A stretch of 64,000 bases of DNA, taken from the NCBI GenBank assembly GCA_029858565.1, contig JAOUEV010000001.1:128001-192000 (forward strand), written 5' to 3'. The notes beneath the pieces are model-generated. The model was not told the origin of the DNA. It did not search any database and saw only the letters and a program-made list of their open reading frames with translations. A program made the position numbers and the translations under genes. Positions 1 to 64,000 of this stretch are shown here, one piece after another (position 1 is the first letter of the stretch; each line of letters begins with the position of its first letter). This stretch comes from Nitrospirota bacterium. Lineage in GTDB: Bacteria > Nitrospirota > UBA9217.

Positions 1-7
1 TTAGAAT

Positions 8-84
8 GCGCCTGTAGCTCAGCTGGATAGAGCAACAGCCTTCTAAGCTGTGGGTCAGGGGTTCGAGTCCCTTCAGGCGCGCCA
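8..84 (+). tRNA. tRNA-Arg(UCU)
   Basis: Cloverleaf; anticodon arm ACAGC-CT TCT AA-GCTGT; GTTCGAG T-loop; encoded CCA. Confidence 0.97.
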
Positions 85-236
85 ATTCAAATGCGGAACG
101 GGGAATGCGGAATTTGGAATGAAATACCGCAGATCCCTGACCCGAGGGGTCAAAGGGGAGAGGCTCCCCTGAGATGAATATCGGGGGAGATTCCAGAGGG
201 GGCTGGCCCCCGCTGGGGAGCCCTTTAGGGGCGACT

Positions 237-268
237 GGTCAGGGGTTCGAGTCCCTTCAGGCGCGCCA
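237..268 (+). repeat. Exact 32-bp direct repeat of the tRNA-Arg(UCU) 3' end (att-like)
   Basis: GGTCAGGGGTTCGAGTCCCTTCAGGCGCGCCA is identical at 53-84 and 237-268. Confidence 0.93.
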
Positions 269-405
269 TATAACAATTGCGGATTTGTAAAACCGCAGCA
301 CCAATAACTGAAAAGTGTATTCCTGATTGCAGGGTGTGATAGTCGGGCCGGAACGAAATGATTACAATCCGCAATCCGAAATCCGCAATCGGGAAATAGA
401 AACAT

Positions 406-482
406 GGTGGGCGTAGCTCAGTTGGTAGAGCACCAGGTTGTGGCCCTGGTGGTCGCGGGTTCAAGCCCCGTCGCTCACCCCA
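406..482 (+). tRNA. tRNA-His(GUG)
   Basis: Anticodon arm CCAGG-TT GTG GC-CCTGG; extra 5' G(-1); CCA end. Confidence 0.96.
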
Positions 483-491
483 ATCAATTGC

Positions 492-568
492 AGTGCGGAG
501 TGCAGAGTGCGAAGTGCGGAGTGAAGCATCGTCATTCATTCCGAATTCCGCATTCCGGACTCCGCATT
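492..568. repeat. Inverted pair of heptamer tandem arrays (AGTGCGG-like / CCGCATT-like)
   Basis: AGTGCGG AGTGCAG AGTGCGA AGTGCGG at 492-519; complementary TTCCGAA TTCCGCA TTCCGGA CTCCGCA within 535-568. Confidence 0.85.
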
Positions 569-573
569 TTATT

Positions 574-650
574 GCGCCCGTAGCTCAGCTGGATAGAGCG
601 TTGGCCTCCGAAGCCAAAGGTCCCGCGTTCGAATCGCGGCGGGCGCACCA
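574..650 (+). tRNA. tRNA-Arg(CCG)
   Basis: Anticodon arm TTGGC-CT CCG AA-GCCAA; T-loop; CCA. Confidence 0.97.
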
Positions 651-654
651 TCTA

Positions 655-742
655 ATTGCGGATTTTCGATTGCGGATTGCGGATTGCAATACATAAAGCG
701 GATTTTTGTAAATCCGCAATCCGAAATCTACAATCCGAAATC
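655..742. repeat. Inverted pair of heptamer arrays (ATTGCGG / CCGCAAT)
   Basis: Five ATTGCGG-like units at 655-689; AATCCGC/AATCCGA units at 711-742. Confidence 0.85.
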
Positions 743-747
743 GTCAT

Positions 748-824
<77 letters not shown>

Positions 825-923
825 TAAGTAAATTTTGATTTCGGAATGCGAAATGCGGAATGAAAAGCGTTGTTTCGCTCCGGCGAGCGAGGAAAAAATT
901 CCTCTGATAACCCCATTTTCCTG

Positions 924-952
924 TTGCATCCGGTACTAAAGATGCGTATAAT
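924..952 (+). promoter_or_regulatory. sigma70 promoter upstream of tRNA-Lys
   Basis: TTGCAT-17 bp-TATAAT. Confidence 0.8.
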
Positions 953-991
953 ACGCTCCTTGTCGCAAGGTATTGTATTCCGTTTTTTAAC

Positions 992-1067
<76 letters not shown>

Positions 1068-1184
1068 TATAAAACACCGAGAGCAGTGGGCGACTGAACG
1101 CACACTGCTCTCATTGTTATTGCGGCATTCAAAGGGCAGGTCGTCTGGAGAACCTATCCCGGGGCCATGCGTTCCTATAACGTC

Positions 1185-1267
1185 GCGAGAGTGGCGGAAC
1201 TGGCAGACGCGCTGGTCTTAGAAGCCAGTGGGCAACCGTGGGGGTTCAAGTCCCCCCTCTCGCACCA
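1185..1267 (+). tRNA. tRNA-Leu(UAG)
   Basis: Anticodon arm CTGGT-CT TAG AA-GCCAG; variable arm; CCA; directly upstream of tig as is common. Confidence 0.95.
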
Positions 1268-1367
1268 TACATCAAATGCGGATTGCGGATTGCGGAATGC
1301 GGAATGAAATAATCCCATCCCACCACGTTCAATCTCTGCTTTATCAATAGCGAACAGGAGCAAGGAC

Positions 1368-2642
1368 ATGAAGGTAACGATCGAGGACATCAGTTCAGTA
1401 AAGAAAAAGCTGCATATTCAGGTGCTGCCCGACGCGATCGCGCGGGAGACGGAAAAGGCCGTGGCCGATATCGCCAAGAAGGCCAAGATCCCGGGATTTC
1501 GCCCGGGCAAGGCGCCCAAGGCCGTGGTGGAGCGTCACTACCAGATGGAGATCCATTCGGACGTCATGAACCGGCTCATCTCCGAATCCTATCTGCAGGC
1601 GGTGCAGGAGAACAATCTGCATCCCGTGGAGATGCCGAACATCACGAACATCTCCCCGCTCGAGAAGGATTCGCCGCTCAATTTCACGGCGATGGTCGAG
1701 GTCCGGCCGCAGATAGACCTCAAGCCCTATGAAGGCATTGAAGTGAAGGAAACGCCGGTCACCGTTACCGACGAGGATGTCACGGCCACCATCGACCGTC
1801 TCCGGGAGATGTACGCGAACCTCGAGGTCGTGGAAGGCCAGGATCTCGGCAAGGACCACACGGCGATCATCGATTTCGAAGGGTTCCATGAAGGGAAGCC
1901 GATCGAGGGCGCCAAGGCGCAGGACCACATGCTGGCGCTCGGCACGGGAAGCCTGATTCCCGGGTTCGAGGAGCAGCTGGTCGGCATGAAGAAGGCCGAA
2001 CAGCGCGAGATCAGCGTGACCTTCCCCGGCGACTATCACGACAAGAACATCGCCGGCAAGGCTGCGAAGTTCAACGTGACCCTGAAAGAGGTCAAGAAAA
2101 AGGTCCTGCCCGAGCTGAATGACGAGTTCGCCAAGGACATCGGCGAGCACAAGAACGTCGACGAACTGAAGACGCGCATCCGCGAGGACCTCGAGATCCG
2201 CAAGAAGAACGAGCGGGCATCAGGCCAGCGCGAGGAGCTCATGGCCAAGCTGGTCGATGCCTACACGTTCGATGTTCCCGGCGGCATGGTGGAGCGGGAA
2301 ATGATGTCCATGGCCCGTTCCCAGGCAATGCGTCTGGCGCGGCAGGGCATGGACCTCAAGACCTTCGATATCAAGGCCTTCCGCGAGAAGAACCACGACC
2401 TGGCCGTGAAACGCGTGAAAGGGAGCCTTCTGCTGGACCTGATCGCGGAGAAGGAAAAGATCCAGGTATCGGAGAACGAGGTGAACGCGGCCCTCGCGGC
2501 TGCAGCGCAGAGCACGGGCCAGAAGATCGAGGCTGTCAAGAAGTATTACGAGGAACAGGAAGGCGGCCTGGAGAACCTCGAGATCTCCCTGCTCCATGAG
2601 AAGACCCTCACGCTCTTGCTTTCAAAGGCGAAGAAGGTATAA
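1368..2642 (+). CDS. tig: Trigger factor
   Basis: GFRPGKAP ribosome-binding motif; FKBP domain (IPGFEEQL); RBS AGGA; upstream of clpP. Confidence 0.97.
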   Translation: MKVTIEDISSVKKKLHIQVLPDAIARETEKAVADIAKKAKIPGFRPGKAPKAVVERHYQMEIHSDVMNRLISESYLQAVQENNLHPVEMPNITNISPLEKDSPLNFTAMVEVRPQIDLKPYEGIEVKETPVTVTDEDVTATIDRLREMYANLEVVEGQDLGKDHTAIIDFEGFHEGKPIEGAKAQDHMLALGTGSLIPGFEEQLVGMKKAEQREISVTFPGDYHDKNIAGKAAKFNVTLKEVKKKVLPELNDEFAKDIGEHKNVDELKTRIREDLEIRKKNERASGQREELMAKLVDAYTFDVPGGMVEREMMSMARSQAMRLARQGMDLKTFDIKAFREKNHDLAVKRVKGSLLLDLIAEKEKIQVSENEVNAALAAAAQSTGQKIEAVKKYYEEQEGGLENLEISLLHEKTLTLLLSKAKKV

Positions 2643-2684
2643 AATAGAACCAGCGGAAAAGACTGAACCTGACAGGAGAATTAC

Positions 2685-3290
<606 letters not shown>

Positions 3291-3295
3291 CCGCA

Positions 3296-4537
<1,242 letters not shown>

Positions 4538-4572
4538 GGGCGCAGGAATAGTCATTAAGTAACCATGTTATC

Positions 4573-4607
4573 AAGAGATTGAGGCGAGTCTTCAATCTCT
4601 TTTTTTT
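4573..4607 (+). terminator. Rho-independent terminator after clpX
   Basis: AAGAGATTGAGG-CGAG-TCTTCAATCTCTT stem followed by a T run. Confidence 0.8.
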
Positions 4608-4660
4608 CACACCTTCAGTTCATGAGGAACGGAGAAAGCAGGACCAGAAAAGAGCTTGTC

Positions 4661-4752
4661 TCGCGCAAAGCCGCAAAGAACGCAAAGGAAATCCAAGAGC
4701 CATAGCTGCAGCAATTTATTGACTTTCTTTGCGGCTTGGCGCCTTTGCGCGA
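4661..4752. repeat. Inverted-repeat element of CGCAAAG-type 8/9-mers
   Basis: TCGCGCAAAGCCGCAAAGAACGCAAAG (4661-4687) ... CTTTGCGGCTTGGCGCCTTTGCGCGA (4727-4752). Confidence 0.85.
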
Positions 4753-4782
4753 AGAAGTCTTATCTTCTCGGTACGGTATGTT

Positions 4783-5376
4783 ATGAAAATCCTTTCCGCC
4801 GAATTCGTGACCAGCGCTGTAAAGCCCCATCAGTTTCCCAAGGACGGGAAGCCGCAGGTGGCTTTCGCGGGCCGGTCGAACGTCGGCAAGTCATCCATCA
4901 TCAATGCGCTGCTGAACCGGAAGAACCTGGTCAAGACCAGCTCCACTCCGGGCAAGACCCAGCTCATCAATTTCTTCCTGATCAACGATAACTTCTACTG
5001 CGTGGACCTTCCGGGGTACGGCTTCGCCCGGGCGCCCCGGAACGTTGTGGACCAATGGGCGCCCATGATCGAGGGGTATATCCGGGAAAGCGCCCAGCTT
5101 CGTCTGGTGGTCGTTCTGCTGGACAGCCGCAGAAAGCCTGATGAACGCGATGCCCGCCTGGTCGAATGGCTCCGCCACTATGACGTTCCGGCGCTGTATA
5201 TCCTCACCAAGTCCGACAAGCTGAAGCGCATGGAAGCGGCCAAGGCGCAGCGGGAGATCCCGGCGGTCCTGGAACTTGACGCGAAACCGCGGCTCACGTC
5301 CGCAAAGAGCGGGCAGGGGATCGTGGAACTGAAGAACGAGATCGCCAGGATACTGAACACACCTGCTTTGTCGTAA
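4783..5376 (+). CDS. engB: Ribosome biogenesis GTPase YihA/YsxC
   Basis: GRSNVGKSS, TPGKT, DLPGYG, TKSDK motifs; start taken at MKILSAEF. Confidence 0.95.
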   Translation: MKILSAEFVTSAVKPHQFPKDGKPQVAFAGRSNVGKSSIINALLNRKNLVKTSSTPGKTQLINFFLINDNFYCVDLPGYGFARAPRNVVDQWAPMIEGYIRESAQLRLVVVLLDSRRKPDERDARLVEWLRHYDVPALYILTKSDKLKRMEAAKAQREIPAVLELDAKPRLTSAKSGQGIVELKNEIARILNTPALS

Positions 5377-5488
5377 GTTAGGGCCCCTTTTTCTGCGCAC
5401 CGGTATTTCAAAATCCTGCATCTTGATTCTTTTTCCCGGCTCCTGTATCCTATATTCTGTCTTCTGACTCCTGAATTTGGAGGGTCAC

Positions 5489-7015
5489 ATGGAATTCATC
5501 AAGGACCTCGTCGGATCGCTCTTCTGGGCGACCGTGATCAGCCTGTCGCTCCTGGTGAGCGGGATCGTTTCCACCGGTTTTCTGGCGAAGAAATCCAAGC
5601 TCCTGAAGCCGATCGGAGCGGGGCTCAAGCTCATCGTGCTGTTCGTCGCTGTCCAGGCGTTCATATACCTGGGAGCGGCGGAAGTATATCCCCGGTTTTC
5701 CCGTCATCTGAACTTCTATTCCTGGGTCATCTTCTCCTTCGCGGTCCTGCGTCTCGCGCTCTACATGTACGGCGATCTGTTCGTGGTGCGGTGGAAAAAG
5801 GGGAGCTTTCCGGCGGCCTTCAAGAACATCATCACGGTCTTTGTCCTGGTCATCGCGGTGCTGGTGCTGCTGAAGGAGATCCTGGACATCAATGTCACAT
5901 CGCTGATCGCCACGACCACGGTGCTGACCGCAACCATCGGTCTGGCCTTCCAGAGCACGCTGGCGAACATGCTCGCCGGTCTCACGATCCACCTGGAAAA
6001 ACCGCTGAAGCAGGGCGACTGGATCCAGGCGGGCGGCCATGAGGGACATGTGCTCGATATCACGCTCCGGTCCACGCGCATGATGACCGTGGACAACAAC
6101 GAGGTCTTTATTCCGAACAGCAAGGTGCTGTCCGAGGCCGTGGTGAACTACAGCCTCCCCGACGCGGCGAGCGTGCGCAAGCTGTCGATCGGCGTTGCCT
6201 ACAGCATTCCGCCGAACACCGTGCGGAAGGCGGTCCTGGACGTGCTCTCGACGATCCCGGGCGTGGCGCATCAACCGCCGTCCCTGGTGCGCGTGCTGAG
6301 CTACGGGGACTTCTCGGTCCAGTACGAGATCCGCTTCTCCCTTATGGATTTCGGGAAGCACGTGGATGTCGAGGCGGAGATCATGAACCTTCTGTGGTAC
6401 CGGTTCCGCAGGGACCGCATCGACATACCATTCCCGATCCGCCATGTCACTATGACCCAGTTGACGCCGGAGAGCATCAAGGCCGACCATGAGCACCACG
6501 TTGCGGGTGTGCTGAAATTGATGGAAAAGGTGGACATCATGTCGGCCCTGTCCGCTGCAGAGCTGCGGAATCTTGTTGAAGCGGTGCAGGTCAAGGCCTA
6601 TGCGTCGGGCGAGTGCCCCGTGCGGCAGGGCGATGCCGGTGACTCCTTCTATATCATCAAGAAGGGGACCGTGGACGTGATCGTGGAAAAGACGCCGGGC
6701 GACGGGATGGTGGTGGCGACCCTGGGTGCGGGCAATTTCTTCGGGGAAATGAGCCTGCTGACGGGAGCCGTGCGTACCGCAAGCATCCGTGTCAAGGACG
6801 ACGCGGAGTTCATCGTCATCGACCGGGAGAACTTCCGGACGGTCCTGGTGCATAATCCCTCGATCGCCGAGTCCCTGAGCCACATCCTGGCAGAGCGCCA
6901 GGCAAGCCTTGATGCTCAGCGCGAAAAGCTCGACAGCGCGACCGTGGCCCGGCGGAAACAGGACGCCTCCGGCAAGATGCTGCACAATATCAGGCACTTT
7001 TTCGGCCTCCATTGA
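5489..7015 (+). CDS. MscS-family mechanosensitive channel with C-terminal cyclic-nucleotide-binding domain
   Basis: TM helices; IGLAFQSTLANMLAG...GDWI MscS signature; cNMP motif GNFFGEMSLLTGAVRTASI. Confidence 0.9.
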   Translation: MEFIKDLVGSLFWATVISLSLLVSGIVSTGFLAKKSKLLKPIGAGLKLIVLFVAVQAFIYLGAAEVYPRFSRHLNFYSWVIFSFAVLRLALYMYGDLFVVRWKKGSFPAAFKNIITVFVLVIAVLVLLKEILDINVTSLIATTTVLTATIGLAFQSTLANMLAGLTIHLEKPLKQGDWIQAGGHEGHVLDITLRSTRMMTVDNNEVFIPNSKVLSEAVVNYSLPDAASVRKLSIGVAYSIPPNTVRKAVLDVLSTIPGVAHQPPSLVRVLSYGDFSVQYEIRFSLMDFGKHVDVEAEIMNLLWYRFRRDRIDIPFPIRHVTMTQLTPESIKADHEHHVAGVLKLMEKVDIMSALSAAELRNLVEAVQVKAYASGECPVRQGDAGDSFYIIKKGTVDVIVEKTPGDGMVVATLGAGNFFGEMSLLTGAVRTASIRVKDDAEFIVIDRENFRTVLVHNPSIAESLSHILAERQASLDAQREKLDSATVARRKQDASGKMLHNIRHFFGLH

Positions 7016-7099
7016 GGCCGGACAACAGGCGGACATTATTTCACGGTCACTTGATTTGTTCGTTGACTCTCCGGAAAATCCCATTATAATGAACGAATT

Positions 7100-8512
7100 A
7101 TGAGGGAACTGACGAGAGGCGAAGACTTCTACGACGGGAACGCACTGCTGGGCGATCCCGTGCACGGATATATTTCCTTCACCACTCCGCGGCCGGATGT
7201 TCCCGAAAAAACGGAAAAAGACCTGATCGATACGGCGTGGATGCAGCGGCTCCGGCAGATCTATCAGCTTCAGAGCGCGCGCTGGGTCTATCCATCGGCC
7301 GAGCACAGCCGCTTCCAGCACTCCCTTGGCGCCATGCATCTTGCGGGCCGCTTCGCCCGCCATCTCTATCCGTCCCTCAGGGCGGCGGTCCCCGACTGCC
7401 CGTCCGCCAACTTCATCGAGGAACTTCTCCGCGTTGCCGCTCTGCTGCACGATGTCGGCCACGGTCCGTTCGGCCATTTCTTTGATGACAATTTTCTCGA
7501 ACATTTCGGCCTCACCCACGAGAAGCTCGGCCAGCTGATCATCAGGAACGAGCTGGGGTCCATCCTCCGCGAGATCAAGAGGAGCCCGTCGGGCGAGTTC
7601 GCCAAGCGGGAGCGCCTCGATCCGGACCAGATCGCCTTCCTCATCGGCAAAGGCGCGACGGCCGTGTCAAAGCAGCCCCGCTGGCTCACCTTCCTCCAGC
7701 CCATGCTCTCGGGCATCTACACGGTGGACAACCTGGACTATGTGCTGCGGGACGCGTATATGTGCGGCGTGGCCGTGGGGCCCGTGGACATCGACCGGCT
7801 GATGTACTACACCTTCTTCACCGACAAGGGACTGACGCTTCACAAGTCCGGCCTGTCGGCGCTGAACATGTTCCTGAACGCCCGGCTGTACATGTACACC
7901 AACGTCTACTACCATCGCACCACGCGGGCCATTGACCAGCACTTGAAGGAGCTGTTCAAGGACACTATGGCCGCGCTCTTTCCGTACAACCCCGCCGAGA
8001 ACCTTGGGGCCTACCTTGATCTGACCGACTGGTCGTTGCTCGAAGCGGTCCGGAAATGGGGCAAGGAAAGCGATGGAGCAACGACAAAGCTGGGTGCTGA
8101 ATGGGCCACAATCCTGGCCCGTGAAGTAAAATGGAAGATGGCCTACGATGTAACCCTGTCGATGCGGTACTTTGCCAAGGGGAACACGCTCATCGAGGCC
8201 CCCGAGATGGTCAAGCGGGTGCGGAAAAAGCTTCCCGAAAAGCTCAAAGACCTTCAGTTCTGCGTGGACATGGCGAGCCAGGACCCGCGCCCCATCAACC
8301 CCCTCATGATGGGCGAGCGCCAGATCCACGTGTTCAATCCCTCGACCCGGAAGGTCGAGAAGGAACCGCTCAAGGATTTTTTCGACTACATCCCGGCGCG
8401 GGTCGTCCAATGCCGCGTCTTCACGCTCAACCACGACCACGATCTTCTGCTTGCCGACATCGTGGAGCAGGTCCTGGGGATCCAGGAAGACAGCATCAAG
8501 ACGAACGTGTGA
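7100..8512 (+). CDS. HD-domain phosphohydrolase (SAMHD1/dNTPase-like)
   Basis: DPVHGYI, QRLRQIYQL, HSRFQHSLG, ALLHDVGHGPFGH, DNLDYVLRD. Confidence 0.9.
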   Translation: MRELTRGEDFYDGNALLGDPVHGYISFTTPRPDVPEKTEKDLIDTAWMQRLRQIYQLQSARWVYPSAEHSRFQHSLGAMHLAGRFARHLYPSLRAAVPDCPSANFIEELLRVAALLHDVGHGPFGHFFDDNFLEHFGLTHEKLGQLIIRNELGSILREIKRSPSGEFAKRERLDPDQIAFLIGKGATAVSKQPRWLTFLQPMLSGIYTVDNLDYVLRDAYMCGVAVGPVDIDRLMYYTFFTDKGLTLHKSGLSALNMFLNARLYMYTNVYYHRTTRAIDQHLKELFKDTMAALFPYNPAENLGAYLDLTDWSLLEAVRKWGKESDGATTKLGAEWATILAREVKWKMAYDVTLSMRYFAKGNTLIEAPEMVKRVRKKLPEKLKDLQFCVDMASQDPRPINPLMMGERQIHVFNPSTRKVEKEPLKDFFDYIPARVVQCRVFTLNHDHDLLLADIVEQVLGIQEDSIKTNV

Positions 8513-8564
8513 TCACGCAGCAGGCTCTTCCCCGAGCGGCTTGTCCGCAGGGCGCGGGCCGACG

Positions 8565-10082
8565 ATGTCTCTGTTCGTGAAGCCCATGAAGACCAAGGCC
8601 AGAAATATCATTGCAGGAACGGTTCTCGCCGCTTCCCTCGTTTGGACGGCAGACGCGGTCCTGGACTCGATCGTCCATCATGACGGGACCTTCAGTGACC
8701 TGTTCGCTGGAAATGTCCCGATCCACGGCATTGTTTTCCGTATCCTGTTCGCGGCCGTCATCATCGTGGGAGCGTACAGCTACGCGAAGGTCAGGGAAAA
8801 GCGGGTGATCAGCACGGATGAACTGCAGCGGCACCTTGCCGCGGTCGAGGCCTCCATGGACGGGGTCGCCATTTACGACAAGAACGGCAACTATCTCTAT
8901 GTAAACGAGGCTTACGCGCGGATCAACGGGTATAAAGGGACAAGAGAGGTTATCGGCAAGAACTTCAGGCTGGTCTACGGTGATAATCAGCGGGAATGGA
9001 TGGAGCGGAATATCCCTCCTGAACTCGAACGGACCGGGAAGTGGCATGGAGAACTGCTGGCCCAACGGAAGGATGGGACAGCATATATCCAGGAAGTATC
9101 GGTATCGCGCCTCCCTGACGGCGGCCGGATCTGCATCATCAGGGACATCACCGACCGAAAACAGCGCGAAGAGGCGCTCAAGCGCTCCGAGCGTCTCCTG
9201 AACAGCATCTTCGCAAGCATCCACGATCCCTTCTGCGTTCTTGACGAGAGCTATCGGATCATCAAGGCGAACAAGGCCTACGCTGAGCTCAAGGAAAAGA
9301 GCCTTTCCGACATCCTCGACCATGCGTGCTACAAGACGCTGGAAGGGAAGAACGAGGTCTGTGACGGCTGCGTGATACGGAAGACCTTCCAGTCGGGCGA
9401 TCCCTGCGCCAAGGAAAAGAAGGTCACCCTTCGTTCGGGCGAGACGCTCTGGCTCGAGATATTCACCTATCCGATAACCGACGAGCAGGGGAAAACGATC
9501 CAGGTGATCGAATATACCCGCGACGTGACCGACCGGAAAAAATCCGACGATGACCGCAAGCGGCTCATCGACCGTCTCGAGATCCTGTCAAGCGTTGACG
9601 GGCTGACCGGTCTGCTCAACCGGAGGGCACTGACCGAGCAGCTAACTTACGAGATCGACAGAGCCCGGAGATACGGGTCCGCCCTCTCGATCATTCTGTG
9701 CGACATGGACAATCTAAAGGAGATCAACGACCGGCATGGACACCTTGCGGGCGATATGGCGATCCAGATGGTATCGGCAACGCTCAGGAATGTCCTCCGG
9801 AGCGTGGATATCGCGGGACGGTACGGAGGCGATGAGTTCCTGCTGATCGTTCCCGAGACCCAGATCGAAGGTGTCCGGAGTCTCGCAGAGAAGATACGAG
9901 AAGCGATCCAGCGGACCGAGATCCGCGTTGATAAGGAAAAGACCTTGGCCATGTCGCTCAGCATGGGCATCGCGACCCTGGCCTCGCTGCCCGAGGATGT
10001 CGACGGGCTTATATCCCGCGTGGATACGGCGTTGTATAACTCCAAGCATTCCGGCAGGAACCGCATATCGGTGGCCGAGTAG
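8565..10082 (+). CDS. Membrane-anchored PAS/PAS-GGDEF diguanylate cyclase
   Basis: Two N-terminal TM segments; two PAS/PAC repeats; RSVD I-site and RYGGDEF; start could be 8565 or 8586. Confidence 0.9.
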   Translation: MSLFVKPMKTKARNIIAGTVLAASLVWTADAVLDSIVHHDGTFSDLFAGNVPIHGIVFRILFAAVIIVGAYSYAKVREKRVISTDELQRHLAAVEASMDGVAIYDKNGNYLYVNEAYARINGYKGTREVIGKNFRLVYGDNQREWMERNIPPELERTGKWHGELLAQRKDGTAYIQEVSVSRLPDGGRICIIRDITDRKQREEALKRSERLLNSIFASIHDPFCVLDESYRIIKANKAYAELKEKSLSDILDHACYKTLEGKNEVCDGCVIRKTFQSGDPCAKEKKVTLRSGETLWLEIFTYPITDEQGKTIQVIEYTRDVTDRKKSDDDRKRLIDRLEILSSVDGLTGLLNRRALTEQLTYEIDRARRYGSALSIILCDMDNLKEINDRHGHLAGDMAIQMVSATLRNVLRSVDIAGRYGGDEFLLIVPETQIEGVRSLAEKIREAIQRTEIRVDKEKTLAMSLSMGIATLASLPEDVDGLISRVDTALYNSKHSGRNRISVAE

Positions 10083-10170
10083 GCATGGTTATCACCGGGA
10101 GTACGGCACTTGCTAGGCAGCATGGCTGATCGCTGGTTATTTTTTGTCAGGACCAGTGAATCGGCCAGGA

Positions 10171-10206
10171 ACAGAAGCGGGCTCTTGAAAAAGAGCCCGC
10201 TTCTGT
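10171..10206. terminator. Hairpin terminator between convergent GGDEF gene and tkt
   Basis: Perfect 16-bp stem ACAGAAGCGGGCTCTT-GAAA-AAGAGCCCGCTTCTGT. Confidence 0.75.
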
Positions 10207-10274
10207 GTTTGTACCGCGGATTAAGCTTTCTAGGTCAGGCAGGCTATGCGAGAGAGCTCCTGTCAGTCTTAGTT

Positions 10275-12104
10275 CTATGGCACATAGAGCGCCTTCACCA
10301 TGCTGACAATGGCCTTCCAGGAGATTCCCTCGTAGTCCAGCAGTTCACCGGATTTCCCGCTCCTGGGAATACTTCTGATCGCAAGGGAATGGATCGGCAC
10401 GGGACGTTTTGAAAGGGTTGCCCGCACAGCATCGGCGATGCCGCCCTCGGGAACATGGTCTTCCACAACGATGATGCATCCTGTGTCGTCCGCCGCCTGT
10501 CTGATCGTCGCGATGTCGACCGGTTTGACGCTGTAAAGGTCGATCACGCGGATGTATATATCCTCCTTTTTCAGCTCTTCATAGGCCTTCAGCGCCTCAT
10601 GGACCGTAATGCCGGCTGCGACTATCGTCGCCATATCCCCTGAGTTCGACCGCAGGACCTTGCTGCCGCCTATCCAGAAAGCTTCGTCGTTGCGATATAA
10701 AACCGCGGTAGGATTGCGCGTTGTCCTGAGATAGCTGATGCCGGTGAATTGCGCCATCAGTTCCGTCAGTTTTTCCGCGGACACGGCGTCCGAGGGATAG
10801 AGCACCACGCTCCGCTGGACGCTTCTGAACATGGCCAGGTCCTCCAGCCCCATCTGGGAGGAGCCGTCCTCGCCGATCGACACGCCGGCGTGGGATCCGC
10901 AGAACTTGATGTTCCCGTTGGAATAGGCTGCCATGCGCACCTGGTCAAAAGCACGGGTAAAGAAAGCCGCAAAGGTGGATACAAAGGGGGTCTTGCCCCG
11001 GAGAGCCATACCGAGCGCGGCGCCTACCATATTCTGTTCAGCAATGAACATTTCAAAGAACCGCTCGGGATGTTTTGCCTTGAACAGCTCTGCATAGGTC
11101 GAATTGCTCACCTCGCCGTCAAGGACCGCCAGATCGGGATACTGCACTGCAAGGCGCGCCAGGGCCGTGCCATAGGCATAGCGCGTCGCGATCGGTTTGT
11201 CAGGATCATAGAGCGATGCCGGGGCCTTGATACTTTGCTGGTATGCCGGTCTCTCGTTGTCGGGCTTTGTCAGTGAACCGTGAACCGACTTGTCCACGGG
11301 CCCCAGCTCTTTGAGCGCCAGCTCCAGTTCATCCGAATTCAGCGCTTTGCCATGCCAGCCGTTCTTGTTCTCTATGAAAGAGACGCCCTTTCCCTTGATG
11401 GTCCGTGCGATGATCATGCAGGGCTTGTCGCCGGACTTCATTGCCTGGCCATAGGCGGTCTTGATGAGATAAGGGTCATGGCCGTCGATCTCAACCGCCA
11501 GCCAGCCGAATGCTTCTGCCCGCTTTCGGTAGATATCAAGAGCATGTCCGTACATGGTCTCTCCCCGCTGACCGAGCCGGTTCACATCCACGATCGCCGT
11601 GAGGTTCCCGAGCTTATAGTAGGAAGCGATCGCCATGGCCTCCCAGACCGATCCTTCGGCCATTTCGCCGTCACCCAGAAGCACATAGGTGCGGTAGGGG
11701 AGCTTGTCGAGGAACTTCGCGTTCAGCGCCATGCCTACGCCGATCGACAGACCCTGTCCAAGCGAGCCGGTGGCGGCTTCTGTATACCTGAACGCGGGCG
11801 TAGGATGGCCTTCCAAAGGACTTCCGAACTTCCTGAGGCTCATAAGTTCATCGTCGGTGACAGCGCCTGCCGCTGCCCAGAGCGCGTAAAACAGCGGGGA
11901 AGCGTGGCCTTTTGAAAAAATGAGCCTGTCGTTGTTGGGATGGCCGGGATCGTCAAGGTCATAGCTGAAGATGCCGCTGAAGAGAAGCACGGTCATCAGG
12001 TCGGCCGCTGAAAGGGAGGATGTGGGATGGCCGGAACCGGCCCTGGTCGTCGAGACCAGGATATTATAACGGATCAATTTTGCGAGTGCTGATAGATCGT
12101 TCAC
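10275..12104 (-). CDS. tkt: Transketolase (short ~610-aa type)
   Basis: SGHPTSSLS, SKGHA, TGSLGQG, GDGE TPP motif, IAEQNM, GEDGSSQM; GTG start with RBS GAGGAG. Confidence 0.93.
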   Translation of the reverse strand: MNDLSALAKLIRYNILVSTTRAGSGHPTSSLSAADLMTVLLFSGIFSYDLDDPGHPNNDRLIFSKGHASPLFYALWAAAGAVTDDELMSLRKFGSPLEGHPTPAFRYTEAATGSLGQGLSIGVGMALNAKFLDKLPYRTYVLLGDGEMAEGSVWEAMAIASYYKLGNLTAIVDVNRLGQRGETMYGHALDIYRKRAEAFGWLAVEIDGHDPYLIKTAYGQAMKSGDKPCMIIARTIKGKGVSFIENKNGWHGKALNSDELELALKELGPVDKSVHGSLTKPDNERPAYQQSIKAPASLYDPDKPIATRYAYGTALARLAVQYPDLAVLDGEVSNSTYAELFKAKHPERFFEMFIAEQNMVGAALGMALRGKTPFVSTFAAFFTRAFDQVRMAAYSNGNIKFCGSHAGVSIGEDGSSQMGLEDLAMFRSVQRSVVLYPSDAVSAEKLTELMAQFTGISYLRTTRNPTAVLYRNDEAFWIGGSKVLRSNSGDMATIVAAGITVHEALKAYEELKKEDIYIRVIDLYSVKPVDIATIRQAADDTGCIIVVEDHVPEGGIADAVRATLSKRPVPIHSLAIRSIPRSGKSGELLDYEGISWKAIVSMVKALYVP

Positions 12105-12156
12105 AAACTCCTCCTCAAGAAACCCAGCGTTAGAACGCGGACGTTCTGCTCCCGCA

Positions 12157-12672
12157 CTAGGGCAGCAGGCTTTTTACATCCACCGGCGGCTCGTCCTGGG
12201 ACCCTTCTCCCTTGGCCTTGCCTCCGATCTCCAGTCCTGCTTCGCGGTAATAATTGTACCCCGGATACTTGCCCGGCCCGCTGATAAGCAGGTCCTCCTT
12301 CTCATACACCAGGTTCGTGCGGAGATATTCTCCCATCTCGAAGTCCGGCGTGAGCTGGATCGCGCAGGTCGGGCAGGCTTCTTCGCAGTACCCGCAGAAG
12401 ATGCAGCGGGAGAAATTTATCCGAAAGAACTCCGGGTAGCGCCTTCCCATTTGGTCTTCGGTCGCCTGGAGCGAAATGCAGTCCACCGGGCAGGCAACCG
12501 CGCAGAGATGACAGGCAACGCAACGCTCCCGTCCGTCAGGATCGCGGGAGAGAATGATCCTGCCGCGCCACCGGGGCGCGAGCGTGGAGCGCTCCTCGGG
12601 GTACTGGACCGTGATCCGCTTCCGGAACATGGTCATGAAGACCGTGAGTATGGATCGCAGAATACTAAACAT
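12157..12672 (-). CDS. nuoI: NADH-quinone oxidoreductase subunit I
   Basis: Two CxxCxxCxxxCP ferredoxin motifs; TVQYPEE; start at MFSILRS. Confidence 0.95.
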
Positions 12673-12673
12673 G

Positions 12674-12809
12674 GTTGTTGACACTGAGGACACTGACAAG
12701 GCCTTTGACACAGATAACGGCGGATAGGAGCCTATGAAAATGCTGGATGAATCTGTTACAAATATCACGCATCTTCATAGCCGTTCTCTGAGTCTTCAGT
12801 GTCTACAAC
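12674..12809. repeat. Inverted-repeat element filling the nuoH-nuoI junction
   Basis: GTTGTTGACACTGAGGACACTGA (12674-12696) vs TCTGAGTCTTCAGTGTCTACAAC (12787-12809): 19/23 complementary. Confidence 0.85.
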
Positions 12810-13762
12810 TATCCTTTCATCAGTATCCATGCACCAGTCAGTAGCAAATTCCCCACCGCCAGAGGCAGGCAGACCTTCCATCCAAAGGACATCAGCTGGT
12901 CGTACCTGGGCCGGGGAAGACTGGCGCGCAGCAGGATGAACAGACAGATGAAAAAGAACGTCTTGAGCGTGAACCACACCAGCGGCGGCAGCCAGGGGCC
13001 GAGCCAGCCGCCGAAGAACAGGACCGTGATGAGCGACGAGATCAAGGTGATGCCGAGATATTCGCCGACGAAGAACAGGCCGAACTTGAGGCCCGAGTAC
13101 TCCGAGTGAAAGCCCGCGACCAGTTCGCTTTCCGCCTCGGGCAGGTCAAAGGGCAGGCGGTTGGTCTCCGCGGTCCCGGCGATCAGGAACAGCATGAAGC
13201 CGACGAACTGATAGCGGATGAACCAGCCGTCCCGCTGGGCTTCGATGATGCGGTTCAGGTCAAAGGACCCGGCGAGCATCACCACGCCCATGAGCGACAG
13301 GCCCATGAAGGCTTCGTACGAAAGCATCTGGGCTGACGATCGGAGCCCGCCGAGGATCGAGTACTTGCTTCCCGAGGCCCATCCCGCGAGAACGACGCTG
13401 TACACGCCAAGTGACGACATGGCGAGGAAGAAGAGCAGCCCCATGTTCAATTCCACGACCTGGATGCCCGGAGCAAAAGGCACCACGGCAAAGGACATGA
13501 GCGTGACCGTGACGATAATGGCCGGCGCCATGATGAAGACCGGTTTGTTCGCGAAAGGCGGGACCCAGTCTTCCTTGAAGAGGACCTTGATCATGTCCGC
13601 AACGACCTGGAGCAGGCCGAAGGGGCCGACGCGGTTCGGGCCGTACCGGTCCTGCCAGAGCGCCAGCAGACGCCGTTCGAGCCAGATCAGCATCCCGCCA
13701 ACGGCCAGGAGGGTGAAGAGGACGGCGAAGGAGACCAGTATGTGAGTAAGGCTGTTGCTCAT
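12809..13762 (-). CDS. nuoH: NADH-quinone oxidoreductase subunit H
   Basis: ERR...QDRYGPNRVGPFG, AETNRLPFDLPEAESELVAG, PRPRYDQLM; start at MSNSL. Confidence 0.96.
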   Translation of the reverse strand: MSNSLTHILVSFAVLFTLLAVGGMLIWLERRLLALWQDRYGPNRVGPFGLLQVVADMIKVLFKEDWVPPFANKPVFIMAPAIIVTVTLMSFAVVPFAPGIQVVELNMGLLFFLAMSSLGVYSVVLAGWASGSKYSILGGLRSSAQMLSYEAFMGLSLMGVVMLAGSFDLNRIIEAQRDGWFIRYQFVGFMLFLIAGTAETNRLPFDLPEAESELVAGFHSEYSGLKFGLFFVGEYLGITLISSLITVLFFGGWLGPWLPPLVWFTLKTFFFICLFILLRASLPRPRYDQLMSFGWKVCLPLAVGNLLLTGAWILMKG

Positions 13763-13793
13763 GGCAATACGGATAGAACAGAAGGACCATTGA

Positions 13794-13886
13794 TCGCACG
13801 AAGGCACGAAGTCACGAAGAAAGGCAATTTCACTCTCCTGGTCTTGATCAGAGTTGACTCCTCCGTGTCTTCGTGGCTTCGTGCGA
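13794..13886. repeat. Inverted-repeat element (CACGAAG 8-mers) at the nuoG-nuoH junction
   Basis: TCGCACGAAGGCACGAAGTCACGAAG (13794-13819) vs CTCCGTGTCTTCGTGGCTTCGTGCGA (13861-13886): 23/26. Confidence 0.88.
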
Positions 13887-13907
13887 GACTGCTTTTGACA
13901 TCGTCCG

Positions 13908-16463
13908 CTACATTGTCATCCGAGGATCCTGCTGATCGTCCATCGGTCTTCTCTTGCCAAGAGCAGGCGATAAATTACTCAATTCCTCAGATCCGAAAAT
14001 GAAGTATTGCGGTGATTCTGCCGGGTCTTCACTAAGATCGATCCGGAAATACTCTGATTGGCCGCCTATCATTTTGATCAATCTCGTGCCTGTGCTCTCT
14101 TTGCGAAGGTCTCCGCCCACTTCCTGCTGGAACCTGTTCAACGCCTGGACCGAGTTCCATCCCGGGGACCAGTACCGGGAAATGAGCGGAGCGGGCGGCT
14201 GCTGTTCCGAGCCTTCCATGGAAAAGGCGAGCGGGCTGTCCGCGTCATACGCGGGTTTTGGTTCATGAACGGTTCGGTCGGCGATCATGGAGGTCCTGCC
14301 GCTGTAACGGTGCGACTGGCGGGGAACCTTCTGGCCGGCGATCCGGAAACCTGCAGGAGGCACCAGATCGGCCAGCTCCGCGAAGAGCGGCAGTTCCCGG
14401 CTCATCTTGCGGATAATGTCGTCTAAGGTCGCGAAACCGCCGGGAGCCGGGTGTTGCGTCGCCATCATTATAGCATTGATCCACTTCCAGCCTGCTTGAA
14501 TATCTCCTCTTGGCACGAAGACCTCATTGTACCGCTGCGGCCGGGTCTCGTAATTGATCAGCGTTCCGGATGATTCTGCAAAGGTCGCCGCGGGCAGGAC
14601 AACGTCAGCCTGGTCAGCTGTTCGATGCATGATATGGTCAAGAACGATGATATTCTTCGCTCTTCCGAGGAACTGTTCGACGCTTGCTTCGTCAGCTCTG
14701 CGGTAGAGGTCGTTCTCCAGGATAATGACCGTGTCCGCTAAACCATCCTGCATGACCGTGAATGCCTCGTCAAGGGTCCTTCCGCCAAGGAGTGCTGCAC
14801 CTAGGGTGTTGCATTCATGTACTGCGAATGCTAATTGCACAGCTTTTCCCTTTAGCTGGAGCGCCCGGGCGATGTTCGCTGCTGTTTGTACTACTCCCGT
14901 GCTTTGGCAGCCTGTCCCGGATACGATCAGAGGATGCTTGGCATTCATGAGAACCGTTGCGATCTCTTTGGCAAGAGCGTCAACGTCCTGCCCCCTCACT
15001 TCGGTCCTCTCTCCAGAGGATAAGGGAGGGATATTGGGATCGAGCTTCTGAGATATCGCTGACGCCAGCCGAACAATGTCCTGGATCGGAACGTGCGCTG
15101 TCTTTGCCGCGACATCATCGAGCCGGGTCTCTGCAGGAGAAATGATGTAGACCGGGCTTTTCGCGCTCTGCCCTGCGTTCCGCACGGCATTATCGTCCCA
15201 GAGCGGCAGTTTCATGGCTGCCGCGATCTCGAACTGTTTGTTCCTGCTTGCCTGACGCACTGCAAGGGCCATCAGGGGGGCTGTATTCGGTAGGTCCTCG
15301 CCAAGTATCAGGACAGCATCGGCGGCCTGTATCTCTCGGAGCGAAGGAGAAGAGGCAGGGCTGTTCTTCTGAATGTCGATAATCAGCGAAACAAGGGATT
15401 GTTCCTCGTTCCCAATGCCGCTGAAAAAGCTATTCTCCCCGGCCAGCGTTCTGAGAGCGAAGTTCGATTCCAGCGACGCACGGGGCGAGCCTATGGCTAT
15501 GACGCCTTTTGCTTTGGACAGGATATCGGCGATATGGGTGAGTACCGTCTCTCTATCAGCTGGCTTCCCCCCCTCGCCCCGGCCCTCTCCCGCGGGGGGA
15601 GAGGGAGATTTTACCAGGGGAGTGCGGATGCGCTTATGGCTGTTCACGAACTCGTACCCGAACCTGCCCCGGTCGCAGAGGAAATAACCGTTAATGTCGC
15701 GGTTATAGCGGTTCATGATGCGCCGCAGAGACCCGTATCGTTCACCGGCGATGGTATTGCACCCCACGCCGCAATGGACGCAGATGGACGGCGCCGTCTG
15801 GAGGTCCCACTTGCGGGTGTAATGCTCCTTGAGGGTCTTGTCCGTGAACACGCCGGTGGGACAGATCTCGATCAGGTTGCCGCTGAACTCGCTTTCGAGG
15901 GGGCCGTCCGCGTGCCTGCCGAAATAGACGTGGTCGTGGGCGCCAAAGACGTTCAGGTCCCTGCCGCCGGCCACACCTCGATAGAAGCGGACGCAGCGGT
16001 AGCACTGGATGCAGCGGTTCATCTCATGATTGAGAAAGGGGCCCAGGTCCTGGTTCTGGTGCGTGCGTTTTCTGAAACGGCTCCGCCGATAATTATGGCC
16101 CGTCATGACCGTCATATCCTGGAGATGGCATTCTCCTCCTTCGTCGCAGACCGGACAGTCATGGGGATGGTTCAGCATGAGCTGTTCGACAATGCCCTTT
16201 CTGAACGCCCGGGCTTCGGGGTCGTCCACGGAGATGCGCAGTCCTTCGGAAACCGGCGTCATGCAGGACATGATGATGCGGCCCTTGGCATCCTTGTCAT
16301 CCTTGTACTGCTTCACCGCGCATTGCCTGCATGCGCCCACGGCATGCAGGGCCGGGTGCCAGCAGAAGTAAGGCAGGTCAAAGCCCAGGGAGAGGCAGGC
16401 CTGGAGGAGGTTCTGGTCAGGCTTGACCTGGTGGGGTTTGTTGTCGATAAAAATCGTCACCAT
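13908..16463 (-). CDS. nuoG: NADH-quinone oxidoreductase subunit G
   Basis: FCWHP...GACRQC, HPHDCPVCDEGGECHLQD, CIQCYRC, CVHCGVGC (N7) motifs; E. coli-type long NuoG. Confidence 0.96.
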   Translation of the reverse strand: MVTIFIDNKPHQVKPDQNLLQACLSLGFDLPYFCWHPALHAVGACRQCAVKQYKDDKDAKGRIIMSCMTPVSEGLRISVDDPEARAFRKGIVEQLMLNHPHDCPVCDEGGECHLQDMTVMTGHNYRRSRFRKRTHQNQDLGPFLNHEMNRCIQCYRCVRFYRGVAGGRDLNVFGAHDHVYFGRHADGPLESEFSGNLIEICPTGVFTDKTLKEHYTRKWDLQTAPSICVHCGVGCNTIAGERYGSLRRIMNRYNRDINGYFLCDRGRFGYEFVNSHKRIRTPLVKSPSPPAGEGRGEGGKPADRETVLTHIADILSKAKGVIAIGSPRASLESNFALRTLAGENSFFSGIGNEEQSLVSLIIDIQKNSPASSPSLREIQAADAVLILGEDLPNTAPLMALAVRQASRNKQFEIAAAMKLPLWDDNAVRNAGQSAKSPVYIISPAETRLDDVAAKTAHVPIQDIVRLASAISQKLDPNIPPLSSGERTEVRGQDVDALAKEIATVLMNAKHPLIVSGTGCQSTGVVQTAANIARALQLKGKAVQLAFAVHECNTLGAALLGGRTLDEAFTVMQDGLADTVIILENDLYRRADEASVEQFLGRAKNIIVLDHIMHRTADQADVVLPAATFAESSGTLINYETRPQRYNEVFVPRGDIQAGWKWINAIMMATQHPAPGGFATLDDIIRKMSRELPLFAELADLVPPAGFRIAGQKVPRQSHRYSGRTSMIADRTVHEPKPAYDADSPLAFSMEGSEQQPPAPLISRYWSPGWNSVQALNRFQQEVGGDLRKESTGTRLIKMIGGQSEYFRIDLSEDPAESPQYFIFGSEELSNLSPALGKRRPMDDQQDPRMTM

Positions 16464-16468
16464 AGACT

Positions 16469-16947
16469 TTTAGCCACGGAAGAGGCGGATACTTCTATAA
16501 AAAAGCACAGTAAACCTCTTTTGCGAACGTAAGGATTATCTAAAGTACACGACGGACTATTTTCAATTTATCAGCGAAATTGATGAGAAGGCCTACTTTC
16601 TTGCCGGTGGCCTTCAGGTAATTGATAAGCTGTGCTTCGTGAATCTTTGCCAGCTCAGAAACTGCTTTAAGTTCGACTATGACGGCGTCCTCGACAAGAA
16701 GGTCAGCGAAATATTCACCTACGAGCTTTTCCTCAAAGAATACGCTGATGGGAGCTTGTTGGCCCGCTTGCAGGCCTTTTGAAGCCAGCTTGATCATCAT
16801 GGCATTCTCATATACTTTCTCGGCAAAACCAAAGCCCAGCTGATTATGAACGTCGTAGGCAGCAGAAATGATCTTGTCGGTAATATCGGCAAGATGCAGG
16901 TTCGATTCTGTTGTTGTCATGTGTTATCCGCCTCTTCCGTGGCTAAA
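16469..16947. mobile_element. Putative nuclease cassette: GxxExxY gene between perfect 23-bp terminal inverted repeats
   Basis: TTTAGCCACGGAAGAGGCGGATA (16469-16491) is the exact reverse complement of 16925-16947; flanks TAGACT/TAGATT; interrupts the nuoF-nuoG junction. Confidence 0.7.
16540..16920 (-). CDS. GxxExxY protein (PD-(D/E)XK nuclease superfamily)
   Basis: GFAEKVY motif, ADLLVE, VELKAV (ExK), QLINY, GLLINF; AT-richer than the flanking genes. Confidence 0.92.
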   Translation of the reverse strand: MTTTESNLHLADITDKIISAAYDVHNQLGFGFAEKVYENAMMIKLASKGLQAGQQAPISVFFEEKLVGEYFADLLVEDAVIVELKAVSELAKIHEAQLINYLKATGKKVGLLINFADKLKIVRRVL

Positions 16948-18223
16948 TAGATTTCCAGGGACAATGTTTGTTGTTGATATGCGATTCAAAATCCTCCAGG
17001 AAATACTTCAACGCGCTCTGGAGAGGCTCCACCGCTCCCGGCGCCAGGGCGCAGAAGGTATTGCCCGGTCCGAGAAGCCTGCACTGTTCCGTAAGCAGGT
17101 CCAGATCTGACATTTCGCCCTTGCCTGTCTCAATGGCCTGGAGCGTCCTTTCGATCCATGGCAGGCCTTCGCGGCAGGGCGTGCACCAGCCACAGGACTC
17201 GCGGCGGAAGAACTTTTCCAGACTATGCACGAACCCGACCGGGCAGGTCCGGTCATCGAGCACGGTGATCGTCCCGGTGCCCATGCGGCTGCCCGCTTTC
17301 ATGACCGAGTCGAAGTCCATTCTGACGTTCATGTGATCCGGCGTCAGGAAGTCGGTTGAAGCGCCGCCAGGCATAAATGCCCTCAGGCGGTAACCATCCA
17401 TCATGCCCCCGGCCTGCTCCTCGATCAGGTCGCTGACCATCGTTCCCATGGGCAATTCCCAGAGACCCGGGTTCCTGACCCTGCCGCTGACTCCATAGAT
17501 CTTCGTACCGCTATCATTGATCCCGCCGATCGACTTGAACCAGTCAGCACCGTTGTTCACGATATGGGGAAGGTTTACCACCGTTTCCACATTGTTCACT
17601 ACCGTCGGCCGTCCCCAGAGACCGGAGACCTGGGGAAAGGGCGGTTTGGCGCGCGGGGTGGCGCGTTTGCCTTCCAGCGCATTTATCAAGGCGGTCTCTT
17701 CGCCGCAGATATACCTGCCGGCGCTGGTGTGGATCCGCAGATCAAGCGAGAATCCGGAGCCGAGGATGTTTTCGCCCAACAGCTTATTTTCGTATGCTTC
17801 TGCAATGGCCTTGTTCAGCAGCAGCTCCGCACGGCCGTATCCCTGGCGCAGGAATATGTACGCATGGGAAGCCTGGATCGCATAAGCGGCCACGACGATG
17901 CCTTCAATGAGCTGGTGAGGATCTCCTTCGAGCAGGTAACGGTCCTTGAACGCTCCTGGCTCCATTTCATCGGCATTCACAATGAAGTACTTTTGTTTTG
18001 GCGCGTTCTCACCCATGGGCACAAAGCTCCACTTCATGCCTGTGGGAAAACCCGCGCCGCCGCGACCCCGAAGGTTCGATGCCTTTACTTGGACCTGCAC
18101 ATCCTGCGGGGACATGGTCGAGAGCATCGTACGGACGGCCCGGTATCCGCCGGCCTGCTCGTATTCCATGAGCGATAGCGGGTCCTCGTTGGGCCGGATG
18201 TTCTTTGTCAGTGGTCGTTCCAT
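16943..18223 (-). CDS. nuoF: NADH-quinone oxidoreductase subunit F
   Basis: LRGRGGAGFPTG, NADEMEPG, YICGEETAL, ESCGWCTPCREG. Confidence 0.97.
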   Translation of the reverse strand: MERPLTKNIRPNEDPLSLMEYEQAGGYRAVRTMLSTMSPQDVQVQVKASNLRGRGGAGFPTGMKWSFVPMGENAPKQKYFIVNADEMEPGAFKDRYLLEGDPHQLIEGIVVAAYAIQASHAYIFLRQGYGRAELLLNKAIAEAYENKLLGENILGSGFSLDLRIHTSAGRYICGEETALINALEGKRATPRAKPPFPQVSGLWGRPTVVNNVETVVNLPHIVNNGADWFKSIGGINDSGTKIYGVSGRVRNPGLWELPMGTMVSDLIEEQAGGMMDGYRLRAFMPGGASTDFLTPDHMNVRMDFDSVMKAGSRMGTGTITVLDDRTCPVGFVHSLEKFFRRESCGWCTPCREGLPWIERTLQAIETGKGEMSDLDLLTEQCRLLGPGNTFCALAPGAVEPLQSALKYFLEDFESHINNKHCPWKSI

Positions 18224-18232
18224 AGAATCTTA

Positions 18233-18325
18233 TTTAGACACTGAGGACACTGAAAAAATATGAATGACTCAACATCAGAAGTTTCTTCGTCTTCTCATAT
18301 GTTGTCAGTGTCCTCAGTGTCTAAA
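18233..18325. repeat. Perfect 21-bp inverted-repeat element at the nuoE-nuoF junction
   Basis: TTTAGACACTGAGGACACTGA (18233-18253) / TCAGTGTCCTCAGTGTCTAAA (18305-18325). Confidence 0.92.
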
Positions 18326-18326
18326 A

Positions 18327-18791
18327 TCAGCTGTATTTGCTTAATATCTCATCAATTGTTTCCGGCGTCACCGGTCCGAACAGTTCGTCGTCCACCATCA
18401 TGGCAGGCGCGCGGTCGCAGGCGCCGAGGCATGAGGCAGGGAGGAGCGTGAACCTGTTGTCTCCGGTTGTCTCGCCGTATCCGATCCCGAGCTTTGTGCT
18501 GATCAGCTTATACAGGTCATCATGCCCCAGGGACCAGCAGACCATGCTGTCGCAGAGCGCGATCACATGGCGGCCGACAGGCTTGCGGAAGATGAAGCTG
18601 TAGAACGTGGCAACAGCGTCCAGTTCGGCAGGCGTCATGGAGAGCTGCGCTGCAACATCCCGCAGGCTCGCGTCGGATACCCATCCTCGCTTTTTCTGCA
18701 CCACGCGCAAGGCCTCGATGGCCGCCGCTTCCGGCCGTTCGCAGTGCTTCAGTTCCTCGGATATTTCCTGTTTTTCCTGCTCAGTCAGCAT
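18327..18791 (-). CDS. nuoE: NADH-quinone oxidoreductase subunit E
   Basis: VATFYS, CDSMVC, CLGAC...AP [2Fe-2S] motifs. Confidence 0.96.
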   Translation of the reverse strand: MLTEQEKQEISEELKHCERPEAAAIEALRVVQKKRGWVSDASLRDVAAQLSMTPAELDAVATFYSFIFRKPVGRHVIALCDSMVCWSLGHDDLYKLISTKLGIGYGETTGDNRFTLLPASCLGACDRAPAMMVDDELFGPVTPETIDEILSKYS

Positions 18792-18865
18792 ATCCAGTCA
18801 ATTCCTGCCTCCAGGGGGGAGAGGGGCCTATATATCTGATCTTACCCTGCGTCTCCGTGTCCAAT

Positions 18866-20614
18866 TTATCTATCCAAATCCGCCAGAATAAAATCAATGC
18901 TCCCCAGGATCGCCATGAGGTCGGCGATCATCAGACCTTTTGCGATCTTCGGCACCATCTGCATGTGCGGGAACGAAGGCGTGCGGATGCGGGTGCGGTA
19001 GGAGTGGATGCCTCCGTCGCTCACGAGATAATATCCGTTGCTGCCCTTTGTCGCTTCGATGCCCATGAACGCCTCGCCCGCTGGTATGACCGGGCCCCAG
19101 GATAGGCCCAGAAAATGGGTGATCAGGGTCTCAATGTCCTTCAGGGTCCGTTCCTTGCGCGGCGGGGTCGTGAGCGGGTGATCGGATTTATAGGATCCCT
19201 CGGGCATGTTCTTCATGCACTGTTCAACGATCCGCATGCTCTGGCGGATCTCCTCGATGCGGACCACGGCGCGGTCATAGCAGTCGCCGTTCACTGCAGT
19301 GGGGATATCGAAGTCGAACATCTCGTAGCCCGAGTAAGGCCGCTTCCTTCGAAAGTCCCAATCGAGTCCGCAGGCGCGGAGACCCGGTCCGGTCACTCCC
19401 CACTCGACCGCATCTTCGAGCGAATAGGCGCCGACTCCCCGGGTCCTTCCTTTGAAGATGCTGTTCCGCATGACGATACTGTCGTATTCCTTGAGCCGGT
19501 GCGGAAGATAGGCGAGGAAATCCCTCACCAGCCGGTCCCAGCCTTTTGGCAGGTCCTGAGAAACACCGCCGATCCGGAACCAGGCCGGGTGCATGCGGCC
19601 GCCGCAGACCGCTTCGACGATCTCAAAGACCTTTTCCCGGTCAGAGAAAGTGTAGAACACCGGAGACAAGGCCCCCACGTCCTGGGCAAAGGTGCCGTAC
19701 CAGACCAGATGGCTCTGGATGCGGAACAGCTCTGCCATCATCACGCGGATAACCTTTACCCGGTCGGGCACCTCGATCCCCGCGAGCTTCTCGACCGCCA
19801 GTACATATGCCAGGTTGTTCATGACACCGCCGAAGTAGTCGATGCGGTCCGTGTAGGGAATGAAGGTGTGCCAGGTCTGGCGCTCGGCCATCTTTTCCGC
19901 GCCGCGGTGATGATAGCCGATGTCCGGGACAGCGTCCACGATCTCTTCTCCGTCGAGCTGCAGGATGATGCGCAGGAGACCGTGCGTACCCGGGTGCTGG
20001 GGGCCAAGGTTCAGGAACAGGTGGTCCGTGCCGTCCTTTGCCGGCGCCATGCCCCATTCCTCGGGCCGGAACTTGAGCGCCTGCTGCGCAATGTCCATCT
20101 GGTCCTCGGGCATGCGGAACTGTCCCATTTCCGTTGCCCGCGCGGGATGCTCCTTCCTGAGCGGGTGGCCTTCCCATGCGGGCGGCAGCAGGATGCGCTT
20201 GAGATGGGGGTGGCCGTTGAAGCGGATGCCGAAGAGGTCCCATGCTTCCCGTTCGTACCAGTTCGCGTTCCGCCAGAGTCCGGTGATGGACGGCAGGGTG
20301 TGAGTATCTCCCAGGAGCGGGACCTTGATCCTGATGTCCTCGTTCCGGTCAAAGGACAGCAGGTGGTACACAACAGTGAAATCGGACATGGGCTGGTCTG
20401 GTCTGTTCGTCCGCGTGCGTTCGTCAATGACCGTGAGGTCATAGAGCATTTTGTAGGGCCGGCCGATCTTCGTCTTGAGATGCAGGAGTACGTCGGCGGT
20501 CCGGTCAGGGGAGATCCAGAGCGTGGGGATGTTGTCCTTTGCGGGCTGTACCGCGAGGATCGCGGGGCCGAAGGAGCTGCTTAGGTCGGCGATGATAGGG
20601 TTAGGAAAAGTCAT
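18866..20614 (-). CDS. nuoC: NADH-quinone oxidoreductase fused subunit C/D
   Basis: Nuo[12 protein letters not shown]...GHPLRK fused to Nuo[12 protein letters not shown]...YHHRG...DLDR. Confidence 0.96.
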
Positions 20615-20628
20615 AAAAACAAGCCATG

Positions 20629-20783
20629 TTTTACCGCAGAGGACGCGGAGGACGCCGAGAAAAGCCTAAAAAAAGCGCAAGAGCCGATCCTGTTTTAGAA
20701 GGATAAAACTAATGCAAACAGGCTCATATGCTCCATAAGAATATATCTGACCTTTGAATTTCTCTGCGTCCTCTGCGGTGAAA
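20629..20783. repeat. Inverted-repeat element (CGCAGAGGA 9-mers) at the nuoB-nuoCD junction
   Basis: TTTTACCGCAGAGGACGCGGAG (20629-20650) vs CTCTGCGTCCTCTGCGGTGAAA (20762-20783): 20/22. Confidence 0.88.
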
Positions 20784-20795
20784 AAGCCGTTTTTG

Positions 20796-21410
20796 TTAGA
20801 CTTCATCGGGTGAACGCAGCACCGAAGCCTTCACCCGTTCCGCCCGCTTCATATCCCTCATGCATGGCGGTTCGGGAGCGGTCGTATCCTGCCGTCCCGC
20901 GACCCAGGACAGGGGGCGTTTCTCCTTGCCCACCTTGGCGCTCAGGAGCAGGAGCCCTTCCATGAAGGCTTCGGGCCGGGGAGGGCAGCCGGGAACGTAG
21001 ACGTCAACGGGCAGGAGCTTGTCGACTCCCTGGACCACGCTGTAGATATCGTACATGCCGCCGGAATTGGCGCAGGAGCCCATGGAGATTACCCAGCGGG
21101 GCTCCATCATCTGTTCGTAGAGCCGTTTGATCACCGGCGCCATCTTGATGAACACCGTGCCGGCCACGATCATGAGGTCAGCTTCGCGGGGCGTGCCCCG
21201 GAGCACTTCTGCGCCATACCGCGCGATGTCGTACTTGCTCGTAAGGCTGGCGGCCATCTCCACGTAGCAGCACGAGAGGCCGAAATTGAAGGGCCAGATC
21301 GAGTTCTTCCGGCCCCAGGCGACCATGTCCTCAAGCCGCGTCAGGAGCAGGCTTTGGCGCACTGCGTCGTCAATGTCTGGGATGCTGCTTCTGGTTGTAG
21401 ACCAGTTCAT
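20796..21410 (-). CDS. nuoB: NADH-quinone oxidoreductase subunit B
   Basis: [29 protein letters not shown]. Confidence 0.96.
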
Positions 21411-21440
21411 ACGTTATAATCCCCGGAGCGGGTCAGCTTT

Positions 21441-21565
21441 AGAGCTTTAAGCGGTAGAGCGGTAAGCAGCCACAACCAGTTATAGAGCATTAAGCGGTAG
21501 AACCGTTAGCAACCGACTGTTTATCTTCCCTTTGTGCCTGCTTACGGCTTATCGCTTACTGCTTG
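21441..21565. repeat. AAGCGGTA-type arrays with an inverted copy at the nuoA-nuoB junction
   Basis: AGAGCTTTAAGCGGTAGAGCGGTAAGCAG (21441-21469), a second copy at 21484-21512, and inverse CTGCTTACGGCTTATCGCTTACTGCTT overlapping the nuoA stop. Confidence 0.7.
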
Positions 21566-21936
21566 CGACTCGATTTAACCTTTCCCCAGTCAAGAGCTCC
21601 CTGACGCAAGATGTACATGAACGCGACGGCGAACACCCCGGTGAACAGCAGGACCTCCACGTACCCGGTCCACCCGATCTCCCTCACCGACAGTGCCCAG
21701 ATGTACAGATAGACCGCCTCGACATCGAAGATAAGAAAGAACATGGCGATGAGGTAGAACTTGACGTCGAACCGGCCGCCCACGGTGCCGGTGGACTGTA
21801 CCCCGGACTCATAGGGCTCATCGGTCGCGCGCTCATGGTGGCGCTGGCCAAGCAGGGCCGAGAGCGCAACAATGAACGCGACAATGGTGACCGTCGCAAG
21901 GAAGTACAGGACCAGCGGGAACAAAGGACCATCCAA
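21556..21936 (-). CDS. nuoA: NADH-quinone oxidoreductase subunit A
   Basis: PYESG, KFYLIAMFFLIFDVE, GALDW; TTG start chosen from upstream AGGAG (alternative ATG at 21972). Confidence 0.9.
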   Translation of the reverse strand: MDGPLFPLVLYFLATVTIVAFIVALSALLGQRHHERATDEPYESGVQSTGTVGGRFDVKFYLIAMFFLIFDVEAVYLYIWALSVREIGWTGYVEVLLFTGVFAVAFMYILRQGALDWGKVKSSRKQ

Positions 21937-22052
21937 GGCGATTTCGCTCCTGTTATTGCTTTTCTCAAGCATACCGAGTGCCCGGGGGAATGTCAAGCAG
22001 GCATAAGCGGAATGCGCGGTCCGCGCGGGTCTTTCATTCGGCCATATAGCCG

Positions 22053-22081
22053 TTGACAAGTCCTGTCAACGCTGCTAATCT
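22053..22081 (+). promoter_or_regulatory. sigma70 promoter for the FKBP gene
   Basis: TTGACA-17 bp-TAATCT with TGn extension. Confidence 0.6.
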
Positions 22082-22121
22082 ACACAGGTCTGCGCCAAAC
22101 CACCATACTGAAGGAGAGAAC

Positions 22122-22835
22122 ATGAAGAGAACGGTCACCATGCTAGTGTGTCTGTGCCTGATAGCGCCGGCCGCGATAGCGGCGGAGAAGGGCAAGTTCA
22201 AGACCAAGAAAGAACAGCTGAGCTACAGCCTCGGCTATGATATGGCAACCAATTTCAAGCGGACCGAGCTCGACGTCGATCCCGCCATGATCATGCAGGG
22301 AATGAAGGATGCCCAGGCCGGAAAACCGAAAATGTCAGAAGAGGAGATGCGCGAGGTCCTGATGGAGGCTCAGCAGAAGTTCCGGACCAAGCAGCAGGAG
22401 CTGATGGCGAAGCAGCAGGAACAGCGCAAATCACAGGGGGAGAAGAATAAGAAGGAAGGCGAGGCTTTTCTTGAAGAGAACAAGAAAAAACCGGGCATCG
22501 TGACGCTGCCGAGCGGTCTGCAGTACAAGATGCTTGTGGAAGGAAAGGGCAAATCGCCCAAGGCAACGGACAAGGTTACGGTCAACTATCGGGGGACGCT
22601 GATCGACGGAACCGAGTTCGACAGTTCCTATAAGCGCAATCAACCGGCGACGTTCGCGCTGAACCAGGTCATCAAGGCCTGGACCGAAGGCGTCCAGCTC
22701 ATGAAAGAAGGCGGGAAGATCCAGCTTTTTGTGCCGTCCGAGCTTGGATATGGAGACCGGGGCGCGGGAGCGCAGATCGGACCCAACGCCGTGCTGATCT
22801 TCGAGGTCGAGCTGATCTCGGTGGCGGCTGAGTAG
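22122..22835 (+). CDS. FKBP-type peptidyl-prolyl isomerase (FkpA/Mip-like), exported
   Basis: Signal peptide; SYSLG N-domain; LPSGLQY, VNYRGTLIDGTEFDSS, LIFEVEL. Confidence 0.95.
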   Translation: MKRTVTMLVCLCLIAPAAIAAEKGKFKTKKEQLSYSLGYDMATNFKRTELDVDPAMIMQGMKDAQAGKPKMSEEEMREVLMEAQQKFRTKQQELMAKQQEQRKSQGEKNKKEGEAFLEENKKKPGIVTLPSGLQYKMLVEGKGKSPKATDKVTVNYRGTLIDGTEFDSSYKRNQPATFALNQVIKAWTEGVQLMKEGGKIQLFVPSELGYGDRGAGAQIGPNAVLIFEVELISVAAE

Positions 22836-22867
22836 GCCGGATCGGTGCCGGCGGCCCGGAGGATACC

Positions 22868-23515
22868 GTGGTGAAACAACTCTTCAGAGTGTTGATCGCA
22901 TCTGCGATACTGCTGGCGGGTGTCCTGGCGGCAGGCGCGGAAGCGGCTGAACAAACACCAACGACCGCTGACGCATGGTTCTTTCGCGGAGGGGAGCTCG
23001 CGTCGCAGGGCGCTCTGGAAGCGGCGCATAATGCGTTCTCAAAAGCGATCGAGATGAATGCGCGCATGGCCGAGGCCTTTGTCAGCAGGGGCATGGTGCA
23101 CGAGCGGTTGAGAAGAACGAAGGAGGCGATCGCAGATTATACATCCGCTCTCGCCATCAACAGGAACTTCGCGCAGGCATACAACAACCGGGGGATGGTC
23201 CTGTTCCGCGGCCAGCGGTTCCAGCCTGCCTTGGACGACTTGAGCGAGGCTGTCAGCCTTGATGGGAATAACTCGTCCTATCGGGCTAACCGGGCTGCCG
23301 TCTATGCCCGCCTGAAGAACTACGACAAGGCCATCGCGGACTATACCGCGGCGGTCCTGATCGATCCGGACAATGCCGATGCCTACGCCGGTCGGGGAGC
23401 CGCTCACTATTCCCGGGGGGATCGCTCCAAGGCCGTGACCGACCTGAAATTGGCCTGTTCGCGAGGCAGCGAAGCAGGATGCAGGAGCCTGAAGGCTGTG
23501 AACGGCCGAAAGTGA
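22868..23515 (+). CDS. Exported TPR-repeat protein
   Basis: Signal peptide; repeated AY(N)NRG...AIADY TPR units. Confidence 0.85.
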   Translation: MVKQLFRVLIASAILLAGVLAAGAEAAEQTPTTADAWFFRGGELASQGALEAAHNAFSKAIEMNARMAEAFVSRGMVHERLRRTKEAIADYTSALAINRNFAQAYNNRGMVLFRGQRFQPALDDLSEAVSLDGNNSSYRANRAAVYARLKNYDKAIADYTAAVLIDPDNADAYAGRGAAHYSRGDRSKAVTDLKLACSRGSEAGCRSLKAVNGRK

Positions 23516-23522
23516 GGCGATA

Positions 23523-24098
23523 ATGAAAGTGCTGGCTATCAATGGAAGCGCGCGCAAGGACGGGAACACGGCGCTGCTGCTCAACACGGTCATGGCCGAG
23601 CTTTCGACCCAGGGGATCGAGACCGAGCTCTACCAGCTGGCGGGCAAGCCCATCCAGGGCTGCATTGCCTGTTATAAGTGTTTTCAGAACAAGAACAAAC
23701 GGTGCGCAGTGGACAAGGACATTGCCAACGAATGCATCGAGAAGATGCTTTCCGCCGACGGCATCCTCCTGGGTTCGCCGACCTATTTTGCCGACCTGTC
23801 CGCAGGCATGAAGGCCCTGATCGAACGGAGCGGCATGGTCGCCAGGGCCAACGGGAACATGTTCCGCAGAAAAGCCGGGGCAGGGGTCGTAGCCGTTCGA
23901 CGGGCCGGCGCCATGCACGTATTCAGCTCGCTGAACGCCTTCTTTCTGATCAGCGAAATGGTCATCCCGGGATCGAGCTACTGGAACCTGGGGCGGGGCA
24001 GGGAACCGGGCGAGGTCAGGAACGACGAGGAAGGCATGCAGACCATGAAGACGCTGGGCCAGAACATGGCCTGGCTGATGAAGCAGCTGGGGAAATAA
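23523..24098 (+). CDS. Flavodoxin-family iron-sulfur flavoprotein
   Basis: INGSARKDGNT, CIACYKC...C, GSPTYF, RRAGA. Confidence 0.9.
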   Translation: MKVLAINGSARKDGNTALLLNTVMAELSTQGIETELYQLAGKPIQGCIACYKCFQNKNKRCAVDKDIANECIEKMLSADGILLGSPTYFADLSAGMKALIERSGMVARANGNMFRRKAGAGVVAVRRAGAMHVFSSLNAFFLISEMVIPGSSYWNLGRGREPGEVRNDEEGMQTMKTLGQNMAWLMKQLGK

Positions 24099-24151
24099 CG
24101 GCGAATCTTTAAAAGCTATTTATCGCACGAAGCCGCGAAGACACGAAGAAA

Positions 24152-24184
24152 AATAAAGGCGACTCTTATGAGCCGCCTTTATTT
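24152..24184. terminator. Bidirectional terminator-like hairpin
   Basis: AAATAAAGGCG-ACTCTTATGAGC-CGCCTTTATTT between convergent genes. Confidence 0.65.
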
Positions 24185-24304
24185 GTGAGTGATGGTAAGT
24201 CTTGCCCCCTCTCCCGACAAGGATGAGGGGCCGCATACGTGATGATCTTGGCGGTTGCTTTTTGCTGTTTCGCACTTCCTTGCTGCTTGCTACGGGCCCT
24301 GCCT

Positions 24305-24802
24305 CTACTTGAGCTTCTTGATCACCGCACGCAGGATGTCCGCCCGCGTCAGGATCCCGATCAGTTTCCCCTTCTCATCCACTACCGGCAAGCGCCGGAT
24401 CTTCTTGTCGTCCATGATCTCCACGGCTTTCGAGACGTTCATGTCCGGTCTGATCGTCTGGGGCTTCCCGGTCATGATGTCGCCGACCGTATCTCCGATC
24501 CTGCGCTCCGGCAGCCGTTCGCCGAGCATGTACTTCAGCAGGTCCTTGACCGTATGCGCCTTTCCCATGCCGAGCATCGAAAGCACATCCGCCTGGGTAA
24601 TGATCCCGAGGAGCTTGTAGTCGCGGTCCACGACCGGCAGTCCGCTGATGTTCCGCTCGGTCAGGATATGCGCGACATTCACGATGGTGTCGTACTTCTG
24701 GACCGTCAGGACCCCGCGGGTCATCACGTCCTGCACCAGGATCTCCTGGCCCATGGAGGAACGGAGGTGGCTGTCTGCGGGTTTGAGAGCTTTCTTCGGC
24801 AT
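24305..24802 (-). CDS. CBS-domain protein
   Basis: Two CBS units (ISGLPVVD...GIITQAD; IRRLPVVD...GILTRAD). Confidence 0.92.
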   Translation of the reverse strand: MPKKALKPADSHLRSSMGQEILVQDVMTRGVLTVQKYDTIVNVAHILTERNISGLPVVDRDYKLLGIITQADVLSMLGMGKAHTVKDLLKYMLGERLPERRIGDTVGDIMTGKPQTIRPDMNVSKAVEIMDDKKIRRLPVVDEKGKLIGILTRADILRAVIKKLK

Positions 24803-25001
24803 GGCACGCTCCTGCGCTGAAAATAAGAACTCCGCCGCAATTCCGCGACGATAGCTGATCTAACGGTGCATACTATACCATCCCGAAGGGCTCAAGAAAA
24901 GAGGGAAATGAAGGATTGACGGGGCAACCGCTGCAGAGCGCCTGTTGATCGCAAAAAGGGGTTGTCTTTACCCACAAGATCGAAGTCGTCGGAAACAGCG
25001 G

Positions 25002-25802
25002 CTATCCATGCTTCTGCGCGATCTTCTCGAACATCATAACCATGCCCGTGCCGAGCTCGAAGACCGATTCGATGGGAAGATGATCAGCCGCGGTGGAGTC
25101 GAAGAATATCTTGAGCATGGATTCCATGTCCCCGTCAGCATGCCAGTAGCAGAACAGCACCGGCATTTTCGGCAGGGGATAGAGGATGACGGTCACATCA
25201 GCGCCAAAGTCGCCGGTGGACCGTTTTCCGCCAAAGAGGGTGATGATGTCCTCGAAAAGTTCCGCATGATCATCCGCCAGTTTCGCGAGCGCCTGTTCGG
25301 CCCGCCTGTGAAAGAGCGGTCCGCGCTGGTTTGCGCCGGCCAATTCCCGGAAAGGGATCCAGTTTCCTGATGGGGTCGTGCCCTTGCTATGGACGACGTA
25401 GCCGAGCAGCGGGATGACAAGGCCGCTGTGGGTGTGGCATTCTGATGCGACGCTCCCTTCCGCATCCACTGAGAAGTCCCTGCCCAGACAACGTACGATC
25501 AGTTTGCCTGCCTCAAAGCGTCCTGCCAGGCGGCCAGCTGATGAAGCGAGATCGACCTCTTTCATCCTCGAGCGCAGCTCTTCAACGATACCTGACCGTA
25601 TCTTGTCGATGTCCGGCAGCACCTCGACCAGATCAATGATCTGCTGCGCATCCTCCCTGGCCAGATGCGGGCAGCTGGTGACCGTGCGCTCGGCTTTAAG
25701 CACTGCGGTCGCAAAGGCGAAACAGGACGGGAAACCACAGTCCCTGCAGTTGGTCTGCGGGAGTCTGCGGTAGATGTCTAGGGGGCTTTTGAGAGGGGGC
25801 AT
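25002..25802 (-). CDS. Fe-S-cluster domain protein (DUF3786-like)
   Basis: N-terminal LPQTNCRDCGFPSCFAFA...CPHL; C-terminal PLPKMPVL..W..DGD; start at MPPLKSP. Confidence 0.8.
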   Translation of the reverse strand: MPPLKSPLDIYRRLPQTNCRDCGFPSCFAFATAVLKAERTVTSCPHLAREDAQQIIDLVEVLPDIDKIRSGIVEELRSRMKEVDLASSAGRLAGRFEAGKLIVRCLGRDFSVDAEGSVASECHTHSGLVIPLLGYVVHSKGTTPSGNWIPFRELAGANQRGPLFHRRAEQALAKLADDHAELFEDIITLFGGKRSTGDFGADVTVILYPLPKMPVLFCYWHADGDMESMLKIFFDSTAADHLPIESVFELGTGMVMMFEKIAQKHG

Positions 25803-25856
25803 GGAAAGGACAAAGGTATTAAGATTTAGGCGCAAACCAACAAAAGAAAATCTTTT

Positions 25857-25950
25857 TCTCGCGCAAAGACGCCAAGCCGCAAAGAAAGGCAATATCAAAC
25901 CAAGTCATCTGGTTAAAATTTTCTTCGCGCCTTTGCGGCTTTGCGCGAGA
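25857..25950. repeat. Inverted-repeat element of CGCAAAG-type 8-mers
   Basis: TCTCGCGCAAAGACGCCAAGCCGCAAAG ... CTTCGCGCCTTTGCGGCTTTGCGCGAGA; same family as 4661-4752. Confidence 0.87.
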
Positions 25951-25986
25951 CGCCTTTTATCATTTAGTCCGTTACGAAAGGAAGTG

Positions 25987-26826
25987 TTATGCGCCTTTTA
26001 TCTGCCCGCCCCATTCCTTCAAATGCCCGGTGATGAAGGCGATGATCTTCTCATGCTCCTCATCACCCCGTCCCTGGATCGTCATGGGTTCGCCAAAGGT
26101 GAAGTGGACCTTTTTCTCCGGATCGATCTTCCCGAAATCCTTGATCAGTTTCCCGTTGCCCCAGGCGTCGGTCAGGAGCGCGATAGGGACCACCGGGACG
26201 CCTGCGCGTTTCGCGAGCTTGATGCCGATGGTGTTGAACTCAGCGGGGTCGAACATGGCGCTGCGCGTGGTCTGGGGGAACACAATTATCGAAGTGCCGT
26301 TCTTCAGCCGCTCCGAACCGCCTTCCATGACAATGCGGAAATCGTCGCGCGCGTTGGTCCTGCCCACGGTAATGGGATCACGGGTGCGCATGATGTGCTT
26401 AAACACGGGATAGTCCACCAGGCTCTGTTTCACCACAAAGGTGCAATGTTTGACCGGCTCGATGATCATGGGGAGCACGAAGGTCTCCAGGGTGCTCATG
26501 TGATTGCCGATGAACACGCAGGGTCCGTTAACGCCCCGGAGGTTGTCGATCCCTGTCACCTCGAACCGGACTCCTACGTTCTCAAGGGCGCGGAGGGTGT
26601 TAAAGCTGTTCTCGCACCACTCGGCGTCGGCGTAGCGGCCGCGCTTTGCCCTGGAGCTCCCGCTGAACACGATTTTCAGGAGGTCGACGTAGAACGGCAG
26701 GCCCGGGGCCATGCGGCCGATGATCGAGGGGGCGACCGGCGCGGTCCGATACGCGCCGTTCTCATAGGTCAGGGTCAGCACGAGGGGGTCTCCTTGGACA
26801 TCGGAAGATCGCTGCAACGGGTTCAA
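25987..26826 (-). CDS. Lysophospholipid acyltransferase (PlsC-like)
   Basis: FIGNHMSTLE, IVFPQTTR, GVPVVPIAL; start uncertain. Confidence 0.85.
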   Translation of the reverse strand: MNPLQRSSDVQGDPLVLTLTYENGAYRTAPVAPSIIGRMAPGLPFYVDLLKIVFSGSSRAKRGRYADAEWCENSFNTLRALENVGVRFEVTGIDNLRGVNGPCVFIGNHMSTLETFVLPMIIEPVKHCTFVVKQSLVDYPVFKHIMRTRDPITVGRTNARDDFRIVMEGGSERLKNGTSIIVFPQTTRSAMFDPAEFNTIGIKLAKRAGVPVVPIALLTDAWGNGKLIKDFGKIDPEKKVHFTFGEPMTIQGRGDEEHEKIIAFITGHLKEWGGQIKGA

Positions 26827-26872
26827 TATACCATCCGGCAGGGGACATGGAAAGAGGGAAGTGCGTAAGGGT

Positions 26873-28378
26873 TTATATCAGGTCGGGCGACGGGCGCTTG
26901 ATGTAATATCCCTGTGCGTAATGGATGCCTGCGGTCCTGACCTGGTCCAGGATGCCCTCGGACTCCACGTATTCGGCGATGGTCTTGATCTTAAGACGGT
27001 TTGCGAGGGCGGCGATGCTCGTGACGATCTCCTTCTCGATCGAGCCTCCGCCGTGAAGGGTCCTGATGAACTCGCCGTCGACCTTGAGGAAGTCCACGTC
27101 AAAGGTCTTGAGATAATGGAACGAGGAATAGCCCGCGCCGAAGTCGTCGATGGCGAAGCGGAAACCCTCGTCCTTGAGCTTGCGGACGAAATCCTCGATC
27201 AGGCTGACGTTCTTGACCGTGTCCCGCTCGGTGATCTCGAAGACCATGCTCGCCGGGGGGATGTCGTAGTCCCTGAACAGCGCCTTGAGCGTGGGAATGA
27301 AATCGGCGATCACCAGCGCTTTGGGCGAAAGGTTCAGGAATAGCGTGCCCGGATAGTTCCGCTCCTTCACGATGGTGAAGGCCCGCTCGATGAGCTGGTA
27401 ATCGATCTTGCCGATTGCGCCCATGTTCTCGGCTGCCTCGATGAAGTCGGCCGCGGGGATGATCTTGTCGTCCACGATGATGCGGGTCAGCACTTCGTAG
27501 GCCAGGACGCTCTTGTCGTCCACGCTGACGATGGGCTGGAAATAGGGGACGATCTTTTTTCTCTTATGGCTGTGGATGGCGTCAAGGATCATGATGCTCG
27601 TTTCCCCGAGGTTCTTGATCATATCCACGTTGTCCCGCTCGCTCGGAAAAGCCATATGGTCCTTGCCCGAGGTCTTTGCCTGGGCGAGCATGCTGTCCGC
27701 CAGCATGAAGAGGTCCCGGGCATCCTGAGCATGGCTGGGGAAGACCGCCACCCCGATGGAGATCGTTTCCTGCATTACCGCTCCGTCCGGCAGGGTGATA
27801 GAATGGTTTCGCAGGCTTTCCATGATACGATGGGCGACCACATAGGCCTGCTCTTCGTCGCAGACCGGCAGAATGGCCGTGAAGTTGTCACCGCCGAACC
27901 GCGCCGGGATGTCTCCCTTGCGGACGGCCGCCCTGAGGATGGCGGAAAAATCCCTGAGGAATCGGTCCCCGATCTCATGGCCGTAAGTGTCGTTGATGAT
28001 CTTGAAATTGTCCACGTCGATGTGGAGGAGCGAGAACTTGTACTGCTGCCGGCGGGAGCGCTGGGTCTCGTACTGAAGCAGGTCCCAGAAGGTGCGTTGG
28101 TTGTACAAACCCGTGAGCGCGTCGCGGGTCGCGGATTCTTTCGCCTCGTCCGAGTAGCGGTTCAGCGCGCGCATGAGAAAAAGATTGCTGATGATCGGGA
28201 ACGGCGCGAAACAGAGCAGGAGGACCGTCATGGTCTTTCGCGGCAGCCAGGTCGTCTCCCTGCCGCTGAACAGCACGGCGGCCGCGGCAGCGATCAGAAG
28301 AAGGGTCAGAAAGATCGCGCCTATAAACAAGCACATCTTGATCTTTTTGAGGTTTTTTTCGCTTTTTGGTTCCGGCAT
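26873..28378 (-). CDS. Membrane GGDEF-EAL protein
   Basis: Two TM segments; DALTGLYN, RFGGDNF; YFQPI..EVLTR, DDFGAG, KVDG; start at MPEPK. Confidence 0.9.
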   Translation of the reverse strand: MPEPKSEKNLKKIKMCLFIGAIFLTLLLIAAAAAVLFSGRETTWLPRKTMTVLLLCFAPFPIISNLFLMRALNRYSDEAKESATRDALTGLYNQRTFWDLLQYETQRSRRQQYKFSLLHIDVDNFKIINDTYGHEIGDRFLRDFSAILRAAVRKGDIPARFGGDNFTAILPVCDEEQAYVVAHRIMESLRNHSITLPDGAVMQETISIGVAVFPSHAQDARDLFMLADSMLAQAKTSGKDHMAFPSERDNVDMIKNLGETSIMILDAIHSHKRKKIVPYFQPIVSVDDKSVLAYEVLTRIIVDDKIIPAADFIEAAENMGAIGKIDYQLIERAFTIVKERNYPGTLFLNLSPKALVIADFIPTLKALFRDYDIPPASMVFEITERDTVKNVSLIEDFVRKLKDEGFRFAIDDFGAGYSSFHYLKTFDVDFLKVDGEFIRTLHGGGSIEKEIVTSIAALANRLKIKTIAEYVESEGILDQVRTAGIHYAQGYYIKRPSPDLI

Positions 28379-28544
28379 GGAACAATGAACTCCCCGCAAC
28401 AGATCGTATTTAGAGAATAGCCGTGAAGCCTGATCTTTGTCAACCCCGCGGATGAAATAATACAAGACATACTTGTACACCTCGAACGTGCATGGCCGAT
28501 CCGGGGCAGGAGGCGGGCAGGGGGAGAAAAAACTTGCGTGAGCG

Positions 28545-30125
28545 ATGGAAAAAAGGGACAATGGCGCCATGTTGATCGGGTCATTGAAGCGGGCGGTCGC
28601 CCAGATGGTCATGCCGCGCATTGACGGCGAAAAGCTTGCAGATGCCGCGTATCGGGGAGAGATACATAAGCTTGCCGAGGAAGGTATCGGCGGGTTCATT
28701 CTCTTTGGCGGAGACATCAAAAGCACGCCTGCCTACCTTGCGGAGCTGCAGGCCAAGGCGGAGCACCGCTTGCTCATCTCCTCGGATGTGGAGCGGGGGC
28801 TTGGGCAGCAGCTTGCCGGCGGGACCCGGTTTCCCAGCCAGCGGGCCGTGTCAGCGGCGATCGACCGGCGGTCGAAAAAGGACAGCGATCTCCTGAACCG
28901 CATGCTCGACGCGGTCAGGACGGAGTCCCGGGCAGCGGGGATCCATATCGTGTTCTCGCCGGTCATGGATGTGAACAACAATCCCGACAATCCCATTATC
29001 TGCACCCGCGCCTTTGGCGATGATCCGCAGACCGTGGAGTGGTTCGGCAAGCAGTATATCCGGAGGCTCCAGAAGCCCCGTTCCAACGGTGACCTCGACC
29101 TTCTTGCCTGCGCCAAGCATTTTCCCGGCCACGGGGACACGGACCAGGATTCTCACTCCGTTCTTCCGGTGATCCGCGCGGACAAGGCAAGGCTGAACCG
29201 GGTGGAGCTGCCGCCGTTCCGCGAGGCGGTCAAGGACGGCGTGGGTACGGTGATGATCGCCCACCTCTTGGTGCCGGCGCTCGATCCGACAAAACCGGTG
29301 ACCTTCTCGAAAAAGGTGGTGACCGCGCTGCTTCGCGAAGGCATGGCCTTCGAAGGGCTCATCGTATCCGACGCGCTGGACATGGGAGCCCTGGCGAACG
29401 AATATCCCCAGGGCGAGATCGCGATCCGCGCTGTAGAGGCCGGTATGGACATCCTGCTTCATCCCGTGGACGCCCGAGTGACCGTGGAAGCGGTCGTGCG
29501 TGCCGTGGAGCAGGGAAGGCTCACCCAGGAGCGAATCCAGGAATCCGTGGACCGGATCATGGGGATGAAGAAGAAACTGGGGATCTTGAATGATGCTGCA
29601 CCAGTGAATGCGAAGCTCGACTATGAAAAACACCGCAAGATAGCGCAGGAGATCTCCCGCAGGGCGGTCACCGTGGTGCGGGGGAGCAAAGGGATGCTTC
29701 CCCTTGATGCTGATAAAGGCGCGGCATGCTTCATCCTGGATGACGATTCCCAGGGCAGAGGCGAAGCATTCCAGCAGGAACTGATGGCGCGATTCGTCGA
29801 CGCGACAGTGACCACGCTTACCCCGGACGCATGTGAAGCCGCTTTGTCATCCCATCTGGATATCAGCAGAGCCGGCGCTGCGGTGATCGCCATATTCTCC
29901 CGCATATCCGCTTCCAAGGGCAGGTCCGGCATCTCGCCGAAGCTTCGGGACGCGGCAATCGAGCTGCTGAAGCGCGCGAAAGCCGCGGGAAAGCCATCGG
30001 TGGTCATTTCATTCGACAGCCCTTATATTCTGGACCAGTTCAAGGACGCTGGCCTGCATATCGCCTGCTATGACCGGATGGACGAGATACAGAGGGCGGC
30101 AGCAGAGAAACTAGTAAAGGGCTAA
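28545..30125 (+). CDS. GH3 beta-N-acetylhexosaminidase (NagZ-like)
   Basis: SDVERG, KHFPGHGDTDQDSH, SDALDMGA. Confidence 0.9.
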   Translation: MEKRDNGAMLIGSLKRAVAQMVMPRIDGEKLADAAYRGEIHKLAEEGIGGFILFGGDIKSTPAYLAELQAKAEHRLLISSDVERGLGQQLAGGTRFPSQRAVSAAIDRRSKKDSDLLNRMLDAVRTESRAAGIHIVFSPVMDVNNNPDNPIICTRAFGDDPQTVEWFGKQYIRRLQKPRSNGDLDLLACAKHFPGHGDTDQDSHSVLPVIRADKARLNRVELPPFREAVKDGVGTVMIAHLLVPALDPTKPVTFSKKVVTALLREGMAFEGLIVSDALDMGALANEYPQGEIAIRAVEAGMDILLHPVDARVTVEAVVRAVEQGRLTQERIQESVDRIMGMKKKLGILNDAAPVNAKLDYEKHRKIAQEISRRAVTVVRGSKGMLPLDADKGAACFILDDDSQGRGEAFQQELMARFVDATVTTLTPDACEAALSSHLDISRAGAAVIAIFSRISASKGRSGISPKLRDAAIELLKRAKAAGKPSVVISFDSPYILDQFKDAGLHIACYDRMDEIQRAAAEKLVKG

Positions 30126-30217
30126 GAAGAACAAAGAAGGGCTAGAGGGGTAATGGGCTAGGGTCAGGAGTAAGGCGTAAGGGGTAAGTAACCTCCAAAG
30201 AGACGCAAGCTGTGTCC

Positions 30218-30243
30218 GTCATTCCCGCGCAGGCGGGAATCCA
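30218..30243. repeat. ATTCCC-N8-GGGAAT palindromic repeat
   Basis: GTCATTCCCGCGCAGGCGGGAATCCA. Confidence 0.75.
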
Positions 30244-30323
30244 GGTTCTGTGCTTTTCTCTGCGCCTCCGCGTCTCTGCGCGAGATGCTTTGGTTTTGAG
30301 TCAGCGATTATGCTCTCTATCAC

Positions 30324-30974
30324 ATGGCAACGATACTAATTATCTTCCTCTTCTTCGCGCTTATCCACAGCATCACGGTCTCCCATCGATTCAAGAACCT
30401 CTGCAAACAGCTTTTCGGGGAAAAGTTCCTGCGAGTCTGGTACCGGTTCCTGTATACCTCGGTGAGCGGGTTGACCGCAGCCATAGCAGTGTGCCTGATA
30501 GCCCAGGCGCCGGACCGTCATCTCTGGACAGCTCCGTCATGGCTCCGCTGGACCATGCACGGGATACAGATCGCAGGTTTTGTTTTCGGCGCAAAAGCCT
30601 TTGACTATCTGGACAAGTGGGAGTTCTTGGGGTTCCGCCAGGTGTTGCGGTATCTCCGGTCCGGCGAGGTCAGCGGAAATGTCGAAGGCCTGACCGACAG
30701 GGAATTGGCCACTACGGGAGTCTACGGCATCGTGCGTCATCCGCTCTATGTGGCGGGCATTGTGATATTCACGTTCAGCCCTGTCATTACCGTGAATGGA
30801 CTCCTGATCACCGTCCTGGCGGACCTGTATTTCCTCTTCGGTATGTTTATCGAAGAAAAACGCTTCCTTCGCATCTTTGGCGACCGGTATCGGGAATATA
30901 TGCTGAGAGTTCCAAGGATGCTGCCCCGGCTAAGAAAGAATGCGGAGAAGGAACACCCCCGTACCTCTGCCTGA
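30324..30974 (+). CDS. Isoprenylcysteine carboxylmethyltransferase/NnrU-like membrane protein
   Basis: FALIHS, YRFLY, GVYGIVRHPLY, EEKRF...FG..Y..Y...VPR. Confidence 0.85.
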   Translation: MATILIIFLFFALIHSITVSHRFKNLCKQLFGEKFLRVWYRFLYTSVSGLTAAIAVCLIAQAPDRHLWTAPSWLRWTMHGIQIAGFVFGAKAFDYLDKWEFLGFRQVLRYLRSGEVSGNVEGLTDRELATTGVYGIVRHPLYVAGIVIFTFSPVITVNGLLITVLADLYFLFGMFIEEKRFLRIFGDRYREYMLRVPRMLPRLRKNAEKEHPRTSA

Positions 30975-31070
30975 GATTATCCGTGGCTTCTGATTTCCCT
31001 TCGCAGTGACCGCTATCCATGATCAGCAACCTCATTTGACCTCCAATGACATGTTGACCTGATCTTTCCG

Positions 31071-31102
31071 TTGACTTTCGTTATTCCCTCAGATATATTA
31101 CG
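31071..31102 (+). promoter_or_regulatory. sigma70 promoter overlapped by a ModE-type operator
   Basis: TTGACT-17-TATATT; CGTTATtcc-N6-TATATtACG (31079-31102) resembles the ModE consensus CGTTATATA-N6-TATATAACG. Confidence 0.7.
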
Positions 31103-31106
31103 CTTA

Positions 31107-31526
31107 ATGCCGAACAAAGATCACGGGAATAAGACGAAGAGAGTTCATGAACCCGGAGTACATGGCCGGATCTGGATCGACGGTCCCGACGGAGTATTCA
31201 TCGGTCATGGTCGGGTGGTCCTGCTCGAACGGATCCGGGAACATGGCTCCATCACCCAGGCCGCCAAGTCCATGGAAATGGCCTATCGCCATGCCTGGGA
31301 CCTGGTGGACTCCATGAACCGCCAGGCCGTGGAACCCTTTGTCGTGGTCGCCACCGGCGGCAGGGGCGGCGGCGGGGCGCAGGTCACCGAAGCGGGTGAA
31401 AAGGCGATCAAACTGTTCTGGAAGCTCCAGGAGGATTTCCGGAAGTTCCTGGAAAAGGAGCAGAGAGCGCTGTTGAAGAAATACCTCGTTCCTATAGACG
31501 GAAAGAAGAAGCAAAAGAAATGGTAA
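31107..31526 (+). CDS. modE: ModE-family wHTH regulator (no molybdate-binding TOBE domains)
   Basis: GHGRVVLLERI...GSITQAAKSMEMAYRHAW...GGRGGGGA. Confidence 0.88.
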   Translation: MPNKDHGNKTKRVHEPGVHGRIWIDGPDGVFIGHGRVVLLERIREHGSITQAAKSMEMAYRHAWDLVDSMNRQAVEPFVVVATGGRGGGGAQVTEAGEKAIKLFWKLQEDFRKFLEKEQRALLKKYLVPIDGKKKQKKW

Positions 31527-31686
31527 TCACCTGTTCCGGTTTCGCCGGGACACACAGGCGAAGTCAAAGTCGGGGCTGGATTGAAAGTTTGGAAGGATTA
31601 TCGTTCTGGTTATTCTCCGTGTCCTCCGTGGCTCCGTGGTAAATAACCGATCTTGCTTTGTATTGATCTTCTGCAGAGGGACCTGC

Positions 31687-32496
31687 ATGAAATGGGTCAC
31701 GACCTTCGCTTTTGCGGTGATGCTCATCAGTACGGCTGCGTTCGCCGAAACGCGCGTCAAGATGGCATCGACCACGAGCACGGAAAATTCAGGGCTCTTC
31801 AACTACATACTTCCGCTCTTTGAGAAAAAGACGGGCATCAAGATCGACGTGGTTGCCGTGGGTACCGGCGCGGCGATCGAGATCGGCAGGCGCGGGGACG
31901 CAGACCTGGTGTTCGTGCATGCGAAAGAGCAGGAGCTGCAGGCGGTGAAAGAAGGCTACTTCGTGAACCGGCACGATGTGATGTACAACGATTTCATTCT
32001 CCTCGGACCGCCCAAGGACCCCGCTAAGGTAAAGGGCAGGACGACCGCAATTGACGCTTTTCAGGCCATCGCTGCTTCAGGCGCACGTTTCGTATCCCGG
32101 GGAGATCGGTCGGGCACGCACACGAAGGAGCTTGCTCTCTGGAAAGCCGCTGCCGTCGACCCCGCGGGCGCAGGGTGGTATCGCGAAGCAGGGCAGGGGA
32201 TGGAAAAGACCATGCGCATCGCTGATGAACTCGGAGCCTATACCCTTGCGGACCGCGGAACCTGGCTTGCCGTCAAGGACAAGGACAAGCTGGACCTGAA
32301 GATGCTTTTTGAGGGAGATCCTCCGCTGTTCAACCAATACGGCGTCATGGCCGTGAACCCCGAGAAGAGCAGGGGCGTCAACTACAAAGAGGCCATGGCG
32401 TTCGTGAACTGGATCATATCCAGGGAAGGGCAGGCGGCGATCGCGGCGTTCAGGGACAAGAGCGGCAATCCGCTCTTCATCCCGAACGCAAAATAG
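31687..32496 (+). CDS. tupA: Tungstate ABC transporter substrate-binding protein
   Basis: Signal peptide; ASTTSTENSGL, VGTG, MYNDF, SRGDRSGTH, NQYGV. Confidence 0.92.
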   Translation: MKWVTTFAFAVMLISTAAFAETRVKMASTTSTENSGLFNYILPLFEKKTGIKIDVVAVGTGAAIEIGRRGDADLVFVHAKEQELQAVKEGYFVNRHDVMYNDFILLGPPKDPAKVKGRTTAIDAFQAIAASGARFVSRGDRSGTHTKELALWKAAAVDPAGAGWYREAGQGMEKTMRIADELGAYTLADRGTWLAVKDKDKLDLKMLFEGDPPLFNQYGVMAVNPEKSRGVNYKEAMAFVNWIISREGQAAIAAFRDKSGNPLFIPNAK

Positions 32497-32508
32497 TTCG
32501 TCAACTCC

Positions 32509-32578
32509 GGCGCGGGCCGGTGCGGAGCAAGGAATGATACCCCCAGTATCCCTCGCCGGTCCGGTCCGCGCCTTTTTT
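32509..32578 (+). terminator. Terminator-like hairpin after tupA
   Basis: GGCGCGGGCCGG...CCGGTCCGCGCC followed by TTTTTT. Confidence 0.6.
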
Positions 32579-32746
32579 GAAGTGAAAAACAAATCGTGTG
32601 AATACCTGATGCAACCACGGGTCACGGCTGCTTCGTGACAGAGGGACGGACTCAAAACCCTGCAGCTGGCTCCATCTGTGTGCGGCGAAGCCGCCCGTGG
32701 TTAAAAGGCCGTTCAAGGTTCTTTCCGGAAAACGCAGCAAGCATCT

Positions 32747-33451
32747 ATGGATCTATTTCTCCAGGCAATATCCCATGCCTTCAGCCTGATCGTGCATCTC
32801 GATCCGGTCCTTACGGGGATCATCGTCCTTTCCCTGAAAGTGTCCGGCTACGCACTGATCATAGCGACCGTACTCGGTCTTCCCGCAGGCGCCTTTCTCG
32901 GGTTGAAACGGTTTCCGGCACGTGACCTGGCGATCAGCACGATCAATACATTCATGGGCCTGCCGCCGGTGGTGGTCGGCCTCTTTCTGTACCTTCTTTT
33001 GTCCCGAAAAGGCCCTCTTGGATTCATGGGACTGCTCTATTCGCCGTCTGCAATGATCATTGCCCAGACGGTCCTGGCGGTCCCCATCGTTACGGCGCTG
33101 TGTCACTCAGCGATCATGAGCGTTGATCCGATCATTCGACAGGCTGCGCGGACCCTCGGCGCCACGGACACCCAGGAGACCCTGGCCGTGATCCGGGAGG
33201 CGCGATACGGGATCCTGTCGGCCCTTCTTGCCGCTTTCGGAAGGGTCATGGCCGAGGTGGGCGCGATCCTGATCGTCGGCGGCAACATCGCGGGATACAC
33301 ACGCGTTATGACCACTACCATTGCGCTCGAGACGGACAAGGGCAACTTCGAACTTGCTCTCGCCCTCGGCATCATACTGCTCGCCATATCGTTCCTCGTG
33401 AACGCAGCTCTCCACTTTGTCCGGAAAAAAGGGATGGTCCACACCTCATGA
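32747..33451 (+). CDS. tupB: Tungstate ABC transporter permease
   Basis: MGLPPVVVGL, AFGRVMAEVGA..IVGGNI...TRVMTT. Confidence 0.92.
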   Translation: MDLFLQAISHAFSLIVHLDPVLTGIIVLSLKVSGYALIIATVLGLPAGAFLGLKRFPARDLAISTINTFMGLPPVVVGLFLYLLLSRKGPLGFMGLLYSPSAMIIAQTVLAVPIVTALCHSAIMSVDPIIRQAARTLGATDTQETLAVIREARYGILSALLAAFGRVMAEVGAILIVGGNIAGYTRVMTTTIALETDKGNFELALALGIILLAISFLVNAALHFVRKKGMVHTS

Positions 33452-34095
33452 GGCTGATCGCCAGGCATATCAGGAAGGACTACGGCGGCAGGACCGTGCT
33501 GAAGGACTGCTCCTATGAGTTTGATGCGCACGCTGTCTACGCGCTCATGGGGCCGAACGGCTGCGGCAAGTCGACCTTCCTGCGGATCTGCTCCCTGCTC
33601 GAACGGCCTGACTCCGGAGACGCGCTTTTCTCGGACGGGGCGACGATGCTTCTGCCGGACCTGTCGCTGAGACGACGCATCACGCTGGTGCTCGCGCGGA
33701 CCGGGGTATTCAACACGACGGTCTACCGGAACGCGGCCTACGGACTGTCGATACGGGGGGCGGGGAAGGCAGAAATCGCGCGGAAGGTCAAAGAGGCGCT
33801 CAACTTTGTCGGCCTGGGCCACAAGATCGATCAGCACGCGCGAACTCTTTCAAGCGGGGAGACCCAGCGCCTGGGCATTGCCCGTGCCCTTGCCGTCGAG
33901 CCGGAGATACTCTTCCTTGATGAGCCCACCGCGTCGGTGGACCAGGAGAACACCGAGATCATCGAGTCGCTCATCATGAAGATGAGGACTGACGGAAAGA
34001 CCATGGTCATCATGACGACCCATGACCGCGACCAGGCTGATCGATTGGCTGACCAGGTTCTTGTGATCAGGGACGGGAGTATCACTCGTCATTAA
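33448..34095 (+). CDS. tupC: Tungstate ABC transporter ATP-binding protein
   Basis: GPNGCGKST, LSSGETQR, FLDEPTA; ATGA overlap with tupB. Confidence 0.88.
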   Translation: MRLIARHIRKDYGGRTVLKDCSYEFDAHAVYALMGPNGCGKSTFLRICSLLERPDSGDALFSDGATMLLPDLSLRRRITLVLARTGVFNTTVYRNAAYGLSIRGAGKAEIARKVKEALNFVGLGHKIDQHARTLSSGETQRLGIARALAVEPEILFLDEPTASVDQENTEIIESLIMKMRTDGKTMVIMTTHDRDQADRLADQVLVIRDGSITRH

Positions 34096-34198
34096 CATAG
34101 GGTTTGTCTTTCTGTTTACGGTCAAGGCCGGGAGATACCAGAAAACGGAAGTTGTGAGTGCTATACTTTGATCAGGGGGCTGATCGGAGGACAGCTAC

Positions 34199-34534
34199 AT
34201 GGAGAGCATTCACCGTGCTGTGGAGGTCGTTTCCCTGGGCGTCAGCATTATCGGGGCCGTGGTCACGATCTGGGGCGTTATTGAAGCTGTCGTTGGCTTC
34301 CTTTCCCTGAAGTTCTCCCGTGCGGGCAAGGACGAGATCGCCATGAGCGAGTTCCTGCGCCAGAAGCTCGGCGCCCATCTGCTGCTCGGGCTGGAGATCT
34401 TTATCGCCGCGGACGTGATCAGTTCCGTGGTCAGTCCCACCTGGAACAAGGTCGGCCTGCTTGCAGCCATCGTGGCGATCAGGACGGTGCTCAGCTATTT
34501 CCTCAGGATGGAAGTGCGCCAGACGCGGCAGTAG
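34199..34534 (+). CDS. DUF1622-like membrane protein
   Basis: R..LG..LLLGLEIFIAADVI...IRTVLSYFL pattern. Confidence 0.8.
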   Translation: MESIHRAVEVVSLGVSIIGAVVTIWGVIEAVVGFLSLKFSRAGKDEIAMSEFLRQKLGAHLLLGLEIFIAADVISSVVSPTWNKVGLLAAIVAIRTVLSYFLRMEVRQTRQ

Positions 34535-34580
34535 GCGTTTTTAAGCTAGATTCAGAGAGAGGTGATGTACTGGGTGCTTT

Positions 34581-35126
34581 CTAGTCCGCAGAAAGGGCGG
34601 CGATGTAGGGCAGGTTCCGGTATTTCTCGGCAAAGTCCATTCCGTATCCCACCACGAACCGGTCGGGTATCTCGAAGCCCACATAGTCCAGTTGCACATC
34701 AATGGTCCTGCGGGTGCGTTTGTCGAGCAGCACAGCGGTCCTGATGCTCGCGGGGCGACGCTTCCGATAATGTTTCTGTAAATAAGCCAGGGTCCTGCCG
34801 CTGTCCACGATCGTGTCCACGATCAGCACATGCTTATCCATGATATCGATGTCGATAGCCCGGGATATCGCGACGTCCCCGGAAGAGGTCGTTGCGGTTC
34901 CGTAGCTTGCCGCGTTCACAAAGGCGAGGCGGGAATGAATGGTAAGCGACCTCGCCAGGTCCGCCGCGAAGATCGCCGCGGCTTTGAGCACGCATAGCAC
35001 GATGATCTCCTTGCCCAGGTAGTCCCGTGATATCCGGCCTGCAAGGTCGGCGACCTTCTCCTGAATAACTCCCTCATCGTACAGCGGTTCCAGGTCTTCG
35101 TACACGAGGCCTCCGGTGCCGTTCAT
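34581..35126 (-). CDS. hpt: Hypoxanthine phosphoribosyltransferase
   Basis: ASYG..TTSSG, VLIVDTIVDSGRTL, LLDK, FVVGYGMD..EKYRNLP. Confidence 0.88.
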   Translation of the reverse strand: MNGTGGLVYEDLEPLYDEGVIQEKVADLAGRISRDYLGKEIIVLCVLKAAAIFAADLARSLTIHSRLAFVNAASYGTATTSSGDVAISRAIDIDIMDKHVLIVDTIVDSGRTLAYLQKHYRKRRPASIRTAVLLDKRTRRTIDVQLDYVGFEIPDRFVVGYGMDFAEKYRNLPYIAALSAD

Positions 35127-35471
35127 GCTTTTGGCTTCTTTGCCAAGAATACCCCCTGTTGATAATCTTGTAAAGAGAGAAGGTGATAGCAATGAAGAAC
35201 AAGATGTCGCTGGTCATCTCGAAGCAGACTTGCGTTGTAAATTGCTCCAATGGTGCGTGTTCAATGATCTGATCGTTCTGGTATTTTGCCATGGACAGCA
35301 AGTCGTGAGAACGGAACGGGCTGCGCGCATCCGCGAGAGAGCGCTGGAACACTCGGGTCACCAAATAAAATAGGATTGGCAAAATAATGTAGACATTCGG
35401 CATCTAAAGGGCTATAGTGTTGCCATGTGATCGGATAGCTTATTTGTCGATTCGCATAGGGAGGCATCACC

Positions 35472-36047
35472 ATGGCAACGAAAAGGTTTTTGGTTCTAGT
35501 TCTGGTATGTGTTGCAGCAGTAGCGATAGGTGGCTGTGGTTCGAGCAGTACCTCGTCCGGACCGCAGGCATATACTCAGGACACGCTTGATTCTGATACT
35601 GTGTGGGCAGTCAATACCGGAATGGTAAGCATCTATAACAACAACCTCGCTGGCAAGCCTACGGGGTCGCAAAATATGCCTAATAAAAACTGCGCACTTG
35701 GCGGGACAGTATCAATCACAGGCACCACGACATATGATTCGATTCATGGGATCACAACAGTTGACCTGACCTATGCACTTTCGAATTGCAGGTTTACCAG
35801 CGCAAGCGGATCGCTCTCGGTCACACTCACAATGAACGGCACCATGACGCACAGCGGATTTTTCAGCTCCAGCAGCAAGGATGAGATCTTTTCATCTAAC
35901 GGAGCAAATGTGAGCATTGTAGGAACTGCTGAGAGGACGGGCTATATTGATGGGACGATCAACGAGAATTGCACTTATTATGCTCAGTCAAAGACCAGTT
36001 CTGTGACCGGGTCGATCTGCGGCAGGGATGTTTCCTGGACCTATTAG
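35472..36047 (+). CDS. Hypothetical lipoprotein
   Basis: RBS GGAGG; lipobox IGG-C; Ser/Thr-rich beta-type body; lower GC than neighbours. Confidence 0.75.
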   Translation: MATKRFLVLVLVCVAAVAIGGCGSSSTSSGPQAYTQDTLDSDTVWAVNTGMVSIYNNNLAGKPTGSQNMPNKNCALGGTVSITGTTTYDSIHGITTVDLTYALSNCRFTSASGSLSVTLTMNGTMTHSGFFSSSSKDEIFSSNGANVSIVGTAERTGYIDGTINENCTYYAQSKTSSVTGSICGRDVSWTY

Positions 36048-36075
36048 ACTGCTACGTAAAATTACATGTTTGGAG

Positions 36076-36106
36076 AAGCCGCCGAAATCCTGTTCGGCGG
36101 CTTTTT
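36076..36106 (+). terminator. Rho-independent terminator
   Basis: AAGCCGCCGAA-ATCCTG-TTCGGCGGCTT followed by TTT. Confidence 0.75.
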
Positions 36107-36785
36107 AATTTGCCGCGGGAGCGGCTGCCGGTCGGGGAAGGACCGCACCTGGTTGCTGCTGCGGTGCAGTATACACGAACTTCCACTCGTTGTACTTGGT
36201 CTTTCCCTCGAATTCCCTGTTCTCGTCCGGGAAGTCCGCCTGCTTGAACGGTTCCTTGTCACTTGAACTGTATACGCCGATGAGCCTGTTCCCCTTGGTC
36301 TGATCGCGCAGCAGCTCGAAATCCTCGCCGGTGATGGGGTCCTTGTACTTCTGCCGGAGATGGCGTTTTCCCCGTGCCGTACGCCCGTCGCTCAGCAGGT
36401 CATCGATGTTCCGAGGATACTCGAGCCTGCCCGGGATGGCCGTAGTGTAACGCTCGATGGCCAACCGGTACTGGTTGCCCCGGAACAGCAGTTCCTCCTC
36501 TTTTTCCCTTGCCATGACCGCCTGCCAGTACTTTCCCGCCGCGCCCATTGAGATGCCGATGATGACAATTGCCGCAAGCAGCGCGATGTAGGTGAAACCG
36601 GAAGAAGTGCGGAGTGCGGAGTGCGGAGTGCGGAATAAGAAACGGCGGATCTGGTGAGGAACATCCGGCCGGGGGATGTGGTGTTGATTTTTCTCCTCGT
36701 CGCAGGTGACGAAGCGAAGGGTCACGTGCTCCGGCGCGTCATTCACTTCGCACTTCGCACTCCGCACTCCGCACTGCGTCTTCAT
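36105..36785 (-). CDS. Type II secretion pseudopilin-like protein with repeat-derived long leader
   Basis: G|FTYIALL prepilin site; REKEEELLFRG, HLRQKYKDPITG; ATGA overlap with upstream gene stop. Confidence 0.85.
   Translation of the reverse strand: MKTQCGVRSAKCEVNDAPEHVTLRFVTCDEEKNQHHIPRPDVPHQIRRFLFRTPHSALRTSSGFTYIALLAAIVIIGISMGAAGKYWQAVMAREKEEELLFRGNQYRLAIERYTTAIPGRLEYPRNIDDLLSDGRTARGKRHLRQKYKDPITGEDFELLRDQTKGNRLIGVYSSSDKEPFKQADFPDENREFEGKTKYNEWKFVYTAPQQQPGAVLPRPAAAPAAN
36606..36775. repeat. Heptamer inverted-repeat element inside the prepilin leader
   Basis: (AGTGCGG)x4 at 36606-36633; CACTTCG CACTTCG CACTCCG CACTCCG at 36744-36771. Confidence 0.9.
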
Positions 36786-39700
36786 TCCATCTTCCTCTGG
36801 CTTACAAAGGCGCCATCGCATTTATACTGCACATCAACAGTGTTCTTTCGGTCCCCTGCTCCGGAACCCTGAAGCAGGTAGAGGATCCGCTGGGGCTGCT
36901 GGTCAACGGTGAGATCAAAGACCACGGCCCCGTTCCTGACAGCGCTGTTCCTGTTCGCCCAGAGAAGCTTCACGTCTTTGGGGAGAGGCACCGATATCCG
37001 CGCAGCGACCTGACCCGCGGCGGCGGCAACGGACAGATGGCCAGGGATGACCGTCCCACTCTCATCCGGCCGGGGGACCGAAGTGAAAATGACCGCGCGC
37101 ACCAGAAGGCTGTAAGGCGTTGACGTTCCGGCGGCCAGCGCGGAACGGATAAGGGAGAAGGGCATGACAATGAGCTTTCCGGCGCCTTCGGTAGCCGCGA
37201 GGACCGCGGGCTGATCGTTGGAGTAGACCGCGACGGCCCTGCCTTCTTTCCGCGAAGGGATAAAGGCCGGCTTGCCGAAGGGGAGGGTCCCGTTCAGGCC
37301 GAGGGGGGAATCGCCGGGGAAGGTTATGTATGCGGCATCGGCCGCAGTCGCGTACTGGAACCCGAACTGTTCGGCAAGGGAGCGGGAACGGTCATTGGAG
37401 CCGGACAGGACCACGACATGGCCGCGGCCGAGAACCGTGCGGAGCGTTTCCAGCGTGTCGAGGGTGCTGTCGATGTCGATCAGCAGGTACATGGTATAAA
37501 GTCCGGTCAAAGCCTCGCGGGAAAACGCTTCCGCCGAAGTGACGGTCTTGAGGTAAATGCCCTCCTGGGCAAAGGCTTCGCGGAGCAGCTTTTCGGAAAG
37601 AGCGCGTTCGATCGACGTGTCGCTCTCTCCGCCGGTCCAGACAAGGAGCCGCGGAAGTGGCGCTGCTATCGGCGTCACCACGACCGGTCCCCGCACGACC
37701 AGAGGCCGCTCGTCGAGGAGGACGTCGCCGCTGGTGCCCGGTTTATTCCCGATCACCGACGCCCGCAGGGAAATGGCATAGTCCCCTCCGGGAAAGTCCA
37801 CGCGGGCGATCTGATGGGTCTGTTCGCCCATGACCAGAGGCAGCTGAATGGCATGGACCCGCTGGCCGATCCCCGCGGTCCGGATCTCGAGTTTGACCGA
37901 GCCGCCGGTGAAGGGAATGGTTCCGCTATTGCGGACAGCATAGCGCACCAGGAGCGGCTGGCATGGAGATGCCACGGGGTCGGTTCCGGCGAGCGAACCT
38001 TTGACCGAAAGTGTCGGTCTGATGACCAGTCCCACGGAATCCGCCGAAAGGACCGTGCCGCTCACTTCGGTCCGCGCGTCGACCAGGTAGACGCCCTCCT
38101 GCAGCGCTCCAGAAGCCAGAGACCGGTCGAACTGCCGCATGCCGCCCGATTCGAAGGCCACCACGGGAACAGACTCGGTGGAAACCGCTTTGCCCGACGG
38201 ATCGCTGATATGGAGCGTAAGGTTCAGCAGGGGGATGGTCCGTGCCGTGAAGTTGGCGACCGCGACCTGGTAATTGATCTCGTCGTCTGCGGCAAAGGAT
38301 TCCTGCCGGGGTATGACCTCCAGAAGAACATCGGGGATCTCGAGCGCCAGGGCGAACTGGTTGTTGCTTTTGTCGGTCTCCAGGACAGCATTCTCGCTGT
38401 CCACGGCGGCCGTGAGCGAACGGGCACCCGCTTTTCCCGCGAGTTTCCAGGGTACAACAATGACATGCTGGCTTCCCGGTTCGAGCGGCGGGACCTCAAA
38501 GTGCGTGATGCGCTGTCCCCCTTTGCCCGGATCGCCTTCGTAGAGCGAGGCCCTGGCCTTGCCCGAAGGCACTTTGCCGCGGTTCGCGACGCCGACACCG
38601 ATCTCCATGAAAGGCGCTTTTATCGCCGAGACCTGGATGGTCGCGATCAGGTCCGGAAGCCGGGCGCCGAAGGTGATTGCTGCTTCGCGGCTGTCTCCGG
38701 GTCCGCTGGAGGAAAGCGCGGCGCCGATGCGGTGCACGCCCTGGGTCATCCGGCCGGGGGTGAACGATATCTTTGCGATCCCGGGTTTCGGGAACTTCTC
38801 CCGCTGCACCCGCTTGCCGTCGACCAGGAGTTCCAGTGCCGCTCTGGTCCTGATGTAGGCTGTCGCGGACATGACGATAGGGCCGCGTGCCTCGTAATAG
38901 ACCGGCCTGTCCGTTGAGAGCGCCAGGATCGCAGCCTCGCCTGCATCGATGAACAGCTGGCCGGAGGAAAGATCCCTCGGCTCATCAGGGAAACCGGGAC
39001 CCTCGGGAAGAACCGCCGCGATATTATAGCGGAGGCGCCAGATACCGGCGCGGTCCATTGCCGCGGGGAGCGCAAGGGAAAGGTCATTGGGGCCGGAGGT
39101 CAGGTTGATCGACCTTGTCTGTTCAGCCCGCTGCCGGCCCGCGGGATCAATGAGCCGAAGCCGGATGACCGCCGGGAGCCCGGCGGAGGACTCGACGCGG
39201 AGGACGGCCTGTGCCTGCGGCCCTGCGCCTGCTTCCCAGCGGATGTCGGTGCACCGCGCCTCCGCGCCGATGATCGCGACAGAGAGCGTTCCCTCGCGGC
39301 GGCCGCCGGTCCGGGTGAGAAAAGCCCAGGACAGGGGGTACAAGCCCGAAGGAAGGCCTTCGGGGATAATGATCTCAAAGCTCCGGTTTGAGCTGATATG
39401 CTCGCTCATTTCCGTTCCCAGGGCGCTGAAGGAAAAGGCGCCGAGCCCCAATCCCGTTGCAGAGATCCGGGCCTTTTGTCCGGGCGCATACCAGGGACGG
39501 TCAAAGGAGACATTGCCGCCAGTCGCTGTTCCGGGATCCACGGCGCCCCTGGCCAGTGATCTGCCGCTGGCGTGGTAGACCGCGTACACGACCGGCGACG
39601 GGTCTGCGGCGCCGTCCATATCAAAGACAACCTCGGTCCGCTCTCCGGTCAACTGGAAATATCTTTCCTGCCCGGCTGCGCGTGCAATAAGGTCTGCGGC

Positions 39701-40984
39701 GGCTGTTGTTGCCCCCGTCCTTCTGATGTCCAGAAGAAGCCGGAGGCCGCCGCGCTGCGCGGTCACGGACGGCTGCACGGAGATGCCGAGGGGCGCTGCG
39801 GGGTAGGGTTTTGCCTGGGGAGGCACCGTGGACAGCGCTGCACGCGAGGTCACTGCGAACCATCCTTCCGATGACTCGCTCAAGGGGGAAAGGACCCGCT
39901 TCCCGTCGTGCAGGCGGTACTGGAGATGATAGATCCCCGGTTCGGCGTCGCGGGGGAACGTGGCGGAATAGGACAGAAGCGCGGTCTGTCCCGCTGCAAC
40001 GTTAAGGTGGAAGATGGCCTCATCGCGGCGTCTGTCCGGTGAAGGGCCGACGATCCGCACGCCGACGATCTCAGCAGTGCCGGCTTCAGGACCGCTTATC
40101 CTGAGGGTTGCGGCCACCGGTTCCCCGGGAACCGCGGTCCGCACCTTACCTCCCGCTTTTGCCCAGAGCACCAGATCGCGCACCAGTTCCTGCTCTTCAG
40201 CATGGAGCTGGCCACGGGCAGCGGAGTAATCGCTCATGAGCGTCGTGGCCGCGACCCATCCTTTTCCCAGGGGATAGACGATCAGGGTGGCGCGGCCGTC
40301 GGGACGGGCCAGCAGGACCTGCCCTTCTTCAGGGTAACCGGTCAGATAGCCGTCGGTCTCCAGCGCAGGCGATGTCCTTCGCTGCGATGCCAGTGCCGGG
40401 TGGGATGCACGGAGCAGCGATGCCCTGAACAGCGATCCGCTGTCCTCGGCCCAGCCCACGCCGGTGATCCCGGTCGTAGCGTTTTCCGGGACCGGCAGGC
40501 TGGCGAAGTCCGCGCCGGTCTGCTGGGTGAAGCAGATCACCACGCCCCCGGAGCGAACATACTCGGCGAGACCCGCCTGAAAGTACCGTGATGCGCGCAG
40601 TCCTGCCAGGCCGCCCGAGGGAATGAGCAGGACCGGTTTGTGGGAGGCCAGTCCCGCGACGTCGCCGGGTTCCACGAACAGCAAGGATTCCCGGAACCCG
40701 GCCAGCATCCCGGGCCAGGGCGCGGAGAGCCCGTTCCGCAGAACAGCGATATCCGGGCCTGCCTTGATCTCCTCCGCAAGGGTCTGGTCGATAATGCCCT
40801 TGCGAAAGCCGGTCCGCAGGGACCACGAGGGCTCGGGTTCCGGCTGCTGAAGCGCGGGAGCGACGCCCATCCACGGTCCGCCGGGGTGGTCAGCGAGCGA
40901 AAGGGGGTCCTGGGCCGGAGCGGAAGAAGGCACTCCCGTCAGGAGCGAGACAAAGAGTATGACGATGATCGAGATGCGATTCAT
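36782..40984 (-). CDS. Large exported multidomain protein with CARDB/Ig-like domains
   Basis: Signal peptide MNRISII...APA; CARDB pattern LPDL...NRG...LYEGDP...VDSENAVLETDKSNN; ~1400 aa. Confidence 0.8.
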   Translation of the reverse strand: MNRISIIVILFVSLLTGVPSSAPAQDPLSLADHPGGPWMGVAPALQQPEPEPSWSLRTGFRKGIIDQTLAEEIKAGPDIAVLRNGLSAPWPGMLAGFRESLLFVEPGDVAGLASHKPVLLIPSGGLAGLRASRYFQAGLAEYVRSGGVVICFTQQTGADFASLPVPENATTGITGVGWAEDSGSLFRASLLRASHPALASQRRTSPALETDGYLTGYPEEGQVLLARPDGRATLIVYPLGKGWVAATTLMSDYSAARGQLHAEEQELVRDLVLWAKAGGKVRTAVPGEPVAATLRISGPEAGTAEIVGVRIVGPSPDRRRDEAIFHLNVAAGQTALLSYSATFPRDAEPGIYHLQYRLHDGKRVLSPLSESSEGWFAVTSRAALSTVPPQAKPYPAAPLGISVQPSVTAQRGGLRLLLDIRRTGATTAAADLIARAAGQERYFQLTGERTEVVFDMDGAADPSPVVYAVYHASGRSLARGAVDPGTATGGNVSFDRPWYAPGQKARISATGLGLGAFSFSALGTEMSEHISSNRSFEIIIPEGLPSGLYPLSWAFLTRTGGRREGTLSVAIIGAEARCTDIRWEAGAGPQAQAVLRVESSAGLPAVIRLRLIDPAGRQRAEQTRSINLTSGPNDLSLALPAAMDRAGIWRLRYNIAAVLPEGPGFPDEPRDLSSGQLFIDAGEAAILALSTDRPVYYEARGPIVMSATAYIRTRAALELLVDGKRVQREKFPKPGIAKISFTPGRMTQGVHRIGAALSSSGPGDSREAAITFGARLPDLIATIQVSAIKAPFMEIGVGVANRGKVPSGKARASLYEGDPGKGGQRITHFEVPPLEPGSQHVIVVPWKLAGKAGARSLTAAVDSENAVLETDKSNNQFALALEIPDVLLEVIPRQESFAADDEINYQVAVANFTARTIPLLNLTLHISDPSGKAVSTESVPVVAFESGGMRQFDRSLASGALQEGVYLVDARTEVSGTVLSADSVGLVIRPTLSVKGSLAGTDPVASPCQPLLVRYAVRNSGTIPFTGGSVKLEIRTAGIGQRVHAIQLPLVMGEQTHQIARVDFPGGDYAISLRASVIGNKPGTSGDVLLDERPLVVRGPVVVTPIAAPLPRLLVWTGGESDTSIERALSEKLLREAFAQEGIYLKTVTSAEAFSREALTGLYTMYLLIDIDSTLDTLETLRTVLGRGHVVVLSGSNDRSRSLAEQFGFQYATAADAAYITFPGDSPLGLNGTLPFGKPAFIPSRKEGRAVAVYSNDQPAVLAATEGAGKLIVMPFSLIRSALAAGTSTPYSLLVRAVIFTSVPRPDESGTVIPGHLSVAAAAGQVAARISVPLPKDVKLLWANRNSAVRNGAVVFDLTVDQQPQRILYLLQGSGAGDRKNTVDVQYKCDGAFVSQRKME

Positions 40985-41104
40985 AGGAATTATCAGGCCG
41001 TGAGATGGATGCCCTGAGACGTGAAATGGCAGAGGTGAGACGCGATTTTCCGGACGACCCGGCGATTTTCTCCTCACGCCTGACGTCTTGCCTTTCCGGT
41101 GGCG

Positions 41105-42823
41105 CTACTCAATGAACGTGACCCGGTTGATCTCCTTGAGCGTGGTATCTCCGGCCAGGACCTTTGTGACGGCGGACTGGCGCAGGGTGGTCATGCCTTC
41201 GGCAATGGCGATCTTTCTGATCTCCGAGGACGGCCGTTTCTCAAGGATCATCTCACGGATGCGGTCCGAGAGGTCGAGGAATTCGGTGATAGCTTTCCGT
41301 CCGCGGAAGCCCGTGTAGTTGCATTCTTTGCAGCCCGCGGCGTCGAAAAACTCATGGTCACGATAGCGTTCGAACTCCAGGGCCGAGTCTTCAAGGTCCT
41401 TCCGCGCCAGGGTTACCTTCTTTTTGCAGCGCGGACAGAGCATGCGGACCAGGCGCTGGGCCAGGATGCAGTTCAGCGCGGAAACGAAGTTGTACGGCTC
41501 GATGCCCATGTTCAGGAAGCGGCCGAGCACATCAAAGGCATTGTTCGCGTGGACCGTGGTGAACACGAGGTGGCCGGTCAGCGCCGACTGGACGGCGATC
41601 TGGGCGGTCTCGGCGTCGCGGATCTCGCCGACAAGGATCTTGTCCGGGTCGTGGCGCAGGATCGACCGGAGGCCGCGCGCAAAGGTGAGGCCCTTCTTCT
41701 CGTTCACCGGGATCTGGACCACGCCGCGGAGCTGGTATTCAACCGGATCCTCGATGGTGATGATCTTGTCCTCGCCCGTGTTGATCTCCGTGAGCGCCGC
41801 GTAGAGCGTGGTCGTCTTGCCGCTGCCCGTGGGTCCGGTGACGAGCACCATGCCATAGGGTTCCCGAATGCTCTTCCGGAACCGCTTGAGATCGTTCTCA
41901 TCGTGTCCCAGGCTTTCGAGCTTGAGGGTGCTCACGCCGGCGGTGATGGATTCCTTGTCCAGGATGCGGATCACGATGTCCTCGCCGAAGGACGAGGGCA
42001 TGATCGAGACGCGGAAGTCGATCGTCTTGCCGGCGGTTCGGAGCTTGAACCGACCGTCCTGGGGCACGCGGCGTTCGGCGATGTCCAGATCGCTCATGAC
42101 CTTGATGCGCGACACGATTGCGCTGTGATACGCCATGTCAATGGGCTCGGTCGCCGGGTAGAGGACGCCGTCGATGCGGTACTTGATGATGACGTTCTTG
42201 TCCGTGGCCTCGATATGGATGTCGCTGGCCCTGCGCTGGATGGCGTCGAAGACCGTGGTATGGACCAGCTTGATGATGGGGCTCTCGTCCTTGTCGATGG
42301 TTTCGAGCGACAGGACCTCCTCGCCGTCCTCCTGCTCCTTCACGATCTGGAACTTGAAGTCCTCGGACATCTCGTGGAGCACCCGCTCCGACGTGCCGCT
42401 CCGTTTGAGCGTGTCATCGATCGCCGACGGAGAGCTGACACACACCTCGATCTGGCGCTGGAGCAGCATCTCCAGTTCGTCGATGGCCGGGATATTGTTC
42501 GGGTCCGCCATGGTGATCACCAGCGTCTCGCCCGAGTCCTCCAAGGGCACGAACTGGTAGCGCTGCATCACGTCCACGGAGATCAGCTCGTTGAACTTGG
42601 GATTGATGCGGAAATCCGTGAGGTCAACGTACCGGAGATCGCGCTGCTCGGCAAGGGACTGCGCGAGCATCTCCTCGGTGATCAGTCCTTCGGCAAGGAG
42701 GATCTCGCCGATGCGCTTCTGGCGGTTGTCCGACTTTGCCAGGGTCTCGTCGATGCGGGCGGCGCTGACGACCCCTTTTGCGGCGAGGATCTCGCCCAAC
42801 CTTCTCCTGCGGAACGACGTCAT
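41105..42823 (-). CDS. GspE/PilB-family secretion ATPase
   Basis: N-terminal RLGEIL MshEN-like motif; ASDIHIE, GPTGSGKTT, TIEDPVE, LRHDPD, Cys4. Confidence 0.95.
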   Translation of the reverse strand: MTSFRRRRLGEILAAKGVVSAARIDETLAKSDNRQKRIGEILLAEGLITEEMLAQSLAEQRDLRYVDLTDFRINPKFNELISVDVMQRYQFVPLEDSGETLVITMADPNNIPAIDELEMLLQRQIEVCVSSPSAIDDTLKRSGTSERVLHEMSEDFKFQIVKEQEDGEEVLSLETIDKDESPIIKLVHTTVFDAIQRRASDIHIEATDKNVIIKYRIDGVLYPATEPIDMAYHSAIVSRIKVMSDLDIAERRVPQDGRFKLRTAGKTIDFRVSIMPSSFGEDIVIRILDKESITAGVSTLKLESLGHDENDLKRFRKSIREPYGMVLVTGPTGSGKTTTLYAALTEINTGEDKIITIEDPVEYQLRGVVQIPVNEKKGLTFARGLRSILRHDPDKILVGEIRDAETAQIAVQSALTGHLVFTTVHANNAFDVLGRFLNMGIEPYNFVSALNCILAQRLVRMLCPRCKKKVTLARKDLEDSALEFERYRDHEFFDAAGCKECNYTGFRGRKAITEFLDLSDRIREMILEKRPSSEIRKIAIAEGMTTLRQSAVTKVLAGDTTLKEINRVTFIE

Positions 42824-44010
42824 TTTATTCTCGCCCCCATTTCGAAGATCGGCAGATAAAGAGCCACCACGATCACGGCGATCACGACGCCCATGGTAAG
42901 CATGAGCACCGGTTCGATCATGGTCGTGAGCATGGTGAGGCGGCTCTCGACCTCCTGTTCATAGAAATCCGATACATCCTCGAGCATCTGCGGCAGGTCG
43001 CCTGACGATTCCCCCACCTCGATCATGCGCACGGTCATGTCCGGCGCCAGCCTGGTGCGCTCAAAGGAGTTGGCCAGGCCGACGCCCTCGGTCAGGAGCT
43101 GGCGTGACTCCCGCAGACGAAGCGCGATAACTCGGTTCGCCACCACGCCTGCCGTGGTGTCCAGCGCCTGGACCAGCGGAATGCCCCCCCGGAGCAGCGT
43201 GGCCAGGGTCCGCGTGAGCTGGGCAAGGATATACTGCATCAGGAGCGACCGCACGAGGGGAATGGCGAGGACAAGCCGGTCGACGGACATCCGTCCCTGA
43301 TCCGTGCGGTACCACAGGCGAAGCCCGATGCCGCCGCCGACGATCAACAGCGCCAGGAAGGGCGCCAGAGCGGACAGCGTGTCAGCGAACCCGATCATCA
43401 GGGTGGTGAGGAACGGGAGCTTGCCGCCCTGGTCGCTGTACATCTGGGTGAAGTTGGGGATGATATACAGGAAAAAGAGCATGATCACCGCGAAGAGCGC
43501 GAGGACCAGAAAAACAGGATATGCCAGCGCCGTGACAAGCTTCCGCTGGACCGCCAGCATCCGTTTCTGATAGGTGATATATCGGGTCAGCACGTCGACC
43601 AGTGCGCCGCTCTGCTCTCCCGATCGGACCGTCGCGGTGAACAGCGGCGGAAAGAACAGCGGATGCGCGGCCATGGCGTCGGAAAGCGCGGTTCCGCCGC
43701 GGACGGCATCGATAATGCCTGCCAGCGCAGATCTGAGCCCCGGCTGCTCCATGCGGCGGTGCAGGATCTCAAGGGCCTGCAGTATCGGCAGGCCTGCTTT
43801 CACCAGGGTCATCAGTTCCTGGTTGAAGATCAGGAAGTCCTTCTGGCTGGCCCTGCCGCCGGACATGCCGGTCTTCTTTTTCTGCAGGCTCAGCACCAGG
43901 AGACCACGCGCTTCAAGAAGCAGGCGCGCTTCTGAAGCCGTAGGCGCCGTCAATTCGTCGGATAGCGACGTGCCGTCCTCGCGGACCGCTTTATAGGTGA
44001 ATTGAGGCAT
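42820..44010 (-). CDS. GspF/PilC-family inner-membrane platform protein
   Basis: AGLPILQAL, GEQSG.L, ALAYP, VGESSGDL..ML, IEP...LYLPIF. Confidence 0.94.
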   Translation of the reverse strand: MPQFTYKAVREDGTSLSDELTAPTASEARLLLEARGLLVLSLQKKKTGMSGGRASQKDFLIFNQELMTLVKAGLPILQALEILHRRMEQPGLRSALAGIIDAVRGGTALSDAMAAHPLFFPPLFTATVRSGEQSGALVDVLTRYITYQKRMLAVQRKLVTALAYPVFLVLALFAVIMLFFLYIIPNFTQMYSDQGGKLPFLTTLMIGFADTLSALAPFLALLIVGGGIGLRLWYRTDQGRMSVDRLVLAIPLVRSLLMQYILAQLTRTLATLLRGGIPLVQALDTTAGVVANRVIALRLRESRQLLTEGVGLANSFERTRLAPDMTVRMIEVGESSGDLPQMLEDVSDFYEQEVESRLTMLTTMIEPVLMLTMGVVIAVIVVALYLPIFEMGARIK

Positions 44011-44018
44011 ACGTATGG

Positions 44019-44047
44019 ATAATACAGATAAATCAAGGGGATGTCAA
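44019..44047 (-). promoter_or_regulatory. sigma70 promoter for the gspF-like gene
   Basis: TTGACA-17-TATTAT on the minus strand, 8 nt before ATG. Confidence 0.75.
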
Positions 44048-44847
44048 TTGACCTGGCAAATGACATCCCACGCGCCCACGATCAATTCCTTGGAAAGGTC
44101 CCGCGATCTCGATGACAGCGGCGCAATGTTCCAGGTCCACGATTCGTCGGGTTCCGGCAGGACCAGGCCTCCGATCGTGGATCCCCTGCTGATGATCGCT
44201 CCCGAACCGTCGCGCTTGATGAAACCATGGTCAGCGATGAGGCAGACCGGGCAGGAAAGGGATCGTAATGACGCGTAGTGGGCTTCGGTGATCCTGCCGC
44301 ACCACTCATCCACGCGATCAGGGGCAAGCCGGCGCATGCGCTGCGACGCGAAGGTCCGAGGGATGACCCAGAGCTGTGACAGGATGTTCAGGGAGACAAC
44401 GAGGCCGGCGTCCTGCTCGTCATCAGGACGGGAAAACAGCGGCTCGGGCAGTTCGCTCAAGCCCTGCACACCGTTCCTGTACAGCTGTTCCGCAACTCCG
44501 GTGACATCATGCTCCGCAAAGGTCACATTGGCGTAGCGCTTCAGTTCCTTCCTTGTCCCCGGAAGGCAGACCACGTCCTTCAGCGCCACTTCCCGGAACA
44601 TTGCGGAGAGCGCCGCAAGCGGCAGGTCAAGCAGGAGACCGGAGCCGAGGATGACAACCTTGCCGTTGTCCTGACATCGCCTGGCAGCGGACAGGATGAA
44701 CTGCTGCGTTGCGTCAAGATGGGGCTGCCATGCCTGCTGGTTCGCCCGGGCCCGTGTGCGCATGTCGATCGTCTCGCTGAGGTAGCCCATGTTGCGGACA
44801 TAGGGCGAGCAGGCGGTCGTGAGAGATGTGTAGAGGTCGAAAAGCAT
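44044..44847 (-). CDS. Hypothetical protein, SAM-methyltransferase-like fold
   Basis: VVILGSGLLLDLP, EHDVTG, VVSLNILSQL. Confidence 0.65.
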   Translation of the reverse strand: MLFDLYTSLTTACSPYVRNMGYLSETIDMRTRARANQQAWQPHLDATQQFILSAARRCQDNGKVVILGSGLLLDLPLAALSAMFREVALKDVVCLPGTRKELKRYANVTFAEHDVTGVAEQLYRNGVQGLSELPEPLFSRPDDEQDAGLVVSLNILSQLWVIPRTFASQRMRRLAPDRVDEWCGRITEAHYASLRSLSCPVCLIADHGFIKRDGSGAIISRGSTIGGLVLPEPDESWTWNIAPLSSRSRDLSKELIVGAWDVICQVN

Positions 44848-44932
44848 GGGAGTGCAGAATTAGCTGGATCCTGACCCAGAGAAACTGGAAATATCATCTC
44901 TGACCCGCCAGGGCCGAGAGGGACTCGTGCTA

Positions 44933-45199
44933 TTATTGCTGCGTTTTACTATGGGTAGTGTCTTTTAACGAGCTTCTCATGAAGGATAAACTCGTGAGGC
45001 TAAATATAATGCCGGCCACATATTTCGTCCATCCATCGCTGGAAAAAGGCAAGCCTATTAACTTATTCAAGTCATCTAGAAGAGTAAAACCACCCAACGT
45101 AATGAGAAAATATATTATGACGAATTCGAGAGGATGGTTGCGGAGCAAGTAGCCGTATTTATTTTCGGTTAATGCATTGCGTGTATGCTGGTCTTTCAT
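44933..45199 (-). CDS. Small membrane protein
   Basis: Two hydrophobic segments; AT-rich; start at MKDQ. Confidence 0.5.
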   Translation of the reverse strand: MKDQHTRNALTENKYGYLLRNHPLEFVIIYFLITLGGFTLLDDLNKLIGLPFSSDGWTKYVAGIIFSLTSLSFMRSSLKDTTHSKTQQ

Positions 45200-45262
45200 G
45201 CGAGGTAGTCCCCTGTGCACTCCCACGTAATTAATCAGTAGATTACATAAGAAATCCTATTG

Positions 45263-45354
45263 TGTCATTGCGAGGAGCGTTTTTATCGACGCGGCAATCT
45301 CGTAGTTTTTGATTTTATGAAATACGAGTTTGCTTCGCTGTGCTCGCAAAGACA
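45263..45354. repeat. GTCATTGCGAG...CTCGCAA(A)GAC palindromic element
   Basis: TGTCATTGCGAGGAGC...GCAATCTC...GAGTTTGCTTCG...CTCGCAAAGACA nested inverted repeats. Confidence 0.75.
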
Positions 45355-45402
45355 GGAAAAAGACTTTTTCAGTGACCTGTTTGTGCAATCCAACTAAACG
45401 TA

Positions 45403-46446
45403 CTATCTCAGGCTTTTCCAGTATTTTTTCTGATGAGCAATGGCTGTTTCTATGACCTTCGATGCTTTTGGCGCGTCAGGATCAGACAGGGTCCAGCGGG
45501 GGCCGGTCATGGCCTGCAGCACGGAGCGGACGCCTTCGGTCAGTCCTTCAGGGTTGTAGCCGCCTTCCAGCGTGATCAGCACCCTGCCGCCGCATGCGGC
45601 ATCGGCAATCTCCCGCGCGATCGTAGCGAGGTTTCCAAACCCGTTGCCGGTCACTTGCATCCCGCCCAGGGGGTCCTTGACATAGGGATCGAATCCGGCT
45701 GACACAAGCACCAGCTGGGGCTTGTACTCCAGCGCGATCGGTCTCAGGATCCGGGAATAGACGGAGATATATTCTTCATCGCCGAACCCGGCGGGAAAGG
45801 GGGTGTTCACGGTGAACCCTTCGCCGCTTCCGCCGCCGACCTCATCGAATCTGCCGCTGCCGGGGTAATGGGGATACTGGTGGGAAGAGAAGAACAGGAT
45901 GTCGGAGCGGTCATAAAAGGCATGCTGCGTGCCGTTGCCGTGATGCAGGTCCCAATCGATGATCAGGACGCGCTGCAGTCCGTGTTTTTGAACAGCGTAT
46001 TCCGCCGCGATCGCGATATTGTTGAACAGGCAGAAGCCCATGGCGCGGTCCTGTTCTGCGTGGTGGCCCGGAGGACGGACGAAGGCAAAGACCGAAGACG
46101 GAGAGACGAGCGACGAGGGACGAGAGACGAGAACGTCAACTGCCTGGAGCAGGCCGCCGGCCGCGAGGCGGGCGATCTGATAGGAGCGGCTGGAGAGGCC
46201 GGTGTCGGGATCGAGCTGGGTGAAGGTCTTTCCGTCGGTCTCCGCGACCCGCTGGATATAGAAGGGATCGTGCACCAGGGCGAGCTCGTTCTCCGTCGCC
46301 AGCCGGGGCTCGATCCGGGGGAGGTCCTTGAACTCCTGATCGATCAGGCGGTGGATGATCCTGAGGCGGTCCGGGCTCTCGGGATGAAAATCCCCGGGCT
46401 GGTGGTCAAGGTACCGTTCATCCTTGATGATCGCAAGAGTGGTCAT
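45403..46446 (-). CDS. Histone deacetylase-family (Zn-dependent) amidohydrolase
   Basis: HPESPDR, RPPGHHA, GFCLFNN, DWDLHHGNGTQ, SAGFD, LEGGY. Confidence 0.95.
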   Translation of the reverse strand: MTTLAIIKDERYLDHQPGDFHPESPDRLRIIHRLIDQEFKDLPRIEPRLATENELALVHDPFYIQRVAETDGKTFTQLDPDTGLSSRSYQIARLAAGGLLQAVDVLVSRPSSLVSPSSVFAFVRPPGHHAEQDRAMGFCLFNNIAIAAEYAVQKHGLQRVLIIDWDLHHGNGTQHAFYDRSDILFFSSHQYPHYPGSGRFDEVGGGSGEGFTVNTPFPAGFGDEEYISVYSRILRPIALEYKPQLVLVSAGFDPYVKDPLGGMQVTGNGFGNLATIAREIADAACGGRVLITLEGGYNPEGLTEGVRSVLQAMTGPRWTLSDPDAPKASKVIETAIAHQKKYWKSLR

Positions 46447-46458
46447 AGAGCAGAAAAG

Positions 46459-46538
46459 GAGATGCGGTGACGCGGTGACGCGGAGAACACTACGCTAACC
46501 GATACTAATGTCTCACCATGTCTCCCTGTCTCCGTGTC
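46459..46538. repeat. GACGCGGT/GACACGGA-type 8-mer inverted element
   Basis: GATGCGGT GACGCGGT GACGCGGAGA ... TCTCACCATGTCTCCCTGTCTCCGTGTC. Confidence 0.7.
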
Positions 46539-46571
46539 GTTGTTGCTTCATGATGTCGTTTTGTCAGTCTC

Positions 46572-47120
46572 TCAATGGTCCCGCGCGTCGGATTTACTGC
46601 CGTTCGGTTTTGAGATCGGCGACGGTGCCGCTTCCCGGAAGTTCTTGATGTTCAGGGCATCGAGGAACTTCTGCATTTCAGCTGACGCCGGCAGTTTGGC
46701 AGGGACCCTGGCGTCAGGAGCGCAGACCGTCAGGACCGTTCTCACCAGATCCCGTGCGCTGAAGTCCAGCATCTTCCTGATCTCGATGGGGGCGGCTCGT
46801 TCGATCAGCAGGGGCGTCTCGCGGTACCAGCCCGTGCCGACCGGCGGGGTGATGGGACCGCAGGGAAACTGTCCGGCCGATCTTGTCCGCTTGCCGGTCT
46901 TCTGCGCATAAGCGGATATGTCGGCACGGAGCTGTTGGAGGCCTTTGAATGCGGGATTCGAGCAGATGCCCGCCTTGCCCCAGCAGATGGGGTCGAACCG
47001 GGACATGTTGATGCCGCAGCAGAGAACATGGGACCCGGGAGCTATCTCCGGCGTCTCACGGATGATGATGTAGAAATAGTCGTTCTTGTACTCGTAGGTT
47101 GCGATCCCTTTTCCGGTCAT
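46572..47120 (-). CDS. Hypothetical protein
   Basis: Coding-like ORF co-directional with neighbours; RBS CAGGAAGG. Confidence 0.6.
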   Translation of the reverse strand: MTGKGIATYEYKNDYFYIIIRETPEIAPGSHVLCCGINMSRFDPICWGKAGICSNPAFKGLQQLRADISAYAQKTGKRTRSAGQFPCGPITPPVGTGWYRETPLLIERAAPIEIRKMLDFSARDLVRTVLTVCAPDARVPAKLPASAEMQKFLDALNIKNFREAAPSPISKPNGSKSDARDH

Positions 47121-47180
47121 GGCGTGCACCGCCTTCCTGAAGTGAGCGGGGAGCGGATCTGCCGTTCCCCGCCGGGAATG

Positions 47181-47483
47181 CTATTTTGAGCCCTTCTTCT
47201 TGGGTTTTGCCTTTGTCTTGGACTTTGCCGCCGGCTTGGCCTTTGCCTTGGGTTTTGTTTTGCACTCCTCCAGGGCCCTCTTGGTCTTGTCCAGGTCCTG
47301 GTTCTGCATCTCAAGCATCTGGCTCAGCTTTGCGTTGTCCTGCTTCAGGACCTCGATCTCCTTACGCGCGGCATCACGCTCGTTCCGTGCCTTGTTGCCG
47401 ACAAAGAAGCTGATAATGAGCAGGATGGTGACAACTGCCGCCAGGGAGATGAAGATCAACTTTGCTTTCTGTGCATCATCCAT
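47181..47483 (-). CDS. Small membrane-anchored coiled-coil protein with Lys/Ala-rich tail
   Basis: N-terminal TM helix, heptad region, KPKAKAK tail; start 47483 or 47507. Confidence 0.7.
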   Translation of the reverse strand: MDDAQKAKLIFISLAAVVTILLIISFFVGNKARNERDAARKEIEVLKQDNAKLSQMLEMQNQDLDKTKRALEECKTKPKAKAKPAAKSKTKAKPKKKGSK

Positions 47484-47532
47484 GCTGCTGCGTTCCGGTC
47501 TGTCCATGCTGATAAGTTCCTCCTTGGGAAAT

Positions 47533-47610
47533 TAAGTAATAAAGCGATAAGCGCTAAGAAGTAAGCAGCCAATGCCGTTGTCTGCCTACTGCTTACCGCT
47601 TCAGAGCTTT
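47533..47610. repeat. TAAGCRG-type heptamer inverted element
   Basis: AAGCGATAAGCGCTAAGAAGTAAGCAG ... CTGCCTACTGCTTACCGCTT; related to the nuoA-nuoB element. Confidence 0.65.
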
Positions 47611-47612
47611 TT

Positions 47613-48122
47613 CTAATGGTACCTTTTCACCTCGAACCGGGAGAGCGTGATCTCCGTGCCCGGGGGGATGCCCGCCTTCTGCATGGAGATGCTGATCTGC
47701 TGCTGTGCCGTGTCAACGCCTTCCAGGTCCGGGAGCAGCAGACCGCGTCTGCGGCCGGCCGCGACAATGACCCCGTAGCGCTTCGGGTCCAGGTCTTTCA
47801 GGTCCGTGACCGGCTCGGGCGGGGACAGGACGTCCACGGAGTATTCAAGGCCTGCCAGTTCGTGGGGCCTGACGGCGGGGAAACGGGGATCGCAGGTAGC
47901 CGCGCTGATGGCGTTCCGTATGATCTCCTGCGCCACGTTGGGCTCACAGGGCTCGAAGGTGCCGATGCACCCGCGCAGCATGCCCCGGACCTTGAGTGAC
48001 ACGAACACGCCCGCTTTTGCGTTCATTTCGGGCGTCAGGTCCTGGTCACGAAGGGGCAGCACCCGGCCCTCGTTCACGTAGAGCTCAATGGTGTCCTTCG
48101 CCAGCGTGACAAGGGGATGCAT
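47613..48122 (-). CDS. AMMECR1-domain protein (AmmeMemoRadiSam protein A)
   Basis: GVFVSL...LRGCIGT, DPRF, RGLLLP. Confidence 0.92.
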
Positions 48123-49105
48123 TACCTCTCCCGTTGTACCACGTAATCGGCAAGCGCCGACAGCGCCTGCCGGGCAGGTGAATCAGGGAAGACCGCGAGC
48201 GCCGCCTTGGCGTCGTCGGCAAGGGACTGGGCATAACGGATCGCCTCGTCCACGACCCCGTACTTTTCCATGAGCTTGATCGTGTAGGCAAGGTCCTCGT
48301 CGGTCATGGCGTCGGCGCTCAGGATCGTGCGGATCGCGCCTTGCTCGTTGTGGTCGGCCTCGCGCATGAGGTAGATGAGCGGAAGGGTGACCTTGCCTTC
48401 GGCAAGGTCCTTGCCCAGCACCTTGCCGAGCTGCTTCTGGTCGGCGGAATAATCGAGGGTGTCGTCGGTGACCTGGAACGCGAGGCCGAGCTTCCGGCCA
48501 TAGGCGGCCAGGGCGTCCTCCTGGGACAGGGGCGCCTTGCCGATCACGGCGCCCAGTCGGCAGGCGGCGGTGATCAGCACGCCGGTCTTGCATTCCACGA
48601 TGCGGAAGTAATCGGCCTCGGTCATTTCCGGATTCTGGATCTGCATGAGCTGGAGCACTTCGCCTTCGGACATGGCGGTGGTCGTTTCGGACAGGACGTC
48701 CATGACCCGCTGGTTGTGCAGCCGCACGCCGTGATAGAGCGCCTTGGAGTAGAGATAGTCACCCACGAGGATGCTGGCCTGGTTGCCCCAGATGGAGTTG
48801 GCAGCGGACTGGCCGCGGCGCACCTTGGCCTCGTCGATCACATCGTCATGAAGGAGCGAGGCGGTATGGATGAACTCGACCACGCTGCCGAGGACATATT
48901 CAGCGTCATGGCTGCGGTAGCCGCAGATGCGCGCGGACAAAAGATGCAGGAGGGGACGGAAACGCTTGCCGCCCGCTCCGAGGATGTATTTGCTGACCTG
49001 CTGGATGAGCGCGACATCGGTGCCCAGGCTCTCATGGATGTGCGACTCCATGCGCTCCATGTCGGATTTGTATTCCTTGAGGATGTCCTGAATGGTCGTG
49101 ATCAT
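48122..49105 (-). CDS. ispB: Polyprenyl diphosphate synthase
   Basis: [15 protein letters not shown]...RRG, KTG, FQVTDD.LD, GKDL.EGK. Confidence 0.9.
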
Positions 49106-49163
49106 GGCGATTTTCCAAGAAAACTGGTTGAATAATAGGGGGAAATCTGTGGAAAGTCAAGTG

Positions 49164-50150
49164 CTACAGCTTCATCGCTTCCTGCACCCGGCCGAGCATT
49201 TCCCGTGCAACGATCCGGGCTTTGGCCGAACCCGCATCAATGATCTCCTGGACCTGCTTCGGGTTGGCGATCAGTTCCTTCCGCTTGTCCTGGATCGGCT
49301 TGAGATAGGCGAGCAGGTGTTTGAGCAGTTCTTTCTTATCGTCCACGCACCCGATGCCGGCCTTGGGGCATTCGCGCTTCACGTGGTCGCACCATTCCCT
49401 GGGCGCGAAGATCTGGTTGAGCGAGTAGAGCGGGCAGATGTCGGGATTGCCCGGGTCCGTGCGCCGCTGACGCGCGGGGTCCGTGACCATGGCCATGACC
49501 TTCTTGGTGATCGATTCGGGCGTATCCGAGAGATAGAGGCAGTTGTTGTAGCTCTTGCTCATCTTGCGGCCATCGGTGCCCGGAAGCTTGGGGTACTGGG
49601 TCAGGAGCGGCTGGGGATCGGGGAATACCTCGCCGTAAAAGGAATTGAACCTCCTGCCGATCTCGCGGGTCAGCTCCAGGTGCGGCAGCTGGTCGATGCC
49701 CACGGGCACGTAGTCCGCCTCGTAGATCAGGATGTCCGCGGCCTGCAGCACGGGATAGCCCAGGAACCCGTAGGTGTAAAGGTCCCGGTCGTTGATCTGT
49801 TCCATCTTTTCCTTATATGTCGGCACTCGCTCCAGCCAGGGGAGCGGAGTGATCATGGAGAAGAGCACGTGCAGCACCGCGTGCTCGGGCAGCTGGGACT
49901 GCTGGAACAGGACGGACTTGTTCGGATCGAGCCCGGCGCTGAGCCAGTCGATCACCATTTCATGCACGAAGGTGCGCATCTTCGACGTGTCGCTGTACTG
50001 GGTGGTGAGCGCGTGCCAGTCGGCGATGAAATAGTAGCATTCGTACTCTTCCTGGAGCGTGCGCCAGTTGTCGAGCGCGCCCATGAGGTTGCCGAGATGG
50101 AGCAGCCCGCTGGGCTGCATGCCGCTGAGGACCCGTTTCTTTTTGGACAT
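49164..50150 (-). CDS. trpS: Tryptophan--tRNA ligase
   Basis: SGMQPSG..HLGN, YPVLQAADIL, VGIDQ, KMSKS. Confidence 0.97.
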   Translation of the reverse strand: MSKKKRVLSGMQPSGLLHLGNLMGALDNWRTLQEEYECYYFIADWHALTTQYSDTSKMRTFVHEMVIDWLSAGLDPNKSVLFQQSQLPEHAVLHVLFSMITPLPWLERVPTYKEKMEQINDRDLYTYGFLGYPVLQAADILIYEADYVPVGIDQLPHLELTREIGRRFNSFYGEVFPDPQPLLTQYPKLPGTDGRKMSKSYNNCLYLSDTPESITKKVMAMVTDPARQRRTDPGNPDICPLYSLNQIFAPREWCDHVKRECPKAGIGCVDDKKELLKHLLAYLKPIQDKRKELIANPKQVQEIIDAGSAKARIVAREMLGRVQEAMKL

Positions 50151-50154
50151 GATT

Positions 50155-50832
50155 TTACAATCCTCCGTCGCCCAGCAGCAGCGAAAGCAGCGGCCGGATG
50201 ACCGGCGTCATGATCTTGCCGAGCACGCCCATCATGATGAGCGCCATCAGGATCAGCGTGCCGTAGGGCTCCAGGCGGTAGTACATCATCGCCTGTCGGT
50301 CCGGCAGCGCCCAGTAGACCACGCGGCTCCCGTCGAGCGGAGGGATGGGAATGAGGTTCAGGACCGCGAGGACGACATTGATGACCACTGCGTAGCCGAG
50401 CATGAGCGTGAGCGGCACGGCGATCCAGGACCAGTAGGGCTCGGGAACGTTGCCCTCAAGTCCCGTCATGACCACCCGGAGGAAGAGGGAACTTGCGACG
50501 GCCATCACGATGTTGATGCCGGGACCGGCGAGCGCCGAGAGCGCCATGCCTTTCTTCGGGTCCTTGAAGTACGCGGGATTGATGGGGACTGGCTTGGCAT
50601 AGCCGAAGAGCATTCGTCCGTCGGTCAGCACAAAGAGCATGAGCGGCATCAGGACCGTTCCGAACAGATCGATGTGCGAGATCGGGTTCAGGGTCAGCCG
50701 GCCCATTTCCTTTGCCGTGGGATCTCCGAGCCGGTAGGCGACCCATCCGTGGGCAACCTCGTGCAGCACAATGGCGAAGACCATGGGCGCGGCCATGACG
50801 GCGATCTTTTGTATGGTGGTCAGTTCGGTCAT
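50155..50832 (-). CDS. Site-2 protease (M50) family metalloprotease
   Basis: HEVAH, AGP, NLIPIPPLDG. Confidence 0.94.
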   Translation of the reverse strand: MTELTTIQKIAVMAAPMVFAIVLHEVAHGWVAYRLGDPTAKEMGRLTLNPISHIDLFGTVLMPLMLFVLTDGRMLFGYAKPVPINPAYFKDPKKGMALSALAGPGINIVMAVASSLFLRVVMTGLEGNVPEPYWSWIAVPLTLMLGYAVVINVVLAVLNLIPIPPLDGSRVVYWALPDRQAMMYYRLEPYGTLILMALIMMGVLGKIMTPVIRPLLSLLLGDGGL

Positions 50833-50839
50833 AAGTAAG

Positions 50840-52747
50840 CTATTGCGGCAGGAGCGTGAACTTGCCGTTCTCCACCTTGATCAGGAAGAGTTTCTTGACC
50901 GCCTCGCCCGAGCCGACAAAGGACGTGCTTCCGGACACACCGGGAAAGTCCCTTGTTCCCAGCAGCGCTTCCCGTACCGCCGCAGGCGTCTCTTTTCCCT
51001 GGTCCAGCGCAGCGAACACCATGGCCGCCGCGTCATAGGCCTGGGAGGACAGCAGGTCCGGGTCTTCCTGGTACGCGGACCGGTAAGCTTCCACGACCGC
51101 CTTGACCGCCGGTTCCGGGCTCTCGGGACAGAATCCGTCCACGAATACCGCGCCCTCTGCGTGCTGGCCCGCGCGCTCGATCAGGTCCGGAAGATGCCAA
51201 TTGTTCGATCCGATCAGCGCCTTGCCCGTGATGTTGTAGAACGCCAGCTGGGGGATCAGGAGTCCCACGCGGTCGGCATAGCCGGGCAGATACAGCGCAT
51301 CGAAGGTCGGGACGTACATCTGGAACAGACGCTTGCGCTCCTGGTCATCGTCGGGGATCGGGATCTTCTGCGAGCGCATATCGATCTCGATGATCTTCTT
51401 GATATAGGGCCCGAAATCATTCGCATCGGCCGGATAGGTGATGGTCGCCAGGATCTCGGCCTCTTTCCCGAGCTCCCGCGAGAAATGCCGTGTCAGGTCG
51501 CGTCCATAAGGGTCATCGGGCGCCAGGATCACGAACTTCCTGAATTGCAGGCCCATACCGTACCGTGCGGCGGCGATCGCCTGCGACGCATTGGTGAGAG
51601 CGTTCCGGAAGATCCAGGGGCTGAGCTCGGTCAGCCCCGTGCCTGAAGCCGTCGGCGTGATGACCGGCACCTGGAGTTTGGCCAGAGAGGGCGCCAGCGC
51701 CTCGACCTCGCGGGTCAGGAGCGGACCGACAACTGCAACGACGTTCTTCTGCACAAGCTCGGCCAGGCCGCTGACGGCTTTCTCGGGATTGCCCTCGGTG
51801 TCCTTGATGATGAGTTCGACGCGGCTGTCGGGATGTTCGGTGTTGTAGGACAATGCCGCCAGCTGGATGCCTTTCAGCACGCGGTCGCCGAAGAAGGAGG
51901 CCTGTCCGGTCTGGGGTACCAGGACGCCCAGGGCGTACCGCGGCTCGGTGAGCTTGGCCGTGGCATCAGCGAGCAGCATTTCCGCGCGGGTCTTTTCGGG
52001 ATGCGCCGCGAACCGTTCGAGGAAAGCTTTTGCCGCCGCGACCGCGTCGCGATAATGGCGTTTCTCGATCAACACGGTCGTGCGTCGGAGCAGGGCAAGG
52101 TCAGCGGGATAGGTCTTGTCTTCGGCAAGGGTCGCGATGTCGTCGTCGGACAGTCTCTTTTCGATGAGGTCGCGCACGCGGTCGCGGTATCCCGCCCGCT
52201 GTTTTTCGTTCGGCGCGTTCTGTGCAAGCCAGGCGAACTCCCGGACAGCGGGGAGCAGCCGGTCCTTTGCCAGATAGGAAAGGGACAGCACTTCGGCGAT
52301 GCGCTGCAGCTTCTGCGGGTCGGTGATGCCGGTACGCTCCGAGAGATTGCCGATAGCGAGGTCGTATTCCTTGATCTCGAAATAGCAGAGGCCGATCCGG
52401 TACTTTGCCTCGATGATGAGCGGGGATCCCGGATGGCGCTCGATCAGGTCCATATAGTACTTGAGCGCCAGCGGGTAGTTCCGGAGCGTGAACTGGACGT
52501 CACCCATGAGCGACCGCGCGCGGTCGTCATGGCGGCTCGTGGGATAGGTGACGAAGAAGCCCTCCACGGTCTTGGCCGCCTGCTCATACTGCTTTTTCAC
52601 GTAGAGCGATTCAGCGTGGTTCAGGAGCGCAGCGGCGTCCTTTTCCCAGGGGGCTTCGGGAATCATCGCGGGCGCACAGCCAAGGACCAGGATCGCTGAA
52701 AGGACGATGAGGAGCAGGACAGGCGTGAGGAGGGACCTCAAGTGCAT
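50840..52747 (-). CDS. Lipoprotein, TPR plus periplasmic-binding (LppC/LpoA-like) domains
   Basis: Lipobox VLG-C; BamD-like TPRs; GVLVPQTG...VVGPL...QAYDAA type-I PBP fold. Confidence 0.85.
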   Translation of the reverse strand: MHLRSLLTPVLLLIVLSAILVLGCAPAMIPEAPWEKDAAALLNHAESLYVKKQYEQAAKTVEGFFVTYPTSRHDDRARSLMGDVQFTLRNYPLALKYYMDLIERHPGSPLIIEAKYRIGLCYFEIKEYDLAIGNLSERTGITDPQKLQRIAEVLSLSYLAKDRLLPAVREFAWLAQNAPNEKQRAGYRDRVRDLIEKRLSDDDIATLAEDKTYPADLALLRRTTVLIEKRHYRDAVAAAKAFLERFAAHPEKTRAEMLLADATAKLTEPRYALGVLVPQTGQASFFGDRVLKGIQLAALSYNTEHPDSRVELIIKDTEGNPEKAVSGLAELVQKNVVAVVGPLLTREVEALAPSLAKLQVPVITPTASGTGLTELSPWIFRNALTNASQAIAAARYGMGLQFRKFVILAPDDPYGRDLTRHFSRELGKEAEILATITYPADANDFGPYIKKIIEIDMRSQKIPIPDDDQERKRLFQMYVPTFDALYLPGYADRVGLLIPQLAFYNITGKALIGSNNWHLPDLIERAGQHAEGAVFVDGFCPESPEPAVKAVVEAYRSAYQEDPDLLSSQAYDAAAMVFAALDQGKETPAAVREALLGTRDFPGVSGSTSFVGSGEAVKKLFLIKVENGKFTLLPQ

Positions 52748-52750
52748 GGG

Positions 52751-52861
52751 TTACTTGCCCTTCTTTGCCGCTGCCTCGGCCATTGCGGCCTTGCGACGGG
52801 CGCGAAGGTTCTCTTCTTTCCGCTTCCGTCTTTGACGGATCTCTTTGTCACGAATGCGCAT
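52751..52861 (-). CDS. 36-aa highly basic small protein (not in ORF track)
   Basis: MRIRDKEIRQRRKRKEENLRARRKAAMAEAAAKKGK*; RBS GAAAGGAG; own promoter; stop 3 nt before next ATG. Confidence 0.75.
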   Translation of the reverse strand: MRIRDKEIRQRRKRKEENLRARRKAAMAEAAAKKGK

Positions 52862-52908
52862 TCTGGTGGTCTCCTTTCAGGGGTGGTCGCTGAGGATTCA
52901 GCCTGCAC

Positions 52909-52937
52909 ACTATAGCGAAGAAACCCCTGTTTGTCAA
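52909..52937 (-). promoter_or_regulatory. sigma70 promoter
   Basis: TTGACA-17-TATAGT on the minus strand. Confidence 0.82.
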
Positions 52938-52981
52938 TAACTTGCTGGGCGATTTCCCGGGGGCTATCCCCTGCGCAGGAT

Positions 52982-53009
52982 AAAAAAAGCCGGGGCAAAG
53001 TGCCCCGGC
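52982..53009 (-). terminator. Rho-independent terminator
   Basis: GCCGGGGCA/TGCCCCGGC stem with a T7 run on the minus strand. Confidence 0.82.
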
Positions 53010-53042
53010 CTGTTTGCAATCGGTGTTTCCGCCTGTTCTGAA

Positions 53043-54644
53043 CTAGGGAGTTGCCGGTCTCCAGGCAAAGCGGAAGCTCTGGCCGCCGAACTGGTAGCTG
53101 ATGCCGAAGTAGGCGAGATTGTAGCGGTCTTGGGTGAGCTCGTTGTAGAAGTACGGCCCATTTCCGTCAAGGTCTCTCACGTCGATGGTGGTTGTGCTGA
53201 AATCGATGCCCCACTTCTGGTTCCGCCGTAGCAGAGTGTTCCCCGTGACTCCATCCCAGTCATCGAGCGATATTTCGTATCCACCCAAGAGGCTGTTCAG
53301 GAGTGTCGCATCAGTCACTTCCACATATCCCGTGCCGTTGTGCTGATACCATTTCACATGCAGCGTCTGAACAGCATTGTAGTTAGCCGCGTCAACATCG
53401 AAGCGTATTGCCGGGACGAACACGATCGGATTGCCGTTCGCATCGACCGGGTTGGCCAGGGAGAACTCGAATTTCCCGATTTCCACCGGACCGGAACCAT
53501 TATTACGCGCGAGCACCCAGTCTCCCGCGGGAGTGTCGGTCGTCAACTGGGCGGCAACGTCGCCGGTGATGAACTGTAAGTGCCAGTTGCCCGTGCTTGT
53601 TACGTCCGAACTCACGTAAAGAATGTCCTTGAAGCAGCGGTATTCGTCACTGGAATCTTGGCGCGTCCCCGTGCTCGTGGTGCTGGTTGATCCTGTGGAA
53701 AGTGCATTGCCCGTATCGTACGTTACGGATATGAGCGAGATCGGGCCCGGAGGGGTCAATGTGTACTCGACTGTGGGAGCGCCTGAAGTCGGGCAGATGG
53801 CGAAGAATTCGGAGTTGTCATAATAGTCGTTCAGGTCAAAGTAGAGCTGATAGCCTGTATACATGGTAGCCGTGTCATAGGTGGACAAGCTGGTGATGCT
53901 TGCATAGTCGCCCATGAACACGAAGGACTGTCTTCCGTTAATGCATGTATTCGTTGTAAGGTCGCAGTTGCGGATCACGTCCTTAATCGTGCCCAGGATG
54001 TCGTCGGTCCGGGAGAGCGCTTCGAGGCTGCCCGCGCTCATGGTCACGTTGCTCGCAAGGGTGCTGACCGAGAGAGTTGCCACGCCGCTTGTGGAGTCGA
54101 CGGTGCCGACGTTCATGGTGTCAGGTGTGAAAGCGGATAACGGGATCGACAACAGATTGTCGTAGGTAGCGTCGCCCTGGAGCGAGATCATGCCGACCGG
54201 CGTCGATCCTGCCATCTGTACCAGCATCCAGTCAACATCAAAGACAGCGCTGGCGTCCATGCCGGTTATATCCAGGTCGGGCACTTTCGCGATGATATCG
54301 GCGAGGCTAATCGTCTTTTCAAGGGTGAAGGAGAAGTTGCCCGACGCATCAAGGGTTGAGGTCTTTCTCAGGATGAAATTGACCACATCGATGTTCGCTC
54401 CCTGCATTTTCGCGATCGGTATCGCCCAGACCGTATCAGCGGTCGCGGTCGCCGCCGCAGCGCCTGCCCGCAATGCTGCAGCCGCTCCCGTTGCTGCAAC
54501 TGTACCGGTCAACTGCACGGAGTTCTTCGCAGCCGGTGCCGGTGCGCTACCACCGCCTCCGCTGCTGCATGCGGAGAGTCCTGCCGCGAGAAGGACCAGT
54601 ATCAATACTGATGCCGACCATCTGTCTCCCGTTGCTATCTTCAT
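53043..54644 (-). CDS. Large hypothetical lipoprotein
   Basis: RBS GGAGGAG; lipobox LSA-C then SSGGGGS linker; Thr/Asp-rich. Confidence 0.8.
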   Translation of the reverse strand: MKIATGDRWSASVLILVLLAAGLSACSSGGGGSAPAPAAKNSVQLTGTVAATGAAAALRAGAAAATATADTVWAIPIAKMQGANIDVVNFILRKTSTLDASGNFSFTLEKTISLADIIAKVPDLDITGMDASAVFDVDWMLVQMAGSTPVGMISLQGDATYDNLLSIPLSAFTPDTMNVGTVDSTSGVATLSVSTLASNVTMSAGSLEALSRTDDILGTIKDVIRNCDLTTNTCINGRQSFVFMGDYASITSLSTYDTATMYTGYQLYFDLNDYYDNSEFFAICPTSGAPTVEYTLTPPGPISLISVTYDTGNALSTGSTSTTSTGTRQDSSDEYRCFKDILYVSSDVTSTGNWHLQFITGDVAAQLTTDTPAGDWVLARNNGSGPVEIGKFEFSLANPVDANGNPIVFVPAIRFDVDAANYNAVQTLHVKWYQHNGTGYVEVTDATLLNSLLGGYEISLDDWDGVTGNTLLRRNQKWGIDFSTTTIDVRDLDGNGPYFYNELTQDRYNLAYFGISYQFGGQSFRFAWRPATP

Positions 54645-54851
54645 TTGCATCTCCTCCCTGAGGTGGCAATCCCCCGGTTTCACGTTCCAGCTTCTGTTTC
54701 CGGGGATAGATAGAGCCTAGCCGAAGTGACCGGCCTCTGTCAAGGCAAAACAAACACTGTTTGCCGCAGGATGGTCTTTGCACAAATATTTTTTCGTGCT
54801 CTGCGAATGATGGCGTATAATTATGACCGAATATTTTATTCCGGAGGCGTC

Positions 54852-55576
54852 ATGATGTCCAAATCGGTCGTCAGTCTGTTCGTTCTTGACGGTTCGGGTT
54901 TCGGCACGCTTGGAGCGGCTGCCGGCGGATATTCCGTGGACTTCCGCGATACCCTGACCAATGCGTCCGTTGCCACGGCAACGGTCAATTTATGATGGAC
55001 AATGCGACCGGCGGCCTGGCGAACGGTTCCTGGACAGCTGCGACGGCAACGGTCTACTATTCCGCAGTTGCGGCGGACGGCACGCTCGGCGCGTGGTCCA
55101 CGACGACCGCTCTGCCCCAGGCTCTTTTTGCCCAGGGTGCCGTTGTTGTGCGCGGCAGGATCTACGTGGCAGGCGGGAACGGTTCCGACGGCAACCCGGT
55201 CAAGACAGTGTACTCGGCACAGCTTAAGAGCGATGGGACGCTTGGCGCGTGGTCGACGCTTGCCAGTCTGCCGGCGGTCCGCGCTTATCATTCATTTGTT
55301 TCGGTTGCCGGGTATCTCTATGTGCTCGGTGGCACGGATTCTGCTGCGGATCCGACCAGCAACGTTGAAAGCTCCTCGCTAAAAACGGTTTACAATGCTC
55401 AGATAAATATCGCCGGCGGCAACGTTACCATTGCGAGTGAAGGTTCCTATAATCCGTACAACCACTCCAATGCTTTCTTCGCCGATTCCGCCGGCAAACC
55501 ACATGTCATCATTTTGGGTGGTAGTGATGTTGGATCAGGTGCTCCGAAGAATGGGGTTTTTGTCTGCACCCAATGA
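54852..55576 (+). pseudogene. Fragmented IPT/TIG plus kelch-like exported protein
   Basis: Short ORF (GSGFG motif) ends in an ATGA overlap with an ORF carrying partial kelch repeats (IYVAGG, LYVLGG, GTLGAWS); appears internally deleted. Confidence 0.5.
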
Positions 55577-55610
55577 TCAATAAGCAGTAGTGGCAATGAA
55601 GAATATATTC

Positions 55611-55638
55611 AGGGGACGGCTGCAAGGTCGTCCCTTTT
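55611..55638 (+). terminator. Rho-independent terminator
   Basis: AGGGGACGGC-TGCAAG-GTCGTCCCTTTT. Confidence 0.7.
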
Positions 55639-55746
55639 GTTTCTCCATCGGTGCTGAGCAGCGTCAACGCCGGCCGCAGTTCACTGTTTTTTCTCTTGAT
55701 TTATTGCATCTGATAGATTAGATTATATCCGCTTATCGACCGGGAC

Positions 55747-55822
<76 letters not shown>

Positions 55823-55848
55823 ACTTTACGACCCATCATCGGACAAAG

Positions 55849-55882
55849 AAAAGCCTTGCAGGCATATCCTGCAAGGCTTTTT
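55849..55882. terminator. Bidirectional terminator (tRNA-Ala / purN)
   Basis: AAAAGCCTTGCAGG-CATAT-CCTGCAAGGCTTTT. Confidence 0.85.
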
Positions 55883-55908
55883 GTTTTCGTTCTCCCGTTT
55901 TCCTTACC

Positions 55909-56559
55909 CTAGGGATTGAACAGGTGATCGTCCGATTCGGTCCTGCCTCCCGCCACTTTCACTATCCTGCCTTCGACGGTCAGTTTCCCTTCCGCGAACA
56001 ACTGTATGGCCCGGGAGAATATCCGGTGCTCCTGTTTCAGGATCCGGGCAGCAAGCGTATCCTCCGTGTCGTTGTCCAGGACCGGGACAATAGCCTGAAT
56101 GATGATCGGCCCGGTGTCCATGCCCTCGTCAACGAAATGGACCGTGCAGCCCGAGAATTTTACGCCATGGTCGATCGCGGCCTTCTGGACATGGAGACCC
56201 GGGAAGGAGGGCAAGAGAGCCGGGTGGATGTTCATGATGCGGTTCGGGAAGGCCTTGACGAGCGTTCCCGTGATGATGCGCATGAAACCGGCGAGGATCA
56301 CGAGATCAACACCATGCTTCCGGAGCTCCTGCACCAGCAACCCGTCGTATTCCTCGCGTTTGCCTTTATAATCCCTGGCGCTGATGTGCACTGCCGGGAT
56401 GTTGTGCGTCCTGGCGCGCTCCAGGGCGTATGCGTCCGCCTGATCGCTGATCACCACTGCGACCTCGGCTGTAAGAGAGCCGTTCCCGATATTGTCGATG
56501 ACCGCCTGGAGGTTCGAGCCCCGGCCGGAGACGAGGACGCCGATCTTGATCTTTTTCAT
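55909..56559 (-). CDS. purN: Phosphoribosylglycinamide formyltransferase
   Basis: SGRGSNLQA, LAGFMRI, NIHPALLPSFPG, GCTVHFV...DTGPII. Confidence 0.97.
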   Translation of the reverse strand: MKKIKIGVLVSGRGSNLQAVIDNIGNGSLTAEVAVVISDQADAYALERARTHNIPAVHISARDYKGKREEYDGLLVQELRKHGVDLVILAGFMRIITGTLVKAFPNRIMNIHPALLPSFPGLHVQKAAIDHGVKFSGCTVHFVDEGMDTGPIIIQAIVPVLDNDTEDTLAARILKQEHRIFSRAIQLFAEGKLTVEGRIVKVAGGRTESDDHLFNP

Positions 56560-56643
56560 GGTATGAAAAGGAGCCGGTACCCTGTAGCCTGTAGCCGGGA
56601 TGTCTTTACCGGCTACAGGCGCCTGGCTACTGGCAACGAGGTC

Positions 56644-57678
56644 CTATTTCTTCTCCTCGTACTTCACTACCTGCTTGCCTTTGGCGATCTCTCCGATGAG
56701 GAACGCCTTTTCCCCGAGCTTCTGGGCCTTTTTGATGACCTTGTCCGCCTGTTTCTTCGGGACCACGAGGATCATGCCGATGCCCATGTTGAAGGCCCGG
56801 TACATCTCCGCGTCGTCCACGCCGGCTTTCTTTTTGAGGAGTTTGAAGATCGGAGGGATGTCCCAGGTGCCCTTGGTGATCACGGCTGTCGTGCCCCTGG
56901 GAAGGACCCGCGGCGTGTTCTCGGTGATGCCGCCGCCGGTGATGTGCGCCATGCCCCGGACATCAAAATCCTTCATCAGTGCCAGAAGTGTCCTGACATA
57001 GATCCGCGTGGGCGTGAGCAGCGCTTCTCCAAGCTTGGGTCCGCCCAGTTCCGTAAGAATGTCGTCAACGCCGTAGCCGGCCTTTTCGAACAGGACCTTC
57101 CGCACCAGCGAATAGCCGTTGGAGTGAAGGCCTGATGATGCAAGCCCGATCACCTGGTCGCCCGGTTTGATCCGCGATCCGTCAACGATGTTCTTCTTCT
57201 CGACCACGCCCACGGCAAAACCCGCGAGATCGTACTCTCCTTCGCTGTAGAAGGAGGGCATCTCCGCGGTCTCGCCGCCTATGAGCGCGCAGCCGGCCTG
57301 TTTGCATCCATCGGCGATCCCTTTCACCACCAGGGAGTGGTTCTGGGGCATGAGCTTTCCTGTGGCAAAGTAATCCAGGAAGAACAACGGCTCGGCGCCC
57401 TGGACAACGATATCGTTCACGCACATGGCGACCAGGTCGATACCCACGGTGTCGTGCCGGTTCATCATGAACGCGATCTTGAGCTTGGTGCCGACGCCGT
57501 CGGTCCCGGACACCAGGACCGGGTTCCTGTACTTCTTCAGGGCAAAGAGGCCGCCGAAGCCTCCGATGTCCGTGAGAACTTCGGGCCGGAAGGTCGACTT
57601 CACGAAGGGCTTGATTTTCTGGACAAAAAGGTCACCAGCGTCAATATCGACACCTGCGTCTTTATAGGTGATCGTCAT
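56644..57678 (-). CDS. purM: AIR synthase
   Basis: [46 protein letters not shown]. Confidence 0.97.
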
Positions 57679-57716
57679 GGTTCTCCTCTGCCACGGGGTT
57701 ATGAAAAATCGGCACA

Positions 57717-57745
57717 ATACTACAGGTAACCATTGGTGATGTCAA
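57717..57745 (-). promoter_or_regulatory. sigma70 promoter for purM
   Basis: TTGACA-17-TAGTAT on the minus strand. Confidence 0.65.
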
Positions 57746-57782
57746 CACTTTTCACGGGGTGGGAACAGGGGGGCGATGAGCG

Positions 57783-58262
57783 TTATTTCGTCACTTTCTG
57801 CTGGATGCTCTTGACCGTGCTATTGTTCATGAGTTCCAGGAACTTCGGATTGGCCAGGAGCGTTGCAATGTCGCCGGCGGTCACGGCCTGCATGATCGCG
57901 GGGTCCTCCATGGCCTTCTGGAAGGACGGATCGTCCTTGAGGGACTGGATCATGGACATGATCTCCTGGTCGGCGATCATCTGCTTCTGCAGGGACTGTA
58001 CCTGAGCTGCGTGGTCCGCGGGCGGCGAGGACACGCCGGAACCCTTGGCCCGGATCACGCGCACTGATGTGTCCTTGACCGTGACCGTACCCATGGACTC
58101 GGTCCGGATCGTATAGACCCCGGTGGACAGGGAGAGGACCTCTCCGGTCAGCACGGTTCCGTCATACAGCTCGATTACCTTTAGTTCCCCGGCAGACAGC
58201 ATTCCTGCCGAAAGAACCAGGACAGTGAGAATCATAAGGATGAACGGAACGGTGCGTTTCAT
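57783..58262 (-). CDS. Exported hypothetical protein
   Basis: Signal peptide; IELYDG..LTG beta domain; STI1-like DP/NP helical repeats. Confidence 0.75.
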   Translation of the reverse strand: MKRTVPFILMILTVLVLSAGMLSAGELKVIELYDGTVLTGEVLSLSTGVYTIRTESMGTVTVKDTSVRVIRAKGSGVSSPPADHAAQVQSLQKQMIADQEIMSMIQSLKDDPSFQKAMEDPAIMQAVTAGDIATLLANPKFLELMNNSTVKSIQQKVTK

Positions 58263-58289
58263 AGGGCCTCCCGGAATCACCATACGTAA

Positions 58290-59366
58290 CTATATACCGA
58301 AAAGCGGGTTGATGCAAGTGTGATCAAGTGTCATGTCAAGTGTCACCGTGCCGCGCGGGACTGCCGCGTCTGTCCGCACCACGATCTTGCGCGCTTTTGT
58401 CCGGCCCAGCAGGATCGGAATGTTCCTTTTCTTCTGTCCCAGGGCCGTGGAAAGGTCCGCCGGGTGCACCCGCAGGACCGCATCGCTGCCCGGCGTGATA
58501 TCCGCCAGTACGCTGGTCATGAGCTTCAGGAACCGGGAGGAGGCCACAAGCTGGCCGAATGCCGGATGATACGGGCCGGCAACGACCGTGCCTGGACGGG
58601 CCAGTGTCTCGGTGTGCTGAAGCCCGATCCGTATCACATCAATGCCTGCGGCCTCGAACTGTTCCTGGGCTTCGGCACACCAGGCAACTGCGTCCTCCCG
58701 TGCCAGGGGAGCGTACACCCCGTCGTGAAACAGCTTCTCCAGCGGCGTGTCGCGGATCACGAGCACCGGGTAGATGCGCACCATATCAGGTCCCAGCTCA
58801 ACGGTCCTGATGACGGTCTCCCTGAACCGCGTCCTGCTGTCCTTGGGCAGGCCGGGCATGAGCTGGTACCCGATGAGAAAACCCTGCTCACGGAGCAGGC
58901 GCGTGGCCGCGACGGTGTGTTCTGATGTGTGGCCGCGGCCGGAGTGGTGGAGGACATCGTTATCCAGTGATTGGACACCCAGTTCAACAGTTGCGACCTG
59001 ATGCTTCCGGAGCAGGGCAAGCACTCCCGGCGTGATCCTGTCAGGACGCGTGGATATCCGGATGCTCCGCACTTCTCCGGCATCGAGGAACGGCCGCACC
59101 TCGCGCAAATAGGCCTGCTGCAGCTCCGGCGGGAGCGCGGTAAAGCTCCCGCCGTAGAATGCCACCTGGACATCGCGGGGTCGCTCCGCGGCCTGTATTC
59201 CCGCCTCCTGATGACCGTCACTGGCCTTTGCTGCGAGGAAGGAACGGATGGTCGCAGGGACCGATGCGGGGTGAACAGCGCTCTTTTTTCCGGTGATCCG
59301 CTTCTGGTCACAGAACACGCACTGGTGGGGGCAGCCGGCATGGGGGATGAAGAAAGGGATGATCAT
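58290..59366 (-). CDS. Radical SAM protein (Elp3/YhcC-like)
   Basis: CPHQCVFC, FYGGSFT, STRPD, ELGVQS; directly downstream of rnc. Confidence 0.92.
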   Translation of the reverse strand: MIIPFFIPHAGCPHQCVFCDQKRITGKKSAVHPASVPATIRSFLAAKASDGHQEAGIQAAERPRDVQVAFYGGSFTALPPELQQAYLREVRPFLDAGEVRSIRISTRPDRITPGVLALLRKHQVATVELGVQSLDNDVLHHSGRGHTSEHTVAATRLLREQGFLIGYQLMPGLPKDSRTRFRETVIRTVELGPDMVRIYPVLVIRDTPLEKLFHDGVYAPLAREDAVAWCAEAQEQFEAAGIDVIRIGLQHTETLARPGTVVAGPYHPAFGQLVASSRFLKLMTSVLADITPGSDAVLRVHPADLSTALGQKKRNIPILLGRTKARKIVVRTDAAVPRGTVTLDMTLDHTCINPLFGI

Positions 59367-59430
59367 AGCGCTACGCTCGAATGCGGAGTGCGGAATGTGG
59401 AATGCGGAGTGAAGGACAAGATCCGAGCCT

Positions 59431-60141
59431 TTACTCCTGACGTCTGACTTCTGTCTCCTGGTTCCTGAACTTTACAAGCGCTTCCCGTGCCGCGCGCTGT
59501 TCCGCTTCCTTTTTGCTCCTGCCAATGCCGCGGCCGTAGACCTCTCCTTTGATCGAAAGCTCGACGGTAAACTCCTTCTGGTGGTCCGGGCCGGACTCGG
59601 TGACGACGCGGTAGTCCGGGAGCGTCCGCATCCGTTCCTGGCAGAGCTCCTGGAGATCGGTCTTGGCATCGGCCCCGGTCCCGGCCGCAGGCGCGTTATT
59701 CAGGGAATCAAGAAAGAACCTGCTGATGAACGCGGCAGCCGGCGGAAGTCCGCCGTCCAGGTAGAGGGAGGCGATCAGGGCTTCGAGGGAGTCGGCCAGA
59801 AGCGAGTCCTTGTCCCGACCGCCGGTCTGCGCCTCGCCCTTGCCGAGGCGCAGGAACTCGCCCAGCCCGATCGACCGGGCAATGGCCGCCAGGGACTGCT
59901 CGCTCACGACCGAGGCGCGGAGGCGCGACAGCTCACCCTCGGGCGACTGCGGGCGCATCTCCATCAGGATCTCGCTCACGACGAGGTTCAGGACCGCGTC
60001 GCCCAGGAATTCCATGCGTTCATTGTGCTCGGAGAGCCTGTTCTCGTTGGCGAAGGATTTATGAGTAAGGGCGCGCTCCAGCAGGACGGCATTCCTGAAA
60101 TCATAGGACATCCGCTGCTGGAGCGCGTGGAACTGAGGCAT
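59431..60141 (-). CDS. rnc: Ribonuclease III
   Basis: NERMEFLGDAVL, ADSLEALI, dsRBD DAKTDLQE...G.SKKEAEQ. Confidence 0.96.
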   Translation of the reverse strand: MPQFHALQQRMSYDFRNAVLLERALTHKSFANENRLSEHNERMEFLGDAVLNLVVSEILMEMRPQSPEGELSRLRASVVSEQSLAAIARSIGLGEFLRLGKGEAQTGGRDKDSLLADSLEALIASLYLDGGLPPAAAFISRFFLDSLNNAPAAGTGADAKTDLQELCQERMRTLPDYRVVTESGPDHQKEFTVELSIKGEVYGRGIGRSKKEAEQRAAREALVKFRNQETEVRRQE

Positions 60142-60142
60142 G

Positions 60143-61384
60143 CTAGTTCCGGAACTTCTTGAAGATGACGGTGGCATTGGTGCCGCCGAAGCCGAAGGAG
60201 TTCGACATGGCCACGTCGAACTCCTGCTTCCGGGCAGTGTTCGGCACGTAATCGAGGTCGCACTCCGGATCCGGGTTCTCGAGGTTGATCGTCGGAGGAA
60301 GGATCCCGTGCTCCATGGCGAGCAGGCTGATGACCGCCTCGACGCCGCCGGCCGCACCCAGGAGATGGCCGGTCATGGACTTGGTCGAACTGACCGGAAC
60401 CTTCCGGGCGTGCTCGCCGAAGACCGACTTGATGGCCATGGTCTCAAGCTCGTCGCCGTACTTCGTTGACGTGCCGTGGGCGTTGATGTAGCCAACCTCG
60501 GACGGAGCGACGCCCGCGTCCTTGATCGCCATGGCCATGCACCGGGCCGCGCCTTCGCCGTTGGGCGCAGGCGAGGTGATGTGGTAGGCGTCGCCCGAGG
60601 CTCCGTAGCCGATGATCTCGGCGTAGATGCGGGCACCCCGTTTTTTCGCGAACTCCAGCTCCTCGAGGATGACGATCCCTGATCCCTCGCCCATGACGAA
60701 TCCGTCGCGTTGGGAATCGAAGGGCCTGCTGGCGCGCTCGGGCTCGCTGTTCCGGGTGGAGAGCGCCTTCATGGCGTTGAACCCGCCGACCGCCAGGGGA
60801 CAGATGGTCGCTTCCGTGCCGCCGGCGATCATGGCGTCGATCTCGCCCCGCTGGATCCATTTGAACGCGTCGCCGATGGAATGGGTGCCCGTGGCGCATG
60901 CCGTGACCACGCTGATGTTCGGACCCTTGGCCCCGACGCGCATGGAGATATGTCCGGCCACCTCATTGACGATGACCATGGGAATGAAGAACGGCGTGAT
61001 CCTGCGGTAGCCCTTTTCCCGGTAGGCGTCATAGACCCGTTCGATGGCGGGAAGGCCGCCCATGCCCGCGCCTACCATGACACCGATGCGATCGGCGTTC
61101 TCCGGGGAGATGATGAGCTTCGAATCTTCCATGGCCATCTGGCTGGCGGCGATGGCCAGATGGATGAAACGGTCCATCTTTTTGATCTCTTTTGGCTCGA
61201 TGTACTTGGCCGCGTCGAATCCCTTCACTTCTCCGGCGATCTGGGTGGGGATATCCTTGTCATCGAACTGGGTGATCGGGCCGATGCCGGACCTGCCCGC
61301 CGCTATGCCCTGCCACGAAGATTCCGTATCCAGACCGACGGGCGTGATCATGCCGACGCCGGTTACCACGACTCTGCGCTTCAA
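60143..61384 (-). CDS. fabF: Beta-ketoacyl-ACP synthase II
   Basis: [30 protein letters not shown]; TTG start after AGGAGG. Confidence 0.96.
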
Positions 61385-61505
61385 AGGATGTACCTCCTGC
61401 ATGCTTTAAAATCCGAAAAGCCAAAAAACCCGACCTCGTTCTGAGGGAGGGGGTCTTCTGGCTTTCGGAAAGTCCAGCAAAAAGAACGTAGTGCCGATGC
61501 TGCCT

Positions 61506-61742
61506 TTACTTCGCTTTTGCCTTGATGTAATCGATGGCGTTCTGGACCGTAGCGATCTTCTCCGCATCTTCGTCCGGGATCTCGACGCCGAACTCCTCTT
61601 CGAGGGCCATGACCAGCTCGACCGTATCGAGCGAGTCAGCGCCCAGGTCGTTCACGAACGATGCTTCGGGCTTCACGTCGCTCTCCGGCACGCCAAGCTG
61701 CTCGGAAATGATCTTTTTTACCTTGCCTTCAACTTCTGCCAT
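61506..61742 (-). CDS. acpP: Acyl carrier protein
   Basis: [20 protein letters not shown]. Confidence 0.98.
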
Positions 61743-61800
61743 TGTATCCTCCTCTGGAAACAGTCGATAATTCATCAGTCGTCAGTCGACCGGTTGGTCG

Positions 61801-62541
61801 TTACATGTACATGCCGCCGTTCACGTGGATCACCTGGCCGGTGATGTATGCCGCGGCCGGGGACGCCAGGAACCGAACCGCATTCGCCACATCCTCGGAC
61901 GATCCCAGACGGCCCAGCGGGATCTGCTTGGCCAGGTCCTGCCGCACCTGCTCGGAGAGCGCCTGGGTCATGGCCGTATCGATGAAGCCCGGGGCAACGG
62001 CGTTGGCCGTCACGTTCCTGTTGGCGTATTCGCGCGCAATGGTCTTGGTCAGGCCGATCAGCCCGGCCTTGGACGCCACATAGTTCGCCTGGCCAGCGTT
62101 GCCCATGGCGCCCACGATGGACGCGATGTTGATGATCGTGCCGCTGCGCTGCTTGGTCATGTGCTTGAGCGCGGCTTTGGTGCAGAGGAACGAGCCTTTC
62201 AGGTTGATCGAGAGCACCAGGTCCCAGTCCTCGTCCTTCATCCGCAGGATCAGTCCGTCGCGGGTAATGCCGGCATTGTTCACCAGAACATCGATCCTGC
62301 CGAACTTCTCCACCACCTGGTCGATCATTCCGGTCACTTCGGCCGAGGCGGCCACGTTTGCCTTGAGGGCCAGTGACTTCCGGCCCTTTGCCTCGATGTC
62401 CGCCGCGGTCTTCTGGGCTGCTTCGAGGTTCACGTCGCAGATGGCCACATCGGCGCCGTCCGCGGCGAGGCCCAGCGCAATGTCCCGGCCTATGCCCTGT
62501 GCAGCGCCGGTGACGAGTGCTATTTTTCCGGAAAGCATCAT
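61801..62541 (-). CDS. fabG: 3-oxoacyl-ACP reductase
   Basis: TGAAQGIG, NNAGITRD, YVASK, PGFI.T. Confidence 0.96.
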   Translation of the reverse strand: MMLSGKIALVTGAAQGIGRDIALGLAADGADVAICDVNLEAAQKTAADIEAKGRKSLALKANVAASAEVTGMIDQVVEKFGRIDVLVNNAGITRDGLILRMKDEDWDLVLSINLKGSFLCTKAALKHMTKQRSGTIINIASIVGAMGNAGQANYVASKAGLIGLTKTIAREYANRNVTANAVAPGFIDTAMTQALSEQVRQDLAKQIPLGRLGSSEDVANAVRFLASPAAAYITGQVIHVNGGMYM

Positions 62542-63092
62542 GAACTTCTCCTCGGAAAAGACAAAAACCAGGAAATTATATCTCGCAGAGGCACGAAGCA
62601 CGCAGAGAAAGCAGGACCCGGAATTAAGACTTCTCTGTACTGCAGTGCGATGACATGCTCATGGCGAGCGGAGCAAACTTTTTACGCCCGCAGCCTTGGC
62701 CGGTACCGTAGTATTTTCTCCGGTGATAACGATCTGGCCGGGGCTGTTGTAATTTGCAGGGGCAACTATACCATTTTTCGACACTTTGAGGCAAGTACTT
62801 TTCTAGGGAACCGGATCCGCGTGGGCTTGCGGGCTCAGGCGGCCCACCGTCGCTTTTGCACGCTCCCCCGGCATCTGGAGATGCGCGGTTATTGTCAAAA
62901 TTAGACCGCAAAATCAGCCGGTTGTGCCGATAATTGTATTGATAAGTTCTCGTGCCCGTGCTATTTTTCTTCCATAGCTTCACGCAGGAATCTTTTCGCT
63001 GAAGGATCATGCGCTTTCACTGGATCGCTGGTTCTCGTGGGAGCGATCGTAGCGCAGAAATCGAGTCGTTTGTTCAACCTGGGGGGGCTTCT

Positions 63093-63602
63093 ATGATCAT
63101 CAAAGAGCTGAACGGGCATACCCCGAAGTTCGGTAAGGATTGTTTCCTGGCCGAGAATGCTGTTGTTATCGGTGATGTGGTGATGGGGGACCAGTGCAGT
63201 GTCTGGTACAATGCCGTCATCCGGGGCGATGTTCACTTCATTCGTATAGGGGATAAAGTGAACATCCAGGACGGAGCAGTGGTGCACTGCACCTATCAGA
63301 CATCGCCGACCACGATCGGCAATAACGTCTCTATCGGACACAATGCCATCGTTCATGGCTGCACGATCCACGATAACGTTCTTGTGGGCATGGGGGCGAT
63401 CGTCATGGATGATTGCGTGATAGAAAGCAATTCGATCATTGCCGCCGGTGCAGTCGTCACCCACGGGACACGGGTGGAGGCGGGATCGGTGTTCGCCGGG
63501 GTGCCGGCGAAAAAGATCAAGAACGTCAGTCAGGAGCAGATCGCCAACGAGATCGAAGGCCGGGCGGACAATTACGTAAAATATGCCGCCTGGTACAAAT
63601 AG
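63093..63602 (+). CDS. Gamma-carbonic anhydrase family protein
   Basis: Hexapeptide repeats; RGD..NIQD...H, GH...HG motifs. Confidence 0.92.
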   Translation: MIIKELNGHTPKFGKDCFLAENAVVIGDVVMGDQCSVWYNAVIRGDVHFIRIGDKVNIQDGAVVHCTYQTSPTTIGNNVSIGHNAIVHGCTIHDNVLVGMGAIVMDDCVIESNSIIAAGAVVTHGTRVEAGSVFAGVPAKKIKNVSQEQIANEIEGRADNYVKYAAWYK

Positions 63603-63768
63603 CCTTTCCCGCCCCGCATCCTTCCGAAAAGTTACATCAAGACCGATGGAACCACGGGTCCCGACTTTGTCGTGACACACAGATGGAGACAAGGCTTTCC
63701 GTTCTTGATTCTATCTGTGTGTGGCGAAGCCACCAGTGGTTACAGCGGTTTGGTTCCGGCTTTTCAGG

Positions 63769-64000
63769 TCACGTCGTGAACGTGATGAGGACCTCATCGG
63801 TTTCCACCGCTTTGCCGACCGTCGCAGCCACCTCTTCCACGATCCCTTCGCAGGGCGAGGACACCCCGCTTTCCATTTTCATGGATTCGATGACCACCAG
63901 GTCCTGGCCGCGGTAGACGCGATCCCCTTTTTTGACCAGGATATTGACCACCATGCCGGGAAGGGGGGAGAGCAGCATGTTCTCGGTGGAGCCTTTGGCT
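63769..64000 (-). CDS. C-terminal biotin-carboxyl-carrier domain of a biotin-dependent carboxylase (truncated by window edge)
   Basis: SPLPGMV...IESMKME; frame open to the window end. Confidence 0.85.
   Translation of the reverse strand, partial: AKGSTENMLLSPLPGMVVNILVKKGDRVYRGQDLVVIESMKMESGVSSPCEGIVEEVAATVGKAVETDEVLITFTT

Follow-up and report, generated by a model that had tools for sequence, protein, structure and literature searches.

The nuo operon of a Nitrospirota bacterium (GCA_029858565.1, contig JAOUEV010000001.1) is interrupted at most of its gene junctions by inverted repeats, which raises the question of what these inserts are and how an essential respiratory operon accommodates them. 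All coordinates refer to the window, the whole stretch of 64,000 nt that was analysed (Table 1). A sequence-only reading of this DNA had described nearly every nuo junction as filled by such an element. Our analysis agrees for six of the eight junctions (nuoA to nuoI), which have an inverted repeat. However, only five of these repeats are strong, the one at A-B being borderline, and the CD-E junction contains only an arm-like string.

Table 1. The nuo gene cluster and its junction elements in the 64,000-nt window. Gene starts are from a crude in-house gene caller; fold z-scores compare the RNA fold of each junction with 100 dinucleotide shuffles.
Feature	Position	Strand	Remarks
nuoA-B-CD-E-F-G-H-I cluster	12157..21972	minus	host of the elements
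nuoI	12157-12672	minus	
H-I element	12671..12812	minus	score 15.5, loop 66 nt, fold z -4.2
nuoH	12809-13762	minus	
G-H element	13794..13886	minus	26-nt arms, 88% complementary, loop 41 nt, z -2.5
nuoG	13908-16463	minus	
F-G cassette	16469..16947	minus	23-nt perfect arms (TTTAGCCACGGAAGAGGCGGATA), 433-nt loop, z -4.2
Cargo ORF of the F-G cassette	16540..16920	minus	126 aa, GxxExxY, PD-(D/E)XK nuclease superfamily (PDDEXK_3)
nuoF	16943-18223	minus	
E-F element	18233..18325	minus	31-nt arms, 21 bp perfect, loop 31 nt, z -6.8
nuoE	18327-18791	minus	
CD-E arm-like string	18845..18862	minus	solo, 18 nt, GGACACGGAGACGCAGGG, no partner arm
nuoCD	18866-20614	minus	
B-CD element	20629..20783	minus	score 17, loop 111 nt, z -4.3
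nuoB	20796-21410	minus	
A-B weak inverted repeat	21458..21549	minus	borderline, score 13, z -0.3
nuoA	~21556-21972	minus	
Sigma-70-like promoter match 5' of nuoA	21968..21996	minus	TTGACA-17-TATGCT, 10/12

The arms of the H-I element consist of GACACTGAG-type 9-mers and overlap the nuoH stop codon by 4 nt and the nuoI ATG by 2 nt; at the base of the stem, the nuoH stop region is paired with the nuoI AUG. The E-F stem is also built of GACACTGAG units, and the distances given for it earlier, along with its 21 bp of perfect pairing, were reproduced: the element starts 1 nt past the nuoE stop and ends 9 nt short of the nuoF ATG. At the G-H junction, whose gap measures between -8 and +5 nt in 8 of 10 relatives, the arms are formed by three CACGAAG-N 8-mers and the element is separated from the stop by 21 nt and from the ATG by 31 nt. 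The B-CD element has arms of CGCAGAGGA-type 9-mers located 12 nt and 14 nt from the flanking codons, and it is covered by contigs of two other runs at about 96-97% identity. In the F-G cassette, the nuoF stop codon is situated inside the 5' arm, and 5 nt separate the other arm from the nuoG ATG. Gene callers often read arms into ORF ends.

The remaining two junctions are of a different quality. GTAAGC-like periodic units are visible at A-B, and the score of 13 is at chance level there, being reached 89 times in the shuffled genome. The CD-E junction has no inverted repeat at a score of at least 10. Its arm-like string is located 3 nt past the nuoCD stop, and a 13-mer of it has three genomic occurrences, one of which falls in a real arm of contig C60; it is possible that the string is a remnant of an element. 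Folding of the junctions, which the sequence-only reading had predicted, is borne out at H-I, G-H, F-G, E-F and B-CD (z from -2.5 to -6.8) but not at A-B or at CD-E, where z is +2.0. No Rfam family matched the junctions at gathering score, and the sole match was a sub-threshold miRNA precursor on the E-F hairpin (28.7 vs 80 bits). None of the four promoter-like matches from the promoter scan is located inside a junction element. The motifs GGAG, GAGG and AGGA are absent at -20 to -4 of nuoF, nuoG, nuoI, nuoH and nuoCD, which for the first three genes agrees with the earlier description of starts lacking a recognisable Shine-Dalgarno sequence.

Search of the whole genome reveals a class of about 118 inverted repeats with periodic arms. 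At a score of at least 17, 101 repeats are found in the real genome and none in a Markov-shuffled genome, and at a score of at least 15 the numbers are 176 and 15, respectively. The arms are made of two to four tandem units of 7-9 nt, usually of the form C-R-C-N-R-A-K, and this motif is present in 72 of 118 arms as compared to 7 expected from shuffled arms. The period is 8 in 60 elements, 7 in 40 and 9 in 18, so that the periodicity noticed earlier at the nuo junctions is confirmed for the class. The 5' arm is purine-rich in 104 of 118 elements, and the polarity of the units is reversed in only four, all of which have gaps of 277-698 nt. Because an inverted repeat reads alike on both strands, the purine-first order of the arms is intrinsic to the element; an orientation bias relative to transcription was dropped as a candidate on the same ground.

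In contrast to the arms, the loops are unrelated, with only two similar pairs among 96, and their GC content (44.5%) is lower than that of the arms (52.3%) and near that of ordinary intergenic DNA (49%); in 78 of 104 elements the loop has a lower GC content than its own arms. Both properties had been claimed for the spacers from the sequence alone. All seven PDDEXK_3 (GxxExxY) genes of the genome are located inside periodic-arm loops, and so are three of its five S23p (PF05635) genes, none of them in the nuo elements. Cargo genes are co-oriented with their neighbours in 12 of 12 cases, and a GAGG within the arm is present 10-13 nt upstream of the cargo ATG. Arms of the types CGCAAAG, CACGAAG, CACAGAG/CACGGAG and GTGCGGA flank both ORF-less hairpins and ORF-carrying cassettes. 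These common arm families make a link between the two forms plausible, as was suggested when the ORF-less elements were called non-autonomous derivatives. In other records, an arm sequence of the class was found with a downstream inverted partner at 16 of 80 loci and with an upstream partner at only one; the 16 loci belong to records titled Nitrospirota, Vicinamibacteria and Anaerolineae (three phyla). A literature search with the arm strings and with GxxExxY/PDDEXK_3/S23p found no paper describing such elements in operon junctions.

Placement of the class follows gene junctions and not non-coding base pairs. Co-directional junctions hold 100 of the 118 elements; convergent junctions hold 7 and divergent junctions 6. 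With the element removed, the median remaining gap is 78 nt, compared with 64 nt for element-free co-directional gaps (p=0.09), whereas random insertion per non-coding base would be expected to leave 325 nt (p=5e-31 vs 78 nt). Elements lie within 12 nt of a stop codon in 32 of 87 cases and within 12 nt of a start codon in 13 of 87. Targeting of stop/start junctions, as proposed in the sequence-only reading, is therefore upheld as regards junction-led placement and a bias towards the stop side. However, the closeness of the elements to both codons is partly due to the shortness of the junctions that are hit, and CGCAAAG, the commonest family, is found at distances of about 42 and 56 nt from these codons.

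The class forms a single dense cluster, in the nuo operon. Using one criterion across the whole genome, occupancy of six of eight junctions at a score of at least 13 was reached in 1 of 5000 permutations and occupancy of five of eight at a score of at least 15 in 7 of 5000; no other locus attains four of eight. Long same-strand runs are not enriched, the median run being 9.5 genes for occupied junctions and 12 for others. Nuo-like paralogues outside the operon are also not enriched beside elements (2 of 190 flanking genes, odds ratio 1.2, p=0.68).

Comparison with relatives reveals that the elements are insertions, since relatives carry different elements at different nuo junctions. At a score of at least 12, inverted repeats are present at 20 of 84 nuo junctions of the relatives, at other junctions and with other units, and 3 of 13 relatives have none. 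Conservation is limited to the F-G cassette; elsewhere the genomes differ in which junctions are occupied and in the units and loops. This cassette is orthologous in three relatives (G012, G014 and G001), with a remnant in a fourth (G017), and its nuclease is 73%, 63% and 55% identical to that of the three, respectively, as compared to at most 49% to the paralogues in its own genome. The cassette is thus inherited, and its stem pairing has been kept: 3 of 12 pairs in the outer stem are altered on both sides (compensatory changes), and the covariation score is 0.267 vs 0.138 for shuffles, with 8 of 500 shuffles reaching 0.267. A contig with a NuoF of 51% identity also has a cassette at F-G, with a different PDDEXK_3 subtype. 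The cargo protein, encoded in the same orientation as nuo, matches PF13366 (E 2e-41) and TIGR04256 (E 1e-41) and has the D...ExK motif; a sequence search for a solved structure returned none.

Signs of the insertion process itself were also sought. No target-site duplication was found, the mean best flank repeat for 77 elements being 2.82 nt against 2.67 nt for permuted pairs. A metagenome scan with NuoF yielded no filled-versus-empty pair at strain level, with nothing above 68% identity. Contigs of four other runs, which are short and mixed, cover the arms of B-CD, A-B and F-G and contain no clean empty-junction joint. The joints at arm positions in these contigs resemble other hairpins with identical arms. 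An integron attC reading was dropped because nuo gene order is conserved across the relatives.

It appears to us rather probable that the nuo inserts are hairpin cassettes of the intervening-sequence (IVS) type, that such cassettes form a widespread class and that they are tolerated via a stem in the transcript. According to this proposal, the elements would insert into gene junctions or be retained there, in many cases directly at the stop codon, and would be co-transcribed with the host operon. The loop has no set sequence and is either empty or holds a promoter-less small ORF for a GxxExxY PD-(D/E)XK nuclease or an S23p four-helix-bundle protein, for which the purine-rich 5' arm might act as a Shine-Dalgarno-like sequence. 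We propose that an insert is tolerated because a long stem forms in the transcript. RNase III, the gene for which is present in the genome, may excise this stem as in the 23S rRNA IVS, or the stem might simply loop the insert out. Excised or looped out, the insert would leave the next start codon within reach of the terminating ribosome, and translational coupling and subunit stoichiometry might be affected. The nuo operon would be the main sink for elements in this lineage. Counting against the proposal are the absence of target-site duplications, of an associated transposase and of strain-level empty sites, the unrelated loops, the equal numbers of G.U and A.C mismatches on the sense strand, the lack of such repeats in the 23S gene and the distance of the CGCAAAG family from the codons.

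A bolder reading, which we regard as possible though not probable, is that we are dealing with an unrecognised mobile element, a promoter-less hairpin cassette which homes to the stop side of junctions and elsewhere to rRNA helices. The GxxExxY PD-(D/E)XK nuclease or S23p cargo would then move or maintain the cassettes. Their tandem-unit arms would not be copied together with the loop; a templated process would build or homogenise them instead. Removal or looping-out at the RNA level would make the cassettes in effect intervening sequences of bacterial mRNA, and they would have landed repeatedly at the nuoF-nuoG junction in different phyla.

It could instead be argued that the hairpins are not tolerated inserts but selected intercistronic RNA stabilisers or processing sites which set the output of complex I subunits. 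The unique density of the nuo operon within the genome, the richness of nuo in relatives, the strong stability of the stems, the pairing kept in the inherited F-G cassette and the lack of Shine-Dalgarno motifs in downstream genes would all suit such a role. However, beyond F-G no element is conserved, the nuo operons of some relatives do without any repeat, and the class also occurs in convergent and divergent gaps. Furthermore, the mismatches in the stems comprise 62 G.U and 61 A.C on the sense strand; this balance does not point to selection on the sense RNA, and pairing could be kept at the DNA level. We therefore consider it unlikely that the hairpins are selected at the RNA level rather than being selfish inserts.

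Strand-symmetric mismatches would also fit REP/REPIN-like hairpins moved by a Y1 transposase (RAYT or IS200/IS605-type) acting on single-stranded DNA hairpins. The extragenic distribution, the 12 Y1_Tnp matches in the genome and the absence of target-site duplications, as in the Y1 family, are consistent with this mode of movement. However, none of the 12 Y1_Tnp genes has periodic-arm flanks, two being flanked by classical GTAGG-type palindromes instead, and no transposase genes flank the elements. The cargo consists of nuclease and S23p ORFs and not of RAYT, and the unrelated loops are not as expected from copy-and-paste transposition. These observations make movement by a Y1 transposase quite improbable. 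As no transposase is tied to the elements, their mobility is no more than a proposal.

The paired tandem repeats of Geobacter metallireducens have been read as binding sites for a regulator (PMC2700814), and one of their units, TCTCCGTS[Y], is complementary to the CACGGAGA unit of our elements. The present elements might likewise be DNA sites for a global regulator or a nucleoid protein (IHF/HU). We consider this very unlikely, because most elements are found inside operons close to stop codons, away from promoters (with only 6 of 118 in divergent gaps), some carry ORFs, and the same architecture is present in a 23S rRNA IVS excised by RNase III. In addition, the arm sequence is common to three phyla, and the occupied junctions vary among relatives. 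Finally, chance complementarity or ordinary terminators might account for most of the picture, as the A-B repeat and the empty CD-E junction could suggest; this idea is barely credible and is refuted for the five strong junctions, given the 101 real against 0 shuffled high-scoring repeats, the absence of terminator-like sites on the minus strand inside the elements and the loop lengths of the nuo elements (31-433 nt).

If the nuo inserts are hairpin cassettes of the IVS type, as we favour, they may show how an operon tolerates hairpin insertions. The 23S rRNA IVS, the many orphan GxxExxY and S23p genes of environmental bacteria and the paired repeats of Geobacter, hitherto considered separately, would then make up one class of hairpin cassettes found in several phyla. 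Six inserts in an essential respiratory operon provide a natural system for studying subunit balance across junctions split by 90-480 nt. Junctions that are normally coupled and are now split would allow RNase III processing to be told apart from stem-mediated re-initiation.

Several known families of repeats share some of these features. REP, BIME and REPIN elements, associated with RAYT transposases, are extragenic hairpins that are often located in operons past stop codons, lack target duplications and affect mRNA stability. However, REP palindromes are short, have a GTAG head and are paired across conserved spacers, whereas the elements described here have tandem-unit arms, unrelated loops and no Y1 gene flanked by them. 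Correia, ERIC and RUP-type MITEs are co-transcribed intergenic inverted repeats, and Correia hairpins are substrates of RNase III. Copies of a MITE have a common internal sequence and target-site duplications, neither of which is present in our elements. The STRR sequences of heterocystous cyanobacteria, tandem heptanucleotide repeats in intercistronic regions of operons, resemble our elements in placing short tandem repeats between cistrons; they are described as tandem arrays and are not known to form pairs of inverted arms around a cargo.

Closer in build are the 24, 21 and 8 pairs (classes 1-3) of tandem 7-9-mers that occur on opposite strands at variable distance in Geobacter metallireducens, one pair of which is located between proB and proA and which the authors interpret as IHF/HU or regulator sites (PMC2700814). 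Judged by their published description, these pairs share with our class the build of 3-5 tandem 7-9-nt units on opposite strands and the presence of several families per genome, and the passages dealing with them mention no hairpin RNA, cargo ORFs, link to IVS or junction statistics (PMC2700814).

The 23S gene of the genome (C115:4773-7773) has no inverted repeat with a score of at least 11 and no 7-9-nt periodic run. Complete 23S genes of three relatives are about 3.0 kb and of the same length as this one; the class is therefore not seen in the rRNA of the genome or of these relatives. Intervening sequences are inserted in helix 25 or 45 of 23S rRNA. In the IVS of Coxiella burnetii, as presented in the passages on its repeats, an S23p ORF is preceded by tandem GACAGAT heptamers, the first of which is the site of RNase III cleavage, and strains differ in heptamer copy number (PMC4990558). 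Compared with that account, the nuo-type elements differ in being located between protein genes and not in helix 45 of 23S rRNA, and most elements of the class are ORF-less or carry a GxxExxY nuclease ORF. They resemble the Coxiella IVS, as it is described there, in having an inverted-repeat stem around a loop, tandem units in the 5' part and, presumably, transcription together with the host gene, and the family of the loop ORF, PF05635, is also represented by five genes in the Nitrospirota genome.

All eight nuo genes of the window (nuoA, B, CD, E, F, G, H and I) lie on the minus strand, and a transketolase gene (10275-12104) follows nuoI in place of nuoJ-N. An extra ORF of 126 aa between nuoF and nuoG encodes a GxxExxY protein of the PD-(D/E)XK superfamily (PF13366, E 2e-41; TIGR04256, E 1e-41). 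The sequence-only reading had placed inverted elements at six nuo junctions (the gaps between consecutive genes) and a remnant at CD-E. Analysis of these junctions reveals five solid elements, with A-B being borderline. Arms do end near codons, as had been noticed, and folding of the junction RNAs against 100 dinucleotide shuffles supports stems at the five junctions, whereas A-B and CD-E (z +2.0) show no stability beyond the shuffles. CD-E holds only an 18-nt arm-like string directly after the nuoCD stop, a 13-mer of which recurs in a true arm at another place in the genome; it is a plausible, though unprovable, element remnant. A good promoter match is present upstream of nuoA, and the junction elements contain neither promoter-like nor terminator-like sites on the nuo strand.

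Periodic-arm and nuo junction elements in the window (distances in nt; z, RNA fold against shuffles)
Element	Position	From stop	From ATG	z	Remarks
Periodic-arm	535-1308				GCGGATT arms
Periodic-arm	4663-4742				CGCAAAG arms
H-I	12671-12812	-4	-2	-4.2	arms overlap both codons
G-H	13794-13886	21	31	-2.5	
F-G	16469-16947	-5	5	-4.2	23-bp perfect stem, stop codon within arm
E-F	18233-18325	1	9	-6.8	21 bp perfect
B-CD	20629-20783	12	14	-4.3	
A-B repeat	21458-21549	6	47	-0.3	score 13 only
Periodic-arm	25857-25950				CGCAAAG arms
Periodic-arm	36606-36775				GTGCGGA arms

Scanned uniformly, the 3.9-Mb assembly contains 392 inverted repeats with loops of at least 9 nt, 118 of which are internally periodic in both arms (median arm 25 nt, median loop about 50 nt). 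The 8/9-nt periodicity described earlier extends to these elements (8 nt in 60, 9 nt in 18), and a period of 7 nt is present in 40 more. Arm families (CGCAAAG, GCGGATT, GTGCGGA, CACGAAG, GACACTGAG, CACGGAG/CGCAGAG and GACGAGA) have one common grammar, C-R-C-N-R-A-K, which occurs in 72 of the 118 5' arms and at least twice in 62, against 7 and 0.2 in shuffled arms. Apart from four elements, the 5' arm is the one in unit sense, which is mostly purine-rich; in those four the arms are 277-698 nt apart and probably enclose the interval that separates one element from the next. Since an inverted repeat is the same on both strands, polarity is a property of the element and not of its orientation relative to transcription. 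Loops are unrelated, as had been said of the nuo spacers (two similar pairs among 96, one of them an identical duplicate). The spacers had also been called mostly AT-richer; the loops of the class are so relative to the arms, but their AT content is near that of ordinary intergenic DNA. The element at 535-1308 belongs to a nested cluster crossing the left edge of the window (contig C14, 127946-129308), with arms of both polarities.

Co-directional junctions hold 100 of the 118 elements, while 7 are convergent, 6 divergent, 3 called inside genes and 2 at contig ends, a distribution that fits the numbers of junctions of each type (2857 co-directional, 267 convergent, 271 divergent) better than their lengths. 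Removal of the element from 87 clean co-directional cases leaves a median gap of 78 nt, as compared to 64 nt in element-free co-directional junctions (p=0.09) and 325 nt expected for random insertion per non-coding base (p=5e-31), a null whose long-gap tail may include genes missed by the caller. The other 13 of the 100, in which called genes reached more than 15 nt into an arm, were left out of this test; over-extension of ORFs by gene callers is likely at these elements, and the in-house caller showed it in those 13. Open frames enter arms in the F-G cassette (an element with an ORF in its loop) of L002, a locus of relative G012, and in the metagenome contig L041 at 7770-8162 and at the nuoG end, with arm-derived peptides at N- or C-termini (e.g. 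...HRDTE.../...QRHRG...). Elements lie within 12 nt of the stop in 32 of the 87 cases and within 12 nt of the start in 13, and the stop-side share of the residual gap averages 0.42 (p=0.003), with calls from a simple in-house caller whose starts are less sure than its stops. Arm families differ in this respect: GCGGATT, GACGAGA, GACACTGAG and CACGGAG elements are close to the stop (medians 0-12 nt), and CGCAAAG and CACGAAG elements are 40-75 nt away. In two convergent gaps, C131:73189-73360 (-2/-1) and C102:27877-28031 (-3/-8), the elements touch both stops and fill the whole gap.

By the single genome-wide criterion six of the eight consecutive nuo junctions are occupied, which was reached once in 5000 permutations of junction occupancy; at a score of at least 15, five are occupied (7 of 5000 permutations). 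Nowhere else in the genome are even four of eight reached. Long gene runs are not favoured by elements genome-wide, nor are Nuo-like paralogues outside the operon (2 of 190 flanking genes). NuoL/M/N-like genes are located on other contigs (C85:70990-75482 and C142:32903-37324), and no element was found among these clusters in the genome element lists. C142 also carries NuoE/F paralogues, with one element (C142:26304-26389) just before the NuoF paralogue.

Comparison of the orthologous operon covered 13 members of the same family and two more distant genomes. In 8 of 10 family members the G-H gap measures between -8 and +5 nt, versus 145 nt here, and the B-CD, E-F and H-I gaps are 4-22 nt in some relatives and 74-271 nt in others. 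Tight junctions in relatives imply that the inserts are derived. Inverted repeats of score at least 12 occur at 20 of 84 junctions examined in relatives, at differing junctions, and at none in 3 of the 13 genomes; their units are typical of the genome (ACAGGAT in G003, GCAAATT and CCGCAGATTA in G008). In L010, from the congeneric G003, a GxxExxY cassette with ACAGGAT-type arms is present at nuoE-nuoF (3888-4259) instead of F-G, its protein being about 50% identical to the F-G proteins. A NuoF relative is encoded on 80 metagenome contigs of greater distance, and in three of them (L016, L041 and L063) nuoF is again adjoined by elements, which span from the stop to a few nt short of the following ATG. 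In L041, whose NuoF is 51% identical, the F-G junction likewise holds a GxxExxY cassette; since the encoded protein most resembles another paralogue of the studied genome (51% vs 43%), this cassette arrived at the junction independently.

All seven PF13366 genes of the genome, and three of its five clear PF05635 (S23p) genes, are inside loops of periodic-arm repeats, with the same arm families as empty hairpins. Each of 12 cargo genes is co-oriented with both neighbours (probability 2^-12 were orientation free), and these genes resemble promoter-less passengers carried by host operons. GAGG in the purine-rich arm lies 10-13 nt upstream of the cargo ATG, a placement that may be the cause of the fixed arm polarity. 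The F-G nuclease, which keeps the D...ExK motif, is inherited: it is 73%, 63% and 55% identical to same-junction proteins in three other genera, with no more than 49% identity to its own paralogues. Its arms have changed, and changed together: both sides differ at three pairs of the outer 12-bp stem (e.g. G-C, A-U and U-A at one pair), and covariation in this small sample of five sequences, one row misaligned by one base, is 0.267 versus 0.138 when shuffled (reached by 8 of 500), every slid register scoring lower.

On balance we lean towards the elements being hairpin cassettes of the type of the 23S rRNA intervening sequence (IVS) that colonised gene junctions, with nuo as their main sink in this lineage. 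The data show the class and its anatomy, its bias towards junctions, the differing insertions among relatives, the co-orientation of the cargo and the upkeep of the stem. The stems may be cleaved by RNase III, for which the genome's only domain match (PF14622, E 5.7e-42) is in the window at 59704-60090 on the minus strand; a way of movement and any restored coupling we likewise infer. A terminating ribosome could unmask the next start, which would fit the geometry of H-I (where stop region and AUG are paired at the stem base), E-F and F-G. However, the same geometry is also expected from any insertion into a tight junction. That the elements were selected for RNA processing or stability is rather unlikely: stems of the 100 co-directional elements contain, on the mRNA strand, 62 G.U and 61 A.C mismatches with no trend (modest power, 123 mismatches), which leaves an RNA role without support, since selection on sense RNA should favour G.U. 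An origin akin to REP elements and their RAYT transposases is less probable still, as none of the 12 Y1 transposase matches in the genome is flanked by periodic arms. No target-site duplication was detected at the elements. Ordinary REP-like palindromes of the GTAGG type (GTAGGGGCGGGTTT-type; C19:19735-20350 and C82:36838-37488) flank two of the Y1 genes and form a repeat system separate from the periodic-arm elements. A CRISPR-like array at C32:9550-10360 has at least seven repeats with a core 18-nt palindrome, TCCCCGCACGTGCGGGGA, every 122 nt. We consider it very improbable that the arms are regulator binding sites, and chance is hardly credible with 101 repeats at score 17 or more against none in a Markov-shuffled genome.

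No Rfam family matches the elements, and the literature found, of incomplete coverage, holds no paper uniting them as one class or placing them in operon junctions. The arm GACACTGAGGACACTGA has a downstream inverted partner (at most 3 mismatches) in 16 of 80 fetched loci, from records titled Nitrospirota or Nitrospirae, Vicinamibacteria and Anaerolineae, and an upstream partner in only one; about 70 chance matches to a 17-mer are expected in the searched collection and account for most remaining loci. Long pure tandem arrays of the 9-mer GACACTGAG are present in L096, L138, L169 and L172, contigs titled Dehalococcoidia, Deltaproteobacteria and Verrucomicrobiota. All but one of these arrays are found at the end of a contig, a position suggesting that they interrupt assemblies.

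In Geobacter metallireducens, 24, 21 and 8 site pairs are described that consist of tandem 8-mers, 8/9-mers and 7-mers, respectively. The two sites of a pair are on opposite strands, with a variable distance between them. One pair is located between proB and proA, and binding of IHF/HU or a regulator was proposed for the sites (PMC2700814). One unit of these pairs, TCTCCGTS[Y], is complementary to the CACGGAGA unit of the studied genome. The Coxiella burnetii 23S rRNA IVS, 428 nt long, carries an S23p ORF that is preceded by an AG-rich stretch and by tandem GACAGAT heptamers, two or three depending on the strain; RNase III cuts where the first of these repeats begins (PMC4990558). Its architecture is that of the elements described here, but its host site, the 23S rRNA, is different.
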